Source of the DNA: an uncultured Armatimonadia bacterium
GTDB taxonomy: Bacteria > Armatimonadota > Zipacnadia > CAZGSV01
Length of the DNA stretch: 64,000 bases
Assembly: GCA_964528605.1 (NCBI GenBank)
Contig: CAZGSV010000002.1
Coordinates: 14,563-78,562, forward strand
Direction of reading: 5' to 3'
A program made the position numbers and the translations under genes. Below, piece after piece: positions 1-64,000 of this stretch. The notes below the pieces were generated by a model. The model had not been told where the DNA came from. It did no database searches and saw nothing but the letters and a program-made list of their open reading frames with translations. Each line of letters starts with the position of its first letter. The stretch's first letter is position 1.

Positions 1-1
1 C

Positions 2-1939
2 GTCTACACCGAGCCGCAGACTTTCTGGTTCCCGCTCGCGCCCGAGATACCGCGGACCTACGAGGCGTGCATGCAGGAGTTGGCCCGCCTCGAGCGCGAG
101 GGCAATCACGTTGAGAAGCGGCGCGCCCTCGCCACGCGCACCTCGGCCATCTTCGACCGCGACGGCAACTCCTTCGTCACCACCCACGACGCGCCTTGGT
201 GCAACGGCGGTGTCTTCGGCCTCAACCCCGACCCGGAGGTTCCCGGCGTTCTGCCGGGCGCCCCGTCGGGCTGCCCGGGCATCAACCAGTACGACGTGGA
301 CTGGGAGCAAGTGTGGTCCGGCTTCGAGCGCGCCGCTCGTGGCGGTATCCCCGGCTGGAACCCATACGGCGACGGAGCGGCGCCCGATGTCAACATGAAG
401 CACGGCGGCGAGCAGTCCGCGCGCTGCTTCTCAGCCGAGCCCGGTGGCAACGCCGGCCTCTCGCGGACCGTGTTTCTGAATCAGACGGAGGCGCGGGCGC
501 TCCACTTCTCCGGCTGGAGCCGCGCCGAGAACGTGACCGGGCAAGCGGACGCGGACTACTCCCTCTACCTTGACCTCGCCTACGCCGATGGCGACCACCT
601 GTTCGCGCAGATCGCGCCCTTTGCGGTCGGCACGCACGATTGGGAGTTCGCGGAGTTCACCGTCCACCCGGCAAAGCCCGTGCAGCAGGCGACGCTCAAC
701 GCGCTTTTCCGGCGCAATCACGCGGGCACGGTCTGGTTCGATGACCTGCGGCTCTCCGCCGCCGGCTCGGAGGAGAACCTGCTCGGCAACCCTGGCTTGG
801 AAGCCGCAGACACGCCCCCCCCTGAACTCGACGGCGCCTACATTGACTCCATCGAGGGCTGGAGTGACATTCCCAACTTCCGCCGCCAGCACTTCGCCGC
901 TGCCGACGTGCCCCTCACTTTCGATACCGAGACGAAGCGCCCCCTCATTCTCAATGTCTTCTCCATCTACGAGGGCGTGGGGGCGCTCGCGGACGAGATG
1001 CATAAGCGCGGCAAGCTGATCATGGCGAATGCCGCGCTGTGGCGCTGGCCGTGGTGGGCGCATTACCTCGACGCAATGGGCACCGAGACCAACTGGCTCG
1101 CCGAGGGCGAGTACCGGCCCGACGACCATTCCGTCTTCGCCTATCGCCGCGCGCTCAGTTACCAGAAGCCGTACCTGCTGCTGCAGAACACGGACTACGA
1201 CCGCTTCGGGTCGGAGTTGGTCGAGCGCTACATGCAGCGGTGCCTTTTCTACGGTTGCTTTCCGGGGTTCTTCAGCCACGATGCGGCGACCGATCCTTAC
1301 TTCGGCAATCCGCGCTGGTACAACCGCGACCGCCACCTGTTCGCGAAGTACGTCCCGCTCATTCAGAGGATTCACAAAGCCGGTTGGGAGCCGGTGACCC
1401 ACGCGCGCGTCCTCCGCGCCAGCCCCGTATCCGCTGGCCTTGCCGGCCTCGGTCGCACATCCACGCCTCGTAGGGGCGGGATCTCATCCCGCCCGCGCAC
1501 CCCGACCCGCGGACGCGATAAGATCGCGTCCCTACCACCCGACGCTGGTGAGACCGCCCGTAGGGGCGAGCCGCTGGCTCGCCCGACCGTAGGAGCGGCA
1601 TTCCTGCCGCGAGCCCTCCTCAGGGCCGCGCCCGATGTGGCCCTCGTGTCTTTCCCCGACCAACGCGATCACGTCTTCGTTGAACGCTGGGGCCCTGGCA
1701 GGGGGGGCGACCTCTACTTCACCGTCTTCAACAATTCGCCCCACGCGGTGCAAGCCGAAATCCCGATAGACTTCGCGGCGCTTGGGCTGGCCCGCCCTGG
1801 TCCGGCAGAACCGTCCCCCTACACCTGCACCGAACTCGTTGCCGGCCGCGACCTGCCCCTTGGGCCCTCCCGCAGCGTCACGGTGCCCCTCGACCCCGAC
1901 TCCGCCGCGCTGCTGGACATCAGGCCGACCACGCCATAG
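2..1939 (+). CDS. Hypothetical secreted/carbohydrate-active-like protein with a CBM-like beta-sandwich region and a TIM-barrel-like region. It is 5'-partial, because the reading frame is open from nt 2.
   Basis: The ORF track gives 71..1939. The same frame is open upstream to the window edge (VYTEPQTFWFPLAPEIPRTYEAC then MQEL...). It carries a CBM4/9-like 'WFDDLRLS' signature and a C-terminal beta-sandwich-like tail. A low-complexity R/P/G-rich segment at codons ~455-525 coincides with a repeat cluster. Confidence 0.55.
   Translation, partial: VYTEPQTFWFPLAPEIPRTYEACMQELARLEREGNHVEKRRALATRTSAIFDRDGNSFVTTHDAPWCNGGVFGLNPDPEVPGVLPGAPSGCPGINQYDVDWEQVWSGFERAARGGIPGWNPYGDGAAPDVNMKHGGEQSARCFSAEPGGNAGLSRTVFLNQTEARALHFSGWSRAENVTGQADADYSLYLDLAYADGDHLFAQIAPFAVGTHDWEFAEFTVHPAKPVQQATLNALFRRNHAGTVWFDDLRLSAAGSEENLLGNPGLEAADTPPPELDGAYIDSIEGWSDIPNFRRQHFAAADVPLTFDTETKRPLILNVFSIYEGVGALADEMHKRGKLIMANAALWRWPWWAHYLDAMGTETNWLAEGEYRPDDHSVFAYRRALSYQKPYLLLQNTDYDRFGSELVERYMQRCLFYGCFPGFFSHDAATDPYFGNPRWYNRDRHLFAKYVPLIQRIHKAGWEPVTHARVLRASPVSAGLAGLGRTSTPRRGGISSRPRTPTRGRDKIASLPPDAGETARRGEPLARPTVGAAFLPRALLRAAPDVALVSFPDQRDHVFVERWGPGRGGDLYFTVFNNSPHAVQAEIPIDFAALGLARPGPAEPSPYTCTELVAGRDLPLGPSRSVTVPLDPDSAALLDIRPTTP
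1425..1640. repeat. Cluster of GC-rich palindromic repeat units (TAGGGGC / CCCTAC-flanked hairpins) lying inside the ORF 2..1939 and read in-frame.
   Basis: The hairpins are GGGCGGGAT-CTC-ATCCCGCCC, GGACGCGAT-AAG-ATCGCGTCC followed by CTAC, and GGGCGAGCC-GCTG-GCTCGCCC. The unit GTAGGAGCGGCATTCCTGCCGCGAG (1589..1613) recurs at ~20699, ~51841 and inverted at ~36439. Confidence 0.6.
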
Positions 1940-1979
1940 GGACTGGGCACGCCGCGCCCCTGCCGAACCGGCGTCACCG

Positions 1980-2366
1980 CTAGCCTAGCAGCGCCTTGAT
2001 CTTCTCGATGAGACCCTCGGCGCTGGCGAGGGATTCCTGCATTTCCTCGCGGCGCAGTTCGGACTCCGGCGTGCCCGGATACCGTTCCTCGAGGTAGTAC
2101 TCAGTGCTCTTCTGACACGCCGCTCGGAACTCCTCTAGGGAGGGCTCGTACGCGATGGCGTCGTCAAGGAGCGCCTCGAGATCGTGGATGCGGCGAAGCG
2201 CCCAGCCCTTGGAGAGCAGATAACCCTTCAGGTACTTCTCCATGGACTGCTGGATGTTGAAGCCCGCACCGATGAGGTCCTCGAGTGCGAGCAGGTTGCG
2301 CGCGCGCTGTAAGTCGCCCTCGGCGATGCGGAACCAGTGTGGCGGATGCAGGGAGTCCTTACGCAT
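1980..2366 (-). CDS. HEPN-domain protein, the toxin partner of the MNT nucleotidyltransferase.
   Basis: It has an internal ATG at 2366 (MRKDSLHPPHWFRIAEGDLQRARNLL...). The HEPN-like motif is ...KGWALRRIHDLEALLD. It overlaps the stop of the upstream MNT gene by 8 nt. The N-terminal 37 codons of the 1980..2477 track ORF overlap the MNT coding sequence and are probably not translated. Confidence 0.75.
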   Translation of the reverse strand: MRKDSLHPPHWFRIAEGDLQRARNLLALEDLIGAGFNIQQSMEKYLKGYLLSKGWALRRIHDLEALLDDAIAYEPSLEEFRAACQKSTEYYLEERYPGTPESELRREEMQESLASAEGLIEKIKALLG

Positions 2367-2691
2367 CGTACAGGACCACTCCCCCTCCGATGATCTCCTC
2401 CACGAACCCCTGGCGCACGACCAGTCGCTGCTCCAGTTCGCGCGGGGTGAGGACAATGGCGTCGAACGGCATGCCACGCCGCGCGTCGGAGACCAGACGC
2501 CTGACCGCCACCCTCCGGTCTATGGGCCGTTCGTCCGTCTCCTTGATGATGAGCAAGTCAATGTCGCTGTCGCGGTCGGGCGTGCCGTAAGCGTAGGAAC
2601 CGAAGAGGATGATCTTCTGCGGCTTGTAGGCGGCGACCAGCCTGTCAACGATCGCCTTGATGGTCTCGCCAACCTCGGTATCGGCCAGCAT
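2359..2691 (-). CDS. Minimal nucleotidyltransferase (MNT, Pol-beta superfamily), the antitoxin partner of HEPN.
   Basis: It has the GSYAYGTPDRDSDIDLLI nucleotidyltransferase motif. It is 110 aa and is translationally coupled to the downstream HEPN gene. Confidence 0.85.
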   Translation of the reverse strand: MLADTEVGETIKAIVDRLVAAYKPQKIILFGSYAYGTPDRDSDIDLLIIKETDERPIDRRVAVRRLVSDARRGMPFDAIVLTPRELEQRLVVRQGFVEEIIGGGVVLYDA

Positions 2692-2848
2692 TTGCGTAGC
2701 ACCAGTCGGGTCCCCGCGTGTCAGCGACTCCCACGCCTCGGCCCGGGCGCATTATATGCGCGAGTGGGACGGGGGGACAAGGAGGGGCGGGAGGGCGGAG
2801 GACCAGCAGGCAGTAGGTGGTAGTCGGTGAGGGGCGGCCACGCCGAGT

Positions 2849-2938
2849 CGCCCCTACGGGCGGGCCGTCCTACGGCGGGTAAACCGGGCCGCGCGCCCCT
2901 ACGAGGTGGGCCCCCGACTGGGTCGGGGCCCCTACGGA
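2849..2938. repeat. Intergenic cluster of tandem CCCTACGG-containing GC-rich hairpin units.
   Basis: The sequence reads gcccctacgggcgg / gccgtcctacggcgggtaaaccgg / gcgcccctacgaggtgg / GGGCCCCGAC-TGG-GTCGGGGCCC / cctacggagg. The stop of CDS 2932..4293 falls inside it. Confidence 0.5.
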
Positions 2939-4293
2939 GGAGGCAGGCGGAGGGAGAGGTTGGTTCGGCCGGCGGGGAGGTCGAAGGTTGCGAGCAGGAC
3001 TTGGCCGCCGATCTCCTTCAACGCGACGTTGGCATCGGGTTTCTGTCTGGCTTCGGCCGAGGCGGCGGCCTTGGGGTAGTCGCCCCAGAGGGCGAGGCCG
3101 TAGCGAATGGGCCGCTCGGCGCGGGCGCACACGTTGATGGTCTCAATGCCTGCGGAGGATGACCGCTCAATCTCAAACTCAGGCAGGGATTCCTCAGCGG
3201 CAAACTCAATTGCCTCGGTGTCGGCCGCCGCCAAGTAGTTGCGCGCGGCAATGGGCAAGGGCTGATCGCGATCGAAGAACAATTGACAACGGTCGTCGCA
3301 GTAGACGAGCACCTCGGGCCAAGGGCCGCGCGGATCGGCCGCGACCGGGATGTCTTCAAAGAGCATGTAGGTCGCGGGCTGGCGAAGGAAGCGGCGCTTG
3401 AACTCCGCGACTGCTCGCGGCAGCGACACCGCTTGCACGTCCGGCAGCGAAGCAACGTAAGCGAAGAGCCGCTCCAGCATCGCCGCCGTGCGATCCACTG
3501 TCTCCTGCGTGAAGCCGTTGTGCACGATGCCCGTCTCCATCTCGTGCGCCTCTTGGTGCTGAAGGAAGGGGATGAAGTCGTTCCACGCCGTGTTGCGGCG
3601 GTACTGATCGAGGAAGGCGCGCCAGTAGGAGATATCGGTCGCGGTGCAGAGGCGGTTGTTGTCGGCGTCGTTGGGATCGGTGGAATAGACCTCGGGCTTG
3701 CCGGTGCGGAAGGCCTTGTTGAGGTCGCGCGCGGTCCACTCGCAGGCGACGACCTTGCCTGGGTAGCAGGCGGGCGCCTTGAAGGCCTCGCGGGAGGCGT
3801 AGTAGAAGCCCCAGGGCGCGCCGCGGTCGGTGATGTTGTCCACGTAGGCCTGCTCCCAGCAGTGACCCCACAAGCCATCGAAACCCAAGTCTTCGAGAGC
3901 GGCGACCATGGTGTTGCTGCGGTAGCCTCCGCCGGCGACGGTGACCCTGGCCCAAGGGAGTGCCTCGACCACACCCCGCGCCTCCCGTTCGATCTTCTCG
4001 CGCATGCCCTCGTAGTCGAGCGAGACGAAGTACTCGCGCTCGGCCTGACCGGTGCGGGCTTCGGGCGGCGCGCCCAGGTAGACTCCGACCTCGTCGCCGA
4101 ACTCTTGGTGCCATCCAGTTAGGGGCTCGGCCATCTCGCGCGCCGAGCGAGGGCTGACGAGCCAGGTGACGGGTATCCGGCGCCCGTGTGCCAGTTCGCC
4201 AAGCAGTTCCATGCCCTGGCGCGGCGTGCCGTAGCCCCAGGAACGCTCCACGAAGTAGGCCGAGGACACAAAGGTGTAGAGGAAATCTCCCAT
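2932..4293 (-). CDS. Hypothetical protein, possibly with a polysaccharide-deacetylase or GH57-like fold.
   Basis: It is a 454-aa ORF starting at the internal ATG 4293 (MGDFLYTFVSSAYFVERSWGY...). The 41 codons upstream are low-complexity P/A/G-rich. There are no conflicting genes. Confidence 0.5.
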   Translation of the reverse strand: MGDFLYTFVSSAYFVERSWGYGTPRQGMELLGELAHGRRIPVTWLVSPRSAREMAEPLTGWHQEFGDEVGVYLGAPPEARTGQAEREYFVSLDYEGMREKIEREARGVVEALPWARVTVAGGGYRSNTMVAALEDLGFDGLWGHCWEQAYVDNITDRGAPWGFYYASREAFKAPACYPGKVVACEWTARDLNKAFRTGKPEVYSTDPNDADNNRLCTATDISYWRAFLDQYRRNTAWNDFIPFLQHQEAHEMETGIVHNGFTQETVDRTAAMLERLFAYVASLPDVQAVSLPRAVAEFKRRFLRQPATYMLFEDIPVAADPRGPWPEVLVYCDDRCQLFFDRDQPLPIAARNYLAAADTEAIEFAAEESLPEFEIERSSSAGIETINVCARAERPIRYGLALWGDYPKAAASAEARQKPDANVALKEIGGQVLLATFDLPAGRTNLSLRLPPP

Positions 4294-4518
4294 GGGCGCT
4301 TCCTGCCTTTCTTGGGCGAGCCCCAGTGTAGCGCGGCAGAGCCAACAGCGGAACGGCCGAGCAGGGCCGCTTGGGGGGGCAGGCGGAGCCGCCGATCCGC
4401 CGCCGGGGGGAAGCATTGCGGCCGCAGGCCGCAGGGGTTAAAATCAGGCGCGCGATGGGAGCAGCAAGGAAAGTCATCGCGCGAAGGCGGCGCTGTCAGC
4501 CGCAGGGCGGGTGGTGCG

Positions 4519-5055
4519 TTGGTGTACGGACTTGTTAACTTCCTAAAGGAACTGGGCAGCGGCACCGTCTTCTTCGTGCTTGTGCCGGCTGCGGTGCTCA
4601 TCGCGGCACTGGTGATCTGGCGGCTGGCGGAGTTGTATGGCGAGGAACTTATCACCATAGGCGAGTTCGTGGTGGTGGTGTCCTTGCTGCTCTCGGTCAT
4701 CATGTACCTGGTGGCCAACTGGCGGGATACCGCGCCCTACATAGCGGCTGCAGCGTATCTCACGTGGTTTCTCATCTACGTCCACTTACGAGAGGGCAGC
4801 CGGAGGCGGGTGAAGGTAAGTTACGAACAGATTAAGGCCAGCTTGACAGAAGTGCGGCAGGCGGGCCTGCGCAAGGAAGCAGAGAAGCGGGCCCGCACGG
4901 CTCGGGCCGAGAGGTCTGCCCGCTCCGCGGACGACAAGGATGCGGAGGAACGGGTCGCAGTCTGCCCGTTCTGCAAGAGGGAAAGCCTTATCGTGCGGGG
5001 CAAGTGCATGGGCTGCGGGCAGAACGTCTCCAAGGCGCGGGAGTTGCTGGATTGA
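4519..5055 (+). CDS. Small membrane protein with a C-terminal coiled coil and a C4 zinc ribbon.
   Basis: A GTG at ~4519 precedes two hydrophobic helices (VYGLVNFLKELGSGTVFFVLVPAAVLIAALVIW...). The zinc ribbon is CPFCKRESLIVRGKCMGCG. The upstream part of the 4186..5055 track ORF is antisense to the previous gene. Confidence 0.4.
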   Translation: MVYGLVNFLKELGSGTVFFVLVPAAVLIAALVIWRLAELYGEELITIGEFVVVVSLLLSVIMYLVANWRDTAPYIAAAAYLTWFLIYVHLREGSRRRVKVSYEQIKASLTEVRQAGLRKEAEKRARTARAERSARSADDKDAEERVAVCPFCKRESLIVRGKCMGCGQNVSKARELLD

Positions 5056-5113
5056 GGTTCGTTGCGCTGCTCGCGCAGGCCCTGCTCAACGCACCCAAGC
5101 GCTGAACGCGACC

Positions 5114-6388
5114 ATGGGGCGCGCGTTGCTGCTTTTCGTGTTGGGGAGCGTTCTCTGCCTCTGCCTGGCGGGGGGGGAGGCGTTGGCCCAGCAGCCGGCG
5201 GCGCCGTCTGACGAGCCCGGCGTAGTCACCACGGTCGTCCTGCGCGCCAATCAGTTCCCCGCCGCGGCCAGAGTCATACGCCTGCGCTGCAAGGAAGAGG
5301 ACACGCAGGGCGCGCCTTACTTCCTGATGCCGGGAGCGCCGCCAGCGGCCGGGCAGGCGCTGTCGCTCGCGCACAAGTGCATCGCCCTGCTGCCCCAGAT
5401 GATGTTCCCCATTCCGCCCGCCTACATGCAGGGCAACCGCATCTCGGTCGCCTTCCCCGACAAGGAGCAGGCCAGCGCGGATGATACGCTGCCGCTGGCC
5501 TATTTGGTGGACCTCTATGCAGCGTTGAGCAAGGCGCCGCTGCTCGCGGGGGTGGCGGTGGTCGGCGCGCTGCGGCCCGATGGCAGCCTGGCAAAGGTCT
5601 CCAACTTCGACCTGTTGGCGCAGGCCGCCGCCCAAGCGAGGATACCGACCTTGGTGGCGCCGGCCGACAATCTGGAGGACTGGAACGCGCTGCCGGCCGA
5701 GGTGCGGCTAGGGCTGCGGGTGGTCTTGGTGCGAAACACCGCGGCCGCGCTGTGGCATGTGCTCGGCCCATACGGTCCCTACGGCCAGGCCTACAACGCC
5801 GCGGCCGAGGCCTACCGCAGCGCCGTCAACCTGGCGCTCAGCGAACGCTACCAGGAGGCCCAGCAGGCGCTGGCGGCCCTGGCGGCCCAGATGCCGGAGG
5901 ACACCTCCCTGGGAGTGTGGCTGCAGTTCGTCCAAGGCCGGCAGCGACTGCTGCAACTGCAGGGCCACCTTCAGAGAGCGCGCGAGGCCCTCGAAGCCGG
6001 CGACCTGGAGGTGGCGCGGCAGGCGATTGACCAGGCTCTGAGCCTGGACCCCAACTCGCAGGAGGCCCGCAGCCTGAAGGAGCAGACGCTGCTGTGCATG
6101 AACGACTTCACCCCCCCCGAGGTCTGGGTCAGCCTAGAGGAGGGCAGCGAGGTCAGCGGCACGGTGCCCATAACGGTGAAAGGCAAGGACGACTACCGCC
6201 TGGTCAAGTTGAGCCTTTTCGTTGACGGAGAGCCGCTGGCGGAGTGGGCCACCTCGCCCGGACAGGTATCTTTGGACACGACCTCTCTCGCGCCCGGCAG
6301 ACACGTCCTCACCCTTGAGGGGCGGGACGTGGCGGGCAACGTGAGCCGGCGGGAAGTCGTGTTCAGCGTAGTCTCCACAGCCGAGTAG
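5114..6388 (+). CDS. Secreted multi-domain protein with a Lon-protease-like C-terminal domain that appears to lack the catalytic Ser, followed by a TPR-like region and a C-terminal bacterial Ig-like domain.
   Basis: Signal peptide MGRALLLFVLGSVLCLCLAGGEALAQQ. The stretch AVVGALRPDGSLAKVSNFDLLAQAAAQARIPTLVAPADN matches the Lon S16 C-terminal pattern (...AMTGEITLRGrvLPIGGLkEKllaA..GIktviiPeeN). The position of the DGPSAG Ser motif reads DDTLPLA. Confidence 0.5.
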   Translation: MGRALLLFVLGSVLCLCLAGGEALAQQPAAPSDEPGVVTTVVLRANQFPAAARVIRLRCKEEDTQGAPYFLMPGAPPAAGQALSLAHKCIALLPQMMFPIPPAYMQGNRISVAFPDKEQASADDTLPLAYLVDLYAALSKAPLLAGVAVVGALRPDGSLAKVSNFDLLAQAAAQARIPTLVAPADNLEDWNALPAEVRLGLRVVLVRNTAAALWHVLGPYGPYGQAYNAAAEAYRSAVNLALSERYQEAQQALAALAAQMPEDTSLGVWLQFVQGRQRLLQLQGHLQRAREALEAGDLEVARQAIDQALSLDPNSQEARSLKEQTLLCMNDFTPPEVWVSLEEGSEVSGTVPITVKGKDDYRLVKLSLFVDGEPLAEWATSPGQVSLDTTSLAPGRHVLTLEGRDVAGNVSRREVVFSVVSTAE

Positions 6389-6414
6389 CACTGCGAAGGA
6401 TCGTCATCAACACA

Positions 6415-7800
6415 ATGCAGACAGCGTCAAAGAGACTGCCGTTCAGGATCGTGTTGCCGGTGGCGGGCGCGGCCGCGGCGGCGGCCATGTTGTGCGGCGC
6501 CGCGGGGGGGGCCGCGGGCGAGGTCTCCAACCTGCTCATCGCCCTCGCCGTCATTCTTGTCGGCGGCCGCATCGCCGGCGAACTCTTCGAGCGCATCCAC
6601 ACGCCCTCGGTGATGGGCGAACTGGTCTTCGGCGTGCTGCTGGGCAACTTGTCGGTGATCGGCATCACACGCCTAGAGTTCATCAAGGCCGACCCCTTGG
6701 TGAGCGCGCTCGCCGATCTGGGGGTAATCCTGTTGCTCTTCTACGTGGGAGTGCAGTCCCGCATCAGGGAAATGCTGGCCGTCGGCTGGTCGGCGTTTGC
6801 CGTGGCCACGCTGGGCATCATTGCCCCCGCGCTGCTCGGCTGGGGCGTTTCCTGGTGGCTGCAGCCGCACGCACCTCCCCTGACGCACGTGTTCGTGGGC
6901 ACGATACTGTGCGCCACCTCCGTGGGCATCACTGCCCGCGTGCTCACCGACCTGGGCTGCCTGCGCACGCCCGAGGCGCGCATCATACTGGGCGCGGCGG
7001 TCATTGACGACGTCCAGGGGCTGGTGGTGCTCGCCATCATGGCGGGCCTGGTACGCGCGGTGGCCGTCGGAGGCGAGAGCAGCGTGGCACTGTCCGCTGT
7101 GCAGGTCACGGCCAAGGCCGCGGTGTTCGTCGTCGGGGCGGTGGCCGTCGGCCGCTACTTGGCTCCGGCGCTGTTCCGCGTGGCGGCCTGGCTGCGGCCC
7201 GCCGGCTCGCGGCTGACGGTGTCTCTAGTCTTCTGCTTCGCCCTCGCCTGGCTGGCTCACGCCGTGGGATTGGCCTTCATCGTGGGCGCGTTTCTGGCCG
7301 GCCTGGTGATCGAGGAGCCCGAGGCGCCTCTAACCCAGGCGCACCCGCAAGGGCGGAATGCCGACACCGGAGCCCACCCGCCCCTGGGGCTCACCGACCG
7401 GCTGCATCCGATCGTGGGCTTTCTCGCCCCGGTGTTCTTCGTGCGCACGGGGGCCATCATGGACTTGTCGGCGTTCGCCTCCAAAGAGGGCGCACTGCTG
7501 GCATTGGCGCTGACCGCGGCTGCCGTCATCGGCAAGCAGGCTTGTGCCCTTGGAGTGCTGCAACGGGGGCTTGACCGCATTAGCGTAGGCATCGGGATGA
7601 TACCGCGCGGCGAGGTTGGGCTGATCTTCGCCACCATGGGGGCGACGCTGCTTCTGCCCGGCGGACAGGCGGTGGTGGACCACACCACCTACGGCGCCGT
7701 CATCGTGGTGGTGGTGGCGACTACGCTCATGGCGCCGCCTGTGTTACGCTGGTCGTTGCAGCGTGGAGCCGGCAAGAGAGCGCCGAGCCCCGACGGATGA
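6415..7800 (+). CDS. Cation:proton antiporter (Na+/H+ exchanger family, CPA1/CPA2-type).
   Basis: It has about 12 predicted TM helices. GELVFGVLLGNL and the IITLGAAVIDDVQGLVVLAI-type motifs are typical of Kef/NhaP-like exchangers. Confidence 0.8.
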   Translation: MQTASKRLPFRIVLPVAGAAAAAAMLCGAAGGAAGEVSNLLIALAVILVGGRIAGELFERIHTPSVMGELVFGVLLGNLSVIGITRLEFIKADPLVSALADLGVILLLFYVGVQSRIREMLAVGWSAFAVATLGIIAPALLGWGVSWWLQPHAPPLTHVFVGTILCATSVGITARVLTDLGCLRTPEARIILGAAVIDDVQGLVVLAIMAGLVRAVAVGGESSVALSAVQVTAKAAVFVVGAVAVGRYLAPALFRVAAWLRPAGSRLTVSLVFCFALAWLAHAVGLAFIVGAFLAGLVIEEPEAPLTQAHPQGRNADTGAHPPLGLTDRLHPIVGFLAPVFFVRTGAIMDLSAFASKEGALLALALTAAAVIGKQACALGVLQRGLDRISVGIGMIPRGEVGLIFATMGATLLLPGGQAVVDHTTYGAVIVVVVATTLMAPPVLRWSLQRGAGKRAPSPDG

Positions 7801-7827
7801 GCCGCGCCTGCACCGACAGGTGAGAGC

Positions 7828-9507
7828 ATGCTCTGGTCGCCGCTGAGGGAACTGAGGGAGGACTACGCCCGCCTGCGGCAGATAGGGCGGGTCCTGCTCA
7901 AGTACCGCTGGCACTACCTGCTGGCGCGCTTGGGGCTCGACCGGCTCGTGCCTCACCGCCGCCCCCGCGAGGCGCCCCGGGTTCCGACCCCGGAGGACTT
8001 GAGGCGGCTGCTGCAGGAACTCGGGCCCACCTTCATCAAGTTGGGGCAACTGCTCAGCACGCGGCCGGACCTGCTGCGCGCCGACTACATCCGCGCTCTG
8101 GAGCAGTTGCAGGACACGGCCCCCCCCATGCCCTTCGACATCGTGCGCAGGGCAATCGAGAAGGAACTGGAGTGCCCGCTGGAGGAGGCCTTTGCGGAAT
8201 TCGAACCCGAGCCGCTGGCGGCCGCCTCGATTGCACAGGTGCATCGGGCTCGCCTGCAGAGCGGCGCGCTGGTTGCGGTGAAGGTGCAGCGTCCCGACGC
8301 GGAGCAGTTGGTGCTGACGGACTTGCGCATTCTGGGTGTGCTGGTGCGCACCGCCGAGCGCGTCGCCGAGATCGCGCGCGTCATCAACATCCGCCAGATC
8401 GTGGAGGAGTTCTCCAACGCGCTGCGCAGCGAACTCGACTACTTCCAAGAGGCGCGCAACATGGAGGAGTTGCGCCGCATACTCCCCGAAGACCGGTTCG
8501 AGATTCCGCGCGTGCATTGGCCGCAGACCACCAGCCGCGTGCTCACCATGAGCCTGGTGCGCGGCGTCAAGATCAACCACTTCGAGGCCCTGCGCGCGCA
8601 GGGCCTTGACCCGCGGGAACTGGCGCGCAGCCTCTTCGCCGGCGCTCTGCGCCAGGTTTGCGTGGGCGGCCTCTTCCATGCCGACTTGCACCCCGGCAAT
8701 GTCTGGGTCACACCGGAGGGCCGCATCGCACTGCTGGACTTCGGTATGGTCGGGCGCCTGGACCAGGAACTGCGCCAGAACCTGGTGGTATTGCTGCTGT
8801 CAGTGATTGACGGCGACCCGGTCACGTACGTTGACGCCATCGCGGACATTACTTCCTTCCCGCCTGACTTCGCGCGCGAACCGCTAGAGCGCGAGATCGG
8901 CAAGATGATGAGCCGCTACCGCGAACTCTCGCCCAAGCAACTGCGCATCGGCGAGGGCATTCGCCAGGCGTTCCGGCTGCTGCAGCGCTACCAGGTCCGT
9001 CCTCCCGCGGAGATCGCCATGATGGGCAAACTGTTCATCAACCTTGAGGGCGTGTGCATGCAACTGGACCCGGACATGGACTTTCTGGGCGTGGCGCGGC
9101 CGGTGCTCTACCAGGCGGTTTTCTCGCGCTTCGATCCTCGGGAGTCGCGCGCCGCCTCGCTGCGTTTCCTGCAGCAGTCGCGCGACCTGGCCGCCACCAG
9201 CCCAGGCCTGTTGCTGCGCAGCCTGCGGCGCTTCGCCTACGGCAGCATCCCGGTGCAATTGGAGCACGGGCGCCTGAACCGCTTCCCCGCGGCTTTTGAG
9301 CAAGGCGCGAATCGTCTGGCGGCCAGCCTGGTCTCCGCCGCCCTGATTATCTCCTCCGCCCTGGTAGCCCTGTCGGGGGCCCAGCCTCGGCTTGCGGGCT
9401 GGCCCGTGGTCTCCGTTGTGGCCGCCGGCCTGGGGCTTTTCCTTGCCGTCCTGGTCGGCATTGACGCCTTCGAGTCCTACCTGCGCGCCCGGCGCGAGCG
9501 GCGGTAG
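7828..9507 (+). CDS. ABC1/UbiB-family atypical protein kinase.
   Basis: It has the ABC1 signature region (LGPTFIKLGQLLSTRPDLL, IAQVHRARL, ALVAVKVQRPD, HADLHPGNVWV) and C-terminal TM helices. Confidence 0.85.
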   Translation: MLWSPLRELREDYARLRQIGRVLLKYRWHYLLARLGLDRLVPHRRPREAPRVPTPEDLRRLLQELGPTFIKLGQLLSTRPDLLRADYIRALEQLQDTAPPMPFDIVRRAIEKELECPLEEAFAEFEPEPLAAASIAQVHRARLQSGALVAVKVQRPDAEQLVLTDLRILGVLVRTAERVAEIARVINIRQIVEEFSNALRSELDYFQEARNMEELRRILPEDRFEIPRVHWPQTTSRVLTMSLVRGVKINHFEALRAQGLDPRELARSLFAGALRQVCVGGLFHADLHPGNVWVTPEGRIALLDFGMVGRLDQELRQNLVVLLLSVIDGDPVTYVDAIADITSFPPDFAREPLEREIGKMMSRYRELSPKQLRIGEGIRQAFRLLQRYQVRPPAEIAMMGKLFINLEGVCMQLDPDMDFLGVARPVLYQAVFSRFDPRESRAASLRFLQQSRDLAATSPGLLLRSLRRFAYGSIPVQLEHGRLNRFPAAFEQGANRLAASLVSAALIISSALVALSGAQPRLAGWPVVSVVAAGLGLFLAVLVGIDAFESYLRARRERR

Positions 9508-9515
9508 CAAGGAAA

Positions 9516-9542
9516 GGGGGCGGGGCAGCCTCTCGCCCCGCC
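9516..9542. terminator. GC-rich hairpin between convergent genes, a possible bidirectional terminator.
   Basis: The hairpin is GGCGGGGC-AGCCTCTC-GCCCCGCC, lying between the stop of 7828..9507 (+) and the stop of 9554..10693 (-). There is no clear U-tract. Confidence 0.3.
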
Positions 9543-9553
9543 GGTGCAAGCCA

Positions 9554-10693
9554 CTAGGAGTAGCAGAGGTAGCGCTGCCGCTGCTCCAGGAACTCAGCCA
9601 GCCCGGCCTGCCACGCGGTCACGATGTCGTATGCAGTCCGGCCGTCCTCAATCCATCGGCGCACCCAGGCGTTCCCGATCAGGTGGCCGAAATGCTCCGC
9701 CTCCCACTGGAACGAGTCGCCCGCCAGGTCCCGCAGCCCCCGCAAGAGGTGAATGCCCGCCGCCACAGGCCTGAAGGCCTGGGGGTCTTCCACCACTAGG
9801 CGGACGCCACCGCAGTGCTCACCCGCCCACTTCGACCGCCTGGGCACGAAGTCAACCGGCTCCCATTTCACGCCCGGAAGCCCTGCTTGCTGAAGGCGTG
9901 CCGCAACGGCGGCGCCCGAAATGAACGGCGCCCCCACCACCTCAAAAGGCGCCTCCGTCCCTCTGCCTTCGGATAGATTCGTGCCCTCGAGCAAACAGGT
10001 TCCCGGATAGACTCGTGCGGTGCTCAGGGTGAGCATCGCCGGGCTAGGCGGGACCCAGGGCAGACCGGTGGCCTCATAGTCCATCGCTCGCCGCCAGCCC
10101 TGCATTCTGACCACGCGCACCTCCGTGTTGAGGCCAAGCCAGTCGCGAGCGAGCAGCGCGAGTTCGCCTATGGTCATTCCGTGGCGCACCGGCACGGGCA
10201 GCGCACCGACGAACGATTCGTGCCCCGCTTCAAGAACCGGCCCCTCCACGACCTCCCCTCCCAGGGGATTGGGCCGGTCGAACACAACGAACGGCAGTCC
10301 GGCCTCGGCGGCGGCCTGCAGGCAATAGCGCATGGTGGTCTCATAGGTGTAGTAGCGGACGCCGATGCTCTGCATGTCGTAGACCAGCAGGTGCGCCCCC
10401 CCCAGCATCTCTGGCGTCGGCTTCAACGCCTCACCGTAGAGGCTGTGGACCGGCACACCCAACTCGGGGTGCACCCCCGAGGGGAACTCCGCGGCCTCCT
10501 TGCCCCAAAAGCCGTGCTCGGGAGCAAGCAGCGCGACCAACTGCACGCCGAGGGATTCGGCCAGCACTTCGGCCAGATGCCGCCCGCGGCACAGCGCGGT
10601 GTGGTTGGCCGCCAGCGCCACTTTCCGGCCGCGGAGGTGGGGGAAATCCGCCCCGGCCTCAAATTCGGCGCCCGCCACCGTCCTGCTTCTCAT
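9554..10693 (-). CDS. DUF1343 family protein (NamZ/YzbB-like exo-beta-N-acetylmuramidase family).
   Basis: It has DUF1343 hallmarks (DMQSIGVRYYTYETT, FVVFDRPNP, GxxxGxEGTNLSEGRGT). Confidence 0.75.
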   Translation of the reverse strand: MRSRTVAGAEFEAGADFPHLRGRKVALAANHTALCRGRHLAEVLAESLGVQLVALLAPEHGFWGKEAAEFPSGVHPELGVPVHSLYGEALKPTPEMLGGAHLLVYDMQSIGVRYYTYETTMRYCLQAAAEAGLPFVVFDRPNPLGGEVVEGPVLEAGHESFVGALPVPVRHGMTIGELALLARDWLGLNTEVRVVRMQGWRRAMDYEATGLPWVPPSPAMLTLSTARVYPGTCLLEGTNLSEGRGTEAPFEVVGAPFISGAAVAARLQQAGLPGVKWEPVDFVPRRSKWAGEHCGGVRLVVEDPQAFRPVAAGIHLLRGLRDLAGDSFQWEAEHFGHLIGNAWVRRWIEDGRTAYDIVTAWQAGLAEFLEQRQRYLCYS

Positions 10694-10831
10694 CGGCTGT
10701 TCCCTGACCTAGGTCTAGGTCTCATTTCCGCCTGCCGCCCCCCTTGTGGGGACGAAAAAACCTGCCCGACTGGTCTGACTCGTCGCCCAAGTACGGCATA
10801 AATAGGCTAGGAATCATACGGAGAGGACCGC

Positions 10832-11329
10832 ATGTCAAGCGAACTAGAACTCAGCAAGGCGCGGAGCCGCGGTTTCACCCTGATCGAGATACTCCTAGTA
10901 GTGGTCATCATCGGCATCTTGGCGGCCCTGGTGCTCACGCGTGTCTTCATCGCCCGCCAGCGCGCTAACGAGACCGCCGTGCGCGGCAACCTGCGCGAGT
11001 TGCGCAGCGCGGTCAGGATGTTCGAGAACGATATGGGCGCCTATCCAGTGAACCTGGCCGACGTTTGCGCCAAGACGGTGGCCGACCAGGGACTCCTGGT
11101 CGCGGGCAACACGATCAAGACCGTTACCTTCACTGAGGAGCAGAAGCTCGACTTCAAAGGCCCCTACTACAACTACCCGACCTGGCAACTGCCCCCTAAC
11201 GCCCTCACCGGCGGCAACGCAGAAGGGACCGATTGGATCTACTTCAAGGAGTCCGCTGCTACCATCGGCACGGTGCAGAACGGGGCCCCCGGCCGCGACT
11301 CCAACGGCCTTCCCTACAGCGAGTGGTAG
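10832..11329 (+). CDS. Prepilin-type N-terminal cleavage/methylation domain protein (type II secretion pseudopilin or type IV pilin-like).
   Basis: The N-terminus RGFTLIEILLVVVIIGILAAL is a class III signal (G^FTLIE). An RBS-like GGAGAGG lies 8 nt upstream of the ATG. Confidence 0.75.
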   Translation: MSSELELSKARSRGFTLIEILLVVVIIGILAALVLTRVFIARQRANETAVRGNLRELRSAVRMFENDMGAYPVNLADVCAKTVADQGLLVAGNTIKTVTFTEEQKLDFKGPYYNYPTWQLPPNALTGGNAEGTDWIYFKESAATIGTVQNGAPGRDSNGLPYSEW

Positions 11330-11357
11330 GCTGCCCCAAGGGCCTCTGACGCCGCCC

Positions 11358-12959
11358 TCAGCGGACAGGCACGGGTAACAGCACGCAGGAGGGATGCTGC
11401 GCATCGTGGTATATGCGCTGCGTGGCAGGGAGAGCGTTGGTCTCGAACCGGGGCGAGTTGCTCGAGGAGATCACCAGGCGGATGCGGTGCCCCGCGTTGA
11501 AGACAATGCTGGTGGACCATAGGTCTATCGTGAGTTCGTAGATCTCTCCTGGCACTACGGGCTCCAACTCCGTGTCGCCCCTGCGGTGGGAGGCGCGCTG
11601 CGCCGCGTCTAGAATGAGCAGCGAGCGGCCGTCCGGATACACATCGCACAGCCGCGCCATGAGGTCGGCGTCCTCCGCAGTGGTGGAGAAGCACGGGCGC
11701 ACGCGAACCCTCCCCGTGACCTCGAGCGGCTCTTTGAGGGGCGCGGTGGTGAGCACCAGCACGTCAGGACGCGACTCGATCGGCCGCTGGTCCATGGGCC
11801 CGGCGGGCAAGTTCAGGTTGTTGCCGCCGATGGTGGGCACGGGATTCGCTGGGTCGTGCCGGTACTCCTCCGGCGCTTCCTCGCTCGCGGGGGGCTCCCA
11901 CGACAGCAGGCCTGCAGCGCGCAGATAAAGGGGCACCTCCCTCGCCGGGGGGGGCCAGGAGGCGGCCGTTCGCCACTCGTTCCCAGGGGCTCCGGGCTCT
12001 CCGCACGCGCCCATCACGTAGTAGTGGACCGCCGGCTGCTCTTCCAGCCCATTCTCCTCGCCCTTAAGCCAGTGGGCGAACCAGTAGTCCTGCCGCGCCA
12101 CCACAGGCATCTCGGCGGCATTCTCGGGGAAGGTGAGTTCGCCGACTTGCCTTTCTCCGACGCCGTGGGGCCAGGGGCCCATCACCAGCCACTGCTTCCC
12201 GCTATGCTGCTGGCGGCGCGCGAAGGCGTCCATCGTGCCCTGGCTGAAGATGTCGAACCAGCCGCCGACGTGCACCGCCGGCGGCACCTTCTTCACCGCC
12301 GGCAGGCGCGCCAGCAAGTCCACCTGCTGCCAGAGCGCGTTGTACAGCCGGTTGCCGCGCATCAGGCGCAGGTTCTCCTCGTCCCAACCCTCCTCCATCA
12401 GCCAGCCATCCACCATGGTCTCGCGGTAAACGCCACCCGGGCGCACGCCGTACTGGTACAGGCTGGGCGCTGCCACAATGAGGTGCTGGCAGACGAGCCC
12501 AGGCGGTTCCGCGCCCGCCAACATGTGTTGCGTCACGCCGAGAGCGGAGGCGCCTGTCGTGCCTATCTTCCCGTTGCACCACGGCTGCTGCAGGATCCAA
12601 ACTGCGGTGTCGTAGCCGTCCTGGCGCTCGCCCCAGCCGCAATCGAAGAAAGCCAGGTCCTTGCCCTCGGAGGCGAAGCGACCGCGCATGTCTTGGGCGA
12701 CCACGGCATATCCACGCTCGGTCCAGGCCTCCGCCTCTTGGCCTGCGCCCTCCTTGCCGTAGGGCGTGCAGGCCAAGATCACCGGCCAGGGCCCCTGCCC
12801 CCGCGGGAGGTAGACATCCGTCGCGAGCCGCACGCCGTCTCGCATCTTCACCATTAGGGTCTCTCTCGCGCTCGCCCGCCTGGCCAGAAGTAGGACCAGT
12901 GCCACAAGGAGCACGATGCCGAGCGCGCCCAGCGCGGCCACGACCTGCAAGCGACTCAT
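11358..12959 (-). CDS. CocE/NonD-family hydrolase (S15 X-Pro dipeptidyl-peptidase-like) with an N-terminal TM anchor.
   Basis: It has the VKMRDGVRLATDVYLP...GYAVVAQDMRGRFASEG...GTTGASALG pattern of the CocE/NonD alpha/beta hydrolase family, and the N-terminus is hydrophobic. Confidence 0.8.
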   Translation of the reverse strand: MSRLQVVAALGALGIVLLVALVLLLARRASARETLMVKMRDGVRLATDVYLPRGQGPWPVILACTPYGKEGAGQEAEAWTERGYAVVAQDMRGRFASEGKDLAFFDCGWGERQDGYDTAVWILQQPWCNGKIGTTGASALGVTQHMLAGAEPPGLVCQHLIVAAPSLYQYGVRPGGVYRETMVDGWLMEEGWDEENLRLMRGNRLYNALWQQVDLLARLPAVKKVPPAVHVGGWFDIFSQGTMDAFARRQQHSGKQWLVMGPWPHGVGERQVGELTFPENAAEMPVVARQDYWFAHWLKGEENGLEEQPAVHYYVMGACGEPGAPGNEWRTAASWPPPAREVPLYLRAAGLLSWEPPASEEAPEEYRHDPANPVPTIGGNNLNLPAGPMDQRPIESRPDVLVLTTAPLKEPLEVTGRVRVRPCFSTTAEDADLMARLCDVYPDGRSLLILDAAQRASHRRGDTELEPVVPGEIYELTIDLWSTSIVFNAGHRIRLVISSSNSPRFETNALPATQRIYHDAQHPSCVLLPVPVR

Positions 12960-13026
12960 TGGTTCCCTCCTCGGCGCGGAGCAAGCGGCGGAGTGGTCGG
13001 CCCCGCGGGCGATGATTGACTCGCCC

Positions 13027-14277
13027 TCAGAGGCCCAGCCTGCGCTCCACGTCCTCTATCGCCATCGGCTGCGGCAAGGGGACGGTCGCGGCCAAGGCGC
13101 TCAGTTCTTTGAGCCCCGAGCCGGACACCAGGAAGACCACTCTGTCCTGGGCGCCGACCACGCCCTCGCGGCGCAGGCGCATCACCGCAGCCAGCGAGGC
13201 TATGCCGGCAGGCTCCGCAAGAATACCTTCACGCTCCGCGGCAAGTGCTTGTGCGCGGTCTATCTCCTCATCGGAGACCGCCAGCGCCGTGCCGCCGGTC
13301 TCCCGAATCGCGCGCAGCGCGGGCACGGCGTCGAGCGGCTCCGGCACCGCTATGGTTATCGCTTTGGTGCCGATCTCCTTGCAGGGGCGCAGCGCCATCC
13401 CGTCCCCGCCTTTGTCGAATTCCCTCACCAGGGGCGCGCATCCGCTCGCCTGCGCTCCCACGAATCCCGGCATCTTGCCGATCCAGCCCAGCGCCAGCCA
13501 TTCCCCGGCGGCACGCCAGAGCGCCGACAGCAATCCCCCCCCGCCGACCGGCGCCACCATCCAGTCGGGAGCGCCGAATCCTAGACTCTCGAAGACCTCG
13601 TAGGCGATGGTCTTGGGCCCCTCCGCCTGATAGGCGTCCGCCACGCCGGCGGTGGTGGTGTGGTACCAGCCGTTGCGGCGGCTGAGCCTTTCCGCCAGTT
13701 CAATGCACTCGTTGATGTCGCCCTCGACCGAGTAGAGGTGCTCAGTGAACATGCGCGTCTGCGCAAACCGCTCGCGGTAGGCGTAGGCGGGCATGAAGAC
13801 GTAGCACGGGACCCCCGCGCGCGCGCAGAAGGCTGCCGTCGCGGGCCCGGCGTTGCCGTCCGAGGCTATGGCCACCGCCGGCGCTCCCACTTGCCTCGCC
13901 CGAGTCACCCCCATAGCCGCCGAGCGATCCTTGAACGTGCCCGTGGGATTAGTGCCCTCGTTCTTGGCGTAGAGTTCGGCGATCCCTAGATGGGCGCCCA
14001 GCCGCTCGCACCGCTGCAGCGGCGTGCCGCCTTCGCCCAGACTCACGAGTTGCTCCGGCGCCTCCACCGGCAGGAACTCCCAGTAGCGGGCCAGCCCGCA
14101 GCCGCGCCCCCTAAGCGCCTCTCGGCTCATTCCCGCCCGCAGCCGGTCCACCAGCAATTCCAGGGCCAGCGCCTTGCCGCACTTATCGCACACGTAGGGC
14201 GCGGCGGCCGCTGCGCGACCGGAGCCGCAGGCCACGCAGACGAACTGGAACCGTTCCGGGGGGGGCAAGGCTGCCAT
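13027..14277 (-). CDS. thrC: Threonine synthase (PLP-dependent) with an N-terminal C4 zinc-ribbon extension.
   Basis: It has the PLP-lysine motif TGTFKDRSAAMGV and a glycine-rich loop VAPVGGGGLLSA. The N-terminus has CVACGSG...CDKCGK. Confidence 0.85.
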   Translation of the reverse strand: MAALPPPERFQFVCVACGSGRAAAAAPYVCDKCGKALALELLVDRLRAGMSREALRGRGCGLARYWEFLPVEAPEQLVSLGEGGTPLQRCERLGAHLGIAELYAKNEGTNPTGTFKDRSAAMGVTRARQVGAPAVAIASDGNAGPATAAFCARAGVPCYVFMPAYAYRERFAQTRMFTEHLYSVEGDINECIELAERLSRRNGWYHTTTAGVADAYQAEGPKTIAYEVFESLGFGAPDWMVAPVGGGGLLSALWRAAGEWLALGWIGKMPGFVGAQASGCAPLVREFDKGGDGMALRPCKEIGTKAITIAVPEPLDAVPALRAIRETGGTALAVSDEEIDRAQALAAEREGILAEPAGIASLAAVMRLRREGVVGAQDRVVFLVSGSGLKELSALAATVPLPQPMAIEDVERRLGL

Positions 14278-14394
14278 TCCATCACCCGCTCCTGCGGGCC
14301 ATTATGCAGCAAGCGACGCGAAAGCGCACCCCGCCCACCCGATGCTCCTTGTTGCGCCTCTCCCGCGACGATATACTCGCACCGTCTTGGTCAA

Positions 14395-15261
14395 ATGCGC
14401 TCATTCAGTCTGAAGCGGGTCGGTATCGGAGTTCTGGTCGGCATCTCGGCCCTCTCACTCTCGTACGGAATCTGGCAAGGCGTCCATGCCTTGCTCGCCA
14501 GGGAGCCGAATCCACACCAGCAGGCCATGGCGGATTGCCGCGCCGTGGATGCTCAGTCCGGCCCCATCCGCACCTACGGCCAGGACAACGTGACCTACTA
14601 CTGCTGGAAAGTGCAGGCCGCCGAGGGAATCATCCCACCCTCCGGCAACGTTCTGGTGCACTTCGACGCGCACGACGACATCTTCCACCAGGCTGTTACT
14701 CCGCCGGTGAAGTTCCCCGAGCCCGGCACCGAGCGCGAGAAGTGGGCGCAGACCGCTGCCAACCTCAACATCGGCAACTGGCTGCTGGGGGCCATGGGCG
14801 ACGGCGTAGTGAAGCAGACCTTCTGGGTGGTGCCGGTGTGGGAATCACCCAGCTTCCAAGGCACCCAGCACACCGGCAAGGCGGCGCGCCGGGCCGCGAG
14901 AGGCAGGAAGCAAGAGCCACCGCTGCGCATCCTGCGTCTGGGGGAACTCTCCACGGCGGGCATTCCGCGCAACGCCCTGCTCCATTTTGACCTAGACTGG
15001 TTCTCCTGCCTAAAGCGAGTTGACGGCACGTCCTTCGTACCCACGAGCGAGATGATCCGCCAGGAGATCGAGCAGGCCGCCGCGGCCTTGGAGAAGATAG
15101 GTCTGAAGCCTCCCAGCATCACGATCGCGAACTCGCCTGACTACTGCCCCCGCGAGCAATGGCAGATGATCCAGCAGGAGTTGCTGGCCGCGCTGCGGCG
15201 TCACGAGGTCATACCGGAATCCGCCCCGTCCGAGTCTCGCGGTCGGAAAGCGCGCCGCTAG
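14395..15261 (+). CDS. Hypothetical membrane-anchored protein.
   Basis: The internal ATG at 14395 (MRSFSLKRVGIGVLVGISALSLSYGIW) gives a signal/anchor. The upstream part of the track ORF is antisense to thrC. The downstream protein is not low-complexity. Confidence 0.5.
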   Translation: MRSFSLKRVGIGVLVGISALSLSYGIWQGVHALLAREPNPHQQAMADCRAVDAQSGPIRTYGQDNVTYYCWKVQAAEGIIPPSGNVLVHFDAHDDIFHQAVTPPVKFPEPGTEREKWAQTAANLNIGNWLLGAMGDGVVKQTFWVVPVWESPSFQGTQHTGKAARRAARGRKQEPPLRILRLGELSTAGIPRNALLHFDLDWFSCLKRVDGTSFVPTSEMIRQEIEQAAAALEKIGLKPPSITIANSPDYCPREQWQMIQQELLAALRRHEVIPESAPSESRGRKARR

Positions 15262-15346
15262 CCTGATGCGGCTGCCCACAAGGTCGCAAGAGCGCATGCT
15301 GGTCATGTGGGGCTGATTGAGCCCAACACTGTGAGGTGACTTCCGA

Positions 15347-16171
15347 ATGTCAGAGAAACTGCGCCTAGGAGTCTTTGTCGGCCTCGGCAAGGAGCCGGAA
15401 GAAGAACTGCGCAAAGTGCGCGACCTCGGCTTGCCCACCTGCCAGGTCGGCTGCTGGAACCCGGACCTCTACACGGAGGAGGCCGCGAAGGACCTGCTGA
15501 AGGCCTGCGAGAAGTTCACCGTCGAGGTGACCGCCATCTGGACCGGCTATCCGGGCCCCGCCGTCTGGAACTTCGTTGACGGCCCCTCCACCATCGGCCT
15601 CGTCCCGCCGGAGTGGCGCGCCGTGCGCGTGCAGGCGCTCAAGAAGGGCGCCGACTTCGCCAAGCGCGTCGGCGTTCCCGACACCATCACCCACGCTGGT
15701 TTCATCCCGGACAACCCGAAGGACCCCCTCTACGAGGGCACCGTGGCCGCGCTCAAAGAGGTCGCGGAGCATTGCCTTTCGCTGGGCCTGCACTTCTGCT
15801 TCGAGACCGGGCAAGAAACGCCGGTTACGCTGCTGCGCGTCTTCGAGGACATCGGCACCGGCAACCTCGGCGTCAATCTCGACCCGGCCAACTTGCTCAT
15901 GTACGGCAAGGCGAACCCCGTTGACGCGCTGGACCTCATCGGCAAGTACGTGCGCGGCGTGCACGCCAAAGACGGCGAGTACCCAACGAACGGACGCGAA
16001 CTGGGCCACGAGCGCCCGCTCGGCGAGGGGCGCGTTAACTTCCCTGTGCTGGTGCCGAAGTTGAAGTCGCTCGGTTATCACGGCGCGCTCACCGTCGAGC
16101 GCGAGATCAGCGGCGAGCAGCAAGTCCACGACATCAAGAAGGCCATCGAGATACTCGGGCCCTTGTGCTAG
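15347..16171 (+). CDS. Sugar phosphate isomerase/epimerase (xylose isomerase-like TIM barrel).
   Basis: It matches the AP endonuclease 2/xylose isomerase-like TIM family (HAGF, LCFETGQE, NLGVNLDPANL, LTVEREI). Confidence 0.85.
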   Translation: MSEKLRLGVFVGLGKEPEEELRKVRDLGLPTCQVGCWNPDLYTEEAAKDLLKACEKFTVEVTAIWTGYPGPAVWNFVDGPSTIGLVPPEWRAVRVQALKKGADFAKRVGVPDTITHAGFIPDNPKDPLYEGTVAALKEVAEHCLSLGLHFCFETGQETPVTLLRVFEDIGTGNLGVNLDPANLLMYGKANPVDALDLIGKYVRGVHAKDGEYPTNGRELGHERPLGEGRVNFPVLVPKLKSLGYHGALTVEREISGEQQVHDIKKAIEILGPLC

Positions 16172-16248
16172 ATACCAGCCCCCTCACGCCGTAGCGGCGA
16201 GCCGCCGGCTCGCCCGTTCTCCCTCGTGGCCTAGGCATCGCCTAGCCC

Positions 16249-17232
16249 CTACCACCGGGGTCCGCTTTGAGGGAAGAACGAGACCAGGAACTTGGGGAGG
16301 GTTCCCTCGTACACGGCCTCGGCCAGGTGCTCGATGCCCTGTTGGTTGCCCCAGGAGTAGTAGATGATCACCTTGCCCTCATATTCGCACAGGTCCACGT
16401 CGGAGTTGTTGAGGTTCACCGCCTGTGCTATGCGCTCCCGCAGCGCGGGGGAGAGCGAGGGATTGGCGATCGCGCGGTCCTCGTCGGAGAACTGCATCAC
16501 CGGATTCAGGGGGCTGCTCTCCCAGGTCACCAGGTCTTTTGACCTGACGATGTGCGGCTCGTAGGTAGGCCCTGGGCGCGCCTCGAGGTAGATCATGTAG
16601 AAGTAGGGATCTAGGAACCGCAGCGCGGGGCAGGCCGTGTAGCGGTCCTTGGAGAAGACGCGGTCCTCCGGCAGCAACCGCCAGTTCAGCAGGTCGTCCG
16701 ATTCGGCAAAGCGCATCGTGAAAGGCTCCCCGACCACCTCGGGCGGCTCGCCCACCTCGAACGCCATGACGTAGCCCTTCAGCCCCTTGCACACGGAGGT
16801 GTTGTAGTTGGCCCAGCCCGGCAAGATCAGAGCCGGCTGGGTGGCCCAGTTCTCCAGGTCGCTGGACCAGAAGACCTGAATCCGCTCGCCGCCCCATTTG
16901 TCCACCGCGAACACATACAGCCTATCGTCCTCGACGTAGGCGCTGCCCAGGTGGTATCCGACGGCGAACGGGGGTGTGGCGTGACCGCTCTCAACCTCAA
17001 TGAAGCGGAAGTAGGAGTCGCCGGTGTTGTTGGCGTGGTAGTTCTCGCGCACGTATTCGAACCGATAGAGGCGACCGCGGTACACCACCGGCGTGGTCTC
17101 GACCATGTCGCAGTCTATCGTGCCCAGTTTACGGATCACCGGCGGGCGAAGAGGCTGCGCGGAATCCCCATTCGCAGCGCACCGACCAATAGCAGCAACC
17201 AACGTCAGAAGCATCATCGTTCTCATCACCAT
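16249..17232 (-). CDS. Secreted hypothetical protein, possibly a beta-propeller glycoside-hydrolase-like fold.
   Basis: It has a signal peptide MRTMMLLTLVAAIGRCAA and shows no antisense conflict. Assigning it to the GH43/GH32 superfamily is inference from sequence composition only. Confidence 0.5.
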   Translation of the reverse strand: MVMRTMMLLTLVAAIGRCAANGDSAQPLRPPVIRKLGTIDCDMVETTPVVYRGRLYRFEYVRENYHANNTGDSYFRFIEVESGHATPPFAVGYHLGSAYVEDDRLYVFAVDKWGGERIQVFWSSDLENWATQPALILPGWANYNTSVCKGLKGYVMAFEVGEPPEVVGEPFTMRFAESDDLLNWRLLPEDRVFSKDRYTACPALRFLDPYFYMIYLEARPGPTYEPHIVRSKDLVTWESSPLNPVMQFSDEDRAIANPSLSPALRERIAQAVNLNNSDVDLCEYEGKVIIYYSWGNQQGIEHLAEAVYEGTLPKFLVSFFPQSGPRW

Positions 17233-17323
17233 TCGTTTCCCGCCCCGTTCCCCGTCGTAGGGGCGTAACGCAATACGCCCCTGCCCTGCTCCGTGAGGGC
17301 GTGCGGCCCCCTACGTGTCGCTC

Positions 17324-18409
17324 CTATCCGTACTGCGCGACCAACTCGCTTATCCGGCGCAGCCGCTCGACCTCGGCGTCGGGAGGCGTGTTGTCGCCCA
17401 GGCCGATGACCACGCGCCCGGCTGCCTTGGCCATCTCCACGGTCTTCACGACGAAGTCCTCGAACTCCTGCTGCGTGGCCCCGTGGCAGAGCAGCGACGC
17501 CGGTATTGCCCCCTGAATCTTGATGTGGGGCGCGAGCGTCTCCAACGCCTGCTCCAGGCTCACGTCGCCCATGGGCTGCGGCGTGAAGGCCTCGATGATG
17601 TCAATCTCGGAGTCGTTTATCAGCGGCAGCAGCGGCTTGACGAAGCCGTCGAAGTGATACTGGTGCAACTTGCCGCGCGCGTGCAGGATGCGCCCGATCT
17701 CCTGAAAGGCCTCGAGCGCGTAGCGCTTGTACGACTCCGGCCCGATGACCTGCGCGTCCATGTTGCCGCCGGAGCAGACGACCTCGGCCGGGCCTTCCGC
17801 CGCGCAGCGGGCAACCCTGAGCGAGCGCTCATGCTCGGCGTGGAGGTAAGCCTCCAGTTGCTGGCGGTAGTCGGCCAGGGCATACGACAAGCCCACGACC
17901 CCCAGCGAGTACCAAGCCTGCATGATGGGGCAGGCGCTGAGCGTCGTGAGCGCAATGCCACCTTCCCCGACCGCCTTCTCCGCCTCCAAGAAGGACTCGC
18001 CATTCGGCTCGTAGTGAGAGGCCTCGGCGATGTAGGTGGCGACGCGCAGATCGCGAGGCCCCTTGACGAGAAACTCGACCCGCATGCGCGCCTGCGTGAA
18101 GTCGTGGCAGATGCGGTGCACCTCGCGCAGGGAGCCCACCGGCGTTTCGATGATAGTGATGACTTCCTCGCCGATCTCCTCGGTGCGCGATCTCACCTCA
18201 TTGGGCAGGCCCCGACACACCCCCGCTCTCTGCCACAGGCCGCAGCCGAGGTCCCGCTGGATGTCGTGCAACGGCCAGTCCCGGTACTTGGCGGGTATGG
18301 TGCCGCGAGCGCGGTTGACACCGTACCAGTGGTCCATGTTCGCCAGCCAAGGAACGTGGTCGGCGGGCCGGCCGCGGAAGATGGCGAAAACTCTCTCCTT
18401 GGTCGTCAT
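17324..18409 (-). CDS. Uroporphyrinogen decarboxylase (URO-D) family protein, MtaA/CmuA-like.
   Basis: The internal ATG at 18409 (MTTKERVFAIFRGRPADHVPW...) is typical of the URO-D family N-terminus. The product is 362 aa. Confidence 0.7.
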   Translation of the reverse strand: MTTKERVFAIFRGRPADHVPWLANMDHWYGVNRARGTIPAKYRDWPLHDIQRDLGCGLWQRAGVCRGLPNEVRSRTEEIGEEVITIIETPVGSLREVHRICHDFTQARMRVEFLVKGPRDLRVATYIAEASHYEPNGESFLEAEKAVGEGGIALTTLSACPIMQAWYSLGVVGLSYALADYRQQLEAYLHAEHERSLRVARCAAEGPAEVVCSGGNMDAQVIGPESYKRYALEAFQEIGRILHARGKLHQYHFDGFVKPLLPLINDSEIDIIEAFTPQPMGDVSLEQALETLAPHIKIQGAIPASLLCHGATQQEFEDFVVKTVEMAKAAGRVVIGLGDNTPPDAEVERLRRISELVAQYG

Positions 18410-18639
18410 AGGCGCCGATTCTAACCGGCCAAGTCCCGCCTCGCCACTCCTCACCGCCGACTGGCGACTGGCCGCTACCCCTATTGAGTCAGCGCGGCTA
18501 GCGCCCTATACTTGTGGTGGCCGTGCTAGACGGGGAATCGGCGACTCCCTGCCCCGCCTTTGGCGGGGAACCCGAGCGCCCAGCGGGGTCGAATTCCCGA
18601 CCGAGGGGCGAGCCGGTCAGGTCTGACTGAGGCAAGTGG

Positions 18640-18755
18640 CGTTGATGGCTGGGTCCTGCGCAACGAGCGCTCGCGAACCCCGTCAGGTCCGGAAGGAAGC
18701 AGCGGTAAGTGAGAATGCTCGTGTGCCGCAGGGGCGCCTGGCCGGAGCCAACTGC
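18640..18755 (+). ncRNA. ffs: Signal recognition particle RNA (4.5S/ffs, small bacterial type).
   Basis: The universally conserved domain IV motif GUCAGGUCCGGAAGGAAGCAGC is at 18682..18703, followed by GUGUGCCG. The 5' end (gttgatggctgggtcctgcgc) and 3' end (gcgcctggccggagccaac) can pair as helix 5. The length of ~115 nt matches E. coli 4.5S RNA. Confidence 0.6.
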
Positions 18756-18993
18756 TTCAGTAACGCTGCCCGGGGACCCTCGAAGCCGGGTGCACGGCCA
18801 TCAGTGCGAGTGGCGAGTGACCAGTAGCCAGTGATCAACGGACAGTGACCAGAGGGAGGGAAGGGCGCGGCGCGGAATTGCGCGTTCAAGTCTATAGGCG
18901 AGTGCAGCAAGCGGCCCTTCTTCGTCCGCTCTCGGCTGACCTTGCTCCGCGGGCCCACCTTGACCTCCCGCACTACCTGCTCAATCTCCGCCT

Positions 18994-20052
18994 TCAGGAC
19001 CGGATAGCACACCTGGAGGATCTCGCGGCCGCCGAGGTGGGAGTACTCGTGGACGATCGCCATCCGCGTTTGCCGGGCGGCCGAGCGGCCAGCGTGAGAG
19101 GTGGCTGCGCGTGCGTTGTCGGAGGCGACTTGGGCGACGCTGGTGCATAGATGGGCCGGTCCATGGGACGGGTCCGGAGAGTTCCGAGCGCCGCCTCGCG
19201 CAGCCTTTGGCGGGCAACCTCCACGTACTCAGGCACGATCTCCGCGCCGACCCCTCGTCTCCCATGCATAAGGGCGGCGGCCAACGTGGTGCCCACGCCC
19301 ATGAAGGGATCGAGCACCCAGTCGCCGGGCCGCGTCAGTGCAAGTATCAGCCGCTCCACTAGTTCCACCGGGAACTGACAGGGATGGATCGTCTTCTCAA
19401 CGTGGTTGTGCTTCACGTTCGGTATGACCCACACGTCTCCTGGGTTCTTACCGAGGGGATGGCTCGAGAGTTGCCCGGCCTTAGGACCCTTGAAGTACTT
19501 TTTCCGAGGGTACTTCTGCGGCACCCGGATCGCGTCCAGGTTGAAGTGGTACTGGTCGCCCTTGGTAAACCAGAGGATGTTCTCGTAGCGCCCTGAGAGC
19601 CGCTTGGAGCAGTGGAGGCCGTGTTCGAAGTGCCACACTATGCGATTGCGGAGCCTGAAACCGAGTTCCTGGAAGATGGGGTACAAGAGTATGTCGAGGG
19701 GGACTATCTCATTCCGGTCAACGTAGTTGCCGACCTGCCAGCAGATGCTGCCGTCCGCGCGCACCGCGCGGGCGCATTCGCGGATCACTTCCTCCTGCTG
19801 CGCGACATATGTGTCCAGCCTCAAGCGCCGCTCATACGGCTTGCCCAGGTTGTAGGGGGGAGAGGTGATCACCAGGGCTAGAGTCTCTGAGGGGATGGTC
19901 CGCAGGAGCGCTCTGCAGTCACCTTGGAACACGACCAGGTCGGCCGAGCCGTCGAACCGGTCGAGTACCGGAGGCCATTCCGGAGACGGATTGCCAGGAA
20001 ACGCCAGCCGCTCGCCCATGGCCGCGATTATAGCACCGGCGGGCGCGGGCAC
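18994..20052 (-). CDS. DNA methyltransferase (N4-cytosine/N6-adenine, beta class, PF01555-like). It is apparently an orphan.
   Basis: It has the catalytic motif IV SPPY (LVITSPPYNLGK) and the SAM motif VLDPFMGVGTTLAAAL. No restriction endonuclease gene is adjacent. The C-terminal ~60 codons are low-complexity and may be read-through. Confidence 0.8.
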   Translation of the reverse strand: MPAPAGAIIAAMGERLAFPGNPSPEWPPVLDRFDGSADLVVFQGDCRALLRTIPSETLALVITSPPYNLGKPYERRLRLDTYVAQQEEVIRECARAVRADGSICWQVGNYVDRNEIVPLDILLYPIFQELGFRLRNRIVWHFEHGLHCSKRLSGRYENILWFTKGDQYHFNLDAIRVPQKYPRKKYFKGPKAGQLSSHPLGKNPGDVWVIPNVKHNHVEKTIHPCQFPVELVERLILALTRPGDWVLDPFMGVGTTLAAALMHGRRGVGAEIVPEYVEVARQRLREAALGTLRTRPMDRPIYAPASPKSPPTTHAQPPLTLAARPPGKRGWRSSTSTPTSAAARSSRCAIRS

Positions 20053-20140
20053 GCGAGTCCCGAACGGGCGGATCGCCTGCGAGGGCTTCGGAGCCCATCC
20101 TCAGTTTCGCCAGGTCCGGCTTGGATGTTAGAATAGAGTC

Positions 20141-20232
20141 GGAGAGGTGGCTGAGCGGCCGAAAGCGCCCGACTCGAAATCGGGTGGTGGGGTCAAAAGC
20201 CTCACCCGTGGGTTCGAATCCCACCCTCTCCG
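20141..20232 (+). tRNA. tRNA-Ser (anticodon CGA), class II with a long variable arm. CCA is encoded at 20233..20235.
   Basis: The acceptor is GGAGAGG/CCTCTCC, the anticodon stem-loop is CCCGA-CUCGAAA-UCGGG, the T-arm is GTGGG-TTCGAAT-CCCAC and the discriminator is G. Confidence 0.85.
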
Positions 20233-20318
20233 CCACCCAGACGCACCGGCGTCTAGTGCGCACCTTGGCATTGCTCTCACTTGTAGGAGCACGCTCCCGC
20301 GTGCGACCGCGCCAGCGC

Positions 20319-20347
20319 GGAGAGGTGTCCGAGTTGGTCTAAGGAAC
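20319..20347 (+). pseudogene. 5' fragment of a tRNA-Ser gene (acceptor 5' strand plus D-arm only), followed by unrelated repeat-family sequence.
   Basis: GGAGAGGTGTCCGAGTTGGTCTAAGGAAC is identical to the first 29 nt of the intact tRNA-Ser(GGA) 94 nt downstream. It then diverges into the hairpin CCCCGCC-TCT-GGCGGGG followed by TAGG. Confidence 0.5.
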
Positions 20348-20412
20348 CCCGCCTCTGGCGGGGTAGGCGGGCCAGCCGAAGAGAACGCCGCATCGCGAGG
20401 TGTCGAGTCAGC

Positions 20413-20504
20413 GGAGAGGTGTCCGAGTTGGTCTAAGGAACGTGACTGGAAATCGCGTAGGCGGGTTAACCCCTGCCTCGTGGGTTCGAATCCCACCCTC
20501 TCCG
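20413..20504 (+). tRNA. tRNA-Ser (anticodon GGA), class II. CCA is encoded.
   Basis: The acceptor is GGAGAGG/CCTCTCC, the anticodon loop is CUGGAAA, the T-arm is GTGGG-TTCGAAT-CCCAC and the discriminator is G, followed by CCA. Confidence 0.85.
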
Positions 20505-20525
20505 CCATCCGCTCAGGGACAACCA

Positions 20526-20600
20526 ATGTGCACTTCCCAGCAACGCTGGTTCGTCTACATCCTGCGCAGCACCAAGACCGGGCGGTACTACGTTCTCGGC
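20526..20600 (+). pseudogene. Remnant of a GIY-YIG nuclease (YhbQ/UPF0213-like) gene, truncated after ~25 codons by repeat-family sequence.
   Basis: MCTSQQRWFVYILRSTKTGRYYVLG matches the GIY-YIG N-terminal block (fVYILrc.dGslYvG). The expected TxDLxRRLxEH block is replaced by the translation of the CGGGCCGATTAAGAATCGGCCC repeat. Confidence 0.5.
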
Positions 20601-20730
20601 GCCTGGCGGCGTCGCGGGCCGATTAAGAATCGGCCCCTACGTCGCCGGGTCGGCGGGGGGTTCCTACAATGGGCGAGGCGGCGGGTCGCCGGGTTTCCTG
20701 TAGGAGCGGCATTCCTGCCGCGAAGCGACG
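20590..20730. repeat. Composite of GC-rich palindromic repeat-family units (motif CGCGGGCCGATTAAGAATCGGCCCCTACG plus CTGTAGGAGCGGCATTCCTGCCGCGA).
   Basis: The 9-bp-stem hairpin GGGCCGATT-AAG-AATCGGCCC followed by CTACG is nearly identical at ~23631..23660 with similar flanks. The second unit matches 1589..1613. Confidence 0.55.
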
Positions 20731-20927
20731 CCTGCCGGCGTCGTTGACGCGTCGCAGTCTGAAGCCTGCTCTACAAACTGCCCAGAAGACTTGACAGCCA
20801 AGACCGTATCTACAGTGGCCGACATCACCGTATGGCTCCCACGTTCCGGACGTCTCGCGGTGGCGCGCACAGCACTCCTGCTCGGTTCGCTTTCCGCGAA
20901 ACCCGGCGCCCAGGTGTCGCTCAGACC

Positions 20928-21557
20928 CTACGTACTCGGCCCTGCGCTCGTCAGGTACTCCCGATAGGACCGCCAGTGCATCCACAATAGGCTCACAAGC
21001 AGCGATCCCAACGGCACCACCAGCAGCAGCACGTTCTGCACGACGTCGAAGACGCCCACCGCCCAATGCAGCCGCGCGTGCACGGGGTCGGCTCTGATGA
21101 TGGGGTCAATCAGGTAATGCAGGCCCAGGTTGTTGGCTCCGGCCCAGTACGACGTCGGTATCACCAGCGCGATGAGCAGGTACGCCCCCAGGACGAGCGG
21201 GCGCTTGCGCGGAAGCACCGTCCGGGAAGCCTGCTCCACGCTCACGTCCCGGCCGTACCAACAGAAGAGCGCGAAACGCCGGAAGGGATAGCCGGGTTCG
21301 GTGGGGAACAGCGAGCGGTAGTTGCGTAGGTAGTACCATTCGCCCAGGACGAGCGCCGCAACGAACAGCGTCTCGAGGGCGGCGATCATCGTCCAAGACC
21401 AGGGTAGGCCGAGCCGCATCCAGACGTTGGTCACGAAGAGGTTGACCTCGGCGCCCAACTTCGGGTCGAGGAGATAGGTGCTCACCTCGTCGGCGGCCCG
21501 CCCGCCGGCGATGAGGAGCGACATCACGAGCAACTTGCGCCAATCGCCCGGCTGCAT
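20928..21557 (-). CDS. Hypothetical integral membrane protein.
   Basis: It is 209 aa with 5-6 hydrophobic helices and no antisense conflict. Confidence 0.5.
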   Translation of the reverse strand: MQPGDWRKLLVMSLLIAGGRAADEVSTYLLDPKLGAEVNLFVTNVWMRLGLPWSWTMIAALETLFVAALVLGEWYYLRNYRSLFPTEPGYPFRRFALFCWYGRDVSVEQASRTVLPRKRPLVLGAYLLIALVIPTSYWAGANNLGLHYLIDPIIRADPVHARLHWAVGVFDVVQNVLLLVVPLGSLLVSLLWMHWRSYREYLTSAGPST

Positions 21558-21616
21558 CGTTGCCCCGAGTCTACAGGATAGCGGCCGCCTTGTGAGCGGG
21601 ATGGCGCGCGGCGGTG

Positions 21617-23446
21617 CTACCCCTTGACGAAGATGGGAAGCACCGGCGCCCGCGGCTCCAGCCCTGTCACCGTGTTCCCGAGCCAGTCTACCAGGTACTC
21701 ATCCACCTGCGGCTCGCTCGTCGGCCGGAACACAAACCGGACGCCGTCCCAGTCCATGGTGTACTCACCGACGCCGACCTCCGCTTTCTGCCGGAAGCGG
21801 ATGAGGGGGTAGGTTATTGTCAGTTCCTCGCCGGGCGCCGCGCCCTTGAACGCGACATAGTCGCGCCGCCATTCGACCGGCACTTCCCGGGCCCCCCGGT
21901 AGGCCTTGACTCCCGCCGGCTCGCAGGAGGCGCTGTGTCGCTCGGCCGCAGCCCAAGCCGGCGGGCGGACAAAAAAGTCACCGGACCGCTTAGCCGTCAC
22001 GGTCAACCGTCCCTGCTCCGGCAAGAATGAAACGACTCCGGCCGCCGGCGCATCTCGGTCGAGCGAGAGATTCACGAACACGCCATCCTTCGACTCGGTG
22101 ACGGCATTCGTCCACGCGGTATAGAGCGCGCGCATTCCCTCGGGCGGGCAGCAGCCCATCATGTCCATATGGTCCGGCCGGTCAAGCCAGGAGTTGGGGA
22201 GCGTGGAGGCGACGAAGCCGCCCTCGAAGTCGCGCATCATCCGCAAGCCCTCGTCGGCTTTGCTCCCGTGCAGGCGGCGGTAATCCGCCTCGTACTCGGG
22301 CTTGATCGCGAACTGCATCTCGCGCAGGTAGTTGCGCACGCATCTCTCGATCCAGTCCCAGTACTCGGCGTAGCCCGCGCGCGCGAGACAGGCGGCGATG
22401 CTCACGGCGTCGCTCACCGCGCACACCTCGGAGCGACCAGTGTTGAACGCGCGCCCGCCCTTGCGGCCGCCGACCCACTCGGCGACCCAGCCGTAGTCGG
22501 TGGCTTGCGTGCGCAGCATGAACTCGAGCACACGCCGGGCCCACTCGAGGTAGCGCCGTTCTCCGGTCACGGCGCCTAGATGAGCCACGCCCCAGACGGC
22601 GTGGCCGTGCGCGTGCACGTGCTGCAGGAAACTGCCGTCGTCGAGAATGCGATTGTCGCCCAGGTTCCTCTGCAGGTCCGCGATGATGCCGTCCCCCAAA
22701 GCCACGGCGAATTCTCCAGCCTCCTCATCGCCGGTGCACTCCCAGTAGCGGACCACCGGCTCGAGCGTGGAGGGCTGGGTCACAGTGACGAAGGAATCAA
22801 TCCACTTGCCGCTGCGCCAGGGGCCGGTGCCGCCCTCGTAGTAGGCGCGGCCGCCGTCCCAGCTGGCCAAGCCCTTGAGCGCGAGGAAGATCTTCCTTGC
22901 CAGCGCCTTGGCCTGAGAGTCGCCCGTCCGCAGATGAGTCTCAGAAAGGCTAAGGAGCGTCTTGTTCGTGGCCCACACGCTGGCGGCCGGTTCCAAGTCC
23001 TTGAGGTCGGGGATGCAGTAGTGATGCATCGGCACCCAACTGAGGCCGTCCTCGCGCAGGTAACTCAGGATGCGGCGCCGCACGCCCTCCTCGACCTCGC
23101 GCCCCTCGCTGCTGCCGCACATCTCGCGCATGTAGAGGTACTCCCAGTCCATGCGGCAGTCGGTGTCGCCCAGGGTGATGGGGTCCGGGCCCTCGGGCGC
23201 TGGCGGGAGGTTGAGGGGAACTATGCTGAAGCGGCACTCCCAGTCGAGATGCCTGCGCGGGTTGTGCGTCAGGTAATGCATGGCCACGGCTGCCATCTCG
23301 ACAAGATCGAGGTCGCGCGGCGGGTTCTCTTCCGCTAGCGGGCGGACCGCGCTGGGCGCGCTGCCCTTGACCGTTTCAACCGCGCCCACCAACTCGCCGT
23401 TGAAGCTGCGCGGCAGGAGCGCTGCGCGGCCGCGGTTTCCGGTCAT
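21617..23446 (-). CDS. Large (alpha/alpha)-toroid-like glycoside hydrolase candidate (DUF1680/GH127-like beta-L-arabinofuranosidase family?).
   Basis: It is 609 aa. It has an adjacent Cys pair (MDMMGCCPPEG) reminiscent of the Zn/nucleophile Cys-Cys of GH127, and several W/Y-rich helical-hairpin segments. The family call is tentative. Confidence 0.45.
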   Translation of the reverse strand: MTGNRGRAALLPRSFNGELVGAVETVKGSAPSAVRPLAEENPPRDLDLVEMAAVAMHYLTHNPRRHLDWECRFSIVPLNLPPAPEGPDPITLGDTDCRMDWEYLYMREMCGSSEGREVEEGVRRRILSYLREDGLSWVPMHHYCIPDLKDLEPAASVWATNKTLLSLSETHLRTGDSQAKALARKIFLALKGLASWDGGRAYYEGGTGPWRSGKWIDSFVTVTQPSTLEPVVRYWECTGDEEAGEFAVALGDGIIADLQRNLGDNRILDDGSFLQHVHAHGHAVWGVAHLGAVTGERRYLEWARRVLEFMLRTQATDYGWVAEWVGGRKGGRAFNTGRSEVCAVSDAVSIAACLARAGYAEYWDWIERCVRNYLREMQFAIKPEYEADYRRLHGSKADEGLRMMRDFEGGFVASTLPNSWLDRPDHMDMMGCCPPEGMRALYTAWTNAVTESKDGVFVNLSLDRDAPAAGVVSFLPEQGRLTVTAKRSGDFFVRPPAWAAAERHSASCEPAGVKAYRGAREVPVEWRRDYVAFKGAAPGEELTITYPLIRFRQKAEVGVGEYTMDWDGVRFVFRPTSEPQVDEYLVDWLGNTVTGLEPRAPVLPIFVKG

Positions 23447-23609
23447 GCCTCATGCCTCCCTGGTTGCGCTGTAAGTGTCGGGCAAGTAAACCGCGCGGGG
23501 GCCGCAAGCGCAACCCGCCCAGGGCGGCGGCGCCAGGCGCTGGTCCGATGGCCGTCACGCGGCGCTCGTGACTTAAGGCCTGAGCGTTGACAGCGATCAG
23601 ACCGGAAGC

Positions 23610-23720
23610 CTCTCGGCACCTCTCAGTGCCGCGGGCCGATTAAGAATCGGCCCCTACGCCGCCCCGCCAACGGCGGGCCGGTAAGAGGGCCGGTCATCAA
23701 CCCGCCCGCTACTCCGGCTG
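23610..23720. repeat. Repeat-family units within a 660-bp intergenic region.
   Basis: gccgcgggccgattaagaatcggcccctacgccgccccgcc is a near copy of the 20611 unit. GGGTAAACCCGGACGCTA (in reverse at ~23745) matches the GGGTAAACCGCGACGCTACC motif at 48551 and 49836. Confidence 0.5.
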
Positions 23721-24109
23721 GCGCAATCCCTGCCACCCCTCGGTAGCGTCCGGGTTTACCCTCTCTGTTGAGAAGGTGCTACAGGAGAAGCACGCCCGGC
23801 ACGATAGCACCGAAATGTAGCGCCCGGACTCTGTGCCAGGCGCAGAATGTCCGGCAGGGACGCCCTCCTCCGGCGGGCAAGCCGGACGCTACAACCCAAA
23901 GCGGGGGTTGGGAGTGCTTTCAACAGAGCAGGATTACCCCCGACGTGCCATCCCTAATGCGTCCGGCGTAAAGCCGGACCCTGCCGCGAGGGCGGAATGG
24001 GAGGCGTGTCAAACTGGTTACTGCCCCTGGCTTCGCGGGCGGCCGTGATTGACGCTAGACGGCGGCGGGAGTATTGATTCCCCCGAGGAGCACAAAGGAG
24101 GCTTGGGCC

Positions 24110-25786
24110 ATGCAACACAGGTTCGCGTTGGCCGCGCTTGCGCTGTTGATGGTGCTCGCGGTTAGCGGCACCGGTTACGCGCAGCAGCCGAGGGCCCTGT
24201 GGGCCGGCGTCGCTGCGGAGAAGATCACGCCCTTCCTCTCGCCGGAGCGCACGGTCTGGCTCGCAGGCTACGAGGAGAACCGTCCGGGGACGAGCGTGTA
24301 CAACGACCTGTGGGCACGCGCCATTGCCGTCCATGACGGCCAGCGTGGCTTCGTGTTGGCGGTGTGCGACCTGATGGCGTTCAACCGTGTGCTCGCGCAG
24401 CGCGTGCGCGCAGGGCTGGTGGAGTCGGAGGCGCTCAGGGCCGCCGGGCTCAAGCCGGAGGACGTGCACATCGCAGCCACCCATACGCATTCCGCCCCAG
24501 ACACCGTCGGCCTCTGGGGTCCCAACCCGGCCACTTCCGGCCTGGACCCCGAGTACATCAACTTCCTCGTCAGCGTGGTGATCAAGTGCGTCAACGAGGC
24601 CGCCGCGGGATTGGCGCCCGCGCGCCTGAAGGTCGCCACCGGCTCAGCACCCGGGCTCTCGCGCAATGATCGTTTCCGCGACATCCTTGAGGCGTGCGAC
24701 GTTAGGGACTACGCCTCCCGGGACATCCCCGCAAACGTGGAGGTTCTCGACCCGGAGTTTGCGGCGCTGCAGGTTCTGGGCCCCGACGGGTCCGTCATGG
24801 CAACGGTCGTCAACTGGGCCTGCCATCCGGAGATGTCACACACCAACGCGATCACCGCCGACTTCCCCCACTGGCTGCGCGACCGCCTCGAGCAGCAGTA
24901 CGGCGGCATCGCCATCTACTGGCAGGGCGCTCAAGGCGGGATGATCACCGGCAACAGTCGCCCCGGCGAGGACATTGACGCCTCCGAGCGCATCGGCCTC
25001 GCCCTGGCCGACCGCGTGGTTGAGGCGCTGGGCAAGGGCGAGGAGGTGGCCGGCGCTCCCATTAGCGCTGAGAGCAAGACCATCAAGGTGAAGATGGAGA
25101 ACGAGGGTTTCAAGGCGGGAATGGAGGCGGGGGTGTTGCCGATGAGGCTCACACCCGAGGGCGAGATCGAGACGGAGGTCACGCACATTACCGTGGGGCC
25201 CATGGAGTTCGTCACCATTCCCGGCGAGGCGCTGCCTAACATCGGCCTCATGCTCAAGCGCCACATGACGGGCCGGCCCAGGTTCATCATCGGCCTGTGC
25301 GACGACGAGTTGGGTTACATTCTCGCGCAGGAGGATTGGGGCCTGGCGCTCTACGAGTACGAGACTAGCATGTCGGTCGGATCCACCATGGGCCGCATCA
25401 TGGGCGACGCGCTCTTGGAGATGATCTCGGCAGCCTCTCTGGCCGCGGCGCCCGCAGCCTTCTCGCCGGAGAAGGTGCAGGCCTTCTTCGCCGACCTGCC
25501 GGCAAAGTTCAAGCGGGAGAAAGCGGAGGGCGTGGACGCCGTCTATCAGATCAACCTAACCGGCGAGGGCGGCGGCCAGTGGAACATTACGGTGCGGAAC
25601 CAGCAATGCGTGGTCGCCCAAGGCGTCGCTGAGAAGCCCAATATGACCATCGAGGCGGACGCCGCAGATTGGCTGAAGATAGTCGCCGGCGAGATGGCCC
25701 CCACGAGTGCGATCCTCCAAGGCAGGCTGAAGTTGCAGCCCCTGGAGCTAGGCCTAGCCGGCAAGTTCGCGGAGTTGTTCCTGTAG
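24110..25786 (+). CDS. Secreted neutral/alkaline ceramidase-like hydrolase fused to a C-terminal SCP2 sterol-carrier domain.
   Basis: Signal peptide MQHRFALAALALLMVLAVSGTGYAQQ. The N-terminal domain has a neutral-ceramidase-like His cluster (AATHTHSAPD). The C-terminal ~110 aa (FSPEKVQAFFADLPAKF...GGGQWNITV...LKLQPLELGLAGKFAELF) fits the SCP2 fold pattern. Confidence 0.6.
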   Translation: MQHRFALAALALLMVLAVSGTGYAQQPRALWAGVAAEKITPFLSPERTVWLAGYEENRPGTSVYNDLWARAIAVHDGQRGFVLAVCDLMAFNRVLAQRVRAGLVESEALRAAGLKPEDVHIAATHTHSAPDTVGLWGPNPATSGLDPEYINFLVSVVIKCVNEAAAGLAPARLKVATGSAPGLSRNDRFRDILEACDVRDYASRDIPANVEVLDPEFAALQVLGPDGSVMATVVNWACHPEMSHTNAITADFPHWLRDRLEQQYGGIAIYWQGAQGGMITGNSRPGEDIDASERIGLALADRVVEALGKGEEVAGAPISAESKTIKVKMENEGFKAGMEAGVLPMRLTPEGEIETEVTHITVGPMEFVTIPGEALPNIGLMLKRHMTGRPRFIIGLCDDELGYILAQEDWGLALYEYETSMSVGSTMGRIMGDALLEMISAASLAAAPAAFSPEKVQAFFADLPAKFKREKAEGVDAVYQINLTGEGGGQWNITVRNQQCVVAQGVAEKPNMTIEADAADWLKIVAGEMAPTSAILQGRLKLQPLELGLAGKFAELFL

Positions 25787-25834
25787 GCGACACGTAACCC
25801 GCGCCGCCAGGGGCCTGATCCCTGGACTTGCCTC

Positions 25835-26509
25835 CTACGACGGCGGTCCCGCCTTGGGCGGGGGCCGGCGGCGCAGCAGTTCGTAGGCAAGGAAGCCGAA
25901 CAGACACACCGCCCCCCCTATCACCAGGAACAGGTGCGAGGCGGGGTACTTCTGCCAGACGTGGATCAGCCGCTGCGATAGAAAGAGGGCGATCACGTTG
26001 AAGATGAAGGACCCGAGCGCGGTCAGCCACACGAAGGGGCCGAGCGGGAACGCCGCGAACCCCGCGACGAAGGACGACCAAGGCCGGACGTAGCCGATGA
26101 AACGCGTGGCGAAGATGGTGGCGGCGCCGTAGCGGCCGTACCAGCGGACCAGCCGATCGTGCGTTTCCGCGAAACGGCCTCCTTTGGCAAGCCTGCGGCG
26201 CACCCAGGCATCGCCGCGCCGGCCGATGACATAGGCGGTCACGCTGCCGGCCAAGTGGCCGACAGTCAGCGCAGCGAGGACGATCAGCGTGCCGTACCCT
26301 CGACCGGCCGCGATGGAGACCGCCGCCAGGTAGCCCAGTTCCGTGGGCAGCGGTATGCCGACGTTCTCGATGAACATGGAGGCGGCGATTCCGGCGAGGC
26401 CGTATCGGCGGAACAGCTCATAAAGGGCAACCGCCGCGTGCTCGATCACAGTGAGACAGTCCGCGGCTGAGGCTGGGCTCGCACGGCTAGTTGCCCGCCC
26501 CGCCTCCAA
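25835..26509 (-). CDS. DedA/SNARE-associated family membrane protein.
   Basis: It has the FIENVGIPLPTE...GRGYG...RFIGYVRPWSSFVAG pattern of DedA proteins. The exact start is uncertain. Confidence 0.7.
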   Translation of the reverse strand: MEAGRATSRASPASAADCLTVIEHAAVALYELFRRYGLAGIAASMFIENVGIPLPTELGYLAAVSIAAGRGYGTLIVLAALTVGHLAGSVTAYVIGRRGDAWVRRRLAKGGRFAETHDRLVRWYGRYGAATIFATRFIGYVRPWSSFVAGFAAFPLGPFVWLTALGSFIFNVIALFLSQRLIHVWQKYPASHLFLVIGGAVCLFGFLAYELLRRRPPPKAGPPS

Positions 26510-26593
26510 GAATGGCGCCGCACCTGCAGGCGCCGGGCAAAGCCCGCGCCCCCCCGGGTTCCCTCTACCCCCAACGCCGCCCGGCCGCTGAGC

Positions 26594-27781
26594 CTAGGCT
26601 CTCCTCTGTCGCCGGAGCGTTTCGTAGACGTCGAGAACATGCCCGTGCATCATCTCTATCCGATGCCTTCCGGCTCTGACCAGGCTCTCGCGCCCGAAAC
26701 GGGCAGCCAGTTCTCGATCGGCGAGCAGCCTGGCGACGCAGTCGGCCAGAGAGGCGCTGTCGCCGGGAGCGAAGAGCAGGCCATTCTCGCCCGGGACCAC
26801 CAGTTCGGTGAGGGCGCCGGCATTGGCGGCCACGATGGGCAGCCCCGCCGCCATGGCCTCCAGGGTAACGATGCTCTGCGATTCCACTGCTGAGGGGATC
26901 ACGAAGACCGTCGCGACCTGGTAGAGTTGCGGCAGGTCGTCCGACTCGTGCGGCACCTCGCCCACCAGCGTGACCGCCTCGGCGACCCCGAGTTGCTCCG
27001 CCCTCTTGACGCACTTGGCGCGGCTCTCGCCCCCCCCGACAAGCACAAAGTGGGCCCGCGTGCGCGCCAGCACCCGCGGCACCGCCTCGATGAGAACCTC
27101 GATGGACTTGTCCCGGTCTATGCGGCCAACGTAGAGCACCAGGGGCACTTGGGTGGGCAGATGGTAGCGGCGCAAGATGGCCGAGGGCGGTGAGTAGGAG
27201 TAGAAGCGCTCGATGGGCACGCCGTTGGAGATCGCCGACACGTTGGTCTTCACGCCCCAGCCGACCAGCATCTTGGCCACGGTCTCCGAGGGCGCGATGA
27301 CGGCATCCGCCTGGTTGTAGAAATCGGTCAGGTAGCGCACCAGCATCCTGCGGGCGACGTTTTTGGCGGGGCCCAGGAAGCCCATGTAGGCAACCACATA
27401 GTCGAGCGTGAAATGGTGCGTTATCACCACGGGAATGCCGAGGGCGCGGGCGCCTGCGAGGGCTCCGGCGGATATACCGGCCGGGTCGTGCAGGTGCACG
27501 ATGTCGGGCTCTATCCGGCGCACGTACTGCGCGGCCCTCTTGCGCCGCAAGAAGGACACCCTGAACCCGGGCCGGAAGGGGTTGCGGATGGCCCGCAGGC
27601 GATGCACGAGCAGCCCGTCCAGGTCGGAGGAACGTTCTTCGCGGTCGGTGAAATCCGTCGAGGGCGCCAGGATGGAGACGCAGTGGCCCTGCTGCACTAG
27701 AGTCTTGGCCAGCAGGAAGGTGGCCACCGAGACGCCGGAGATGTTGGGGTAGTAGGACTCGGTTGCGAGGAGGATTCTCAC
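26594..27781 (-). CDS. Glycosyltransferase family 4 (GT-B).
   Basis: It has the N-terminal ESYYPNISGVS and the C-terminal EGFGLPIVEAMAAGLPIVA-type motif (VTLEAMAAGLPIVAANAGAL). Confidence 0.85.
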   Translation of the reverse strand: MRILLATESYYPNISGVSVATFLLAKTLVQQGHCVSILAPSTDFTDREERSSDLDGLLVHRLRAIRNPFRPGFRVSFLRRKRAAQYVRRIEPDIVHLHDPAGISAGALAGARALGIPVVITHHFTLDYVVAYMGFLGPAKNVARRMLVRYLTDFYNQADAVIAPSETVAKMLVGWGVKTNVSAISNGVPIERFYSYSPPSAILRRYHLPTQVPLVLYVGRIDRDKSIEVLIEAVPRVLARTRAHFVLVGGGESRAKCVKRAEQLGVAEAVTLVGEVPHESDDLPQLYQVATVFVIPSAVESQSIVTLEAMAAGLPIVAANAGALTELVVPGENGLLFAPGDSASLADCVARLLADRELAARFGRESLVRAGRHRIEMMHGHVLDVYETLRRQRRA

Positions 27782-27910
27782 GCTCGGCGAATTGTCCTAG
27801 GTGTGCATGTGCGAACCTACGCGTCGGGCTATCATCTTGCCATATTCACAGCCTGTAGGAAACTGCTCCCCGCCCCGCCGTCTGCGCACCCACCACTAGT
27901 GTTGCTCGTA

Positions 27911-29473
27911 CTAGAGCAGGCCGTCAAGCAGCCCCGCGCGCTTGAGCGGCCTCGCTATCTCAACGGCCCGCGCGAGCAGTTCAGCAGCCCTCGGGCGGTC
28001 AACCTGTCGGAGCGCCAGCGCGCGCGTGGCGAGGGCCCAAACCTCGCCCAGGGGCATCTTGGCCTCCCTTGCCAGCGAGGCGGCCCTGTCCGCTGCCCGC
28101 GCGGCGTCGTTGTGCTGGCGTAAGGCCAGCAGGAGCGTGGCCTTCTCGCCCATGGCCCCCAGTTGGTGCGCCGCCGAACCCTCCCAAGCGGCGCATATCA
28201 GAGCCCGTTCGGCCGCCTCCAGCCCGCGATGCGACATTCCCCAGGCCAGGCAGTGGCGGGCCCACGCCAGATTGGCCTGGAAGCCCTCGCCCCCATGGCG
28301 CGCGCCATGAGTGTGGACGCTCAGAGCCCCGAGCGCGCGAGCAGCCCCTGACGACTCTTGGTTGAGGACCCACTCGCCGGCCTTGTCGTGCAGGGAGGCA
28401 GCCTCGTCGGTGGTCATGGTCACTTGCGCGGCGCTGCGGAAGAGCGGATGGGCAAAGGCGTATTCGCCCTCGCTGGCCCTGCCAAAGAGCGACGAACGCG
28501 ACAACGTCTCTTCCACGCCGGCGGGAGAGCGCACGAGCATTGCGGCGATGAGCCCGGGGGCGAACCAGCCCGGCACCAGCGCCGCGGCCTGCGCCGCTTC
28601 CTTCTCCTCCTCCGCGCACTCCTCTAGGTACAGGCCCGCGGCGAGAAGCGAAGGCTGGGGGTTGGTTCCTTCGCGCTGGAGCCAGGTCATGAGCGCGAAC
28701 GGACTGTCGGTGCGCGCCGCGACCGTTTCGGCGACCCCTGGCGCCAGGGTCCTGCCTCCTCTCTTTGCCGCGGTCTCGCCCACCTCGCGCGATGCTAGCC
28801 GCCCCGGCCTGACGACCCGCAGCCCCGCGGCCTGCGCAACCTCGGCGGGCTCTCCCGCGGCTGGCCCGTCCTCGCACGCCACGGCAAGCCATAAGCCCTC
28901 GGCTTGGATCAGGGCCGCCCAAGGGAGGTCTGGAGCGAGATGCGCTTCGTCCACGACAAGACAGAGCATCTTGCCTTCCGGCTGCCGCCCGCACAGGGAG
29001 ACCACGCCCTCCGCCCAGGCCTGGGGCAAGCGCCGTTCGAGTCTCTCGGAGCGCGCCAGCATCCGCAGGACTTCCAGGCATTCTTCGGTCAGCGTCTCGA
29101 GCATTTGCTTGCCCGAGGGGAGTGGTTCAGCGCTCGCGCGCGTCAGCATCTGCTCGATGTTGAGGCCGGGCCCGGAGGAGGCGTGATGCCTCAACGCTTC
29201 CTGCGCCCAAGCGTTGCCCTCGCCCTCGTCCGCGCGCAGGTCCAGCCATCCGAGGAGCCAACCGTCGGTTTGTGCGCGCGCGACCGCCGCGCCCCGCGCG
29301 GTCGCCTGCCAAGCGGCCCACTCGAGCAGCGAGGACTTGCCCGCTCCCGCCGGGCCGACTATCAACACGCCCCGACCGGAATCCAGCGCCCCCGTTATCG
29401 CTTCGCGCTCGCGCGCGCGTCCGCAGACTTCCGGGGGCCAGCAAGGCAGGAACGGGCTGCGTGCTTCGTTCAT
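27911..29473 (-). CDS. AAA+/STAND-like P-loop ATPase with a C-terminal helical (TPR-like) region. It is an orphan.
   Basis: Walker A is GPAGAGKSSL and Walker B-like is LCLVVDEAH. The alpha-helical Ala/Leu-rich C-terminus resembles MalT/LuxR-type STAND regulators, but no HTH is seen. Confidence 0.55.
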   Translation of the reverse strand: MNEARSPFLPCWPPEVCGRAREREAITGALDSGRGVLIVGPAGAGKSSLLEWAAWQATARGAAVARAQTDGWLLGWLDLRADEGEGNAWAQEALRHHASSGPGLNIEQMLTRASAEPLPSGKQMLETLTEECLEVLRMLARSERLERRLPQAWAEGVVSLCGRQPEGKMLCLVVDEAHLAPDLPWAALIQAEGLWLAVACEDGPAAGEPAEVAQAAGLRVVRPGRLASREVGETAAKRGGRTLAPGVAETVAARTDSPFALMTWLQREGTNPQPSLLAAGLYLEECAEEEKEAAQAAALVPGWFAPGLIAAMLVRSPAGVEETLSRSSLFGRASEGEYAFAHPLFRSAAQVTMTTDEAASLHDKAGEWVLNQESSGAARALGALSVHTHGARHGGEGFQANLAWARHCLAWGMSHRGLEAAERALICAAWEGSAAHQLGAMGEKATLLLALRQHNDAARAADRAASLAREAKMPLGEVWALATRALALRQVDRPRAAELLARAVEIARPLKRAGLLDGLL

Positions 29474-29569
29474 GGCGGAGAACCTGCCTCAATGTAGCGC
29501 ACGGGCGGCGCCCGGCCAAATCCGCCCTCCCTTGCCGAGCGGCGGCGAAAGCCGTAAAGAGTCTAGGCC

Positions 29570-30388
29570 ATGTGGCGGCCCGCATTGATCGCGCTTGACC
29601 TTGACGACACGTTGCTCAACAGCGAGGGCTGCGTCTCACCGCGTTCCGCCGCCGCGGTCAGGGCCGCGGCGCGCGAGGGCCGCCGTGTGGTGGTGGCCAC
29701 GGGCTCGATGCACCATCGCGCGGCGGCGTTTGCCAACGAGTTGGGCGTTCCCGGGCCGGTCATCTCCTACAATGGGGCCATGCTCCGCGAATCGGACGGC
29801 TCGTGGACGTATCACCATCTGCCGCTGACGCCGGAGCAGGCCGCGGCGGTGCTGCGCTTCGCTGATGGGCACGGCGTGCACGCGAACGTCTACGTGGACG
29901 ACGTGCTCTACATTCGCCAGTGCAACCAGTGGTCCGAACTGTACCGCTCCCGCCATCATCCGCAGATGGTCGAGTGTCCCAACATCGAGGAACTCACGGC
30001 TCGGAGCCCCACCAAGATTCTGCTTATCGCCGAGCCCGCAACCATCGCCCGCTTGGAGACAGAGGGCCGGGCGGAGTTCCCCGGCCTCTACGTGACGCGC
30101 TCCAAGCAGGACTATCTGGAGTTCGTCAACCCGCAGGCGAGCAAGGGGAAGGCGCTCCGAGTGCTGACGGAGCAAGTGCTAGGCTTGAGCGCGGATCAGG
30201 TGATGGCGATCGGCGACGCCTACAACGACATTGATATGATCGAGTACGCGGGCCTGGGCGTCGCACCGGCGAACGCGCATCCCGAGGTCCGCGCTCGCGC
30301 CGCGCACGTATGCGCCTCGAATGATGAGGACGGCCCCGCCATCGCCATCGAGGCCGTGCTGGCAGGGGCATTGCAGCCCGGCGCGTAA
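29570..30388 (+). CDS. Cof-type HAD-IIB family hydrolase.
   Basis: Motif I is LIALDLDDTLL, and the C-terminus has GDAYNDIDM (motif IV). Confidence 0.85.
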   Translation: MWRPALIALDLDDTLLNSEGCVSPRSAAAVRAAAREGRRVVVATGSMHHRAAAFANELGVPGPVISYNGAMLRESDGSWTYHHLPLTPEQAAAVLRFADGHGVHANVYVDDVLYIRQCNQWSELYRSRHHPQMVECPNIEELTARSPTKILLIAEPATIARLETEGRAEFPGLYVTRSKQDYLEFVNPQASKGKALRVLTEQVLGLSADQVMAIGDAYNDIDMIEYAGLGVAPANAHPEVRARAAHVCASNDEDGPAIAIEAVLAGALQPGA

Positions 30389-30438
30389 GGGCGTGCGGCT
30401 ATACGCACCTACGTCTTGAGACCGAGCGCCGCTGATGC

Positions 30439-31677
30439 CTAGCCTCTGCGGCGGGTGGCGGGCCTCCTCGTCGCTGCCGGCTTCTTGGTAACCCGCTTCT
30501 TGGCTAGCGGCTTCTTGGTGACCCGCTTCTTGGTCGCGGGCTTCTTCGCTTCCGCCTCCGCGCGCGCCTGCCTGAGCCTCGAGCGCACGGCCCGGGGCGC
30601 GAAGGAGAGGCGCGGGTACGAACCGTAGCTGCCGTAGTAGTAGACCAACTCTATGGTGCGGCAGTAGCGCTTGAAGGAGACGTTGTCCGGGACCGAGTGG
30701 TCGGAATGGTAGATGTAACCGCCGCCGTACTTGGCGTAGGGAATCTTGGTGGCGATCTCCTGCTCGATGGCCCCAGGGTCGTCGCTGGCCATGGCGCGCA
30801 CGTCTATCCCGCCCATGAACGCCATGCGGTCGCCGAAGTTGCGCTTGAGTTCTATCAGGTCCATTCCCGCCTTGACCTCGAGGGGCTGCAGGCAGTCGAA
30901 GCCGGCCTCGACTAGTTGCGGCACCAGTTCGCGCACGCGCCCGCAGGAATGCAGGATGACCGGCAGGCCCTTGCTGTGCGAGAAGTCGCAGAACCGCTTG
31001 TGGGCAGGCAGCAGCAGTTCGCGGTAGCAACGCGGGGAGAACAGAGAGGCGTTGCGGTAGCCCATGTCGTCGTAGACGAAACTGGCGTCGAACACGAACC
31101 CCCTGTCCAGCATCTCGCCCAAGGATTCGATGAGCATCTGAGTGGCGGTGTCGAACATGTCCTTGACCCAGGCGGGGTCGTCGAGCATGGCCATGAGCAG
31201 GTTCTGGGAACCGACAATGCCTTGCGTCTTGTCGTAGCCGAAGGCGCCGCCGTAGGTGATGAAGTGCCCTTCGCGGCGCATGCGCTTGTTGGCCTTGAGG
31301 CCGTTCCAGTCCACCCGGGACTCGTTCCAGGCAAGCCGCGGCTTGTGCTCCTCCCACGTCTTGCGGTCCTTGATGGTGAACTGGAAGTACTCCGGGGTGG
31401 AGGTCGCGTGCTTCCAGTTCTTGGCCAGCGCGCCTTGGGCGTTGCGCACGACGGTGTACTCGCCGGTTTCCTCCACGGTTTCCGAGGGGAACTGGAAGGA
31501 GGTATCGGCGCCGTGGCCCCGGAACTCGTAGTCGAAGTATTCGCCCGGCCCCAGGTTCTTGGGCAAGCCCTCTTCGTGCCAGCGGCGCACGGTCGTGCCC
31601 CAGGGCGCGTCGGTAATGCCCACTCGGTCGGCTTCCTGGTGGCGCAGCGCCCGCAGAATGCGTTCGCGAGAGGTCAA
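30439..31677 (-). CDS. URO-D family protein (MtaA/CmuA-like) with a C-terminal lysine-rich KKPxTKKRVT repeat tail.
   Basis: The N-terminus MTSRERILRALRHQEADRVG is typical of URO-D. The tail is AKKPATKKRVTKKPLAKKRVTKKPAATRRPATRRRG. Confidence 0.7.
   Translation of the reverse strand: MTSRERILRALRHQEADRVGITDAPWGTTVRRWHEEGLPKNLGPGEYFDYEFRGHGADTSFQFPSETVEETGEYTVVRNAQGALAKNWKHATSTPEYFQFTIKDRKTWEEHKPRLAWNESRVDWNGLKANKRMRREGHFITYGGAFGYDKTQGIVGSQNLLMAMLDDPAWVKDMFDTATQMLIESLGEMLDRGFVFDASFVYDDMGYRNASLFSPRCYRELLLPAHKRFCDFSHSKGLPVILHSCGRVRELVPQLVEAGFDCLQPLEVKAGMDLIELKRNFGDRMAFMGGIDVRAMASDDPGAIEQEIATKIPYAKYGGGYIYHSDHSVPDNVSFKRYCRTIELVYYYGSYGSYPRLSFAPRAVRSRLRQARAEAEAKKPATKKRVTKKPLAKKRVTKKPAATRRPATRRRG
30481..30555. 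repeat. 15-bp tandem coding repeat (CTTCTTGGNNNCCCG, 5 copies) encoding the KKxxT basic tail.
   Basis: The copies are cttcttggtaacccg / cttcttggctagcgg / cttcttggtgacccg / cttcttggtcgcggg / cttcttcgcttccgc. Confidence 0.6.
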
Positions 31678-31850
31678 AGGCTCGATTCCCCTTTCTTCCT
31701 CGGAGGAATGGTTTGGGCTAGGCTAGACCGCGGGCGGCGAGCGGTCAAGCCAGGCGCGCGGCCGCGCGGTGGGCCGGTTGGGTTTGCGGTGGTAGAATCT
31801 ATGTGGTTGCCTTGGGCGGTCCTTGGCCCCAGAGGGTGGAGGTGATCCGT

Positions 31851-33311
31851 ATGGCCGAGGCTTTCAGAGGTCCCCTAGAGCAGATTGATCGCTACCGTTG
31901 GCGCATTCCGCGCAAGTACAAGCCCGCGATGCGCACCGACGGCATCATCTACATCAGCCCGGAGTTGCTGGAGGCGATGCGCGGGGACAACGCGCCCGAG
32001 CAGGTGGCTAATGTCGCTTGCTTGCCGGGCATCGTCGGCAATTCCCTCGCCATGCCCGACATCCATTACGGCTACGGCTTCCCCATCGGCGGCGTGGCCG
32101 CCACCTCGGTCGCCGAGGGCGTGATCTCGCCCGGCGGCGTCGGCTACGACATCAACTGCGGCGTGCGACTGTTGAGGACCAATCTGAGCAAGGAGGAATT
32201 GGCCCCACGCCTGGAGCAGTTGCTCGACCAGATCGCGCGCGACGTGCCCTCCGGCGTCGGCTCCGAAGGACGCCTGCGCGTCAACCAGAAAGAACTGGAA
32301 CAGGTCATGGTCAAAGGCGCGAAGTGGGCGGTGGGCAAAGGCTACGGGGACCGCGCCGACTTGGAGGCCTGCGAGGGCAACGGGCAACTACCCAATGCGG
32401 ACCCCGATCAGGTCACCGCGCGCGCCAAGCAGCGCGGCCTGCCGCAACTGGGCACGCTCGGCGCCGGCAACCACTTCCTGGAGGCGCAGGTGGTGGAGGA
32501 GATCTACGAGCCGGAGATCGCGCAGCGCCTGGGCATCACGCACCCGGGCCAGATCACGGTGATGATCCACACCGGCTCGCGCGGCCTGGGCTATCAGGTG
32601 TGCGACGACTCGCTGCTGACCATGCGTGAGGCGGTGCGCAAGTACGGGATCGAGTTGCCGGACCGGGAGTTGGTGTGCGCGCCGGTGCAGTCGCCGGAGG
32701 GGCAGGGCTACCTCGGCGCAATGGCCTCGGCGGCCAACTACGCCTGGGCCAATCGGCAGTGCATCACTCACTGGGTGCGGCAGGCGTTCGAGCGCGTCTT
32801 CGGCGTCGGCGTGGGCAAGTTGGGGCTGGAACTAGTCTACGACGTCGCCCACAACATCGCCAAGATCGAGAAGCACGCGGTGAACGGAAAAGAGGAGACC
32901 TTGTGCGTGCACCGCAAGGGAGCCACGCGAGCCTTTGGGCCAGGCCATCCCGAACTGCCGGAACGCTATCGAGACCTCGGCCAGCCGGTGATCGTCCCCG
33001 GTGACATGGGGCGCGCTTCATTCCTGCTGGTGGGCACGGAGCAGGCAATGCGGGAGACCTGGGGCTCCACCTGCCACGGCGCCGGGAGGGCGATGAGCCG
33101 CACGCAGGCGCTCAAGACCGCCACCTCTCAAGAAGTAATCGCGGAACTCAAGGAAAAGGGCATTCTCATCCGCGCCGCCTCCAAGAAGACCATTGCCGAA
33201 GAAGCCCCGCACGCCTATAAGGACGTCTCCCTGGTCGTGGACGCGTGCGACGGCGCCGGCATCTCCAAGAAGGTAGTCAAGTTCCGGCCGCTGGGAGTGG
33301 TCAAGGGGTAA
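31851..33311 (+). CDS. rtcB: RNA-splicing ligase RtcB.
   Basis: It has RtcB motifs (LPGIVGNSLAMPDIHYGYGFPIGGV, GAGNHF, HTGSRGLG, CHGAGR). The ATG at 31851 gives a canonical N-terminus. Confidence 0.85.
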   Translation: MAEAFRGPLEQIDRYRWRIPRKYKPAMRTDGIIYISPELLEAMRGDNAPEQVANVACLPGIVGNSLAMPDIHYGYGFPIGGVAATSVAEGVISPGGVGYDINCGVRLLRTNLSKEELAPRLEQLLDQIARDVPSGVGSEGRLRVNQKELEQVMVKGAKWAVGKGYGDRADLEACEGNGQLPNADPDQVTARAKQRGLPQLGTLGAGNHFLEAQVVEEIYEPEIAQRLGITHPGQITVMIHTGSRGLGYQVCDDSLLTMREAVRKYGIELPDRELVCAPVQSPEGQGYLGAMASAANYAWANRQCITHWVRQAFERVFGVGVGKLGLELVYDVAHNIAKIEKHAVNGKEETLCVHRKGATRAFGPGHPELPERYRDLGQPVIVPGDMGRASFLLVGTEQAMRETWGSTCHGAGRAMSRTQALKTATSQEVIAELKEKGILIRAASKKTIAEEAPHAYKDVSLVVDACDGAGISKKVVKFRPLGVVKG

Positions 33312-33392
33312 GGGAGCAGGCGCCCGGACCGAGGACCCGTAGGGAGGAGCGGTGCCGGTGCGGAGAGTGACGTCGCTGGTTGGGAGGTTGGT

Positions 33393-34520
33393 CTAGTTCG
33401 TCTTGGCTGGTGGCACCACGGTGAATTGGATAATGGGCGACCAAGGCGTGACGTCGGTGTCGGTTTCCGACCTGACGCGCCAGTAGTACTTGCCTGGGTC
33501 GGGGGGCACCGCAGGGCGGAAGCCCCAAGGCTCGGTGCGATAGGCATCAACTACCAGGTTCTTGAACTCGGGGTCGGTCGCGACCTGGATGTGGTCCCTC
33601 CAGTTCTGCTTCGCCTCCGGCGGGAGGAGAGACAGGGAAGCGGGCCACCGCCAAACGAATTTGGCGCCTTCATCCTCCTGGAAGCTGGCCGTCGCGCCAG
33701 GCCACGGGTAGTGGGGCAACAAGGAGGGCCAGGTGTTCCTCTTCCCCGGGCTGATAGCCTCCGGGAAGTAGATGTCCCAATCCCCGGAGGGGTCTACTGT
33801 CACTTTGCCCGTCTCTCGATCGAAGACGGGCTTGCGGAAGATAGGTCTGCCGATGCTACCGCCATCGGGGTAGACAATCTCGCCGGGCTCCGGGTCCACG
33901 GGAAAAACAGGCCAGCGCATGACCGACAACCCAGTGCGGGAGATCTGCTGGGCAATGGCGGTATCGCGCGAGGCTCCCCAGCAGACATAGTCAACCAGGT
34001 CTTCTTCCCGGCCTTGCTGGGAGGCGTACAGGGCGCACTCCCCCACCGGGCCTCGGAACGCGTGGAACGCTCCCTCCTCGCGGGCGTAAACGTGTGCGAG
34101 GTTGTCTCCCTCGAAGTCTTTGTCGTCTTGCTCCCGGCTCGCAGGCCCTTGGAAGGTGACGAGGATGAGGCCCTGGGCCGGTACGGGAGGGAGGTCCTCG
34201 GGCAAGAGATACCTGATGCCAGTGCTATCCGCCAGGCACCAGCCCCGCATGTCCACGGCCTCCTCCCCGAAGTTGAAGAGTTCGACCCAGGTCGGAGGCT
34301 CCTCCCCAGAAGGTACCCCCGAGACCTCGGGGTACTTGAACCACTCTCGCCAGGGCCTAGTCTCAGGCACCGGGCAGACCTCGCTAATGGCGACAGCCAT
34401 CTCCCAGGCCTTTTGTCGGGCTGGGGCCGGTTGCTGCGCAACAAGGGGACTCCTAAACCCCGACGTGATCAGCGTGATCCACGCCATTAGCGCCACACAC
34501 CTAGGTAAGAAACGCAGCAT
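33393..34520 (-). CDS. Secreted protein with a lamin-tail-domain-like region and a C-terminal Fn3/Ig-like domain.
   Basis: The signal from the ATG at 34520 is MLRFLPRCVALMAWITLI. The LTD-like segment is ELFNFGEEAVDMRGWCLADSTG. The C-terminal domain has YYWRVRSETDTDVTPWS (Fn3-like). Confidence 0.55.
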   Translation of the reverse strand: MLRFLPRCVALMAWITLITSGFRSPLVAQQPAPARQKAWEMAVAISEVCPVPETRPWREWFKYPEVSGVPSGEEPPTWVELFNFGEEAVDMRGWCLADSTGIRYLLPEDLPPVPAQGLILVTFQGPASREQDDKDFEGDNLAHVYAREEGAFHAFRGPVGECALYASQQGREEDLVDYVCWGASRDTAIAQQISRTGLSVMRWPVFPVDPEPGEIVYPDGGSIGRPIFRKPVFDRETGKVTVDPSGDWDIYFPEAISPGKRNTWPSLLPHYPWPGATASFQEDEGAKFVWRWPASLSLLPPEAKQNWRDHIQVATDPEFKNLVVDAYRTEPWGFRPAVPPDPGKYYWRVRSETDTDVTPWSPIIQFTVVPPAKTN

Positions 34521-34643
34521 GCGATCGCCCCCTTCGAACGAAGTCAATGATAACACTGGTTGACTTCCACCTTGTCGAGGATGCCGTCATCGTCGCTATC
34601 CTCGTCGGTCTTGTCGAGCTGGTAACCGAGCTGTGCCGGGATG

Positions 34644-35738
34644 CTACTGCGTTTGGGGGGTGGAGGTGCGTATTCTTACGAGGGCGCGCTGGGCCTCCCG
34701 GCGCGCGGTGGACCAGAGATCGGCCTCCGCGACGGCACCCAAGGCCTGGAGCACGGCTTCCGGCCCACCTTCGCCCTCGAGCGCCTCCCCGAGGGCTGAG
34801 GCAGCGGTCGCCCTGACCTGGTCCGCCTCATCGGAGAGCGCTGTGAGCAGCGGCGGGATCGCCTGCTCGCTCTTGGTCATGCCCAGCCCTCGCGCAGCGC
34901 ACTCCCTGAGTAGCGCGGCCTCATCGGACTGAAGTATCTCGGTGAGCACCTCCACCGCGAGAGGATGCTTGGAGTTGCCAATGAGCAGCGCAGCGTAGCA
35001 TCTGGCCAGCCGAGGGGAGGGCCCACCGCGGCCCACCGGTGGCAAACAGTAACGCACGAAGCGATCGAGGTTCTTCCGGGTAACCGTCGGGCCAGGGCAC
35101 CAGAGCCCGGCCGTTTCCACCCAGTACCTCGCGGTCTCCCTCGTGACATTGAACATGTCAGCTACTTCCTCGACCGTATACACTCTTCCCGGCTCATCTT
35201 CAGGTAGTGGCGGGGTGACAAACAGAGGCTGTGTCAGAGAGGCTTTCATCAGAAGTTCGGCGAGGAAGGGAACCGCGGAGGCCTCCTGTAGTGGCCCGCT
35301 GACGAGGGGGACGCGCCCGCGCATCCGTCTCACCCCCACAACACACCGATACTCCGGCGGCACTACCCCTCTGGCGGCCGCGGCCAGCGTGGGAACTGGG
35401 CCCTCTCTCATCCACCCCGCTCTTACCGTGGGCACAAGCAGTAGCTCCCCGTAGTAACGGCATCTCTGAGGATCACTTATTCGCAGAAGCATTGCCTCCG
35501 CGAGCAAGCGCGTGTGCCAGTCGGGGTCGGCCAGCCTTTGGGATAGGAAAGCAAGTGCCGCGGTGCCCTTCTCGACAATGGTGTCGCGGATAGTGACGTA
35601 CTCGGGGCCCTTGGCCCGGAGGGCCTGGGCGAACTGCTCCTCGAGCGTCGGGGCCTGGGTCTCCTCACTCCAGAGCACCACGTTCCCGCACAGCGCGAGG
35701 ATAACGGCCAACAGAATCCCGAAACTCGGCTTAGCCAT
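34644..35738 (-). CDS. HEAT/PBS-lyase-repeat protein with a signal peptide.
   Basis: The internal ATG at 35738 gives the signal MAKPSFGILLAVILALCGNVVLW. The C-terminus has HEAT-like repeats (IPPLLTALSDEADQVRATAASALGE). Confidence 0.55.
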   Translation of the reverse strand: MAKPSFGILLAVILALCGNVVLWSEETQAPTLEEQFAQALRAKGPEYVTIRDTIVEKGTAALAFLSQRLADPDWHTRLLAEAMLLRISDPQRCRYYGELLLVPTVRAGWMREGPVPTLAAAARGVVPPEYRCVVGVRRMRGRVPLVSGPLQEASAVPFLAELLMKASLTQPLFVTPPLPEDEPGRVYTVEEVADMFNVTRETARYWVETAGLWCPGPTVTRKNLDRFVRYCLPPVGRGGPSPRLARCYAALLIGNSKHPLAVEVLTEILQSDEAALLRECAARGLGMTKSEQAIPPLLTALSDEADQVRATAASALGEALEGEGGPEAVLQALGAVAEADLWSTARREAQRALVRIRTSTPQTQ

Positions 35739-36137
35739 AGTTGAGCCCTCCTTGCGGGCTGTACGTGCCTCGTCATTCCCACCAGTTGACGCCAGTAGGT
35801 GGGTGGCGCTTTGGCGTAGGCCGAGCGCGTGCGCTGGTCCGCCGCTTGTCGGCCGGCGTGTGACATCGACCCAACCCTCTTGACCTGGTCGGGGCGCTAT
35901 CATCCCCTCGCTCAGAAGCCAGCCCCATGCCTCCGCGATCGCCTGGCGCATCTCTTCCTGCAGTTCGCCAGCGTACTCCCTGAACTCACGGTAGGTGAAG
36001 GTCGTGAGGTTCCCCAGGTGCAGCATAACGCTGTCAGGTTTGAGGTGAGCGAGGTAGGGCAGCAACAGCCAGCCAAGTTCCTCGGGCTCCAGAGTGACTG
36101 CCGTCTGGGGATCTGGCAGAGCTTCGTCAAGCCGCAT
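35739..36137 (-). CDS. Hypothetical ~130-aa ORF, in-frame and contiguous with the downstream HEAT-repeat gene with no stop between them.
   Basis: MRLDEALPDPQTAVTLEPEELGWLLLPYLAHLKPDSVMLHLGNLTTFTYREFREYAGELQEEMRQAIAEAWGWLLSEGMI is not low-complexity. It is followed by a linker-like G/T/A-rich stretch before the signal peptide of the next protein. Confidence 0.3.
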
Positions 36138-36426
36138 GGCTACTCACCTCGCGGAGAGCATTCCTCCCGCACTCGCGAGCGGGTACTGAGGTGAGGGCAG
36201 CCGGTCGGAACGCCCCACCAACTCCATGGGCCGTGCATCAGACCAGGGAGCCAGCGACATGGAACCACCCTTCTCTGCGGCATCTTAGCGGAACACCTTC
36301 AGGTCCGCCAGAGGACCGCCCACGGGAGAACGGCGGCTGGGGGGCCAACTCTTGCGGCTCCCCGCCTCTGGCGGGGCGGCCAGGGCTGGCGCCCAGGCCC
36401 TACGATCACGACGGGCGGCGGCGCCG

Positions 36427-36465
36427 ATTCGCGGGCTGTCGCGGCAGGAATGCCGCTCCTACAGG
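36427..36465. repeat. Inverted copy of the GTAGGAGCGGCATTCCTGCCGCGA repeat unit.
   Basis: tcgcggcaggaatgccgctcctacagg is the reverse complement of the units at 1589 and 20699. Nearby hairpins are CCCCGCC-TCT-GGCGGGG (36359) and GGCGACTCG-CC-GAGTCGTCC. Confidence 0.55.
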
Positions 36466-36568
36466 ACACGCGGCGACTCGCCGAGTCGTCCCTGCGGTGA
36501 GGCCGCGCGGCTGACATCAGGTTCGCCGCCGCGCCTGGGGTGTGATACGCTCATGCTCGTGAAAAGGG

Positions 36569-38761
36569 ATGGCTACGCAACAGGTCTCCGCGGCGGAGGC
36601 GTTGTTGGAGAAGGCGCGCACCTATCTGGGTCCGGAGGACCTGGAGTTGGTGCAGCGTGCCTGGCGGGCTGCCCTGGAAGCGCACTCAGCGAGTAAGCCC
36701 CGCGAGAACGGCGAGCCCTTCGTCAGCCATCCCCTGGCAACGGCCGAAATCCTCACCGAGTTACAGGCTGATGCTCCCACCCTGGCAGCCGGCCTGCTGC
36801 ACGACGTGCTCGAGGACTCGTCGGGGCTGACAAAGGATCGGCTCGAGCGGGAGTTCGGGCACCAGGTCACCCGGCTGGTCGAGGGGGTCACCAAACTCAC
36901 GCTCGCCAGCCGCGGCATCCGCCCCCGGGCGCGCCAAGCGGAGAACCTTCGCCGCATGTTGATCGCCATGGCGGAGGACCCCCGCGTGCTCCTCGTCAAA
37001 CTGGCCGACCGCCTGCACAACATGCGCACGCTGGACGCCCTCTCGCCCGAGCGGCGCCGCGCCAACGCCCAGGAGACGCTGCGCATCTACGCGCCACTCG
37101 CGCACCGCTTCGGCGTCTGGACCCTCAAGTGGCAACTGGAGGACCTCGCCTTCCGCGAACTGGAGCCCGAGGCGTATCGGTCGCTGGCCGCGCGTGTGGC
37201 CAGTACGCGCAGAGAGCGGGAGGCCGAGGTGGAAGCCGACCGGCAACTGCTGCAGGAGACCCTCAATCGGCACGGCATCGAGGCGCAGGTGTTCGGCCGT
37301 TCCAAGCACCTCTACAGCGTCTATCGCAAGATGCGCGAGCAGGACGTGGACTTCGACAACATCTACGACCTGTCGGGACTGCGCGTCGTCTGCAACGACC
37401 GCAACACCTGCTACACCATCCTCGCCATCATCCACAACGAGTTGTGGCCGCCGGTGCCGGGGATGTTCAGCGATTTCATTGCCTCGCCCAAGGCGAACGG
37501 CTACCAGTCGCTGCACCTCAAGGCGCTCAAGCCCAACGACCAGATCATCGAGATTCAGATCCGCACTTGGGAGATGCACCAGGTAGCCGAGTTCGGCATG
37601 GCGGCTCACTGGGCCTACAAGGAAGGCGCGCCTGCCGAGAAGCCGGTGCGCGCGCGCGTGCGCGACGCCGCCTACCAAGACAACTTGCGCAAGTGGTTGC
37701 GGCAACTGGGCGAGTTGCAGGACGACGAGGAGTTCCTGGCCGCGGTGGGCGTCGAACTCTCCGAGGCGCAGGTGTTCGTGTTCACCCCGGAGCGCGAGGT
37801 CATCGCCCTGCCGGCCGGCTCCACTCCCATTGATTTCGCCTACCGCGTGCACACCGACATCGGCAACCACTGCCAGCAGGCGAAAGTGAACGGGGCGCTG
37901 GTCGGCCTGGATCATCCGCTCCAAACCGGAGATGTGGTGCGGATAGTGACACACCCGCGCGCCCACCCCAAGGAAGATTGGCTGAGTTACGCGCGCACTT
38001 CGCAGGCGCGGCAGAAGATTCGCCACTGGCTCAGCCGCGAGCACGAGCGCGAGAACATCCGCCTGGGCCGGGAGCGCCTCCAGCGCGAACTCGATCAGGC
38101 GCACATCAGCCAGGAGGAATGGGCCCCTTTCATCGAGTACATCCTGCCGCACCTCAATCTGCGTTCCGAGGAGCGCCTGTTGGAGGCGATCGGCGCCGGG
38201 CAGGTAAGCGGGCGCAGTCTGGTTAACCGGTTCCGTGAGCGGGCCACGCGCGGCGAAGAGGGTGAGATCGTGGGCCGGCCCACGCAAGCCGCGGCGCAGG
38301 CGCTCCCGGTGGCGGTGCTCTCGCCCGACGCGGCGCTGGACAAACTCGAGTACCATTTGGCGCGCTGCTGCTCGCCGATTCCGGGCGATGAGATTGTGGG
38401 CTACGTCTCGCGCGGGCGCGGGCTGGTGGTGCACCAGGCCGAGTGCCGCAACTTGCGCGAGCGGCGCGAGCGCGAGCCCGCGCGCTATCTGCCGCTCCAA
38501 TGGCGCACCGACGCTGCCTCGCCCGCGCTGTTCGAGGCGCAGGCCATCGTCAAGGCGACCGACCGCCCGGGCCTGCTGCGCGACCTCACCGCTCTCGTGG
38601 GCAGCACCAATGCCGACATTGCCGCCGCCCGCATCGTCTCCCGCCAGCCGCCCTTCGCCTTCATCGAACTGGTGCTCAATGTGCGCGACCACCAGCACCT
38701 GTCTCAAGTTCTGAGCAACCTGCTGAAGATGGAAGAAGTTACTTCAGTAGCGCGACATTGA
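36569..38761 (+). CDS. relA: Bifunctional (p)ppGpp synthetase/hydrolase, RelA/SpoT family.
   Basis: It has the HD domain (HDVLEDS), synthetase domain (RVKsfySvyrKM-like KHLYSVYRKM, DLSGLRVV), TGS and ACT regions. It is 730 aa. Confidence 0.9.
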   Translation: MATQQVSAAEALLEKARTYLGPEDLELVQRAWRAALEAHSASKPRENGEPFVSHPLATAEILTELQADAPTLAAGLLHDVLEDSSGLTKDRLEREFGHQVTRLVEGVTKLTLASRGIRPRARQAENLRRMLIAMAEDPRVLLVKLADRLHNMRTLDALSPERRRANAQETLRIYAPLAHRFGVWTLKWQLEDLAFRELEPEAYRSLAARVASTRREREAEVEADRQLLQETLNRHGIEAQVFGRSKHLYSVYRKMREQDVDFDNIYDLSGLRVVCNDRNTCYTILAIIHNELWPPVPGMFSDFIASPKANGYQSLHLKALKPNDQIIEIQIRTWEMHQVAEFGMAAHWAYKEGAPAEKPVRARVRDAAYQDNLRKWLRQLGELQDDEEFLAAVGVELSEAQVFVFTPEREVIALPAGSTPIDFAYRVHTDIGNHCQQAKVNGALVGLDHPLQTGDVVRIVTHPRAHPKEDWLSYARTSQARQKIRHWLSREHERENIRLGRERLQRELDQAHISQEEWAPFIEYILPHLNLRSEERLLEAIGAGQVSGRSLVNRFRERATRGEEGEIVGRPTQAAAQALPVAVLSPDAALDKLEYHLARCCSPIPGDEIVGYVSRGRGLVVHQAECRNLRERREREPARYLPLQWRTDAASPALFEAQAIVKATDRPGLLRDLTALVGSTNADIAAARIVSRQPPFAFIELVLNVRDHQHLSQVLSNLLKMEEVTSVARH

Positions 38762-38773
38762 GGACACGGAGCG

Positions 38774-39229
38774 ATGCGGTGCGTGGTGCAGAGAGTAAGC
38801 GCGGCCTCGGTCTCGGTTGACGGAGAGGTCGTGGCCGCGATAGGGGCGGGCCTGGTCGCCTTCGTGGGCGTCGGGCGCGAGGACAGCCGCGAGCAAATGC
38901 AGTATCTCGCGCGCAAACTGGCGGAGTTGCGCGTCTTCCCCGACGAACAGGCGAAACTGAACCTGTCCTTGCCGGAGGTGAGCGGCGAACTGCTGCTGGT
39001 GCCGAACTTCACCGTGCTCGGGGACTGCGCCAAAGGCCGGCGGCCCTCCTTCGACAAGGCCGCGAGCCCGGAGCAGGCTAACGCTCTCTTTCAGGCTCTA
39101 GCCGAGGCTGCGCGAGGGCAAGGCCTCAAAGTCGGCTGCGGGCGGTTCGGGGCGGTAATGCAAGTGGAGGTGCGTAACCAGGGCCCGGTGACCCTGATAT
39201 TGGAGGGGAAAAGCGGAGCGGAAGGGTGA
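38774..39229 (+). CDS. dtd: D-aminoacyl-tRNA deacylase.
   Basis: MRCVVQRVSAASVSVDGEVVAAIGAGLVAFVGV...SGPVT is a canonical Dtd. The relA-dtd gene order is conserved. Confidence 0.9.
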   Translation: MRCVVQRVSAASVSVDGEVVAAIGAGLVAFVGVGREDSREQMQYLARKLAELRVFPDEQAKLNLSLPEVSGELLLVPNFTVLGDCAKGRRPSFDKAASPEQANALFQALAEAARGQGLKVGCGRFGAVMQVEVRNQGPVTLILEGKSGAEG

Positions 39230-40167
39230 GATTTTCCCACTCGTTTGGTAAACTCATCTGCGCTTGGCCGAGTGAAAAGGAAATGCTCAGGGAACACGAT
39301 CCTTTCATAGAGCAGGACAGCATTCTCGAGGCGCAACCGCCGCAGCCTCAGAATGGTCGCAAGCCCACACCGGCCGAGCAGGCGCGACTAAGCGCATTCC
39401 ACGGGGACCAGTCCATGCGGCGGGGGCAGTTCGACGAAGCGGTGGGCTTCTACAAGCGGGCGGCGGAACTGGACGGCAACGACGGGCGCTGGCAGGTAAG
39501 TCTGGGCGACGCCTACGTGAGCACCGGGTATTACCGCAGGGCGTACAAGGCCTATCAGCGCGCCATCAAGAGGAACCCTCAGGACGCCGACGCCCACTTC
39601 TCGCTGGGCGAGTTGCTGGCTCGCACTGGAGCCTTTGAAGAGGGCATACCCGAGATCAGCGAGGCGATACGGCTGCTGCCCGGGCGACACTACTATCTCT
39701 ACCGCCTTGCCGGCATCTGCTGGGCAGCGGGAATGCGGCAAGAGGCGATCCAGGCGCTGCGCAGCGCGGTGCGGCTCAATCCGCAGGACGCGTTCTACCG
39801 CTACAAACTCGCCCGGTTGCTGGCGGAAGAGGGCCATCACCGGGAAGCCAACGCCCAGTTCCAGCACGCCGCGTCTTGTGCCCCGCAGGACTCTTACTAC
39901 CGCCTCTGGTTGGCCATCTCGTTCGTGCAGCTACGCCGCATAGAGGACGCGCTGGAGGCGGTGCACGAGGCGCTCCGCATCGAGGAATGGCGGGAGCCGA
40001 CCTTGCTGGTGCTGGCGGCGTTGCTCCACCGGCTGCTGGGGCGCCACGACACCGCGCAGGCCTATATGCGTCGCGCCCCCAGGCTAACCGAGTACGACCG
40101 GCACTTCCTGCGCTTCGTCACTCAAGCCGCGGGCCCGCTGGCGGCCCTAGCGACCGAAGGGCTCTAG
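39226..40167 (+). CDS. Tetratricopeptide-repeat protein.
   Basis: It has repeated TPR units (AVGFYKRAAELDGND, AYKAYQRAIKRNPQDADAHFSLGELL...). Confidence 0.6.
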   Translation: MRFSHSFGKLICAWPSEKEMLREHDPFIEQDSILEAQPPQPQNGRKPTPAEQARLSAFHGDQSMRRGQFDEAVGFYKRAAELDGNDGRWQVSLGDAYVSTGYYRRAYKAYQRAIKRNPQDADAHFSLGELLARTGAFEEGIPEISEAIRLLPGRHYYLYRLAGICWAAGMRQEAIQALRSAVRLNPQDAFYRYKLARLLAEEGHHREANAQFQHAASCAPQDSYYRLWLAISFVQLRRIEDALEAVHEALRIEEWREPTLLVLAALLHRLLGRHDTAQAYMRRAPRLTEYDRHFLRFVTQAAGPLAALATEGL

Positions 40168-40230
40168 GCGCCCCGCTCTCGGACCCGTTCCGTCTCAGGT
40201 CGCCGGCAAGGAACCGCGCGGCGTCGGGAC

Positions 40231-40845
40231 TCAGGTCTTGGTGGAGACCAGGCTCCGCACGCGCTCGTAGTTGATGCGGACGGTGCCGTCCTCGGGGTGC
40301 AGGCGGTTGAGTTCGGCCCACAGGTCTAGGGCATCCTGCAGGCGGCCGGCCTTTTCATAGGCGTGCGCCAGCTTCTTCTCGACCTGGTAGCCGTCATGAA
40401 GCCTCTTGACTGCCTCGGTGAAGGCCTCCACGGCCTTGGGGAAGTCCCGGCGGTTGACCGTGTAGTAGTCGCCCAGGTCCTCCCAGACGTCCTCGTTCTC
40501 GGGGTTGGCTAGCGCGCAGCGCAGGTAGACGGCCACGGCGTACTCGTGCTGGTCTGAACTCCACAGCAGATACGCGGCGTCGAGGTAGGCCTGCACGAAG
40601 TAAGGATCAATCCGCGTCGCGGCCAGGTTCAGCACCATCGCGCCTCGGTAGTCGCCTTCGTGGAAGCACTCATCGGCTGCACCCCAGAAGGCGTCCACGA
40701 CCAGCGCGTCCATGACCTGCGCCGGAGCGGGCCCCTGCGCTGCCGCCTCAGCGCAACATGCGGCAAGGCAGACGATGAAAACCACGGTGAAGAGCAGCAA
40801 TGCCCGCATGTCTATGAGTCTAGCCGTGGTTGGCCGCCGAGGCAA
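40231..40845 (-). CDS. Secreted TPR-repeat protein.
   Basis: It has the signal MRALLLFTVVFIVCLAACCAEAAAQ and TPR-like repeats. Confidence 0.6.
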   Translation of the reverse strand: MPRRPTTARLIDMRALLLFTVVFIVCLAACCAEAAAQGPAPAQVMDALVVDAFWGAADECFHEGDYRGAMVLNLAATRIDPYFVQAYLDAAYLLWSSDQHEYAVAVYLRCALANPENEDVWEDLGDYYTVNRRDFPKAVEAFTEAVKRLHDGYQVEKKLAHAYEKAGRLQDALDLWAELNRLHPEDGTVRINYERVRSLVSTKT

Positions 40846-40860
40846 GGGCGGCCCGCCCGC

Positions 40861-41871
40861 TTAGGGCTGGGCGGAGTCAGCCACTTGCTCGAGCAGCGAC
40901 TGGGGCAAAGAGCCGACCACCACAATCCAGAGCGGGCCGCGCTCCCGCACCACCACCATTGGGGTCGTCGGCAAGCCTCGCGTGCCGCCGCCGCCGGTGC
41001 CTTGGCGCTCGAACACCGACACGAAACTGAAGATGTCCGTGTAGCGCAGCCAGGCCACCGGATGGCCGCGGAAGCGCAACAGACAGGCATCCTGCAAGAA
41101 GAAATCCTCGGGCAGCCACTGAGGCGGCGCCAGGTGGAAGTCGAGTCGCTTGGCCACTTCGGCAACGTCGGCGGAGCGGAATACGGGCGTCGGTTCCCGG
41201 CTCACTCGGGTGCCCCGGGGCGGCTCGAAGGCGAACAACTCGTCAGGTGGCGCCTCCGAGGGGAAGGACACCTCGAGATAGCGCTCTTCGCCCAGCGGCG
41301 TCCCGTCCGGCGCGAAGTGCTGCCGCAGCAGGGGAACCCACTGGTCGGCGTCCACCCAGTACTTGCGGTAGGTGCGAGGCGGGCGGCGGCGCACCAGTTG
41401 CACCACGTGCGCGCGCCGGCCGAGGAGCGACCGAATGCCGAAGTAGCGAACAACAAAGGCGTCGGGCACGCGGCTGACCCACTCCGCGCGGCGCCGCGCT
41501 ATCAGTTCAGCGTCCGCCGCCTGCGTCGACATCGCCCAGGCTCCCTGGCGGTCGTAGAGCCACCGAGTCACGCCGTCAGAGATCAGCAGCCGCGTGGGGA
41601 CGCGTTTCTTCCCGAGAAACTCGATGCGGTACTTATGCCCGGGCGCGCGCACGATGCGCTGCACCAAGCGGGCCCGGGGCTGCGGAAGCCCGGTGACGCG
41701 GACACCAGCCAGGTTCACCTGCCCCTCCCTGGCGAAGACTTGGCGCAGGACGTTGAGTCCCTGCTCCTGCTCGCGCTGCAAGTCCTGCCCCAGCGCCAGG
41801 CGTACGCCCAGGGGGACCAGCGCAATGGCGGCGGCCAGTGCTAGGAGCCTAAGGAGCCCTCTGGTCCTCAT
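40861..41871 (-). CDS. RseB/MucB-like (LolA-fold) protein, the third gene of the ECF sigma operon.
   Basis: An internal ATG at 41871 gives the signal/anchor MRTRGLLRLLALAAAIALVP. Its position downstream of the anti-sigma gene suggests an RseB-like role. The family call is tentative. Confidence 0.45.
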   Translation of the reverse strand: MRTRGLLRLLALAAAIALVPLGVRLALGQDLQREQEQGLNVLRQVFAREGQVNLAGVRVTGLPQPRARLVQRIVRAPGHKYRIEFLGKKRVPTRLLISDGVTRWLYDRQGAWAMSTQAADAELIARRRAEWVSRVPDAFVVRYFGIRSLLGRRAHVVQLVRRRPPRTYRKYWVDADQWVPLLRQHFAPDGTPLGEERYLEVSFPSEAPPDELFAFEPPRGTRVSREPTPVFRSADVAEVAKRLDFHLAPPQWLPEDFFLQDACLLRFRGHPVAWLRYTDIFSFVSVFERQGTGGGGTRGLPTTPMVVVRERGPLWIVVVGSLPQSLLEQVADSAQP

Positions 41872-42328
41872 AAGCCGCCGGCATGAAACTCTCGTCCGCG
41901 CCCACCAGCGCCTCACCCTCGGGCAGCGCGGAGTGGTTGGAGACGCAGAAGCCCGCGAACGCCGCCAGGTCGTTTCTCGAGGGAGCAGCAGGCTGGGAAT
42001 GGAAGTAGCCGATGAGGCCGCCCACAATGAGCATGGCGACCACACCCGCCGCGCTCAGGGCGAACCGCCAACTGAGCCTCCGCGAAGGCGCCGCAACCGA
42101 GCCGCTCTCGATCCTCGCCATCACCCGCGCCGTGAGGCCGGGCCGCGGCTCGGGGTGCAGAGCCAGGCTGCTCAGGCGGCGCGCCTGCACGAGGTCCTCC
42201 GCGGCCAGAGCGCACTCCGGGCAGGCCCCGAGGTGCTCCCCCACCGCCCGCGACTGAGGCCGAGGCAGCCGGCTGTCCGTATACTCGAGAAGCATCTTAC
42301 GGGCTTTCCCACAACGCATCCGCTCCAC
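41849..42328 (-). CDS. Zinc-finger anti-sigma factor (single-pass membrane).
   Basis: It has MRCGKARKMLLEYTDSRL...HLGACPECA (the zf-HC2 anti-sigma motif) and a central TM helix. It overlaps the upstream sigma gene. Confidence 0.65.
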   Translation of the reverse strand: MERMRCGKARKMLLEYTDSRLPRPQSRAVGEHLGACPECALAAEDLVQARRLSSLALHPEPRPGLTARVMARIESGSVAAPSRRLSWRFALSAAGVVAMLIVGGLIGYFHSQPAAPSRNDLAAFAGFCVSNHSALPEGEALVGADESFMPAAYEDQRAP

Positions 42329-42917
42329 CTCCTGTCGCAGCAGTCGCCAGCGCCGTCCCCTGCGCTACGTATGGTTCCAGCAGCCGGCGCAGAGCCCGGC
42401 GGGCCGTGAAAAGGCGTGACTTGACCGTGCCCACAGGGCAGTGCTCGACCTCCGCGGCCTCCTGGTAGGAGAGGCCCTCCAGGTCGCACAGCACCAGAAT
42501 GGCGCGAAACCTTTCGGGAAGCGCCGCTATGGCTAGTTCCACCTGCTCGGCGAGTTCCTGTTGGCTCGAGCGGCCGAGCGGATCGGCGGAGGCGCCTTGC
42601 GCGGGATGGTCAACAACAGCGGTAAGCGGCATCAGTCGCCTTCGCCCGCCCTCGCCGCTTCGCTGGTAGTCAATGCACAGGTTTCTGGCGATGCGGTAGA
42701 GCCAGGTCTTGAAGGAACAGGCGGCGCGGAACGCCTTGAGGCTGGCGTAGGCCCGGACAAAGGTGTCCTGCGTTAGGTCCTCAGCGGCCGTGGCGTCCAA
42801 CACGGAGCGCAGAACGTAGCGGTAGATCTGTCCTTGGTACCTCTCCACCAGTTCTTCAAATGCTCGGCGGTCACCGCCTTGCGCCTGCCGAACTAGTGTC
42901 CCATCGTCGCCGGGCAT
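42297..42917 (-). CDS. ECF-subfamily RNA polymerase sigma-70 factor.
   Basis: Region 2 is FEELVERYQGQIYRYVLRSV...DLTQDTFVRAY and region 4 is LPERFRAILVLCDLEGLSYQEAAEVEHCPVGTVKSRL. The start is the internal ATG at 42917. Confidence 0.85.
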   Translation of the reverse strand: MPGDDGTLVRQAQGGDRRAFEELVERYQGQIYRYVLRSVLDATAAEDLTQDTFVRAYASLKAFRAACSFKTWLYRIARNLCIDYQRSGEGGRRRLMPLTAVVDHPAQGASADPLGRSSQQELAEQVELAIAALPERFRAILVLCDLEGLSYQEAAEVEHCPVGTVKSRLFTARRALRRLLEPYVAQGTALATAATGGGADALWESP

Positions 42918-42999
42918 CTGCACCTGCTTTCCTTTTGGGCTGGCAGGCCGCGCGCAACCATATTGACGGCCGGCCAGCACAAAAGTTCGCCCTCATAGG

Positions 43000-44010
43000 T
43001 TACGGTACCAAGTCTATCCCATCCGGGCGCGGTTTGAACCTGACCGCCCGAATGGCAGACCCGGGCCCCTCCTCGTAGTAGACGCAGAGCACCACGCCGT
43101 CCCGCAACTCGACCATGCTCGGATAGGCCCCGCCCACGTGGTCCAGCACGAACGGGCCCTGCCAAGTCTGCCCCAGGTCCGCGCTGAGGTGCAGGCTGGT
43201 TTCAGGCAGGCGGTGGGCCAGAAGCAGAAGGCCGGAGGAGTGGACCAAGGCGTGGGGACAATGGCCCGGAAAGCCCGCCTCCCGCACCGTCCAGGTGTGG
43301 CCCTGGTCGGAGGAGAAGGCCAGGCACATGCAAGGCCGGAGCGCCGTGAACAGCCTGCCGTCGGGCAGGCGGATGATGTGGGGCTCGGCGTCGTGCCGGT
43401 GGGTGCTGGTGGTGTCAATGATGGTCAGTTCGGGCCAGGTGCGGCCCCCGTCGAAGGACCGGAGCAGGCCCGCCTTGGCGCTGGAGGGAATCTCGTAGTA
43501 GACGGGCAGGAGCAACTCGCCCGAGGGCAGTTCCGTGATGGGCGCGGAGCAGGCGAAGTTGCCTTGTTGAGTGACCTCAGGGAAGTGAGGCTCGGACCAG
43601 GTTTTGCCCAGGTCGTTGGACTCCACCACAGCGACATGGAATCCCGCCGCCTCGGTATAGGTGAAGAAGTTGCAGAGCAGCCGGCCGTCGGAGAGTTGCG
43701 TGACAGAGGGGTCCCGGTCGTCGAGCGGAGTGTCCACGACGACGGTGGGGTCGCTCCAGGTGCGACCCTCATCCGACGAGCGAACCGCGCAGATGCGAGC
43801 GCCGCGGGGCAGGCTCTCGTTGGGCAGCGATACGTGGCCATACCCGGCGTAGAACACGCACAGCAGTTCTCCGTTGCTCAGGCGGCAGATATCGGGGAAA
43901 GCCTGATAGCCGCCCGCCCCCGCATCGCGAACCACCACTTGGTAAGGAGGCTGAACCTGACCCACCGCGGCCAAGGCAAACACGCCCGCCGCGCCCAAGA
44001 ATGCGCTCAC
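43000..44010 (-). CDS. Secreted BNR/Asp-box repeat protein (sialidase/GH33-like beta-propeller).
   Basis: It has five Asp-box motifs (SDEGRTWSD, SNDLGKTWS, SFDGGRTWP, SSDQGHTWT, SADLGQTWQ). A GTG start at 44010 gives the signal MSAFLGAAGVFALAAVGQ. The upstream part of the track ORF is antisense to the next gene. Confidence 0.65.
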   Translation of the reverse strand: MSAFLGAAGVFALAAVGQVQPPYQVVVRDAGAGGYQAFPDICRLSNGELLCVFYAGYGHVSLPNESLPRGARICAVRSSDEGRTWSDPTVVVDTPLDDRDPSVTQLSDGRLLCNFFTYTEAAGFHVAVVESNDLGKTWSEPHFPEVTQQGNFACSAPITELPSGELLLPVYYEIPSSAKAGLLRSFDGGRTWPELTIIDTTSTHRHDAEPHIIRLPDGRLFTALRPCMCLAFSSDQGHTWTVREAGFPGHCPHALVHSSGLLLLAHRLPETSLHLSADLGQTWQGPFVLDHVGGAYPSMVELRDGVVLCVYYEEGPGSAIRAVRFKPRPDGIDLVP

Positions 44011-44051
44011 TGCCCTAGCACCGCCTTTCGCCCACGAATCCCGGCCCGACC

Positions 44052-44894
44052 CTAGAAAGCCGCTTGCCACACCTTGAGCAGCGCGGCGCCCGCCGTGGTC
44101 AGCCTTTCCTCTTCCGGTAGGGCCTGCAACTCCTTGCTGAAGGGCTCGGGAGCGACCGGGCCGGTGTAGCCAATCTTCTCCAGCGCCCGCAGGAAGCCGA
44201 CTAAGTCTATGACTCCCGTTTCGCCGGGCAGGCGGCGCACATTGTCCACCTGCTCCTCTATGGGAATGCCGGCGGGCGCGTCGTTGATGTGGACGTAGAC
44301 GACTTGCTCGTCTCTGAGCGTCTCCAACTGTTCCACGGTGCCGCCGGAGGTGTACCAATGCCAGGCGTCGAGCAAGAGGCCGACATTTCCGGTGCCCACG
44401 GCATCGCAGAGTTCTAGCATCTGCTCCATGGTATGAATGAACTCGTACTTGTGGCCCGCACGCGAGGTCTTGGGCCCGAGGAACTCCAGGCCAAGCCAGC
44501 AGCCGTTGTCCGCGAGAATCTCCGCCGCCGGACGCACGCGCTTCATCAGGAAGGCGGCGTTCTCGGCGTAAGGCCTTTCGTCGGACCAAGAGGGAATCCA
44601 GGTTGCGGCGCGCGTGTAGGCGATGGAGGCTGCGGCCGCGGTGACCGGCAGCAGCCGCTCAAGTGCCTCCTCATAGGCCGCCTGCTCATCGAAGAAAGGC
44701 GCCGGCAGCCCCCAGCCGCCCAGGACCATGTCCGCGCGCTCCAAAGCCTCCACCACCTTGTCCCGGAACGCCGGGTCAAGCAGTTGCCGGGCGTCAACGT
44801 CTATCCCTTCGAAGCCCGCGGCGCGCGCCGGCGCCAGCGCCTCAAAGAACGGCTTGCCATATCCGATTGCTCCTGGACTGAGGTTCTTGAACAC
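44052..44894 (-). CDS. Sugar phosphate isomerase/epimerase (xylose isomerase-like TIM barrel).
   Basis: It has the LGLEFLGPKTS...HINDA pattern of the AP_endonuc_2 TIM family. Confidence 0.8.
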   Translation of the reverse strand: MFKNLSPGAIGYGKPFFEALAPARAAGFEGIDVDARQLLDPAFRDKVVEALERADMVLGGWGLPAPFFDEQAAYEEALERLLPVTAAAASIAYTRAATWIPSWSDERPYAENAAFLMKRVRPAAEILADNGCWLGLEFLGPKTSRAGHKYEFIHTMEQMLELCDAVGTGNVGLLLDAWHWYTSGGTVEQLETLRDEQVVYVHINDAPAGIPIEEQVDNVRRLPGETGVIDLVGFLRALEKIGYTGPVAPEPFSKELQALPEEERLTTAGAALLKVWQAAF

Positions 44895-45072
44895 GGCTCA
44901 TTCCTTCCTTGCTGTCTGGGGTTCGGGAGCCCTCCGCCGGCCGGCCCTCGATTGCGCGGCATTGTGGGCTGGCCATGGGCAAAGGTCAAGCGTGACGAGA
45001 CGGCTGCCGTGGCCGCGAGGTGCTGCTATAATCGGGGCTGCCAGCGTCAGCATCTGATGGGAGGTCTCAGCC

Positions 45073-45600
45073 ATGCCAGTGTTGGAGGCTATTCAGAAGC
45101 GGTACAGCGTGCGCGCGTATCAGGACCGTCCGGTTGAGCCCGAGAAACTGGAGCGGATCATGGAGGCGGCCCGCCTCGCGCCCTCGGCGGGCAACAGGCA
45201 GGATTGGCGTTTCATCATCGTGCAGGACCACGCTAGGCGGCAGGCCCTGATGCGCGCGGCCAAGGGACAGGCGTTCGTGGGCCAGGCGCCGGTGGTGATC
45301 GCGGCGTGCGCGGAGGGCCCTGACCACGTGATGACCTGCGGCCAGTCCATGCACGCGATTGACGTTGCCATTGCTTTGGAGCACCTCGCCCTGCAGGCGA
45401 CGGCGGAAGGCTTGGGGACGTGCTGGGTGGGCGCCTTCGACGAGGCCGAGGCGAAGGCGGTCCTCAACGTGCCGGCGGACTCGCGGGTAGTGCAGTTGAT
45501 GCCGCTGGGCTACCCGGCGGACGAGGCGCGCCCCAAGAGCCGCAAGGAACTCAAAGAGATCGTGATGTACGAGGCCTGGGGCGTCCACACGGCACCGTAG
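45073..45600 (+). CDS. Nitroreductase family protein.
   Basis: It has the RYSVRAYQDRPVEPEKLERIMEAARLAPSAGNRQDWRFIIV nitroreductase signature. Confidence 0.85.
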   Translation: MPVLEAIQKRYSVRAYQDRPVEPEKLERIMEAARLAPSAGNRQDWRFIIVQDHARRQALMRAAKGQAFVGQAPVVIAACAEGPDHVMTCGQSMHAIDVAIALEHLALQATAEGLGTCWVGAFDEAEAKAVLNVPADSRVVQLMPLGYPADEARPKSRKELKEIVMYEAWGVHTAP

Positions 45601-45633
45601 GTCGCGGGGGCCATTCAGCACGCGGTCGATTGT

Positions 45634-46089
45634 CTAGGCCTTCATCAGCTCTGGATGGTCTTGCCGCAACCAGCCTATGACCTGCCGCTTGAACTGCCCG
45701 AGGTCACCCACCAATTCCTCAACTTCCCTCTCCGTGGCAGCCGGGATCGCATCGTAGACCACATCGCCGCGTCGTCGCCGGCACCGATGGTAGTAGCGGG
45801 AACGGTCGATCTGCGCGGCGCCCATTATGAGGGGCAACGCTTCCACCACCACCTGATGCTGGCCCTCCCGGCCCACGGCTCTGCAGCCGGCCGCGCGCAG
45901 CGCCACCGTACAGAGCAAGCGCGCCGCGTCCCAGGCCGCAGCGAACCGCCACTCTGCCGACTGGTCAACCTTGGCGTCTTGGATGCGCTCCGTTGCCTTC
46001 CCTAACAGCCCCGCGATCTCCCGTGCGCTTGCCGGCTGCTCGGCCAGTCTTCCTTCTGCTACCAACGCGCTCAAGGTCACCTTCCTCAC
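45634..46089 (-). CDS. HEPN-like protein, a probable toxin partner of the upstream wHTH-MNT gene.
   Basis: It is alpha-helical and has an Rx4H-type motif (RSRYYH). It lies immediately downstream of, and overlaps, the MNT gene (the usual MNT-then-HEPN order). Confidence 0.45.
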   Translation of the reverse strand: MRKVTLSALVAEGRLAEQPASAREIAGLLGKATERIQDAKVDQSAEWRFAAAWDAARLLCTVALRAAGCRAVGREGQHQVVVEALPLIMGAAQIDRSRYYHRCRRRRGDVVYDAIPAATEREVEELVGDLGQFKRQVIGWLRQDHPELMKA

Positions 46090-46771
46090 CCCGCACCATC
46101 AACTTCGGCCCCTTCCAGACCGCGTCCACGAAATGGTCTCGGTTAGCCAGGCGCCCACTGAACTCCTCGCTGCCCATCACCACGGGGCTGATCTGTCGCG
46201 CCAGTGCCTCCTCCAAAGGGCCCAACACTGGCACCAGGTCGCGCAGGCCAGCTTCGCCCACCACAAAGAGATCAATGTCACTGTCAGGCCGCGGTGTGCC
46301 CTCCGCGAAAGAACCATATATGAAGGCGACCCGAATGCCTTCGAGTGCCGCGAGGGCCTCGCGCACCCTGTCGACAAGCCCCACGGTCTTGATCATAATG
46401 GACCGCAACTCGGGCAATATGGGGCAGGAGGTGTTGGCCCGGTACACCACTTCTCGGCCGTGCTTCCTGCGCTCCAGTACGCCCATCGCCGCCAGAGCGC
46501 CGAGATGATAGGAGGCGACCGTGGGAGCCACACCCACCCGGGCTGCGGCCTCCGACATGTAGAACCCGCGATCAGGGTTCAGCAGGAAGAGCCCCAGGAG
46601 TGCCTCTCTGGCTCGTGAGAAAAGGCCAATCCCGGAGGAGCCTCCCTTTCCGGGTGGTCTACCGTGGCCCGGCTTCGCGCGACGCCGGGTGACCCTCACC
46701 AGGCTGCTACGGGCGGGGGCTCGGCCGCGTTTCCCCCCCTGCTCAGCAGACTCCCGCATTCTTGGTGACAA
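45965..46771 (-). CDS. Winged-HTH (ArsR-like) domain fused to a minimal nucleotidyltransferase (MNT).
   Basis: The HTH is LGLFLLNPDRGFYMSEAAARVGVAPTVASYHLGALAAMGVLER. The NTase motif is IYGSFAEGTPRPDSDIDLFVVGE. The exact start is uncertain. Confidence 0.65.
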   Translation of the reverse strand: MSPRMRESAEQGGKRGRAPARSSLVRVTRRRAKPGHGRPPGKGGSSGIGLFSRAREALLGLFLLNPDRGFYMSEAAARVGVAPTVASYHLGALAAMGVLERRKHGREVVYRANTSCPILPELRSIMIKTVGLVDRVREALAALEGIRVAFIYGSFAEGTPRPDSDIDLFVVGEAGLRDLVPVLGPLEEALARQISPVVMGSEEFSGRLANRDHFVDAVWKGPKLMVRGEEGDLERVGSRRKTGRAAGKRTGDRGAVREGNGAHPRRQG

Positions 46772-46867
46772 CTGCGCTCTCCCTTCTCTTTCTGCCGCAG
46801 TCTACTCCAGCGCCGTTCGGCATTCTCTGGAACGATTCAGGGCGAGGTTCCCCAAAAGCACTCGCCC

Positions 46868-47122
46868 ACCATTCACTGCAACTTTCCCGAAAGTATTTCA
46901 GCATTTTTCGTAGGATTCGGTCAACCCTTTCGAAAACATTCGCTACACTCTTCGTACAATTTACTGCAACTTTTCCTAAAATACTTTAGCATTTTTGCAG
47001 AATTGGGGAAGACGGTTTCAAGAACGTCTGCTGCATTGTTCGTACAGTTTACTGCAACTCTTTCTAGAATACTTTAGGATTTCTTGTACAATCTGCTGAG
47101 CTCTTTCGAAAGCATTTGCCGG
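46868..47122. repeat. Three imperfect ~85-bp tandem direct repeats in a sharply AT-rich (~40% GC) tract.
   Basis: The units begin at 46868, 46951 and 47039. They share TTYACTGCAACTYTTYC and ARTAYTTYAGSATTTYT blocks and a TTGTACAA palindrome, in a ~67% GC background. Confidence 0.7.
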
Positions 47123-47287
47123 TTTTGCGGGGTGCTTACCGTAACTCCTGCGCGGATGGTCGGCCTTCTGCGGCAGACGCGCAGTTCTCTACCTGCAACC
47201 GCAAAGAACGATAGAGCAGGCCAAAAGCCTGTGTGCGCCGCGCCAAACCGCCACGCTACCGAGGGATGGAGAGGTTCGGGCCGGCGC

Positions 47288-48487
47288 TCAGGCCTCCGGC
47301 GGGATGAAACCGAAGTAGCGGCCCGACCAGTAGGCGCGCAGGAAGTACCTAGGCACGCCCTCCAACACGACCTCCACCATCCGCTCCTTGCCCGGAAGCC
47401 CCAGGAGCGACGCAGGAAAGGCCTGAACCGAGGAACTGTACTTGGGCACTTCGTGCAGGTACGGCCTCTTCGCCCGCTCGCGCGTGGCCGGCCGACGCGC
47501 CAGCGTGTAGTCGAAGTCACTGACCTCGAATGAATGCAGCCACTCCCAAGTCTCCTCCGCAATGGGCGCCCTGGGGTGAAAGGCCTTGTAGGTCCAGTTG
47601 AAGAGCGCGTCGTGCATATGCCTGGCGCGCGAGCCTCGCCACTGGGCCTGCAGCGCCCGATAGTAGTAGCGAAGGAGCCCGGGATCCGTCTCGTAGCAGA
47701 GGAGAGTGTACAGAGGGCACATGGCGAGGTTGTAGTCCCACTCGGACGGCTCGGGGTTCGTCTCCGTGTTGGCGCGCGCGGCGATCTTGTGGTAGCCCCA
47801 CTCTTGGATCAGACGCTGGTACTCCCTCAGGTAGCCTCGCTTCTTGGTGATCTGGTAAGCGCCGCGCAGATGGCTCAGGGCCTGCAAGGCGTTGAGATTC
47901 TCTTCTAGTACTAGCGGCGACATGTTGCCCCAAAGGGTCATGCGCCCGTCCACGTCCACGATGCGCATGCCCTGGTCCACGATGCGGCGCATGACGAGGT
48001 CCACGTCCTTGGCTATCTGGCGCTTCTCCTTCGCGTCGGCCACCAGGTCGCAGTAGAGTTCGTAGCCGAACATCAGGCCGACGAGAGAATCCGTGCTCGG
48101 GTCGCCCAACCAGCGGTATTCGCCCGCCTGATGCCACTCGCGCGGAAAGAAGAAGGCCTGCTCGTCCCAGGTGGCCCCGTTGCCACGCTTGAAGCCGCGC
48201 GCAAAGCAGCCGTCCGTGCGCGTGACGCGCTGGAGCATGCGCAGCGCGCGAGCGGCCGTGCGAGCGCGCTCCTTCGCCTTGGGATCCCTCGTCGCTGCCC
48301 AACGGAAGGCCTGAGTCGCGAGATACATCCCGGTCGAGAGCGCGTCGCTTTCGTGGTTGCCGGTGGAGTAGTCCGGCAAACCGATCGGCGGCAACACCAC
48401 TAGGGCTCGAATCTGCCCCTGGTAGGTATGACGCTCCTCGAGCATCGCCTCGCACAACATAGCCTTCTCATAGAGAGTCATGGGCAT
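47288..48487 (-). CDS. Uncharacterised conserved protein, paralog A of a four-copy tandem array (399 aa).
   Basis: It shares the blocks MxxTLYEKAxLCEA, LPPxGLPDYSTGNHExDA, FFFPREWHQAG, YRWxGDPSTDSL, VDVDGRMTLWGNM, YYRALxxQW and LRAYWSGRYFGFIPPEA with the three other paralogs. Confidence 0.8.
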   Translation of the reverse strand: MPMTLYEKAMLCEAMLEERHTYQGQIRALVVLPPIGLPDYSTGNHESDALSTGMYLATQAFRWAATRDPKAKERARTAARALRMLQRVTRTDGCFARGFKRGNGATWDEQAFFFPREWHQAGEYRWLGDPSTDSLVGLMFGYELYCDLVADAKEKRQIAKDVDLVMRRIVDQGMRIVDVDGRMTLWGNMSPLVLEENLNALQALSHLRGAYQITKKRGYLREYQRLIQEWGYHKIAARANTETNPEPSEWDYNLAMCPLYTLLCYETDPGLLRYYYRALQAQWRGSRARHMHDALFNWTYKAFHPRAPIAEETWEWLHSFEVSDFDYTLARRPATRERAKRPYLHEVPKYSSSVQAFPASLLGLPGKERMVEVVLEGVPRYFLRAYWSGRYFGFIPPEA

Positions 48488-48635
48488 CCCGCCACCTCAC
48501 AGGGCCCGGGCCCGCAGGTTAGGTCGCGGCAGCCGCGTCGTGGGTAAACCGCGACGCTACCGGGCGTTGGCAACACATCCGCGTCGTGGGTGCACCACGA
48601 CGCTACCGCCAGGATGGAAAGGTTCGGGCCAGCGC

Positions 48636-49790
48636 TCAGGCCTCCGGCGAGATGAAGCCGAAGTAGCGGCCGGACCAGTAGGCGCGCAGAAAGGCTCGCG
48701 GCACTACCTCGGATACCGCCTCGATGACCTTGCGCTTGCCGTTGACCACAAGTTCGAACTTGCGCTCCTGCACCGGCGGCTTGAGGGCGTCCGCCGTGAC
48801 CTTGGCCGGGAACTCCCGCGCCCCTAGGTCCGTCGTCTCCAGCCACTGCCAGGCCTCCGCCCGCATGGGCGCCCGCGGATGGAGCGCCTTGTAGACCACG
48901 TTGAAGAAGGCGTCGTTGGGGCCGTTCGCGTAGGTGCGCTTCCACTGCACCTCCAGAGCGCGATAGTAGTAGCGCAGCAAGTCCCCGTCGGCCTCGTAAC
49001 GGAGGAGCGAGTAGAGGGGCGAGACCGCCAGATTCCAGTCGTGAACCGCGGGCGGCGGGTCGTCCTGCGCATTGGCCAGCGCGGCCCTCTTATGGTAGTC
49101 CCACCCGTCAATCAGGCGGTGATACTCGTCCAGGTAGCGCCGCTTTTTGGTGATGTGATGGGCGGCGCGCAGGTGGCTGAGGGCCTGAAGCGCGTTCAGG
49201 TTCTCCTCGAGAATGTAGGGGTTCATGTTGCCCCACAGCGTCATGCGCCCGTCCACATCGAGCACGCGCATGCCGTTGTCCACGACGTGGCCCATGATGA
49301 GGTCCACGTCCTTGGCGACCTCGGCCTTCTCCTTGGCGTCGGCGACCAGGTCGTGGTACTGCTCGTAGCCGGACATTAGGCCCACGAGGGAATCGGTGCT
49401 GGGGTCCCCGACCCAGCGATACTTCCCGGCCTGATACCACTCACGCGGGAAGAAGAAGAACTGCTCGTCCCAAGTAGGGCCGTCGGCGCGCTTGAAGCCG
49501 CGCGCGAAGCAGCCCTTGCTACCGGTGAGGCGCTGCAGTTTGCGCAGCGCCCGCGCCACCGCTTTCGCTTGGCGCTTGGCCCGCGGATCCTTGGTCGCGG
49601 CCCAGCGGAAGGAGAGAGCCTCTAGATACATCCCGGTGGCCAGGGCATCGCTCTCGTGGTTGCCGGTGGAGTAGTCCGGCAGCCCCGCCGGCGGCAGGAT
49701 GACCTGCTGCCTAACCTGCCCCTCGTAGTAGTGCCTCCCCTGGACCAGGGCCTCGCACAGTATCGCCTTCTGGTAAAGAGTCAGAGCCAT
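48636..49790 (-). CDS. Uncharacterised conserved protein, paralog B (384 aa).
   Basis: It is colinear with A, C and D at about 55-65% identity by eye. Confidence 0.8.
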   Translation of the reverse strand: MALTLYQKAILCEALVQGRHYYEGQVRQQVILPPAGLPDYSTGNHESDALATGMYLEALSFRWAATKDPRAKRQAKAVARALRKLQRLTGSKGCFARGFKRADGPTWDEQFFFFPREWYQAGKYRWVGDPSTDSLVGLMSGYEQYHDLVADAKEKAEVAKDVDLIMGHVVDNGMRVLDVDGRMTLWGNMNPYILEENLNALQALSHLRAAHHITKKRRYLDEYHRLIDGWDYHKRAALANAQDDPPPAVHDWNLAVSPLYSLLRYEADGDLLRYYYRALEVQWKRTYANGPNDAFFNVVYKALHPRAPMRAEAWQWLETTDLGAREFPAKVTADALKPPVQERKFELVVNGKRKVIEAVSEVVPRAFLRAYWSGRYFGFISPEA

Positions 49791-49990
49791 TCTCTCACCT
49801 CATGATTCTCGGTTCGGTGGTTTGCCGTCGCGGGTAAACCGCGACGCTACCGACATGCGCGAGCGGATGCTGCACAAACTCCTTACAGGCGGACGCAGAA
49901 CAGCCACACCGAATCACGCACGAGGCGAATGGCTGCCTCCCTCGGTGCTCCGCGCCACAAGCCAGAGCGGGTACGCCGGGGTCAGACGAC

Positions 49991-50206
49991 CTACCGCGCT
50001 GCGACTAAGTTCTCCAGATGGATCTGCTTGTCCCTCAGGCCGGGGATGACCTCGCTGGCATCGAGAACCTCGATCCCCACCACCCGCTCCCCGGGCCCAA
50101 TGTCAACGGCAACCTGGTCGTTGAGCCGGATAACCTGACACTCGGTCGGCTCCTCGACAAACCGAATGTAGAGCGCGTCCACCGAGGGGTCGTAGGTTAT
50201 CTTCAC
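49991..50206 (-). CDS. DUF2283 family protein, the antitoxin partner of DUF4258.
   Basis: MKITYDPSVDALYIRF... is the canonical DUF2283 N-terminus. It is 71 aa and lies immediately downstream of the DUF4258 gene. Confidence 0.75.
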   Translation of the reverse strand: MKITYDPSVDALYIRFVEEPTECQVIRLNDQVAVDIGPGERVVGIEVLDASEVIPGLRDKQIHLENLVAAR

Positions 50207-50221
50207 GGCTCGCTCACTTCC

Positions 50222-50485
50222 TCAGAAGTAGTATACATGGACCGTGACCACCGTGCATTCGCCGCGCTCCAGAACCACAATAGGCGCCACCTGCTTGACC
50301 GCGCACCACTTCCCACGCCACAGGGCATTGAGCGGGAAGTTCTTGCGAAACATCACGCGGCCCTTGCGGCAGGCCTCGGGCTCTCCTTGGCGTATCGCGG
50401 TGATGACGTCCTCCTCCGAGGCTCCCCGATCAGCCATTCTGACGCGGGCGTGCGGGCTGATCTCTATTGTCACGTCGGCGCTCAA
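50222..50485 (-). CDS. DUF4258 family protein, the toxin of a DUF4258/DUF2283 TA pair.
   Basis: It has HARVRMADRG...VITAI and a C-terminal VVTVHVYY, which is the DUF4258 pattern. It is 87 aa. Confidence 0.7.
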   Translation of the reverse strand: MSADVTIEISPHARVRMADRGASEEDVITAIRQGEPEACRKGRVMFRKNFPLNALWRGKWCAVKQVAPIVVLERGECTVVTVHVYYF

Positions 50486-50523
50486 GGCCTCGCCTCACAA
50501 CACGGCGGGAGAACGACTCACGC

Positions 50524-51678
50524 CTACGCCTCCGGCGGGATGAAGCCGTGATAGCGGCCCATCCAGTACGCGCGCAAGTACCCCGTTGGCGCGCCCTCGA
50601 CCACACCTTCAATCACCCGCGGCCGGCCGTCAATGACCACCTCGAACTTGCGCCTGTGCGCGATGGGCTTAGGAGCGCTCGGCGTCGGTGAACCGGGATG
50701 CTCCGGCTCGCCGATCTCAAAGGCGTGCAGCCAGTCCCAGGTCTGCTTGCGAATGGGAGCGCGCGGGCGCAGCGCCTTGTAGGCCCAGTTGTAGAAGGGA
50801 TCGTCGCGCCCAGCCGCCTGCACGCCCTTCCACTGCACCTCTAACGCGCGGTAGTAGTGGCGGAGCAGGCTCTCGTCCTTCTCGTATTGCAGTAAGAGGT
50901 AGAGAGGGCACGTGGCCAGATTCCAGTCCCAGGGCGAGGGCACCGGAGAGGCCTGCGCGTTCGCCAGGGCCGCCTTCTTATGGTAGTCCCACTTCTCGAT
51001 CAGCCGACGATACTCCCGTAGGAAGAGGCGGTTCTTGGTCATGTGATAGGCGCCCCGGAGGTGGCTGAGCGCCTCCAGCGCGTTCAGATTCTCCTCCAGT
51101 ATGTAGGGGTTCATGTTCCCCCACAGCGTCAAGCGGCCGTCCACGTCCACGATGCGCATCCCCTTCTCCACGATGCGGCCCATGAAGCCCTCGACGTCCT
51201 TCGCCACTTCCTTCTTCTCCTTCGCGTCGGCGACGAGGTCGTAGTACAGTTCGTAGCCGAACATCAGCCCGACCAGCGAGTCGGTGCTCGGATCGCCCAC
51301 CCAGCGATAGTTGCCGGCCTGGTGCCACTCGCGCGGGAAGAAGAAGACCTGCTCGTCCCAGGTCGGCTTGTCGGCGCGCTTGAACCCGCGCGCGAAGCAG
51401 CCTCTGACCCCCGTTACCTGCTGCAACTTCCGCAGGGCGCGCGCGGCCTCTTGCGCGCGTTGCTTTGCCTTGGGCTCACGCGTGACCGCCCAGCGGAAGG
51501 ATTCGGTCCCCAGATAAGTTCCTGTCGAGATCGCATCGTCCTCGTGGTTGCCGGTGGAGAAGTCGGGCAGCCCGGCGGGCGGCAGGATGACGTGATTGCG
51601 CACCTGTCCCTGGTACCCGTGCCGTTCCTCCATTACCGCCTCGCACAGCAGCGCCTTCTCGTACAGACTGAGAGCCAT
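50524..51678 (-). CDS. Uncharacterised conserved protein, paralog C (384 aa).
   Basis: It has the same conserved blocks as paralogs A, B and D. Confidence 0.8.
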   Translation of the reverse strand: MALSLYEKALLCEAVMEERHGYQGQVRNHVILPPAGLPDFSTGNHEDDAISTGTYLGTESFRWAVTREPKAKQRAQEAARALRKLQQVTGVRGCFARGFKRADKPTWDEQVFFFPREWHQAGNYRWVGDPSTDSLVGLMFGYELYYDLVADAKEKKEVAKDVEGFMGRIVEKGMRIVDVDGRLTLWGNMNPYILEENLNALEALSHLRGAYHMTKNRLFLREYRRLIEKWDYHKKAALANAQASPVPSPWDWNLATCPLYLLLQYEKDESLLRHYYRALEVQWKGVQAAGRDDPFYNWAYKALRPRAPIRKQTWDWLHAFEIGEPEHPGSPTPSAPKPIAHRRKFEVVIDGRPRVIEGVVEGAPTGYLRAYWMGRYHGFIPPEA

Positions 51679-51917
51679 CTTGTCACCTCGTAGTGCGGAT
51701 GATTGCGGCCGACGGGCGGCACTGTAGCGCCGCAGACGGTGTCTTTCAAGGCGGTCGTGGGGATGTATGGCCCGCCCCTACTTCCGCGGCGCCGCCAGGG
51801 GCCGCTGCGCAGGGGCGAGGCGCCTGCCTCACCCGCTGTCCTGTAGGAGCGGCATTCTTGTTCACCCGCCTCAGGAGGGCCCCCAGTTCGCAGCGGCGAG
51901 CCGTGGGCTGGCGCGCG

Positions 51918-53072
51918 CTAGGCGTCGGCAGGTATGAACCCGTGGTAGCGGCCCATCCAGTACGCGCGCAGATACGGGGTGGGCGCCCCCTCGACCGCCG
52001 CCTCGATCACCTGCACCTTGCCGCCCACCTCCAACTCGAAGCGCTGCTTCCTGTCCACCAGCGGCGGCGTAAACGGGCTGGGTGAGCCCGGGTGTTCCGG
52101 GTCCCCAGGTTCATAGTCACGCAGCCACTGCCAGGACTCCTTCGGGATGGGCGCCTCCGGGCGATAGGCCTTGTATGCCCAGTTGAAGAAGGGGTCACGC
52201 AGGTGCTCGCGCCGCACCCCGCGCCACTGGATCTCCAACGACCGGCGGTAGTAGGCGAGCAGGCTTGAGTCGGTCTCATACTTCAGCAGCGGGTAAAGGA
52301 TGGACATCGCCAGGTTCCAGTCCCACGGCGACTCGCCTGGCTCCTTGTTCGCATTGGCGCGCCCCGCCCTCTCGTGATAGCCAAAGTCCCGGATCAAGCG
52401 GTGGTACTCCTGCGGGAAGCGGCGCTTCTTGGTGATGTGGTAGGCGCTGCGGAGGAAACTCAACGGCTCCAGCGCGTTCAGGTCTTCCTCAAGGATGACC
52501 GGACACATGTTGCCCCACATGGTCATGCGCCCGTCTGCATCCACGATGCGCATGTTGGCGTCCACGATCTTCCCCATGATGAGGTCAACGTCCTTGGCCA
52601 CTTGCGCTTTTTCCTTCGCATCCGCGACCAGATCGTAGTAGAGCGCATATCCGAAGATGATGCCGGCGAGGGAGTCAGTCATGGCGTCACCCACCCAGCG
52701 GTACTCGCCCGCTTGGTGCCACTCGCCCGGATAGTAGAAGAACTGCTCATCCCAACTGGGGCCCCGGCCGCGCTTGAAGCCGCAAGCGAAGGCGCCGTCG
52801 CTGCCGGTGATGCGCTGCAGTTCGCGCAGCGCCCGCGCCGTCTGCCGCGCGCGTCGCCTGGTCGCAGCATCCTTAGTGACGGCCCAGCGGAAGGACAGGA
52901 CGCCTAGGTAGGTGCCGGTGGAAATGGCGTCGTCTTCGTGGTTGCCGGTGGAGTAGTCGGGCAGCCCGACGGGAGGCAGGAGCACGTGGGTTCTGACCTG
53001 CCCCTCGTAGTTGTGCCGCTCGTCCATTACCGCTTCGCAGTGCAGCGCCTTCTCGTAAAGCGTGTGGGCCAT
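51918..53072 (-). CDS. Uncharacterised conserved protein, paralog D (384 aa).
   Basis: It has the same conserved blocks. It is closest to paralog C in the C-terminal third (GDPEHPGSPxP). Confidence 0.8.
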   Translation of the reverse strand: MAHTLYEKALHCEAVMDERHNYEGQVRTHVLLPPVGLPDYSTGNHEDDAISTGTYLGVLSFRWAVTKDAATRRRARQTARALRELQRITGSDGAFACGFKRGRGPSWDEQFFYYPGEWHQAGEYRWVGDAMTDSLAGIIFGYALYYDLVADAKEKAQVAKDVDLIMGKIVDANMRIVDADGRMTMWGNMCPVILEEDLNALEPLSFLRSAYHITKKRRFPQEYHRLIRDFGYHERAGRANANKEPGESPWDWNLAMSILYPLLKYETDSSLLAYYRRSLEIQWRGVRREHLRDPFFNWAYKAYRPEAPIPKESWQWLRDYEPGDPEHPGSPSPFTPPLVDRKQRFELEVGGKVQVIEAAVEGAPTPYLRAYWMGRYHGFIPADA

Positions 53073-53213
53073 TTCTCAACCGCACCCCTTCCTCGTTGAC
53101 TGGGGACAGCGTGGGGTCAAGTCTAGCGAGGAGGCGGCGGCGGTTCAACGGCAACCCGCGCTCGGCCCCGATAGATCGCGCCAGGCATGGCGCTCCTACG
53201 CGGATGGGCGGGC

Positions 53214-54311
53214 TTAGGCCGGCGACGAGGAGAGCATCTGCGCGATGCGCTGCTCCTCGTCCGCCTGCTGCAGGTGCTGCAGCAGGTCCTCCAACTCACC
53301 ATCGAGGATCTGCTCGAGGTTGTGGGTGGTGTAGTTGATGCGGTGGTCGGTGACGCGGTTCTGCGGGAAATTGTAGGTGCGGATCTTCTCCGAGCGGTCA
53401 CCGGTCTTGATTTGCGCCCGTCGAGTGGCCGCGATCTCCTGCTCCTGCTCCGCCATTTTCTGCTCGAGCAAGCGGGCGCGCAGCCAGCGCATGGCCTTCA
53501 CCTTGTTCTGCAGTTGGCTGCGCTCGTCGCTGCACTGCGCCACCAGGCCCGTGGGCACGTGCGTAATGCGCACGCCGGTCTCGTTCTTCTGCATGTGCTG
53601 CCCGCCCGGGCCGCCCGCGCGGAAGGTGTCTGTGCGCAGGTCGTTGGCCTCTATCTTGACGTCAACTTCCTCCGCCTCCGCCAGCACCGCAACGGAAGCG
53701 GCGGAGGTGTGCATGCGGCCGCTGGCCTCGGTGACCGGCACGCGTTGGACGCGATGCACGCCGCTCTCGAAGGAGAGCAACCCGTAGGCGCCCTTCCCCT
53801 CCACGGCCAGCGTGACTTCCTTGTAGCCGCCGAGGCCGGTCGGGCTGGCGTCGAGCGCTTGCAGTTTCCAGCCCTTGCGTTCGGCGAAGCGCGTGTACAT
53901 CCGACAGAGGTCGGCGGCAAAAAGGGCCGCCTCCTCGCCGCCCGTGCCGGCGCGGATCTCAACGATGGCGTTACGGTCCCAGTTGGGGTCTCTGGGAAGC
54001 AGGCGGCGCCGCAACTCGCTCGCCAGCGACCCCACTTCTCCGTGAAGTTCCTCGAGTTCGCCGCGCGCCATCTCCGCGGTCGCTTCGTCGAGGTCGCCCT
54101 GCCGCAGCATCTCTTCGGTGGTGCGCACTTGGCGCTCGGCTTGCTGGTAGCGGTCGTACAACCCGAGCAGTTCGCTCAGTTCCGCCCGCCGCCGCGCCAG
54201 TTCGCGGTAACGGGGCAGGCCCCCGGTGACCGCCGGGTCAGCCAGGCGCCCCTCGAGTTCTCCGAGTTCCTTGCGCGCCTTCTCTAGTTGCTCGATGAAC
54301 TGGTGCAACAT
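53214..54311 (-). CDS. prfA: Peptide chain release factor 1.
   Basis: It has the PVT tripeptide anticodon motif ([15 protein letters not shown]) and the GGQ motif ([22 protein letters not shown]). Confidence 0.85.
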
Positions 54312-54331
54312 TTCGCTTCTCGACCACCAGG

Positions 54332-55261
54332 TTACCCAGCGGCGCCGGCTTGCTCCGCTGCGCTTTCGCTCCCGACGGCGGCTTGTTCCGCTTCCGCGCG
54401 CCGCACCTCGTTGAACGAGCGGATGGCGACCTCCACCTGCCCGTCATCGGGCGCGCCCGTGGTGAGGCGCTGTAACCACAAGCCGGGCACCACCATCCAG
54501 CGCAACACTCCCAGGTCGGGCCGGCGCGCCGCCGCTTTGATCACTTCGTAGGAGATGCCGCCGATGATCGGCAGCAGCAGCAAGCGCAGCAGTATCCTGC
54601 CAACGAAGTGACCCCAGGGCAGCGCCGCGAACACCACCAAGGTCACCAGCAGCACCACTACAATGAAGTTGGTGCCGCAGCGCTCGTGAATGGAACTGAA
54701 CTGCTGCACGCGCTCAACCTCCAGCGGCACTCCCGCCTCGAAGGCGTTGATGGTGCGGTGCTCCGCGCCGTGGTAGCGGAAGATGCGCCGCACGTCCTTC
54801 AGCCGGGAGACGGCGAGAAAGTAGAGCCCGAAGATGGCGAAGCGGATCAACCCCTCGATAGTGCTCACTTGCCATGAGGCCTGGATGTCGAGCCAGTGCT
54901 TGGTTCCCGCCGCGAGGCGCTCGGGGATGAAGAGGAAGAGGAGCAACGCCAGCAAGGCGGCGGTGATGGAGGTCCAGGGCGAGGTCGGCTTGTCAAGCAG
55001 GGCATTGGCGGACCACTGGATCGCCCAGATGCCCAGCCGGAGCGTGTCATAGAGAGCGACGACCCCACGGAGGACAGGCTTGTTCAGCGACGGGTAGCGC
55101 GTCGCAAGCGAATCAACCGGCCGAACGGTGATGACGATCTCGCCCGACTCCTTCCGGACTGCCACGGCGCACGTCTCGCGGCCTCGCATCATCACTCCCT
55201 CGATCACCGCCTGCCCCCCGTAGGGGGACGGGGCGGGGTGATGCGCGGAGCCCTCCGACAT
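54332..55261 (-). CDS. DUF1385 (YqhQ-like) membrane protein.
   Basis: GGQAVIEGVMMRG...YHGAEH is the DUF1385 signature. It is often found near rpmE and prfA. Confidence 0.75.
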   Translation of the reverse strand: MSEGSAHHPAPSPYGGQAVIEGVMMRGRETCAVAVRKESGEIVITVRPVDSLATRYPSLNKPVLRGVVALYDTLRLGIWAIQWSANALLDKPTSPWTSITAALLALLLFLFIPERLAAGTKHWLDIQASWQVSTIEGLIRFAIFGLYFLAVSRLKDVRRIFRYHGAEHRTINAFEAGVPLEVERVQQFSSIHERCGTNFIVVVLLVTLVVFAALPWGHFVGRILLRLLLLPIIGGISYEVIKAAARRPDLGVLRWMVVPGLWLQRLTTGAPDDGQVEVAIRSFNEVRRAEAEQAAVGSESAAEQAGAAG

Positions 55262-55272
55262 CGGGGAACGGG

Positions 55273-55515
55273 CTAGGACTCGGGAGCAGCGTCCGCTTCG
55301 GCCTCGGGAGCCGCTTTGGCCTTAGCGGCGCGCCGCCGGAACCGCTCCACGCGGCCTTCAGTGTCCACAAGCTTCTGCTTGCCGGTGTAGAAGGGGTGGC
55401 ACTGGGAGCAAACTTCCACCTTGATCTGCGGGACCGTAGAGCGGGTCTCGAAGGTATTGCCGCAGGCGCAAATCACGGTCGCCTTTATGTGCTCGGGATG
55501 AATGCCCTTTTTCAC
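55273..55515 (-). CDS. rpmE: 50S ribosomal protein L31 with a short acidic/Ala-rich C-terminal extension.
   Basis: A GTG start gives [48 protein letters not shown]. The track ORF extends 11 codons upstream to an ATG at 55548. Confidence 0.8.
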
Positions 55516-55578
55516 TGAACCGACCTCCTGGAGCCACCATTTTCGCACATTGCGGACCTTCGCGTCAAAGGGAGCGGG

Positions 55579-56904
55579 TTAGCCGCCGGCTTTGGCGTCC
55601 GAGGCCCGAAACTCAACGGCCGCAGCGTGCCCGCCGAGCCCCTCGGAGCGCGCTAGCGCGGCTGCGGGCCGGCTCAAGGCCGACCCCGCCTCGCGGCTCA
55701 GGGCCACCAAGCCGGTGCGCTTGACGAAATCGTTAACGCTCAGCGGCCCAAAGAATCTCCCGCTGCCGGCGGTAGGCAGCACGTGGCTGGGGCCGGCGAG
55801 GTAGTCACCATAAGCCACCGCGGAATACGGTCCCACAAACACGGCTCCGGCGGCGCGCACCTGTGAGGCGGTGGCCAGTCCGTCCTCCGTAACTATCTGC
55901 GCGTGCTCGGGGGCGAAGGCGTTGAGCAGGTCAACACCCTCCTCCACCTTGCGCACGCGCACCAGCGCCCCGAACTTCTCCAGGCTCTCGCCGGCGTAGC
56001 CTCGCCGCGTCAGTTGCTTCAGTTGCTGCCCCACCTGCTTGCGCACCGCGGTCAGCAGGGCGTCGCTCGGGGATATCAGGATTGCAGGCGATTCGGGCCC
56101 GTGCTCGGCCTGCGCGAGCAGATCGGCCGCCAGCCAAGCCGCGTACGGCAGCGCGGTGTCGTCCGCGAGGATCGCAACCTCGCTCGGCCCAGGCAGCGAG
56201 GAGATGCCCACATCGCCGAACACCAGGCGCATCGCCGCCACCACATAGGGATGCCCGGGCCCGGCTATCTTGTCCGCCTTGGGCACGGACTGAGTACCGT
56301 AAGCGAAGGCCGCGACGGCGTGCGCCCCCCCCGCGCGCAAGACGCCGGCAGCGCCACATGCCTTCGCCGCGAAGAGAATCTCCGCGCGGATCGCACCCGT
56401 CTTCGGGTGCGGTGCGCTGAAGAGGTACACCTCGTCCACCCCGGCCACCTTGGCCGGAATCACGGTCATCACCACACTCGAGGGCGCCGGCGCCAGCCGG
56501 CCCGGGATCGGGCAAGCGACCCTACGCAGCGGCGCTATCTGCTGACCCATGAGGCTGCCGAACTGATCGTTGGCAAACCAGGAACGCGGCCGCTCCGCCT
56601 GGTGGTACGCGCGCACGCGCTCGATCGCCAGCATCAGCGCCTCGCGGAAGCGCCGCGCCAGTTTGCCCTCGGCCTGCCGCAGCTCTCGCTCGCTCACCCA
56701 CAGGTTCCGCTTGGTCACCAGGGGGCAATCGAACTGCCGCACGCAGCGCAGAAGGGCGGCGTCGCCCTCCTGGCGCACGGCCGCCACGATAGCCGATGCC
56801 CTCTCCTGTACCTCTTGGGCGATGGACAACGTCGCGCGGCGAAGGTCGCGCGCTATCGCCGACACCTTTTGCTTTCGCGAATCAAGAGAACGCATAAGTG
56901 GCAC
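55579..56904 (-). CDS. hisD: Histidinol dehydrogenase.
   Basis: It has the LAQAEHGPES and NAFAPEHAQIV motifs of HisD. The product is ~440 aa. Confidence 0.85.
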   Translation of the reverse strand: MPLMRSLDSRKQKVSAIARDLRRATLSIAQEVQERASAIVAAVRQEGDAALLRCVRQFDCPLVTKRNLWVSERELRQAEGKLARRFREALMLAIERVRAYHQAERPRSWFANDQFGSLMGQQIAPLRRVACPIPGRLAPAPSSVVMTVIPAKVAGVDEVYLFSAPHPKTGAIRAEILFAAKACGAAGVLRAGGAHAVAAFAYGTQSVPKADKIAGPGHPYVVAAMRLVFGDVGISSLPGPSEVAILADDTALPYAAWLAADLLAQAEHGPESPAILISPSDALLTAVRKQVGQQLKQLTRRGYAGESLEKFGALVRVRKVEEGVDLLNAFAPEHAQIVTEDGLATASQVRAAGAVFVGPYSAVAYGDYLAGPSHVLPTAGSGRFFGPLSVNDFVKRTGLVALSREAGSALSRPAAALARSEGLGGHAAAVEFRASDAKAGG

Positions 56905-57102
56905 TTCCCTTCGCGCTCTGGCTCACAGGGGCCGTTGGCATCCCAGGTCAATATACGAAACCAGGTGCCTGCCGCCAAAAGGCACGAGTGGGCGAGACGC
57001 GAGCCGTTAGTCACTCGCCTGGACCGCCCGGGCCCTGCTCCGCCAATGAATTCGCCCTCGGCGGGGCCGAGGGCGAATCGGTGGCTATCCGGAAGCCCGG
57101 GG

Positions 57103-58458
57103 TTAGACCTTGGGCACCTTGGCCAAGGACCGCTCGATCTCCTCTTTGGGGTACTCGTAGTCCTCCAATTGCCCCGCCAGATACGCGTCGTAGGCAGCAA
57201 GGTCAAAGTGGCCGTGGCCGCTGAAGTTGAAAGCAATGACGCGCTTCTCGCCGGCCTTCTTCGCCTGCAGCGCCTCGTCCACGACCACGCGGATAGCGTG
57301 CGCCGTCTCCGGGGCGGGGATGATGCCCTCCGTGCGAGCGAAGAGCATGGCCGCCTCGAACACCGGATTCTGATGGCAGGCAACGGCCTCCACGATCCCC
57401 TGATCATACAAAGAGCAAAGCAAGGGGGCGTCCCCATGATAACGCAAGCCGCCGGCGTGGATTCCCGGCGGCACGAAATCGTGACCCAAAGTGTACATCT
57501 TGAGCAACGGCGTCTGCTGGGCAGTGTCGCCGAAGTCGTAGACGTACTTGCCCTTGGTCAAGGTGGGGCAGGCCTCCGGCTCTACCGCAACCGCGCGCAC
57601 CTTGGCGCCCTTGGTCAAGCGGTCCGCGATGAAGGGGAAGGAGAAGCCGCCGAAATTGCTCCCGCCCCCGACACAGCCGATCACCACATCCGGATACTCC
57701 CCCGCCATCTCCATCTGCTTCTTGGTTTCCTGGCCCACGATGGTTTGGTGCAGCAGGACGTGGTTGAGTACGCTGCCGAGAGAGTACTTGGTGTCGTCGT
57801 GGGTGGCGGCGTCCTCAATGGCCTCGCTGATGGCGATGCCCAGGGAGCCGAGCGAATCGGGGTGCTCCTTCAAGACCGCGCGCCCCGCGTTGGTGAGGTC
57901 CGTGGGGCTGGAGAACACCTTAGCGCCCCAGATTTCCATCAGCGAACGCCGGTAGGGCTTCTGGTGGTAGGACACTTTCACCATATAGACCGTGCACTCG
58001 AGCCCGAACATGTTGCAGGCCATGGCGAGGGCGCTGCCCCACTGCCCCGCGCCGGTCTCGGTGGCGATGCGCTTCACGCCCTGCATCTTGTTGTAGTAGG
58101 CCTGCGCGATGGCCGTATTGGGCTTGTGGCTGCCGGGGGGGCTGACGCTCTCGTTCTTGTAGTAGATGTGCGCCGGGGTGTCGAGAGCCTTCTCCAAGGC
58201 TAGCGCGCGCTGCAGCGGCGTCGGCCGATAGAGCAGATACTTCTCCCGTACCTCGTCCGGAATCTCGATCAAGCGCTCCGCGCTGACCTCCTGCTTGATG
58301 AGTTCCATCGGGAAGATGGGGGCCAAGGCCTCGGGGCCAATGGGCTGCTTGGTGGCCGGATTGAGCGGCGGATCGAGTGGCCTCGGCAGGTCCGGGGTGA
58401 TGTTGTACCAATGCGTCGGCAGGTCTCTTTCCTGGAGCAGTATCTTCCTCGGCGCCAT
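57103..58458 (-). CDS. Tryptophan synthase beta-subunit-like PLP enzyme, TrpB2 type.
   Basis: It has the N-terminal extension (LPTHWYNI...) and [17 protein letters not shown] (PLP-lysine) typical of TrpB2. The ATG at 58458 gives MAPRKILL. Confidence 0.8.
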
Positions 58459-58481
58459 GACAATCACTCCTTGTATTGCGG

Positions 58482-61400
58482 TTATTGGCCGGCCAGCGCT
58501 ACGGCGTTCTCGCCGAACAACCCAGCCAGCTGCTGCTGCAACTCCTCGCTACAGGCCACGCGGCAGCCCGCTCCCAGAGAGATCCGCCGCTCCCGACCGT
58601 CCCCGAACCTGACTCGCAGCACCACCGGTGTCTTGCCGGGACAGGTCTCCAGGGCGTCCCGCAAGTCGAGCAGCAACCCCTCGTGGAGCGCGACTGCCGA
58701 GGTAACGATCTGCAGATGCCCCCTGGAGGTTACAGTGCGCTGAGAAGAATCTCCGTTCTTCCTGGGCATGTAGGATCTGTCCGCCTTCGCTTGCTCATAG
58801 GGGAGCACGCGGTCCGCAATCAGTTTGGGCATCGCCGCTCGCCCGCCCCGCCCCTCCCCCTCCTCGGGTGGCTGCGAGCGCCCGGCGACGACCACCAGCC
58901 GGTCGCGGACCACTGCCGTGCCGTAGCGTTTGAACGGGTCGGGGAACAGAACCACGTCCACCGGCCCGGTGGGGTCCTCCAGCGTGAAGAACATCATCGG
59001 CTGGTTGTTGCGCGCGGTGTGGGAGCGCACTTGCGTCACTCGCCCGGTCAGCGCGCATTGCGTGGATTGCCGCAGCGCACCCAGGTCTGCGGCCGAGTGC
59101 GTGCACAACTCCCGCCAGTCCTCGGGGAACAGCGATTCCGCCGAGCCCGAGAGGCAGATGCCGAGCAGTTCTTTCTCAAAGTCGAGCAGTTCTTTGGCGC
59201 TCAACTCGGGCAGATCCTCGACCGTCGGCTGCGCCGCCGCCGCCTGTCCGAACAGGGAGGCTTGCCCGTTGGCGGCCTGGTCGTGGGTGCGCTTGCCGCA
59301 TTCCACCGCGCGCGGCAACGCCGCCAGATGGGCAGCGCGGGTACCGAAGGAATCAAAGGCGCCCGCCTGCACCAGCAGTTCCAGCGTCGAGCGCGTGACC
59401 AGCCCGAGCGGAACGCGCTCGCAGACATCGAACATGCCGGCGAACGGCCCGGCGGCGCGCGCCTCGATGATCCCCTGCACCACGTTCTTGCCGATGCCTT
59501 TGATGGCGCCCAGCCCGAAGCGAATGGTGGAGCCATCCTCTACCGAGAACCCCTCCTGGCTGCGGTTGAGGTCCGGCAGGGCCACCCGCAGCCCCAAGCG
59601 GCGCGCCTCCTCCACGTACTGGGCCGACTTCTCGCGGTCGTGCTCGCAGGTTATCAGCGCCGCCATGTACTCCGCCGGATAGTAAGCCTTCAGGTAGGCC
59701 GTGTAGTAGGATACCAGCGCGTACACTGCCGAGTGCGACTTGTTGAAGCCGTAGGCGCCGAAGTGGGACATGCGGTCGTAGAGTTGCGAGGCGGTTTCCT
59801 CCCTCACCCCGTTGCGCGCGGCCCCCTCCATAAAACGGCCCCGCATTTCCTGCATGACCTCGGGCCTCTTCTTGCTCATCGCCTTCATCAGCATCTCCGC
59901 TTGCCCCATGGTGAAGCCGGCGATGATGTTGGCGATGCTCATCACCTGCTCTTGGTAGAGCATGATGCCATAGGTCTCCGCGAGCACCGGCTCCAAAGCC
60001 GGATGCAAGTACTCCACCGGTTCTTGGCCCTGCCGCCGCTGCACGAAAACGTCGAGGCGGCCCATGGGGCCCGGACGGAAGAGCGCGATGATGTGCATCA
60101 GGTCGCCCAAAGACCGGGGACCGATGCTGCGAAGGAGTTCCCTCATGCCGGGGCTTTCCAGTTGGAAGACCCCCGTGGCCTCGGCCCGGCAGAGCATGTC
60201 AAAGGTCTTGGAGTCGTCCAGAGGGATGGAGTAGAGGTCGAGCCGCTCGCCCCGCCGCCGCTGGATCTCGTCCAGCGCCTGATGGATCGTGTTGAGCGTG
60301 GCCAGGCCCAACATGTCCACCTTGGTCAGCCCCAGGTGCTCCAGGGCGTACTGGTCGTACTGGGTGGTCACGGTGTCGCCCTGGCTGGAGCGCTGGACCG
60401 GCAGGTATTCGGTAAGCGGCTTGTTGGTGATGACGAGCCCGGCGGCGTGGGTGGAGGCGTGCCGGGCGAGGCCCTCCAACCCGATCGAGGTGTCTATCAA
60501 CCGGCGCACGCGCTCGTCGCGGCGGTAGGCATCCGCCAGTTCCAGCACGGTCTCACGCGCTTCGCCCAGGGGCTGGTTGGCGGGCACGAGTTTGGCGATG
60601 GCGTCCACTTCCGCATAGGACATGCCCAGCGCGCGGCCCGCGTCCCTTACGGCGGCGCGAGCGGCCAGCGTTCCGAAGGTCACTATCTGCGCCACGTTCT
60701 CCTCGCCGTAGCGCTCCTTGGCGTAGCGGATCATCTCCTCGCGCCGGTTGTCGGGGATGTCGAGGTCAATGTCCGGCGGGCTCTTGCGCTCGGGGTTGAG
60801 GAAACGCTCGAAGAGCAACCCGTAAGGCAGAGGATTCAGGTGCGTTATGCCCAGCAGGTAAGCGACCAGGCTGCCCGCCGCCGAGCCCCGAGCGCCCACC
60901 ATAATGCCCCGCTCCTTCGCATACCGGGCGAAGTCGTGCACCACCAGGAAGTAGCCCGAGTACCTCTTTTCACTCAACACCGAGAGTTCGTATTCCATGC
61001 GCGCCCGCGCCTGCTCGTCGTTGGCCAGGCCTTGCTCCTCCAGCCCCTGCATGCACAGGTTGTGCAGGTACTCCGACTCGTCCACGCCGGCCGGCAGGTT
61101 GAAGTTGGGCAGGATCAGGTCCTCGCTCTCCCACAGGTCGGTCTCGCAACTCTCGGCGATGGCCAGGGTGTTGCTGAGCGCCTCGGGCAACTCCGCGAAC
61201 ACCTGGCACATTTCCTCCGGCGAACGCAGGTAGAAGAGCGGCACGTCAAATCCCAGGCCGCCGCCTTCGGCCACTGTCTTCTTGGTCTGCACGCACAGCA
61301 GGATGCGCTGCACCTCGTGGTCTTCCTGCCGCAGGTAGTGGACATCGTTCGTCGCCACCACCGGCAGGTTCAGCCGCTTGGCAAGCGCGACTAGTTGCGG

Positions 61401-61970
61401 GTTGGCCCGCGCCTGGTCCTCCAGCCCGTGATCCATCAACTCGATATAGAAACGGCCATCCCTGAAGATCTCGGCGAGGTCCTGTGCGGCGCGCGCGGCC
61501 TTATCCGGCTGGTCACGCAGCACCGCCTGCGCCACTGGCCCCTGCAAGCAGCCCGACAGGCAGATGAGGCCGTCAGCGTAGCGCGCCAGACAGTCCAGGT
61601 CGGCCCGCGGCTTGCGATAGAAACCGCGCAGCCAGGCCTCGGACACCAACTTGATGAGGTTGTGGTAGCCCGCCCGGTTGACGACCAGAAGGGTCAGGTG
61701 GCAGATATCGTCGTCAACCTTGGGGGTGCGCTCCTCCATCGAGCGCGGCGCCAGGTAGATCTCGCAACCGATGATCGGCTTGAGGCCCTGTTCGACCGCG
61801 GCTTGATGAAAGGGCACCACGCCGTGCATGGCGCCGTGGTCGGTGAGGGCCAGGGCCGGCATGCCCATCTCTTTGGCCGCCTCCACCGCCTCGGGGATGC
61901 GCAGGCACCCATCCAGCAGACTGTATTCCGAATGCAAATGCAGATGAACGAACTCTTTAGCGCGCATCAT
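58482..61970 (-). CDS. dnaE: DNA polymerase III alpha subunit.
   Basis: It has an N-terminal PHP domain ([15 protein letters not shown]), polymerase core and OB domain. It is 1162 aa. Confidence 0.9.
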
Positions 61971-62036
61971 GCTCCCGCGCCTAGAAGGTGTATTGCGTTT
62001 TCCGCTCTCCGTAGGCGAGTTCGCAGCAGGCGGACC

Positions 62037-62824
62037 CTACTGCTTGGCCTGCTCGGCAGGCTGTTCGGCCAGCCCCCACTCCGTAGCGAGCGCCTGCAAG
62101 CGCCGCTCCACCTGACCCACATTGGCCGCTGCCACATCCCCCGCGTCGAGACGCAGGGCACCGCTCGCTGCCTCCACAAACTTGGGCATCTCCAGGGCAG
62201 CCTGCTCTGCCGGCCTGGCCTGCACGGCGCGGAGGAGGTTACGCAGCGCGGCTTCGGCTTCGCTGGCGCGTTGGGCCGCAATCGCTCCTAGGGCTGCGGT
62301 CAGCGACTTCTGCGCTTCCGCCACGGGCTCGCCCCAGGTCAACTCGGGCAGCACCTCTTGCAGCGCGGCGGCAGCCGCGCCCGCTTCCTCCATCTTGCCG
62401 TCTTTGAGAGCAGCCAGGGCCCGCTCGATGGTCTGCCTGGCCTGTAACGAGGGCAGTGAGGCCGCCAGTTCAACGCTCGCCCGAAAGAGCTCGTCAAGCG
62501 CCGCCAGCAGGGCTGCCTGCCGCTGTGCGCCGCTCGTCGAGGCGTTCGCGATCTCGGCGCGCACGTCGTCCAGGGCCTGCTGGCAGATGCTCAGGTCCAG
62601 TTCCCGCGTCTGCTTGGCGCTCAGTGCCGGCGGGCGAGGCTTCTCCGCCTGTGGGCGCTCGCCTTCGGTGGTCGTTGCCTCTGGGGGGGTGGCTCCGACC
62701 TGGTTCTGTTCAAAGGAGGAGGGCCCCGGGCCCTGCGTTCCCTGCTCGCTGGTGGGGGGGATGCGCTGGCAGGAGCTGAGGAATAGCAATGCTCCCACGC
62801 AAGCAACGAACAGGCGGTGCACCG
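62037..62824 (-). CDS. Ala/Gln-rich helical lipoprotein.
   Basis: A GTG start at 62824 gives MRASVHRLFVACVGALLFLSSCQ (the lipobox LSSC). The upstream part of the 411-aa track ORF is Arg/Gly-rich and antisense-like. Confidence 0.45.
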
Positions 62825-62965
62825 AGGCCCTCACCTCGTTTGCGGAGTATATCACCGGTCGGCTGCCCCGGCAAGACGATTCCCAAGAAATGTCACCGTG
62901 CGCTGCAACCCCACGCCACAGGTGTCCGCACCACGCGCCCGGAGCCCTCGCGTCCGGCGTCCGCC

Positions 62966-64000
62966 TCAGAACCGCAGGCTGGCCTCCGCCCGCCAGCGGC
63001 CGCTCTCGGGATCGAAACCTGCGATGACCACGGGCCGCTCCCGCTGCGTCTTCCCGTCGAACTGCGGCGGCCGGCTGCCCGGCACGTCCACTATGAGCAG
63101 ATAGCCGCTCAGGAACCCCATGATGGCGCCGTTGCGCGTGGCCACCAGTATGTTGTGGTCCCTCTGGTGGCGGTCCACCCAGCCGGAGCCCTCGTACTGG
63201 AACTGCTCGATGCCGCCGACGAGCAACGATACCCCCCCGGTCCATAGGGCCATGCGAGTGCCCCGCCGCCATCGCTCTCCGCCGCTCAGCGGGCGCGGAC
63301 GAGGCGTGACCACCTCTTTGCGGGCCCAGCGACCGGATGCGTCTTGCTCGTATTCGTCCTCCACGATGTGCCTTATCTGCTCGGTGCGCTTCTCCGAGGG
63401 TGGGTGCGTGGAGAAGATGCCGCCCAGAGCCTGCCCGCTCCCGTAGCGCTGCATCATTTTCTCCTGGAAGCGGATGGCGTCGTGCGGGTCGTAGCTCGCC
63501 TGCACCATCATGTACACCCCGTTGCGGTCGGCGTCGTACTCGTGGATGCGTCCGTAAGAGGTCGCCAGCATCGCCAAGGTGGCGTCTTGCACCACCTCGG
63601 TGGCCTCCACATCGCGCTCGTGGCCCGACTGGTACTCGTAGTCGGAACTGAGCGCCGTGTTGACCACCACTAGGCCGAGCAGCATTCCGTACTGCTTCGC
63701 GATATGGCCACGGATGTTGTGGGCCAGTTCGTGGCCGAGCACGTAGGCGACCTGCCCTTCGGAGTCAACGAAGTCCAGCAGGCCGGTGTAGACGACGACC
63801 TTGGTGCCGTCGGCGTAGGCGTTGATCTCATTGCTCTCCTGCACGTACACCGGGTAGGGAAGCGGGACCTTGGCGTTCTTGAAGGCTTCGTCCACCCGCT
63901 GCAGGCGGTCCACATTGGCAATGTGGCCGGCGTCCACCAAAGGTATCAGCGGCGGGCCCCCCTGGGCCGCCGCCATTCCTGCGCTCAGCAGTAGGAGCAG
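62966..64000 (-). CDS. M48-family zinc metallopeptidase. It is 5'-partial, because the frame is open to the window end.
   Basis: It has the HExxH motif LGHELAHNIRGH plus a downstream E. Upstream of the first M, the frame reads LLLLLSAG (the tail of a signal peptide) to position 64000. Confidence 0.7.
   Translation of the reverse strand: MLLLLSAGMAAAQGGPPLIPLVDAGHIANVDRLQRVDEAFKNAKVPLPYPVYVQESNEINAYADGTKVVVYTGLLDFVDSEGQVAYVLGHELAHNIRGHIAKQYGMLLGLVVVNTALSSDYEYQSGHERDVEATEVVQDATLAMLATSYGRIHEYDADRNGVYMMVQASYDPHDAIRFQEKMMQRYGSGQALGGIFSTHPPSEKRTEQIRHIVEDEYEQDASGRWARKEVVTPRPRPLSGGERWRRGTRMALWTGGVSLLVGGIEQFQYEGSGWVDRHQRDHNILVATRNGAIMGFLSGYLLIVDVPGSRPPQFDGKTQRERPVVIAGFDPESGRWRAEASLRF

Follow-up and report, generated by a model that had tools for sequence, protein, structure and literature searches.

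A three-unit 88-bp repeat array upstream of a wHTH-MNT/HEPN-like toxin-antitoxin cassette as a candidate amplified promoter-operator

Winged-HTH (wHTH) antitoxins of the AbiEi family regulate their own synthesis by way of inverted repeats present as one set or several (PMC7319586). In AbiEi of Streptococcus agalactiae and in Rv2827c of M. tuberculosis, the wHTH is carried by a component of the toxin-antitoxin (TA) system and the inverted-repeat sites lie inside its own promoter, with two repeat sets and complex cooperativity in the case of Rv2827c (PMC7319586). A similar arrangement was found in a 64-kb stretch of DNA (hereafter the window) from an uncultured, deep-branching bacterium, where repeated DNA with palindromes lies just ahead of the gene for a wHTH-bearing TA protein, and where relatives of that protein possess a textbook twin-palindrome operator over their promoter. 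The RF-1 protein of this bacterium had no named relative above 60% identity. Unlike AbiEi, the protein encoded here is an ArsR-type wHTH fused to an MNT nucleotidyltransferase and not an AbiEi fold. Candidate sites are distributed over three 88-bp units (264 bp) instead of about 40-60 bp, and, in a further departure from AbiEi and Rv2827c, the palindromes differ by unit. With moderate confidence, we interpret this AT-rich island as an enlarged 5' control region of the TA cassette, an amplified promoter-operator. Its layout is unusual, yet the array is no new kind of element.

The wHTH-MNT gene (45965..46771, minus strand; 268 aa) encodes an ArsR/SmtB-type winged HTH followed by a minimal nucleotidyltransferase domain, and overlaps by 125 nt the gene of its partner (45634..46089, minus strand; 151 aa), a HEPN-like four-helix protein by tentative assignment. 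This gene order resembles that of type VII HepT/MntA systems, where the MNT gene also lies just upstream of, and overlaps, that of a small helical partner (PMC7641770, PMC11586414); no repeated upstream array was met in the titles and abstract openings of the HepT/MntA literature surveyed. Pfam NTP_transf_2/Polbeta matched the window protein at an E value of about 1e-8 and HTH_20 at 2.6e-4, under the gathering score, and the family profile matched both SmtB/ArsR structures (E 2e-5, profile positions 7-79) and, in another likeness to HepT/MntA, the solved MntA/MNT antitoxins 8xeh and 5yep. The GS...D.D motif of MNT domains was present (YGSFAEGTPRPDSDIDL; invariant G107, S108, S118, D119 and D121). 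In contrast to HepT/MntA, the MNT protein has an N-terminal ArsR-type wHTH and a basic tail at its N-terminus. The best structural matches of the partner model in Foldseek were HEPN domains, a marginal likeness to HepT/MntA (prob 0.98, but E 0.15 and TM 0.46-0.55), and Pfam HEPN_SAV_6107 was matched by the orthologue in sister strain L003 only (E 0.05). Unlike in HepT, the Rx4-6H motif of the partner is not conserved: RSRYYH in the window corresponds to RSRAYD and RAKYYD in relatives, where H101 is replaced by D. The HEPN label in the original prediction keeps weak support from marginal Foldseek and Pfam matches, without a conserved motif.

Ending 97 bp upstream of the TTG start at 46771, the array comprises three 88-bp direct repeats (46868..47131; GC about 0.40), with unit 1 at 46868-46955, unit 2 at 46956-47043 and unit 3 at 47044-47131. 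Three direct repeats in an AT-rich island had been proposed, and this was confirmed by repeat search, self-identity, 17-mer matches and GC bins. The period, previously put at ~85 bp, was measured as exactly 88 bp (88 and 88 bp from start to start in the repeat search), and while the first start at 46868 stood, those at 46951 and 47039 were corrected to 46956 and 47044. The 88-bp register was free of indels across all three units. Self-identity of 46860-47135 was maximal at a shift of 88 (0.61, z 4.5) and reached 0.55 at a shift of 176, compared to 0.26 in the background; at three mismatches or fewer, the 17-mer TTYACTGCAACTYTTYC matched at 46872, 46960 and 47048, with 0.29 matches expected in the entire window. 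Identity over complete units was just 61-67%, which is why Tandem Repeats Finder gave no report on the array, though the repeat search placed the 41-nt core of copies 2 and 3 at 83% and 68% identity to copy 1, and adjacent copies share a 67-nt stretch at 81% identity. A degenerate partial copy suggested to precede 46868 did not hold up (its local alignment scored 16, shuffles averaged 13.5, and 176 of 1000 shuffles did as well or better), and no fourth, partial repeat was supported on either side of the array. The island had a GC content of 0.38-0.45 compared to 0.60-0.73 in the remaining window and was the sole AT-rich spot in 64 kb, all other 300-bp bins having at least 0.595 GC. That the array is not CRISPR, as stated from the outset, was borne out: the entire 88-bp unit repeats, including its 'spacer' part, with cores 68-83% identical, and the sole CRISPR-DR match (E 3) lay outside the repeats. 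A dispersed intergenic (REP/MITE-like) repeat was also rejected, as no further copy occurred within the 64-kb window. Among 185,579 species genomes, a degenerate pattern of the 27-nt core gave one chance match, located in what looks like a reading frame of a Bacillota MAG with 30% GC.

Each 88-bp unit itself resembles two 44-bp halves (shift-44 identity 0.41, z 2.0), and conservation was concentrated in one of them. The A-halves (46868..46911 in unit 1, minus strand; 46956-46999 and 47044-47087 in units 2 and 3) are conserved and very AT-rich (GC 0.27-0.39), with the consensus AAAAATGCTaAAgTAyTTTnGGrAAAGTTGCAGTrAA on the MNT-sense strand and an invariant run of 9 nt (permutation p 0.045). The B-halves (46912..46955 in unit 1, minus strand; 47000-47043 and 47088-47131 in units 2 and 3) are less conserved, with a GC content of 0.45-0.50 and 15/44 invariant columns compared to 28/44 in the A-halves (Fisher p 0.01). 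Palindromes occur in every B-half (TTTCGAAA at 46928-46935, AGACG-N10-CGTCT at 47010-47029 and CTTTCGAAAG at 47103-47112), with centres exactly 88 bp apart from unit to unit. Further palindromes were found at 46976..46989 in unit 2 (CTAAA-GTAT-TTTAG) and at 47062-47069 in unit 3 (TTCTAGAA). One palindrome had been attributed to each repeat, but the exact form TTGTACAA occurs once (47084..47091); the other units have TTCGTACAA and TTCGTACAG, and degenerate versions are situated at the remaining unit junctions (46949-46957 and 47037-47045). The palindromes vary between units and are not conserved from one unit to the next.

A good -35 hexamer, read by eye, was present in unit 1 only, as the candidate TTGACC (46919..46924, minus strand), with a candidate extended -10, TGcTGAAAT (46895..46903, minus strand; also read by eye), 18 bp past it. 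The unit 1 layout is that of TTGACA/TTGACT in distant relatives, and host promoters are sigma-70-like, with TTGAGT-17-TATACT before the SRP RNA and TGtTAGAAT before a tRNA. Position 2 of the -10 candidate TGAAAT is not the key A, and a strict consensus promoter/terminator scan of the island gave 0 matches on either strand. In unit 2 the counterpart TGcTAAAGT (46983-46991) is likewise -10-like, and units 2-3 have no -35 when read by eye. Just past the candidate -10 of unit 1 lies a perfect palindrome, ACTTTC-GG-GAAAGT (ACTTTCGGGAAAGT; 46881..46894), a candidate primary operator. Between array and gene, the leader contains a GC-rich inverted repeat, GGGCGAG-N14-CTCGCCC (46840..46867, minus strand), and a Shine-Dalgarno sequence, AAGGGAG (46779..46785, minus strand), 7 nt before the TTG start at 46771; the L003 counterpart is GGAGG, 9 nt before TTG.

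The array occupies a position equivalent to that of the operators of related loci, whose layout is family-wide. The three closest cassette alleles (62-68% protein identity) have an upstream region of just 140-200 bp (142-199), containing a single AT-rich module in which TTTAC-N7-GTAAA occurs twice, 21 bp apart; this arrangement was clear in L005/L087 and L086 and degenerate in L003. Across 72 distant loci, 13 strong local direct repeats lay no more than 200 bp upstream, and 11 of these had a period of exactly 21 bp, each repeat being a 17-19-bp palindrome situated 50-80 bp from the gene, and in the examples read (L031, L016 and L010) the palindrome pair overlapped a TTGACA-17-nACAAT-type promoter. 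TTTAC-N5-9-GTAAA was absent upstream of distant relatives, since operator arms vary among subfamilies. The window array departs from the family-typical layout in lacking a clean 21-bp twin palindrome, its half-site spacing is stretched to N11 vs N7, and its units are degenerate in part. MAFFT placed the CTAAA-N4-TTTAG palindromes of the units, along with TTCTAGAA in unit 3, on the central GTAAA-CTAC-TTTAC of relatives' operators, and TTGTACAA was aligned with their CTTTACAA. The best local alignment between the island and the operator core of L003 (AATG-TGAAATACTTT with AATGCTGAAATACTTT) scored 25, compared to a maximum of 23 in 500 dinucleotide shuffles; for the L086 and L005 operators, 18/500 and 40/500 shuffles reached the observed score. 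Nothing upstream of the MNT genes of relatives was matched by nhmmer with a three-unit profile, and when the intergenic DNA of relatives was compared with the whole window by blastn-short, matches were at noise level (E 1.6-6.4), so the case for homology rests on the restricted-space alignment test together with position. On these modest statistics, the units may be homologous to the ancestral operator. Among the interpretations first offered, an operator array for the adjacent wHTH protein is the one that comparison favours, through membership of the same cassette, position and modest similarity, with that protein as the predicted binder.

Comparison with sister strain L003 placed the array within a swapped TA cassette. 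The flanks of the cassette were 98.5% (47231-57083) and 99.3% (40001-45590) identical between the strains, whereas inside 45591..47230 (minus strand), which holds the array, the MNT gene and the partner gene, only the MNT gene aligned with L003, at 72%. As L003 diverges across 45591-47230 only, the array is part of a swapped 1.64-kb TA cassette and not a plasmid, an origin or a dispersed repeat. An independent Logan contig, L002, contained the same three units at 99.9% identity. Direct repeats in AT-rich DNA, along with a cassette GC3 (0.71 and 0.78) below that of its neighbours (0.85-0.88), might have suggested that an integrated plasmid or mobile element had left behind iterons, an origin of replication or a partition site, as originally considered, but this explanation is largely refuted and we regard it as exceedingly improbable. 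The variable DNA comprises just two TA genes, without a rep, par or integrase gene, between conserved chromosomal or housekeeping flanks (nitroreductase and paralog genes), and more distant relatives have the TA gene at the same place in the chromosome. The island had no DnaA box at up to one mismatch and no turn in GC skew. Blastn of the island against 72,556 plasmids and 50,697 phage records found no similarity, and the degenerate 27-nt core pattern did not match IMG/VR viral contigs. The original suggestion of horizontal acquisition holds in so far as the cassette, with its lower GC3, is a divergent allele that has been exchanged. AT-richness is limited to the regulatory array, and therefore reflects promoter-operator composition and is not a signature of foreign DNA.

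Short tandem repeats directly upstream of a TA operon also invite comparison with RNA antitoxins. ToxI-like repeats are about 34-48 nt long and nearly identical, are transcribed and followed by a terminator, and pair with ToxN/AbiQ-type toxins. The array shares with them its short tandem direct repeats and its location, but its units are 88 bp long, 61-67% identical and without a stable conserved fold, and they precede an MNT gene. A type III (ToxI-like) array was rejected on unit length, identity, weak fold, the missing terminator and the MNT and HEPN-like genes downstream. More broadly, the repeats could be transcribed as tandem RNA units, acting either as small RNAs or, in a ToxI-like manner, as a repeated RNA that serves the HEPN-like partner as antitoxin or substrate. 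The -10-like hexamers TGcTAAAGT (minus strand) and TAAAAT and TAGAAT (plus strand), together with a whole-array fold z-score of -2.4 on the minus strand, would suit such units, which we nonetheless judge very unlikely. Rfam 15 at gathering thresholds, applied to the whole window, found nothing in the island, and at E values up to 10 the region 46600-47400 gave chance-level matches only (E 3-8). RNAalifold consensus folds reached -4.7 and -2.9 kcal/mol on the two strands with a covariation term of essentially nil, and a terminator-like site was not found. The conserved palindromes TTTCGAAA and TTCTAGAA are loop-free, like double-stranded protein sites and unlike RNA hairpins; the unit identity contrasts with the near-identical repeats of type III antitoxins, and relatives with the same genes have no repeats. 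The original idea of tandem small RNA genes consequently gained no positive support, with no Rfam, promoter or terminator match and a weak consensus fold. A transcribed leader in which the array provides RNA ligands or substrates of the HEPN-like partner, amounting to a hybrid of type VII (MNT-HEPN) and type III TA systems, is highly improbable. In a weaker version, the array would be a decoy whose multiple copies titrate an oligomeric complex of MNT and partner, turning autoregulation into a sharp switch.

A doubtful but conceivable alternative to an amplified promoter-operator is that the array is a neutral relic, a tandem duplication by slippage or unequal crossing-over in which the extra units are decaying, units 2-3 have no function, and unit 1 or some other promoter alone matters. 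This would account for the low whole-unit identity, the palindromes that differ between units, the missing -35 in units 2-3 and the location of the array within a fast-evolving, exchanged allele. It also fits the finding of the array in no other family locus: a comparable long-period array was seen in none of the about 75 other loci examined, and there is therefore no sign of recurrent selection for such arrays. Conservation biased towards one half of the unit (28 vs 15 invariant columns, with the 9-nt run) runs counter to uniform decay, however, and the exact 88-bp register without indels and the recovery of the same three units from a second sample also argue against a relic.

Another reading, which appears improbable, is that the island is a platform for some other factor, either an unrelated regulator or a nucleoid-associated or silencing protein with a preference for phased, curved or AT-rich DNA, and that the wHTH-MNT protein is not the binder. 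In favour of this reading, the island is the sole AT-rich tract in 64 kb and has maximal AA/TT periodicity at 11.0 bp (88/8); the periodicity peak is, however, a harmonic of the 88-bp repeat and hence suggestive only, not independent evidence. The recognition helix of the window protein is also without residues conserved in relatives, differing at five positions (PTVASYHLGALAAMG vs PRVASYNLQALSRMG), and the protein may therefore bind another target, or bind poorly. Against a platform for another factor, the array moves with the TA cassette and is similar to the operator module of relatives, and no candidate protein was identified.

Returning to an amplified promoter-operator, we postulate that the ancestral locus had a compact promoter-operator with two short palindromes 21 bp apart over a sigma-70-type promoter, and that duplication of this module at a length of about 44 bp would have come before its amplification to three 88-bp units. 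Unit 1 would then be the working promoter (TTGACC-18-TGcTGAAAT, assigned from sequence), with transcription expected to start at the palindrome ACTTTCGGGAAAGT, and units 2-3 may be auxiliary operator copies that kept the AT-rich operator-like half and lost the -35. Autorepression of the operon would follow from binding of the operator-like halves by the winged HTH of the MNT protein, probably within an oligomer formed with the partner. Further upstream, at 88 and 176 bp, the extra copies would provide auxiliary sites on the same helix face (88 bp = 8 x 11 bp, in line with the AA/TT peak at 11.0 bp), allowing cooperative binding or looping. In lac (O1/O2/O3), gal, deo and lambda (OL-OR), an operator at the promoter is accompanied by extra, helically phased copies tens to hundreds of bp away, which are bound by an oligomeric repressor and raise its local concentration and cooperativity. 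A similar role is proposed here for units 2-3 at +88 and +176 bp, with the differences that the auxiliary sites of those systems are discrete operators and ours are whole duplicated promoter units, and that phasing and looping here follow from arithmetic only (88 = 8 x 11 bp). Protein binding and cooperativity at the array are accordingly predictions of this model.

These findings overturn no current ideas. If this reading holds, the locus would be a natural case of a TA control region that has grown from a compact two-site operator to a phased three-unit array, and, as sister alleles are still compact, a convenient place to study how the number and spacing of operators affect the autoregulation of TA or defence modules. 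The comparison of strains also documents the swapping of TA-cassette alleles between chromosomes that are 98-99% identical in an uncultured, deep-branching bacterium. From the family-wide twin-palindrome operator with its very regular 21-bp spacing, the DNA targets of many MNT antitoxins yet to be characterised can be predicted, and this wHTH-MNT operator rule may have wider use than the island itself.

A repeat search found three direct repeats within 46868-47131, starting at 46868, 46956 and 47044 and spaced by exactly 88 bp. Self-identity of 46860-47135 reached 0.61 at a shift of 88 and 0.55 at a shift of 176, where the background was 0.26 ± 0.08, bearing out the tandem repeats of the original prediction apart from their period, which had been put at about 85 bp. 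The other two copies shared the 41-nt core of copy 1 at 83% and 68% identity, and neighbouring copies shared 81% identity across a 67-nt stretch. A 17-mer block picked out in the prediction matched three times in the array, compared with 0.29 matches expected across the whole window. An exact TTGTACAA, claimed for every repeat, occurred once (47084-47091), and a supposed degenerate partial copy ahead of 46868 was not supported, since 176 of 1,000 shuffles scored at least as well. The AT-rich tract was confirmed, as the array (GC 0.38-0.45) was the only 300-bp bin below 0.595 in 64 kb. Palindromes were present in unit 1 (ACTTTCGGGAAAGT, 46881-46894, perfect), unit 2 (CTAAAGTATTTTAG, 46976-46989) and unit 3 (TTCTAGAA, 47062-47069) and were not alike from unit to unit; those of the less conserved halves were centred at 46931.5, 47019.5 and 47107.5, exactly 88 bp apart. 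Since the whole unit was repeated, there were no unique spacers, and the array is not CRISPR-like, as predicted. Nor did searches of the 64-kb window and 185,579 species genomes point to a dispersed repeat, the window giving no further copy and the genomes one chance match. The array is judged a real, locus-specific feature.

The array lay between the stop codon of paralog A (399 aa, 47288-48487, minus strand) and a gene (45965-46771, minus strand) encoding a 268-aa protein in which an ArsR/SmtB-type winged HTH (wHTH) precedes a minimal nucleotidyltransferase (MNT) domain. A Shine-Dalgarno sequence, AAGGGAG, preceded the TTG start at 46771 by 7 nt, and this start gave a basic N-terminal tail that resembled the closest relatives' proteins on alignment. 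It fits those relatives better than the public gene call P0001 (197 aa), whose internal ATG start loses the first part of the wHTH (46558-46771, minus strand). The 151-aa partner (45634-46089, minus strand) overlapped the MNT gene by 125 nt and resembled HEPN proteins only marginally. Pfam HEPN_SAV_6107 matched (E 0.05) for its orthologue on the sister-strain contig L003 only, and the best Foldseek matches of a single-sequence AlphaFold model (pLDDT 73.9) were HEPN domains (E 0.15, TM 0.46-0.55). Its RSRYYH, which looks like Rx4H, was not kept in relatives; it had no conserved Rx4-6H motif and carried an invariant RRRR at residues 104-107. The partner may be an atypical or non-catalytic HEPN. 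HepT/MntA type VII systems (PMC7641770, PMC11586414) are closest to this gene pair, which differs from them in its added wHTH and atypical partner.

An identical MNT protein was encoded on a Logan contig (99.9% over 1,893 bp) that also carried the three units, and three close alleles had 62-68% protein identity. One of these was on L003, an 88-kb JGI contig with the gene order of the window. Identity between window and L003 was 98.5% over 57083-47231 and 99.3% over 45590-40001, and the sole part aligning inside 45591-47230 was the MNT coding region, at 72%. Near-identical flanks around a largely non-aligning interior indicate that array, leader and both genes (45591-47230) form a single variable cassette exchanged between otherwise near-identical chromosomes. 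The replacement was sharp (window 45591-47230 against L003 9859-11105), with the left breakpoint ~57 nt past the paralog A stop codon and the right one at the 3' end of a convergent nitroreductase gene. GC3 of the cassette genes was 0.71 and 0.78, compared with 0.85-0.88 in neighbours. In the more distant relatives L005, L086 and L087 the MNT gene also stood directly after a 397-aa paralog, pointing to an old locus with alleles turning over.

This exchange pattern leaves no room for an integrated plasmid or element, whatever its size, and links the array with the toxin-antitoxin genes. Of the three readings originally proposed, an iteron, origin or partition remnant found no footing: the cassette spans just 1.64 kb without a rep, par or integrase gene, the array had no DnaA boxes, GC skew showed no turn, blastn matched no plasmids or phages, and viral contigs gave no pattern match. 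Tandem small RNA genes were disfavoured too, with no Rfam match, weak consensus folds (-4.7 and -2.9 kcal/mol), no terminator-like site in a scan, and two conserved palindromes that are loop-free. An operator array for the wHTH protein is the reading that the comparisons favour, with moderate confidence, through cassette membership, a position equivalent to relatives' operators and modest sequence similarity to them.

In the three close alleles the upstream region was merely 142-199 bp and held one AT-rich module, in the position that the array occupies in the window: CTTTACAAAAGCGGTAAAC-TA-CTTTACAAACAGGGTAAAC in L005 and L087, nearly identical in L086, and TATTTACACAGAATGTGAAATA-CTTTACAATTGCGGTAAAATG in L003. 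These modules (L005 4005-4065; L086 285-345) were two TTTAC-N7-GTAAA palindromes at 21-bp spacing, compatible with TTTACA-17-TACAAT/TACAAA promoters. A survey of 80 distant metagenome loci of the wHTH-MNT family (35-48% identity) gave 13 strong direct repeats in the 200 bp upstream, and in 11 of these the period was exactly 21 bp. The repeated element was in each case a palindrome of 17-19 bp, A-rich at its centre and with arms that varied by subfamily (e.g. GTCTACAAAAAGTAGAC, GTTCCCAAAAAGGGAAC, GTACCCAAAACGGGTAC), 50-80 bp from the gene. Loci with this layout upstream of the MNT match were L031, L036, L016, L010, L012, L029, L056, L077, L007, L039, L054 and L049, the last with three palindromes rather than two. 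In the examples inspected (L031, L016, L010), twin palindromes overlapped a TTGACA-17-nACAAT-type promoter. Judged from these upstream regions, the twin-palindrome 21-bp operator is the family norm, and it has the classic arrangement of an autoregulatory site bound by a wHTH dimer.

The 21-bp twin palindrome was absent from the window array, and none of ~75 other family loci had a comparable long-period array. The units do, in their aligned motifs, resemble the compact module: MAFFT placed their CTAAA-GTAT-TTTAG against the relatives' GTAAA-CTAC-TTTAC, and unit 3 TTGTACAAG against CTTTACAAAAG. The best local alignment of the island with the L003 core (AATG-TGAAATACTTT against AATGCTGAAATACTTT, unit 1) scored higher than any of 500 dinucleotide shuffles; with L086 and L005, 18 and 40 of 500 shuffles attained the observed score. 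Half-sites were further apart in the window (TTTAG-N11-GTAAA against TTTAC-N7-GTAAA), and five recognition-helix positions of its wHTH differed from relatives on alignment, which fits a changed or weakened DNA specificity. Because unbiased searches (nhmmer, whole-window blastn) did not recover the similarity, descent of the array from an ancestral operator is probable, not proven.

Host promoters were sigma-70-like (TTGAGT-17-TATACT ahead of the SRP RNA, TGtTAGAAT ahead of a tRNA). In the MNT-sense strand a good -35 was confined to unit 1 (TTGACC, 46924-46919, minus strand). TGcTGAAAT (46903-46895) stood 18 bp beyond it, with the perfect palindrome next, an element order matching that of the family's compact promoters. 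Unit 2 had an extended -10-like TGcTAAAGT without a -35; on the plus strand TAAAAT and TAGAAT likewise lacked a -35. We infer these promoter assignments, since a strict consensus promoter scan reported none. The candidate unit-1 promoter would give a ~118-nt leader, including a GC-rich inverted repeat (GGGCGAG-N14-CTCGCCC, 46840-46867, minus strand) with no U-tract after it.

We propose that the array is an amplified promoter-operator, in which unit 1 would be the working promoter with an operator at the start site, and units 2 and 3 upstream copies that lost the -35 and kept the AT-rich, operator-like half. The main rival sees units 2 and 3 as a functionless duplication in decay. Whole 88-bp units were 61-67% identical, and within the 44-bp halves of each unit (shift-44 identity 0.41) conservation was uneven, with 28 of 44 columns invariant in the very AT-rich half compared with 15 of 44 in the poorly conserved half (Fisher p 0.01). 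Under the amplified promoter-operator, an oligomeric wHTH-MNT (or MNT-partner) complex might occupy the units cooperatively at 88 and 176 bp; as 88 is 8 x 11 bp, the candidate upstream sites would lie on the same helical face. AA/TT periodicity in the array peaked at 11.0 bp, which is a harmonic of the 88-bp repeat and hence only suggestive.

The cassette adjoins four tandem minus-strand paralogs of 384-399 aa (47288-48487, 48636-49790, 50524-51678 and 51918-53072), whose DNA is ~70-73% identical. They matched no Pfam family, one had a weak GH127 match, and just 33 homologues turned up in 5.8 billion proteins; an FGE-sulfatase (PF03781) domain is present in distant homologues (36-40% identity, 604-680 aa). 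Paralogs A and B were 88-90% identical at their 3' ends with ~35 nt past the stop (47247-47345, 48594-48693), compared with ~72% in gene bodies, a similarity not common to C and D that suggests local gene conversion or a common 3' element. A small toxin-antitoxin-like DUF2283/DUF4258 gene pair (49991-50206 and 50222-50485, minus strand) inside the paralog array was conserved in L003 and L005. RF-1 (53214-54311) was 99% identical to a sister metagenome contig, 70-75% to three further sequences and <60% to any named taxon, with matches scattered over many phyla; by this marker the host belongs to an uncultured lineage that branches deeply. Its genome encodes a large (Bacillus-type) SRP RNA (18521-18797).

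AbiEi and Rv2827c are the nearest described analogues: autoregulated wHTH antitoxins that bind, with cooperativity either positive or negative, one or two inverted-repeat sets in their own promoters (PMC7319586). A toxin-antitoxin promoter-operator enlarged to three phased units would be a new variation on such known operators. As a useful side result, the family-wide 21-bp twin palindrome predicts the operators of many uncharacterised MNT antitoxins.

Follow-up and report, generated by a model that had tools for sequence, protein, structure and literature searches.

Four paralogs with a predicted (α/α)6-barrel fold, most likely carbohydrate-active enzymes, form a long-retained array beside prfA in an uncultured Armatimonadia bacterium

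The window analyzed here, a stretch of 64,000 nucleotides from an uncultured Armatimonadia bacterium, contains four consecutive minus-strand open reading frames (A to D) lying beside the release factor gene prfA. An ORF check returned the four frames exactly where the initial annotation had placed them, and further searches confirmed prfA as their neighbor, a two-gene DUF4258/DUF2283 pair between B and C, a wHTH-MNT gene (recognized by Pfam) and an AT-rich tract on the far side of the array. The features of the region are as follows.

43000-44010, minus strand: β-propeller protein of the sialidase-like BNR_2 type, perhaps a partner in the pathway
44052-44894, minus strand: TIM-barrel protein resembling xylose isomerase (AP_endonuc_2), perhaps a partner in the pathway
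45634-46089, minus strand: MNT partner gene (PADLOC PDC-M05B, E = 2.4e-28)
45965-46771, minus strand: wHTH plus minimal nucleotidyltransferase (MNT) gene (PADLOC PDC-M05A, E = 6.3e-53), adjoining the array and outside it
46868-47084, no strand: three direct repeats with 88-bp spacing, richer in A+T than the window and located upstream of the MNT gene
47264-47282, minus strand: 19-nt motif GGCCCGAACCTTTCCATCC (coding strand), directly 3' of the A stop codon
47288-48487, minus strand: paralog A, 399 aa, with a 15-aa insertion in the variable loop
48612-48630, minus strand: 19-nt motif GGCCCGAACCTTTCCATCC (coding strand), directly 3' of the B stop codon
48636-49790, minus strand: paralog B, 384 aa
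49991-50206, minus strand: DUF2283 putative antitoxin, 15 bp past the toxin gene (E = 2.6e-14, 53.6 bits)
50222-50485, minus strand: DUF4258-like putative toxin, 38 bp past the C stop codon, its Pfam score (24.1 bits) marginally under the cut-off of 25
50524-51678, minus strand: paralog C, 384 aa, the copy used for the structure model
51918-53072, minus strand: paralog D, 384 aa, which diverges most from the other copies
53214-54311, minus strand: prfA (release factor 1), a conserved upstream anchor of the array

The four proteins are colinear, with pairwise identities of 60-67% and 45% of columns invariant in a four-way alignment, and the conserved sequence blocks originally picked out are present in the copies, D deviating slightly (for example, FFYYPGEW). 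Each frame opens at the first start codon past the upstream stop; the ORFs are therefore already maximal, which rules out a hidden N-terminal extension. Conserved 3' flanks had been taken as proof that the array arose by tandem duplication. Such a flank, a 19-nt motif found in this species only, does follow A and B, but it is missing after C and D, so that a tandem origin of the whole array cannot be proved from it. Because the copies are separated by a dS of about 1, a perfectly kept non-coding 19-mer more likely reflects recent local homogenization or a functional element. At the site of the three 88-bp-spaced repeats, a sister strain carries a single unit.

To assign a fold, we modeled paralog C with AF2. 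The model (pLDDT 92.1, pTM 0.92) forms a twelve-helix (α/α)6 barrel of six hairpins with inner and outer helices, in which long and short connections alternate, followed by a C-terminal β-hairpin. Together with fold searches, this structure prediction bears out the initial guess of an (α/α)-toroid. In the predicted secondary structure, the conserved acidic residues sit either in the long loops or at the N-terminal end of helix 2, 4, 6 or 8, a topology from which the conserved residues would be expected to cluster in one pocket. A Pfam search with the GH127/DUF1680 model (PF07944) gave a sub-threshold score for B (17 bits over 73 residues, the cut-off being 24.9) and no match for A, C or D.

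Searches of Pfam, NCBIfam, PADLOC and PDB sequences yielded no model that spans the barrel, in keeping with the earlier view that the proteins belong to no named family. The possibility that they lack conservation outside this genome was not realized: homology searches place A to D in a rare subfamily of stand-alone proteins within a very large, unnamed family, which comprises at least 2,291 clusters or representatives (50% identity) at E ≤ 1e-30, with 507 loci confirmed in species genomes (more than 500 species genomes). Culturable hosts include Dyadobacter, Maribacter and Arenibacter. Its typical members are exported proteins with a Reg_prop β-propeller at the N-terminus; RefSeq labels them 'two-component regulator propeller domain-containing protein' (examples of propeller plus barrel occur in Dyadobacter, Maribacter and Chondrinema). 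Homology to these proteins extends across the whole barrel at 26-34% identity (tblastn, E = 1e-35 to 1e-51; phmmer/hmmsearch, E = 1e-17 to 1e-70, aligning 98-100% of the query), and neighboring paralogs are also found among them, at 10 of 80 loci. Whereas the canonical N-terminal extension measures 120-370 aa, A to D have neither propeller nor signal peptide and start directly at barrel helix 1, with total lengths of 384-399 aa. Since the ORFs are maximal and their first element is helix 1, the four proteins are expected to be cytoplasmic. For no family member, canonical or otherwise, did we find a described activity in the searchable literature.

Comparison of residue signatures revealed both a shared core and a subfamily-specific change in the putative active site. 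A to D and the canonical family have in common H20, T52, Y55, W118, W126, D129, D133, D178, T184, W186, D251, E266 and the motif YWxGRY. The canonical motifs DNDGxWT and DTSSDExxGH, however, are absent from A to D, all four of which instead carry E-[SD]-D-A-x-[SA]-T and D-[PA]-[SM]-T-D-S-x-x-G-[LI]. Replaced in A to D are canonical D46 (by E), N47, G49, W51, K127, E134 and H138; of these, E134 (95%), H138 (90%), N47 and W51 rank among the best-conserved positions of the canonical form (84 of 87 family genes in confirmed loci are of the D-E-H type). The subfamily also has an inserted loop of its own, bringing K100 and D108-E109, as well as R125. In addition, D is without two near-universal family residues (R97C, S131M).

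Loss of E134 and H138 throughout the clade, compounded in D by the loss of R97 and S131, could mean that A to D are non-catalytic pseudoenzymes that serve in sugar binding or as scaffolds, possibly as a hetero-oligomer; such an assembly would explain the fixed set and order of genes. The (D)-C-B-A arrangement is constant across relatives, and the putative active site hardly varies among A, B and C. We nevertheless consider this reading quite improbable. D133, D129, D48, D178, D251 and E266 are all retained in the window's clade, and the newly invariant K100, D108, E109 and R125, which persist down to 35% identity, map to the same face as expected for a remodeled rather than a decayed site. Single-copy members of the same clade (loci L092 and L100) moreover show that a hetero-oligomer is not obligatory.

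We examined how long the array has been maintained by comparing it with related genomes. In a tree that included genes from other contigs, A, B and C each form an ortholog group of their own, with identities of 71-73% for A, 66-71% for B and 76-80% for C (in L085, L094, L095 and L102). The order (D-slot)-C-B-A, downstream of rpmE-DUF1385-prfA, recurs in relatives. All four copies are under purifying selection (dN/dS of 0.09-0.42 against sister strains, including 0.29 for D, and of 0.12-0.26 against orthologs); dS relative to the sister strain is about fourfold higher for B than for A, C and D. Relatives of these genes are absent from phage records and all but absent from plasmid records. The initial description of a rapidly evolving accessory locus is not borne out, given orthologs for A, B and C, a recurrent order, purifying selection, the dearth of phage and plasmid relatives, and the joint inheritance of the toxin-antitoxin and MNT modules with the array.

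The embedded toxin-antitoxin pair is likewise no recent interruption. In L102 the putative toxin occupies the same site (64% identical) with its DUF2283 partner (79% identical), a divergence that matches that of the flanking genes. As a two-gene module with 15-bp spacing, co-inherited between tandem homologs, it resembles the toxin-antitoxin cassettes of superintegrons; unlike in those, no integron features were seen at the array. On the other side, the adjacent wHTH-MNT and partner genes constitute the A and B components of PDC-M05, the likely start codon of the former giving a 226-aa product that ends at 46645; the partner (45634-46089), originally labeled HEPN, has no match in Pfam to that or any other model. 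Co-inheritance of both modules with the array in L102/L104, and the fact that the MNT pair is a PADLOC candidate defense system that nearly identical strains exchange as one cassette, might suggest that A to D act with DUF4258/DUF2283 and PDC-M05 in a defense or accessory island. This is highly unlikely: A to D match no PADLOC model, the toxin-antitoxin pair is missing from L085 and L094/L095 and both modules from L087 and L090, and the array itself sits in the housekeeping block rpmE-DUF1385-prfA, under purifying selection, in stable order, with no phage homologs and essentially no plasmid homologs. The two pairs are better read as selfish or defense modules that have long traveled with the array while standing outside its chemistry.

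Having placed the fold and the family, we considered which known systems A to D most resemble. Six-hairpin glycoside hydrolases, such as GH76 α-1,6-mannanases and GH15 glucoamylases, similarly place acidic residues at the start of every other helix, on a long-loop face. The likeness is structural alone, at 6-10% identity, and neither the GH76 nor the GH15 Pfam model matches A to D (for GH76, nothing at E ≤ 1). GH76 enzymes use an adjacent Asp-Asp catalytic pair, for which the adjacent D133-E134 of the canonical family would be a candidate counterpart; A to D have D133-S134 at these positions. An uncharacterized exported protein from Yersinia pestis, YPO2471 (PDB 7TEM), is 9% identical, with no match at the sequence level, and a literature search turned up no paper on it.

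A further point of comparison is the AGE superfamily (cellobiose 2-epimerase, N-acylglucosamine 2-epimerase and YihS). Its members are likewise stand-alone and cytoplasmic, at about 390-420 aa; H20 is near-invariant across the family studied here, H45 and H212/H233 are conserved in A to D, and a sugar-isomerase-like TIM-barrel gene lies downstream of the array. On these grounds A to D could be epimerases or isomerases of this type, binding a mono- or disaccharide and transferring protons through histidine. We judge this possible but unlikely, as identity is 10-13% with no Pfam (including GlcNAc 2-epimerase) or NCBIfam match to the superfamily, canonical H138 is lost in A to D, conserved acids at helix N-termini are a pattern more typical of glycosidases, and most family members are exported and fused to a propeller, which would be unusual among epimerases.

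Genomic context adds a mainly sugar-related setting. One relative (P0028) has a sugar-binding protein gene on one side and two ABC permease genes on the other, in an operon under a GntR regulator, and is followed by AP_endonuc_2 and BNR_2 genes. This pair also occurs downstream of the window's array, with the MNT module and a nitroreductase gene on the opposite strand in between. BNR_2, DHDPS, AP_endonuc_2, GFO_IDH_MocA, ThuA, GH116, GH29, GH172-like and YdjC recur as neighbors of the family, but the neighborhoods are diffuse, each partner gene accompanying a few percent of loci at most; for the canonical form, SusC/D loci are not the typical setting. In two independent lineages (L001; L092/L100) an ICMT/PEMT-type membrane methyltransferase is encoded directly upstream of family genes, and an acid-rich motif at a helix N-terminus bears a loose resemblance to DxDD, raising the idea that the substrate is an isoprenoid or is lipid-linked, as for class II terpene cyclases and other (α/α)6 proteins that are not glycosidases. 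This is very unlikely, given that both fold searches rank glycosidases and epimerases above cyclases, that A to D comprise one barrel rather than a two-domain βγ architecture and lack DxDD itself, and that the surroundings mostly concern sugars.

Taken together, we favor, if only by a modest degree of confidence, the view that A to D are anciently duplicated, selection-retained cytoplasmic (α/α)6 barrels that are most likely carbohydrate-active enzymes; the carbohydrate-enzyme-like character proposed at the outset is plausible. A sugar or oligosaccharide would be bound in a funnel that the long loops build on one side of the barrel, where family-invariant D133, with E46, D48, D129, D178/D180 and D251, could support hydrolysis or a related reaction. 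With E134 and H138 exchanged and an inserted loop supplying invariant K100, D108-E109 and R125, we propose that the active site has been rebuilt rather than lost. Copy-to-copy differences are confined almost solely to a loop and β-hairpin on the putative catalytic face (residues 321-365, with 0-20% invariant columns), and A, B and C show nearly no group-specific differences at the candidate catalytic residues. The four copies, which share one core site, are best interpreted as covering related specificities or as acting as partners, and not as redundant enzymes. A bolder version, on which we would place little weight, holds that the barrels found a new, uncatalogued CAZyme family in which the clade's D-S plus K...DE...R loop replaces D-E...H, a lid at 321-365 sets the specificity of a four-enzyme panel, and the toxin-antitoxin pair, by stabilizing the locus, is kept because it shields the tandem repeats from recombinational collapse.

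Although the fold class is familiar, the family is missing from Pfam, NCBIfam, PDB sequences and the searchable literature, and that at least about 2,300 clusters, with members in more than 500 species genomes, should have gone uncovered points to a considerable gap in how carbohydrate enzymes are annotated. As minimal barrels of 384 aa, with no propeller or signal peptide and a high-confidence model, the proteins of this array would make convenient first targets for structure determination and assays. The array overturns no current ideas; rather, the locus offers a clean natural case of a fixed-order set of paralogs kept over the long term in a housekeeping neighborhood, and exemplifies how toxin-antitoxin and MNT modules can be inherited together with an array of this kind even as strains exchange the modules' alleles.

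Four minus-strand genes make up the array, at exactly the coordinates that the initial annotation had assigned to them:

47288-48487, minus strand: paralog A, 399 aa
48636-49790, minus strand: paralog B, 384 aa
50524-51678, minus strand: paralog C, 384 aa
51918-53072, minus strand: paralog D, 384 aa

Each ORF begins at the first start codon downstream of an in-frame stop, so a longer N-terminus is impossible for any of them. The products are colinear, as had been reported, with pairwise identities of 60-67% and 45% of alignment columns invariant in all four copies. Between C and B sit ORFs of 87 and 71 aa; the latter is a clear DUF2283 protein (Pfam) and the former matches DUF4258 slightly below the Pfam threshold, so that the toxin-antitoxin (TA) pair previously placed here is present. 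The flanking features listed with it, namely prfA (upstream of the array), an AT-rich repeat tract and a wHTH-nucleotidyltransferase (MNT) gene, were all found as well. Downstream of A and upstream of the MNT gene, where the GC content of the region is lowest (46868-47084), lie three direct repeats with 88-bp spacing, alignable over 41-67 nt at 68-83% identity; a sister strain carries one repeat unit only. These repeats may represent three copies of an operator or promoter that serves the MNT module. A promoter and terminator scan of the locus performed no better than shuffled sequences.

Comparison of A-D with Pfam, NCBIfam and PADLOC models gave nothing above threshold, the sole Pfam trace among the four copies being a match of B to the GH127 barrel (17 bits, against a cut-off of 24.9). 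PDB sequence searches with 4-sequence and 62-sequence profiles likewise yielded no barrel match; their only hits fell on the propeller of hybrid two-component sensors, because the profile contained propeller columns. An AlphaFold2 model of C, built from the 62-sequence alignment (pLDDT 92.1, pTM 0.92), comprises twelve helices and a C-terminal β-hairpin, with disorder at residues 326-339 only. Helix connections 1→2, 3→4, 5→6, 7→8 and 11→12 are long and 2→3, 4→5, 6→7 and 8→9 short, an alternation that, in the predicted structure, is the six-hairpin pattern; on this model, the (α/α)-toroid fold proposed at the outset was correct. A-D have no near counterpart among solved or named families. Literature searches on YPO2471, propeller plus GH, six-hairpin plus PUL, PF07494, DUF4258 plus DUF2283, and the RefSeq product name returned nothing relevant, and one Maribacter paper describes a hypothetical 'six-hairpin GH-like' protein that is unrelated to, or unverifiable against, the present family.

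The array is a variant within a known fold class, and the large family to which it belongs is not yet described in curated resources. A word-indexed search of 5.8 billion clusters recovered 87 relatives, none with a name for the barrel, and when 1.84 billion representatives were searched exhaustively with a profile, 2,291 were recovered at E ≤ 1e-30; the count at E ≤ 1e-3 is much larger but inflated by propeller-only matches, because the profile took in propeller columns. In species-representative genomes a scan confirmed 507 loci. None of the best 80 exceeds 34% identity; their hosts are Acidobacteriota, Bacteroidota (Dyadobacter, Arenibacter, Maribacter, Cyclobacterium), Verrucomicrobiota, Armatimonadota, Planctomycetota and gut Acutalibacteraceae. 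The typical genome member, here called canonical, is a protein of 520-790 aa (747 aa in one Dyadobacter jiangsuensis example) in which a signal peptide or lipoprotein leader precedes a Reg_prop β-propeller, the barrel being C-terminal; RefSeq names such proteins after the propeller only or as hypothetical, and NCBIfam holds no model for the barrel. The barrel motifs are nonetheless strongly conserved.

Conserved barrel motifs and residues across 168 distant members
D46-N-D48-G-x-W-T
W126-K-G-D129-T-S-S-D133-E134-x-x-G-H138
D178-x-D-G-x-x-T-x-W-G
D251, E266, D268 (residues)
L-L-P-Y-W-x-G-R-Y

Placed on predicted secondary structure, most of the conserved acids would lie either in the long loops or at the N-terminal ends of helices with even numbers, and this would be the face on which six-hairpin enzymes carry their active sites.

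A-D fall in a distinct clade of stand-alone proteins of ~365-400 aa, in which several of the most conserved family positions are altered.

Altered positions (canonical residue, then residue in the window's clade)
46: D, E
47: N, S or D
49: G, A
51: W, S or A
127: K, V or L
134: E (95%), S
138: H (90%), L, I or R

Also gained by the clade is a stretch inserted into the loop between helices 3 and 4; it bears K100, D108-E109 and R125, all invariant down to 35%-identity relatives. D133, D129, D48, D178/D180, D251 and E266 have been retained. The putative active site of the clade looks remodelled rather than decayed. The canonical D-E-H type is found in 84 of the 87 family genes of the 80 genome loci, and the window's D-S type (D133-S134) in none of the 87. 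A metagenome scan with subfamily patterns returned 266 relatives; among the best 80 of their loci, which were classified by type, 19 are D-S (nearly all from the JGI sample series Ga0315... and Ga0129...), 31 belong to several stand-alone D-Q types and 3 are D-T. Stand-alone forms are therefore diverse but rare, and the window's type is narrowly distributed.

Further relatives show features of their own. P0027, a 615-aa metagenome protein of the stand-alone clade, carries a C-terminal fusion to an FGE-sulfatase/EgtB-like domain. In one related lineage, at 8001-9226 of contigs L098/L121, the family gene is split into ORFs of 267 and 130 aa, probably a pseudogene, and a GH29 α-L-fucosidase gene adjoins it. 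At three loci the stand-alone family gene is immediately preceded by one for an ICMT/PEMT-type membrane methyltransferase (L001 422-1090, L092 9359-9841, L100 4599-5081). These loci represent two lineages independent of each other, namely a Nitrospiria MAG and L092/L100; in the latter, a type I phosphodiesterase gene follows the family gene.

Divergence of the copies at catalytic residues was considered and rejected, since hardly any fixed difference on the putative catalytic face sets A, B or C apart as a group. The exception is D, which has R97C, S131M, P130A and FF→YY, two of these changes hitting residues conserved at 97-99% family-wide. Variation is instead concentrated at residues 321-365, where 0-20% of columns are invariant as against 45% overall and where A has a 15-aa insertion. 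This segment forms the long helix 11→12 connection and the β-hairpin, includes the model's only low-confidence stretch, and in canonical members conserves W332, E341, R342 and W349. We infer that it is a substrate-facing lid, and the copies would then differ in the substrates or binding partners that they accept. The best-supported reading, which we hold with slightly better than even confidence, is that A-D are six-hairpin enzymes of the cytoplasm, active on carbohydrates, in which the active site has been rebuilt and the lid differs from copy to copy. Weighed with both the altered positions and the retained acids in mind, a non-catalytic binder or hetero-oligomeric scaffold appears quite improbable.

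Gene neighbourhoods bear on the carbohydrate-active reading. The clearest functional clue is an operon-like row around P0028, a relative of ~40% identity encoded on a contig of JGI 3300056388: a GntR regulator, a sugar-type solute-binding protein, P0028 itself, two ABC permeases, an AP_endonuc_2 TIM barrel and a BNR_2 protein. The last two families also occur downstream of the array, with the MNT module and a nitroreductase gene on the opposite strand lying between them and A:

44052-44894, minus strand (as A-D): AP_endonuc_2
about 43000-44010, minus strand (as A-D): BNR_2

When these two proteins were compared by tblastn with the 80 genome loci, BNR_2-like sequences appeared in 7 and AP_endonuc_2 in 1. 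Censuses of 235 genes around canonical and 165 around stand-alone members revealed no fixed partner. Canonical neighbours include BNR_2 (6 of the 235), DHDPS (4), AP_endonuc_2 (4), GFO_IDH_MocA (3), YdjC (2) and UxuA (2); D-Q neighbours include ThuA (6/94), GFO_IDH_MocA and a GH172-like gene; beside D-S genes, DUF1846, PFK with FBP aldolase, and ICMT/PEMT with phosphodiesterase each occur twice, and GH116 and GH29 once each. Detailed inspection of the Maribacter, Arenibacter, Cyclobacterium and Chondrinema contexts gave no informative partner pattern. The neighbourhood theme is sugar metabolism, though diffuse. Within the same fold and theme, AGE-like epimerases or isomerases are an unlikely identity for A-D, if one worth keeping in view, and a lipid- or isoprenoid-directed barrel, which the ICMT/PEMT neighbours bring to mind, is very hard to credit.

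In a neighbour-joining tree A, B and C each join their own orthologue group (A with P0011; B with P0005 and P0010; C with P0002, P0003 and P0004), and D joins the near-identical P0008 only. Locus L085 reads D-slot copy, C-like (76%), B-like (69%), A-like (73%); in L094, from an NCBI MAG, C-like and B-like copies come straight after rpmE-DUF1385-prfA; and L102 runs C-like, DUF4258, DUF2283, B-like, A-like, MNT. Distant members (42-47% identity) form 2-3 tandem copies in L087 and L090 and are single in L092 and L100. Synonymous divergence between copies is saturated (dS about 1), and dN/dS is 0.21-0.35 among copies, 0.12-0.26 against orthologues and 0.09-0.42 against sister-strain contigs; all four copies have therefore been kept by selection. 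A mobile locus was rejected: phage records contain no relative, and in plasmid records the canonical form occurs on three non-mobilizable Chondrinema megaplasmids only. The array is an old, stable chromosomal arrangement, and the recurring order, separate orthologue groups, dN/dS values and phage result speak against the earlier picture of a fast-evolving accessory locus. Against sister-strain contigs, B has a dS of 0.12 and A, C and D 0.02-0.035, a difference that points to a recombination tract or gene conversion confined to B, the copy adjoining the TA pair.

A 19-nt sequence (one Y position) stands directly 3' of the A and B stop codons (47264-47282 and 48612-48630) and was not found after C or D. 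The shared 3' flanks once described for the whole array are accordingly confined to two copies, and the motif as a mark of every duplication unit was rejected. Among all fetched loci it is restricted to this species, the orthologous arrays of other species lacking it. It is identical after A and B although both genes are saturated at synonymous sites; a terminator, processing site or conversion tract are candidate roles.

The L102 TA proteins share 64% and 79% identity with those of the window, and the MNT protein (L102) and its partner (L104) 66% and 61%, as compared with 66-80% for the flanking barrel genes of L102; spacing agrees too, with 38-40 bp behind C and 15 bp separating the two TA genes. 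Similar divergence and equal spacing indicate that the modules were inherited with the array, and a recent TA insertion was rejected because site, spacing and divergence agree in L102. L085 and L094/L095 lack the TA pair, so its presence is polymorphic among relatives. A role for it in guarding the tandem repeats against loss by recombination is purely speculative. The MNT/partner pair matches the PADLOC candidate system PDC-M05 (its A at 6e-53, its B at 2e-28), the partner gene having no Pfam match, so that the HEPN label given to it earlier is provisional; that the array is functionally coupled to the TA and PDC-M05 modules as a defence island nevertheless seems most improbable.

The wHTH-MNT/partner cassette (45591-47230; MNT 45965-46771, partner 45634-46089) has been swapped between near-identical strains. 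Its flanks are 98.6-99.3% identical between window and sister strain, and the cassette itself does not align as DNA with L081/L082 14449-15695, whereas its two encoded proteins share 66% and 47% identity. The MNT allele of the sister strain is more similar to that of another species (L102, 74%) than to the window's.

RF-1 shares 70-75% identity with a few metagenome proteins and at best 52-59% with those of named bacteria, which span many phyla; with no close named relative, the window derives from a deep lineage that has been little sampled. It also carries a large-type bacterial SRP RNA and two tRNA genes (18521-18797, 20141-20232, 20413-20504).

In Dyadobacter species, among them D. jiangsuensis (L038 6996-14575), two canonical propeller and barrel paralogs surround a YdjC-like gene, with a PfkB-kinase/HAD-phosphatase fusion gene upstream of the pair; L010, L040, L055, L067 and L073 are syntenic with this locus. 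Dyadobacter offers a culturable system in which to study the barrel family.
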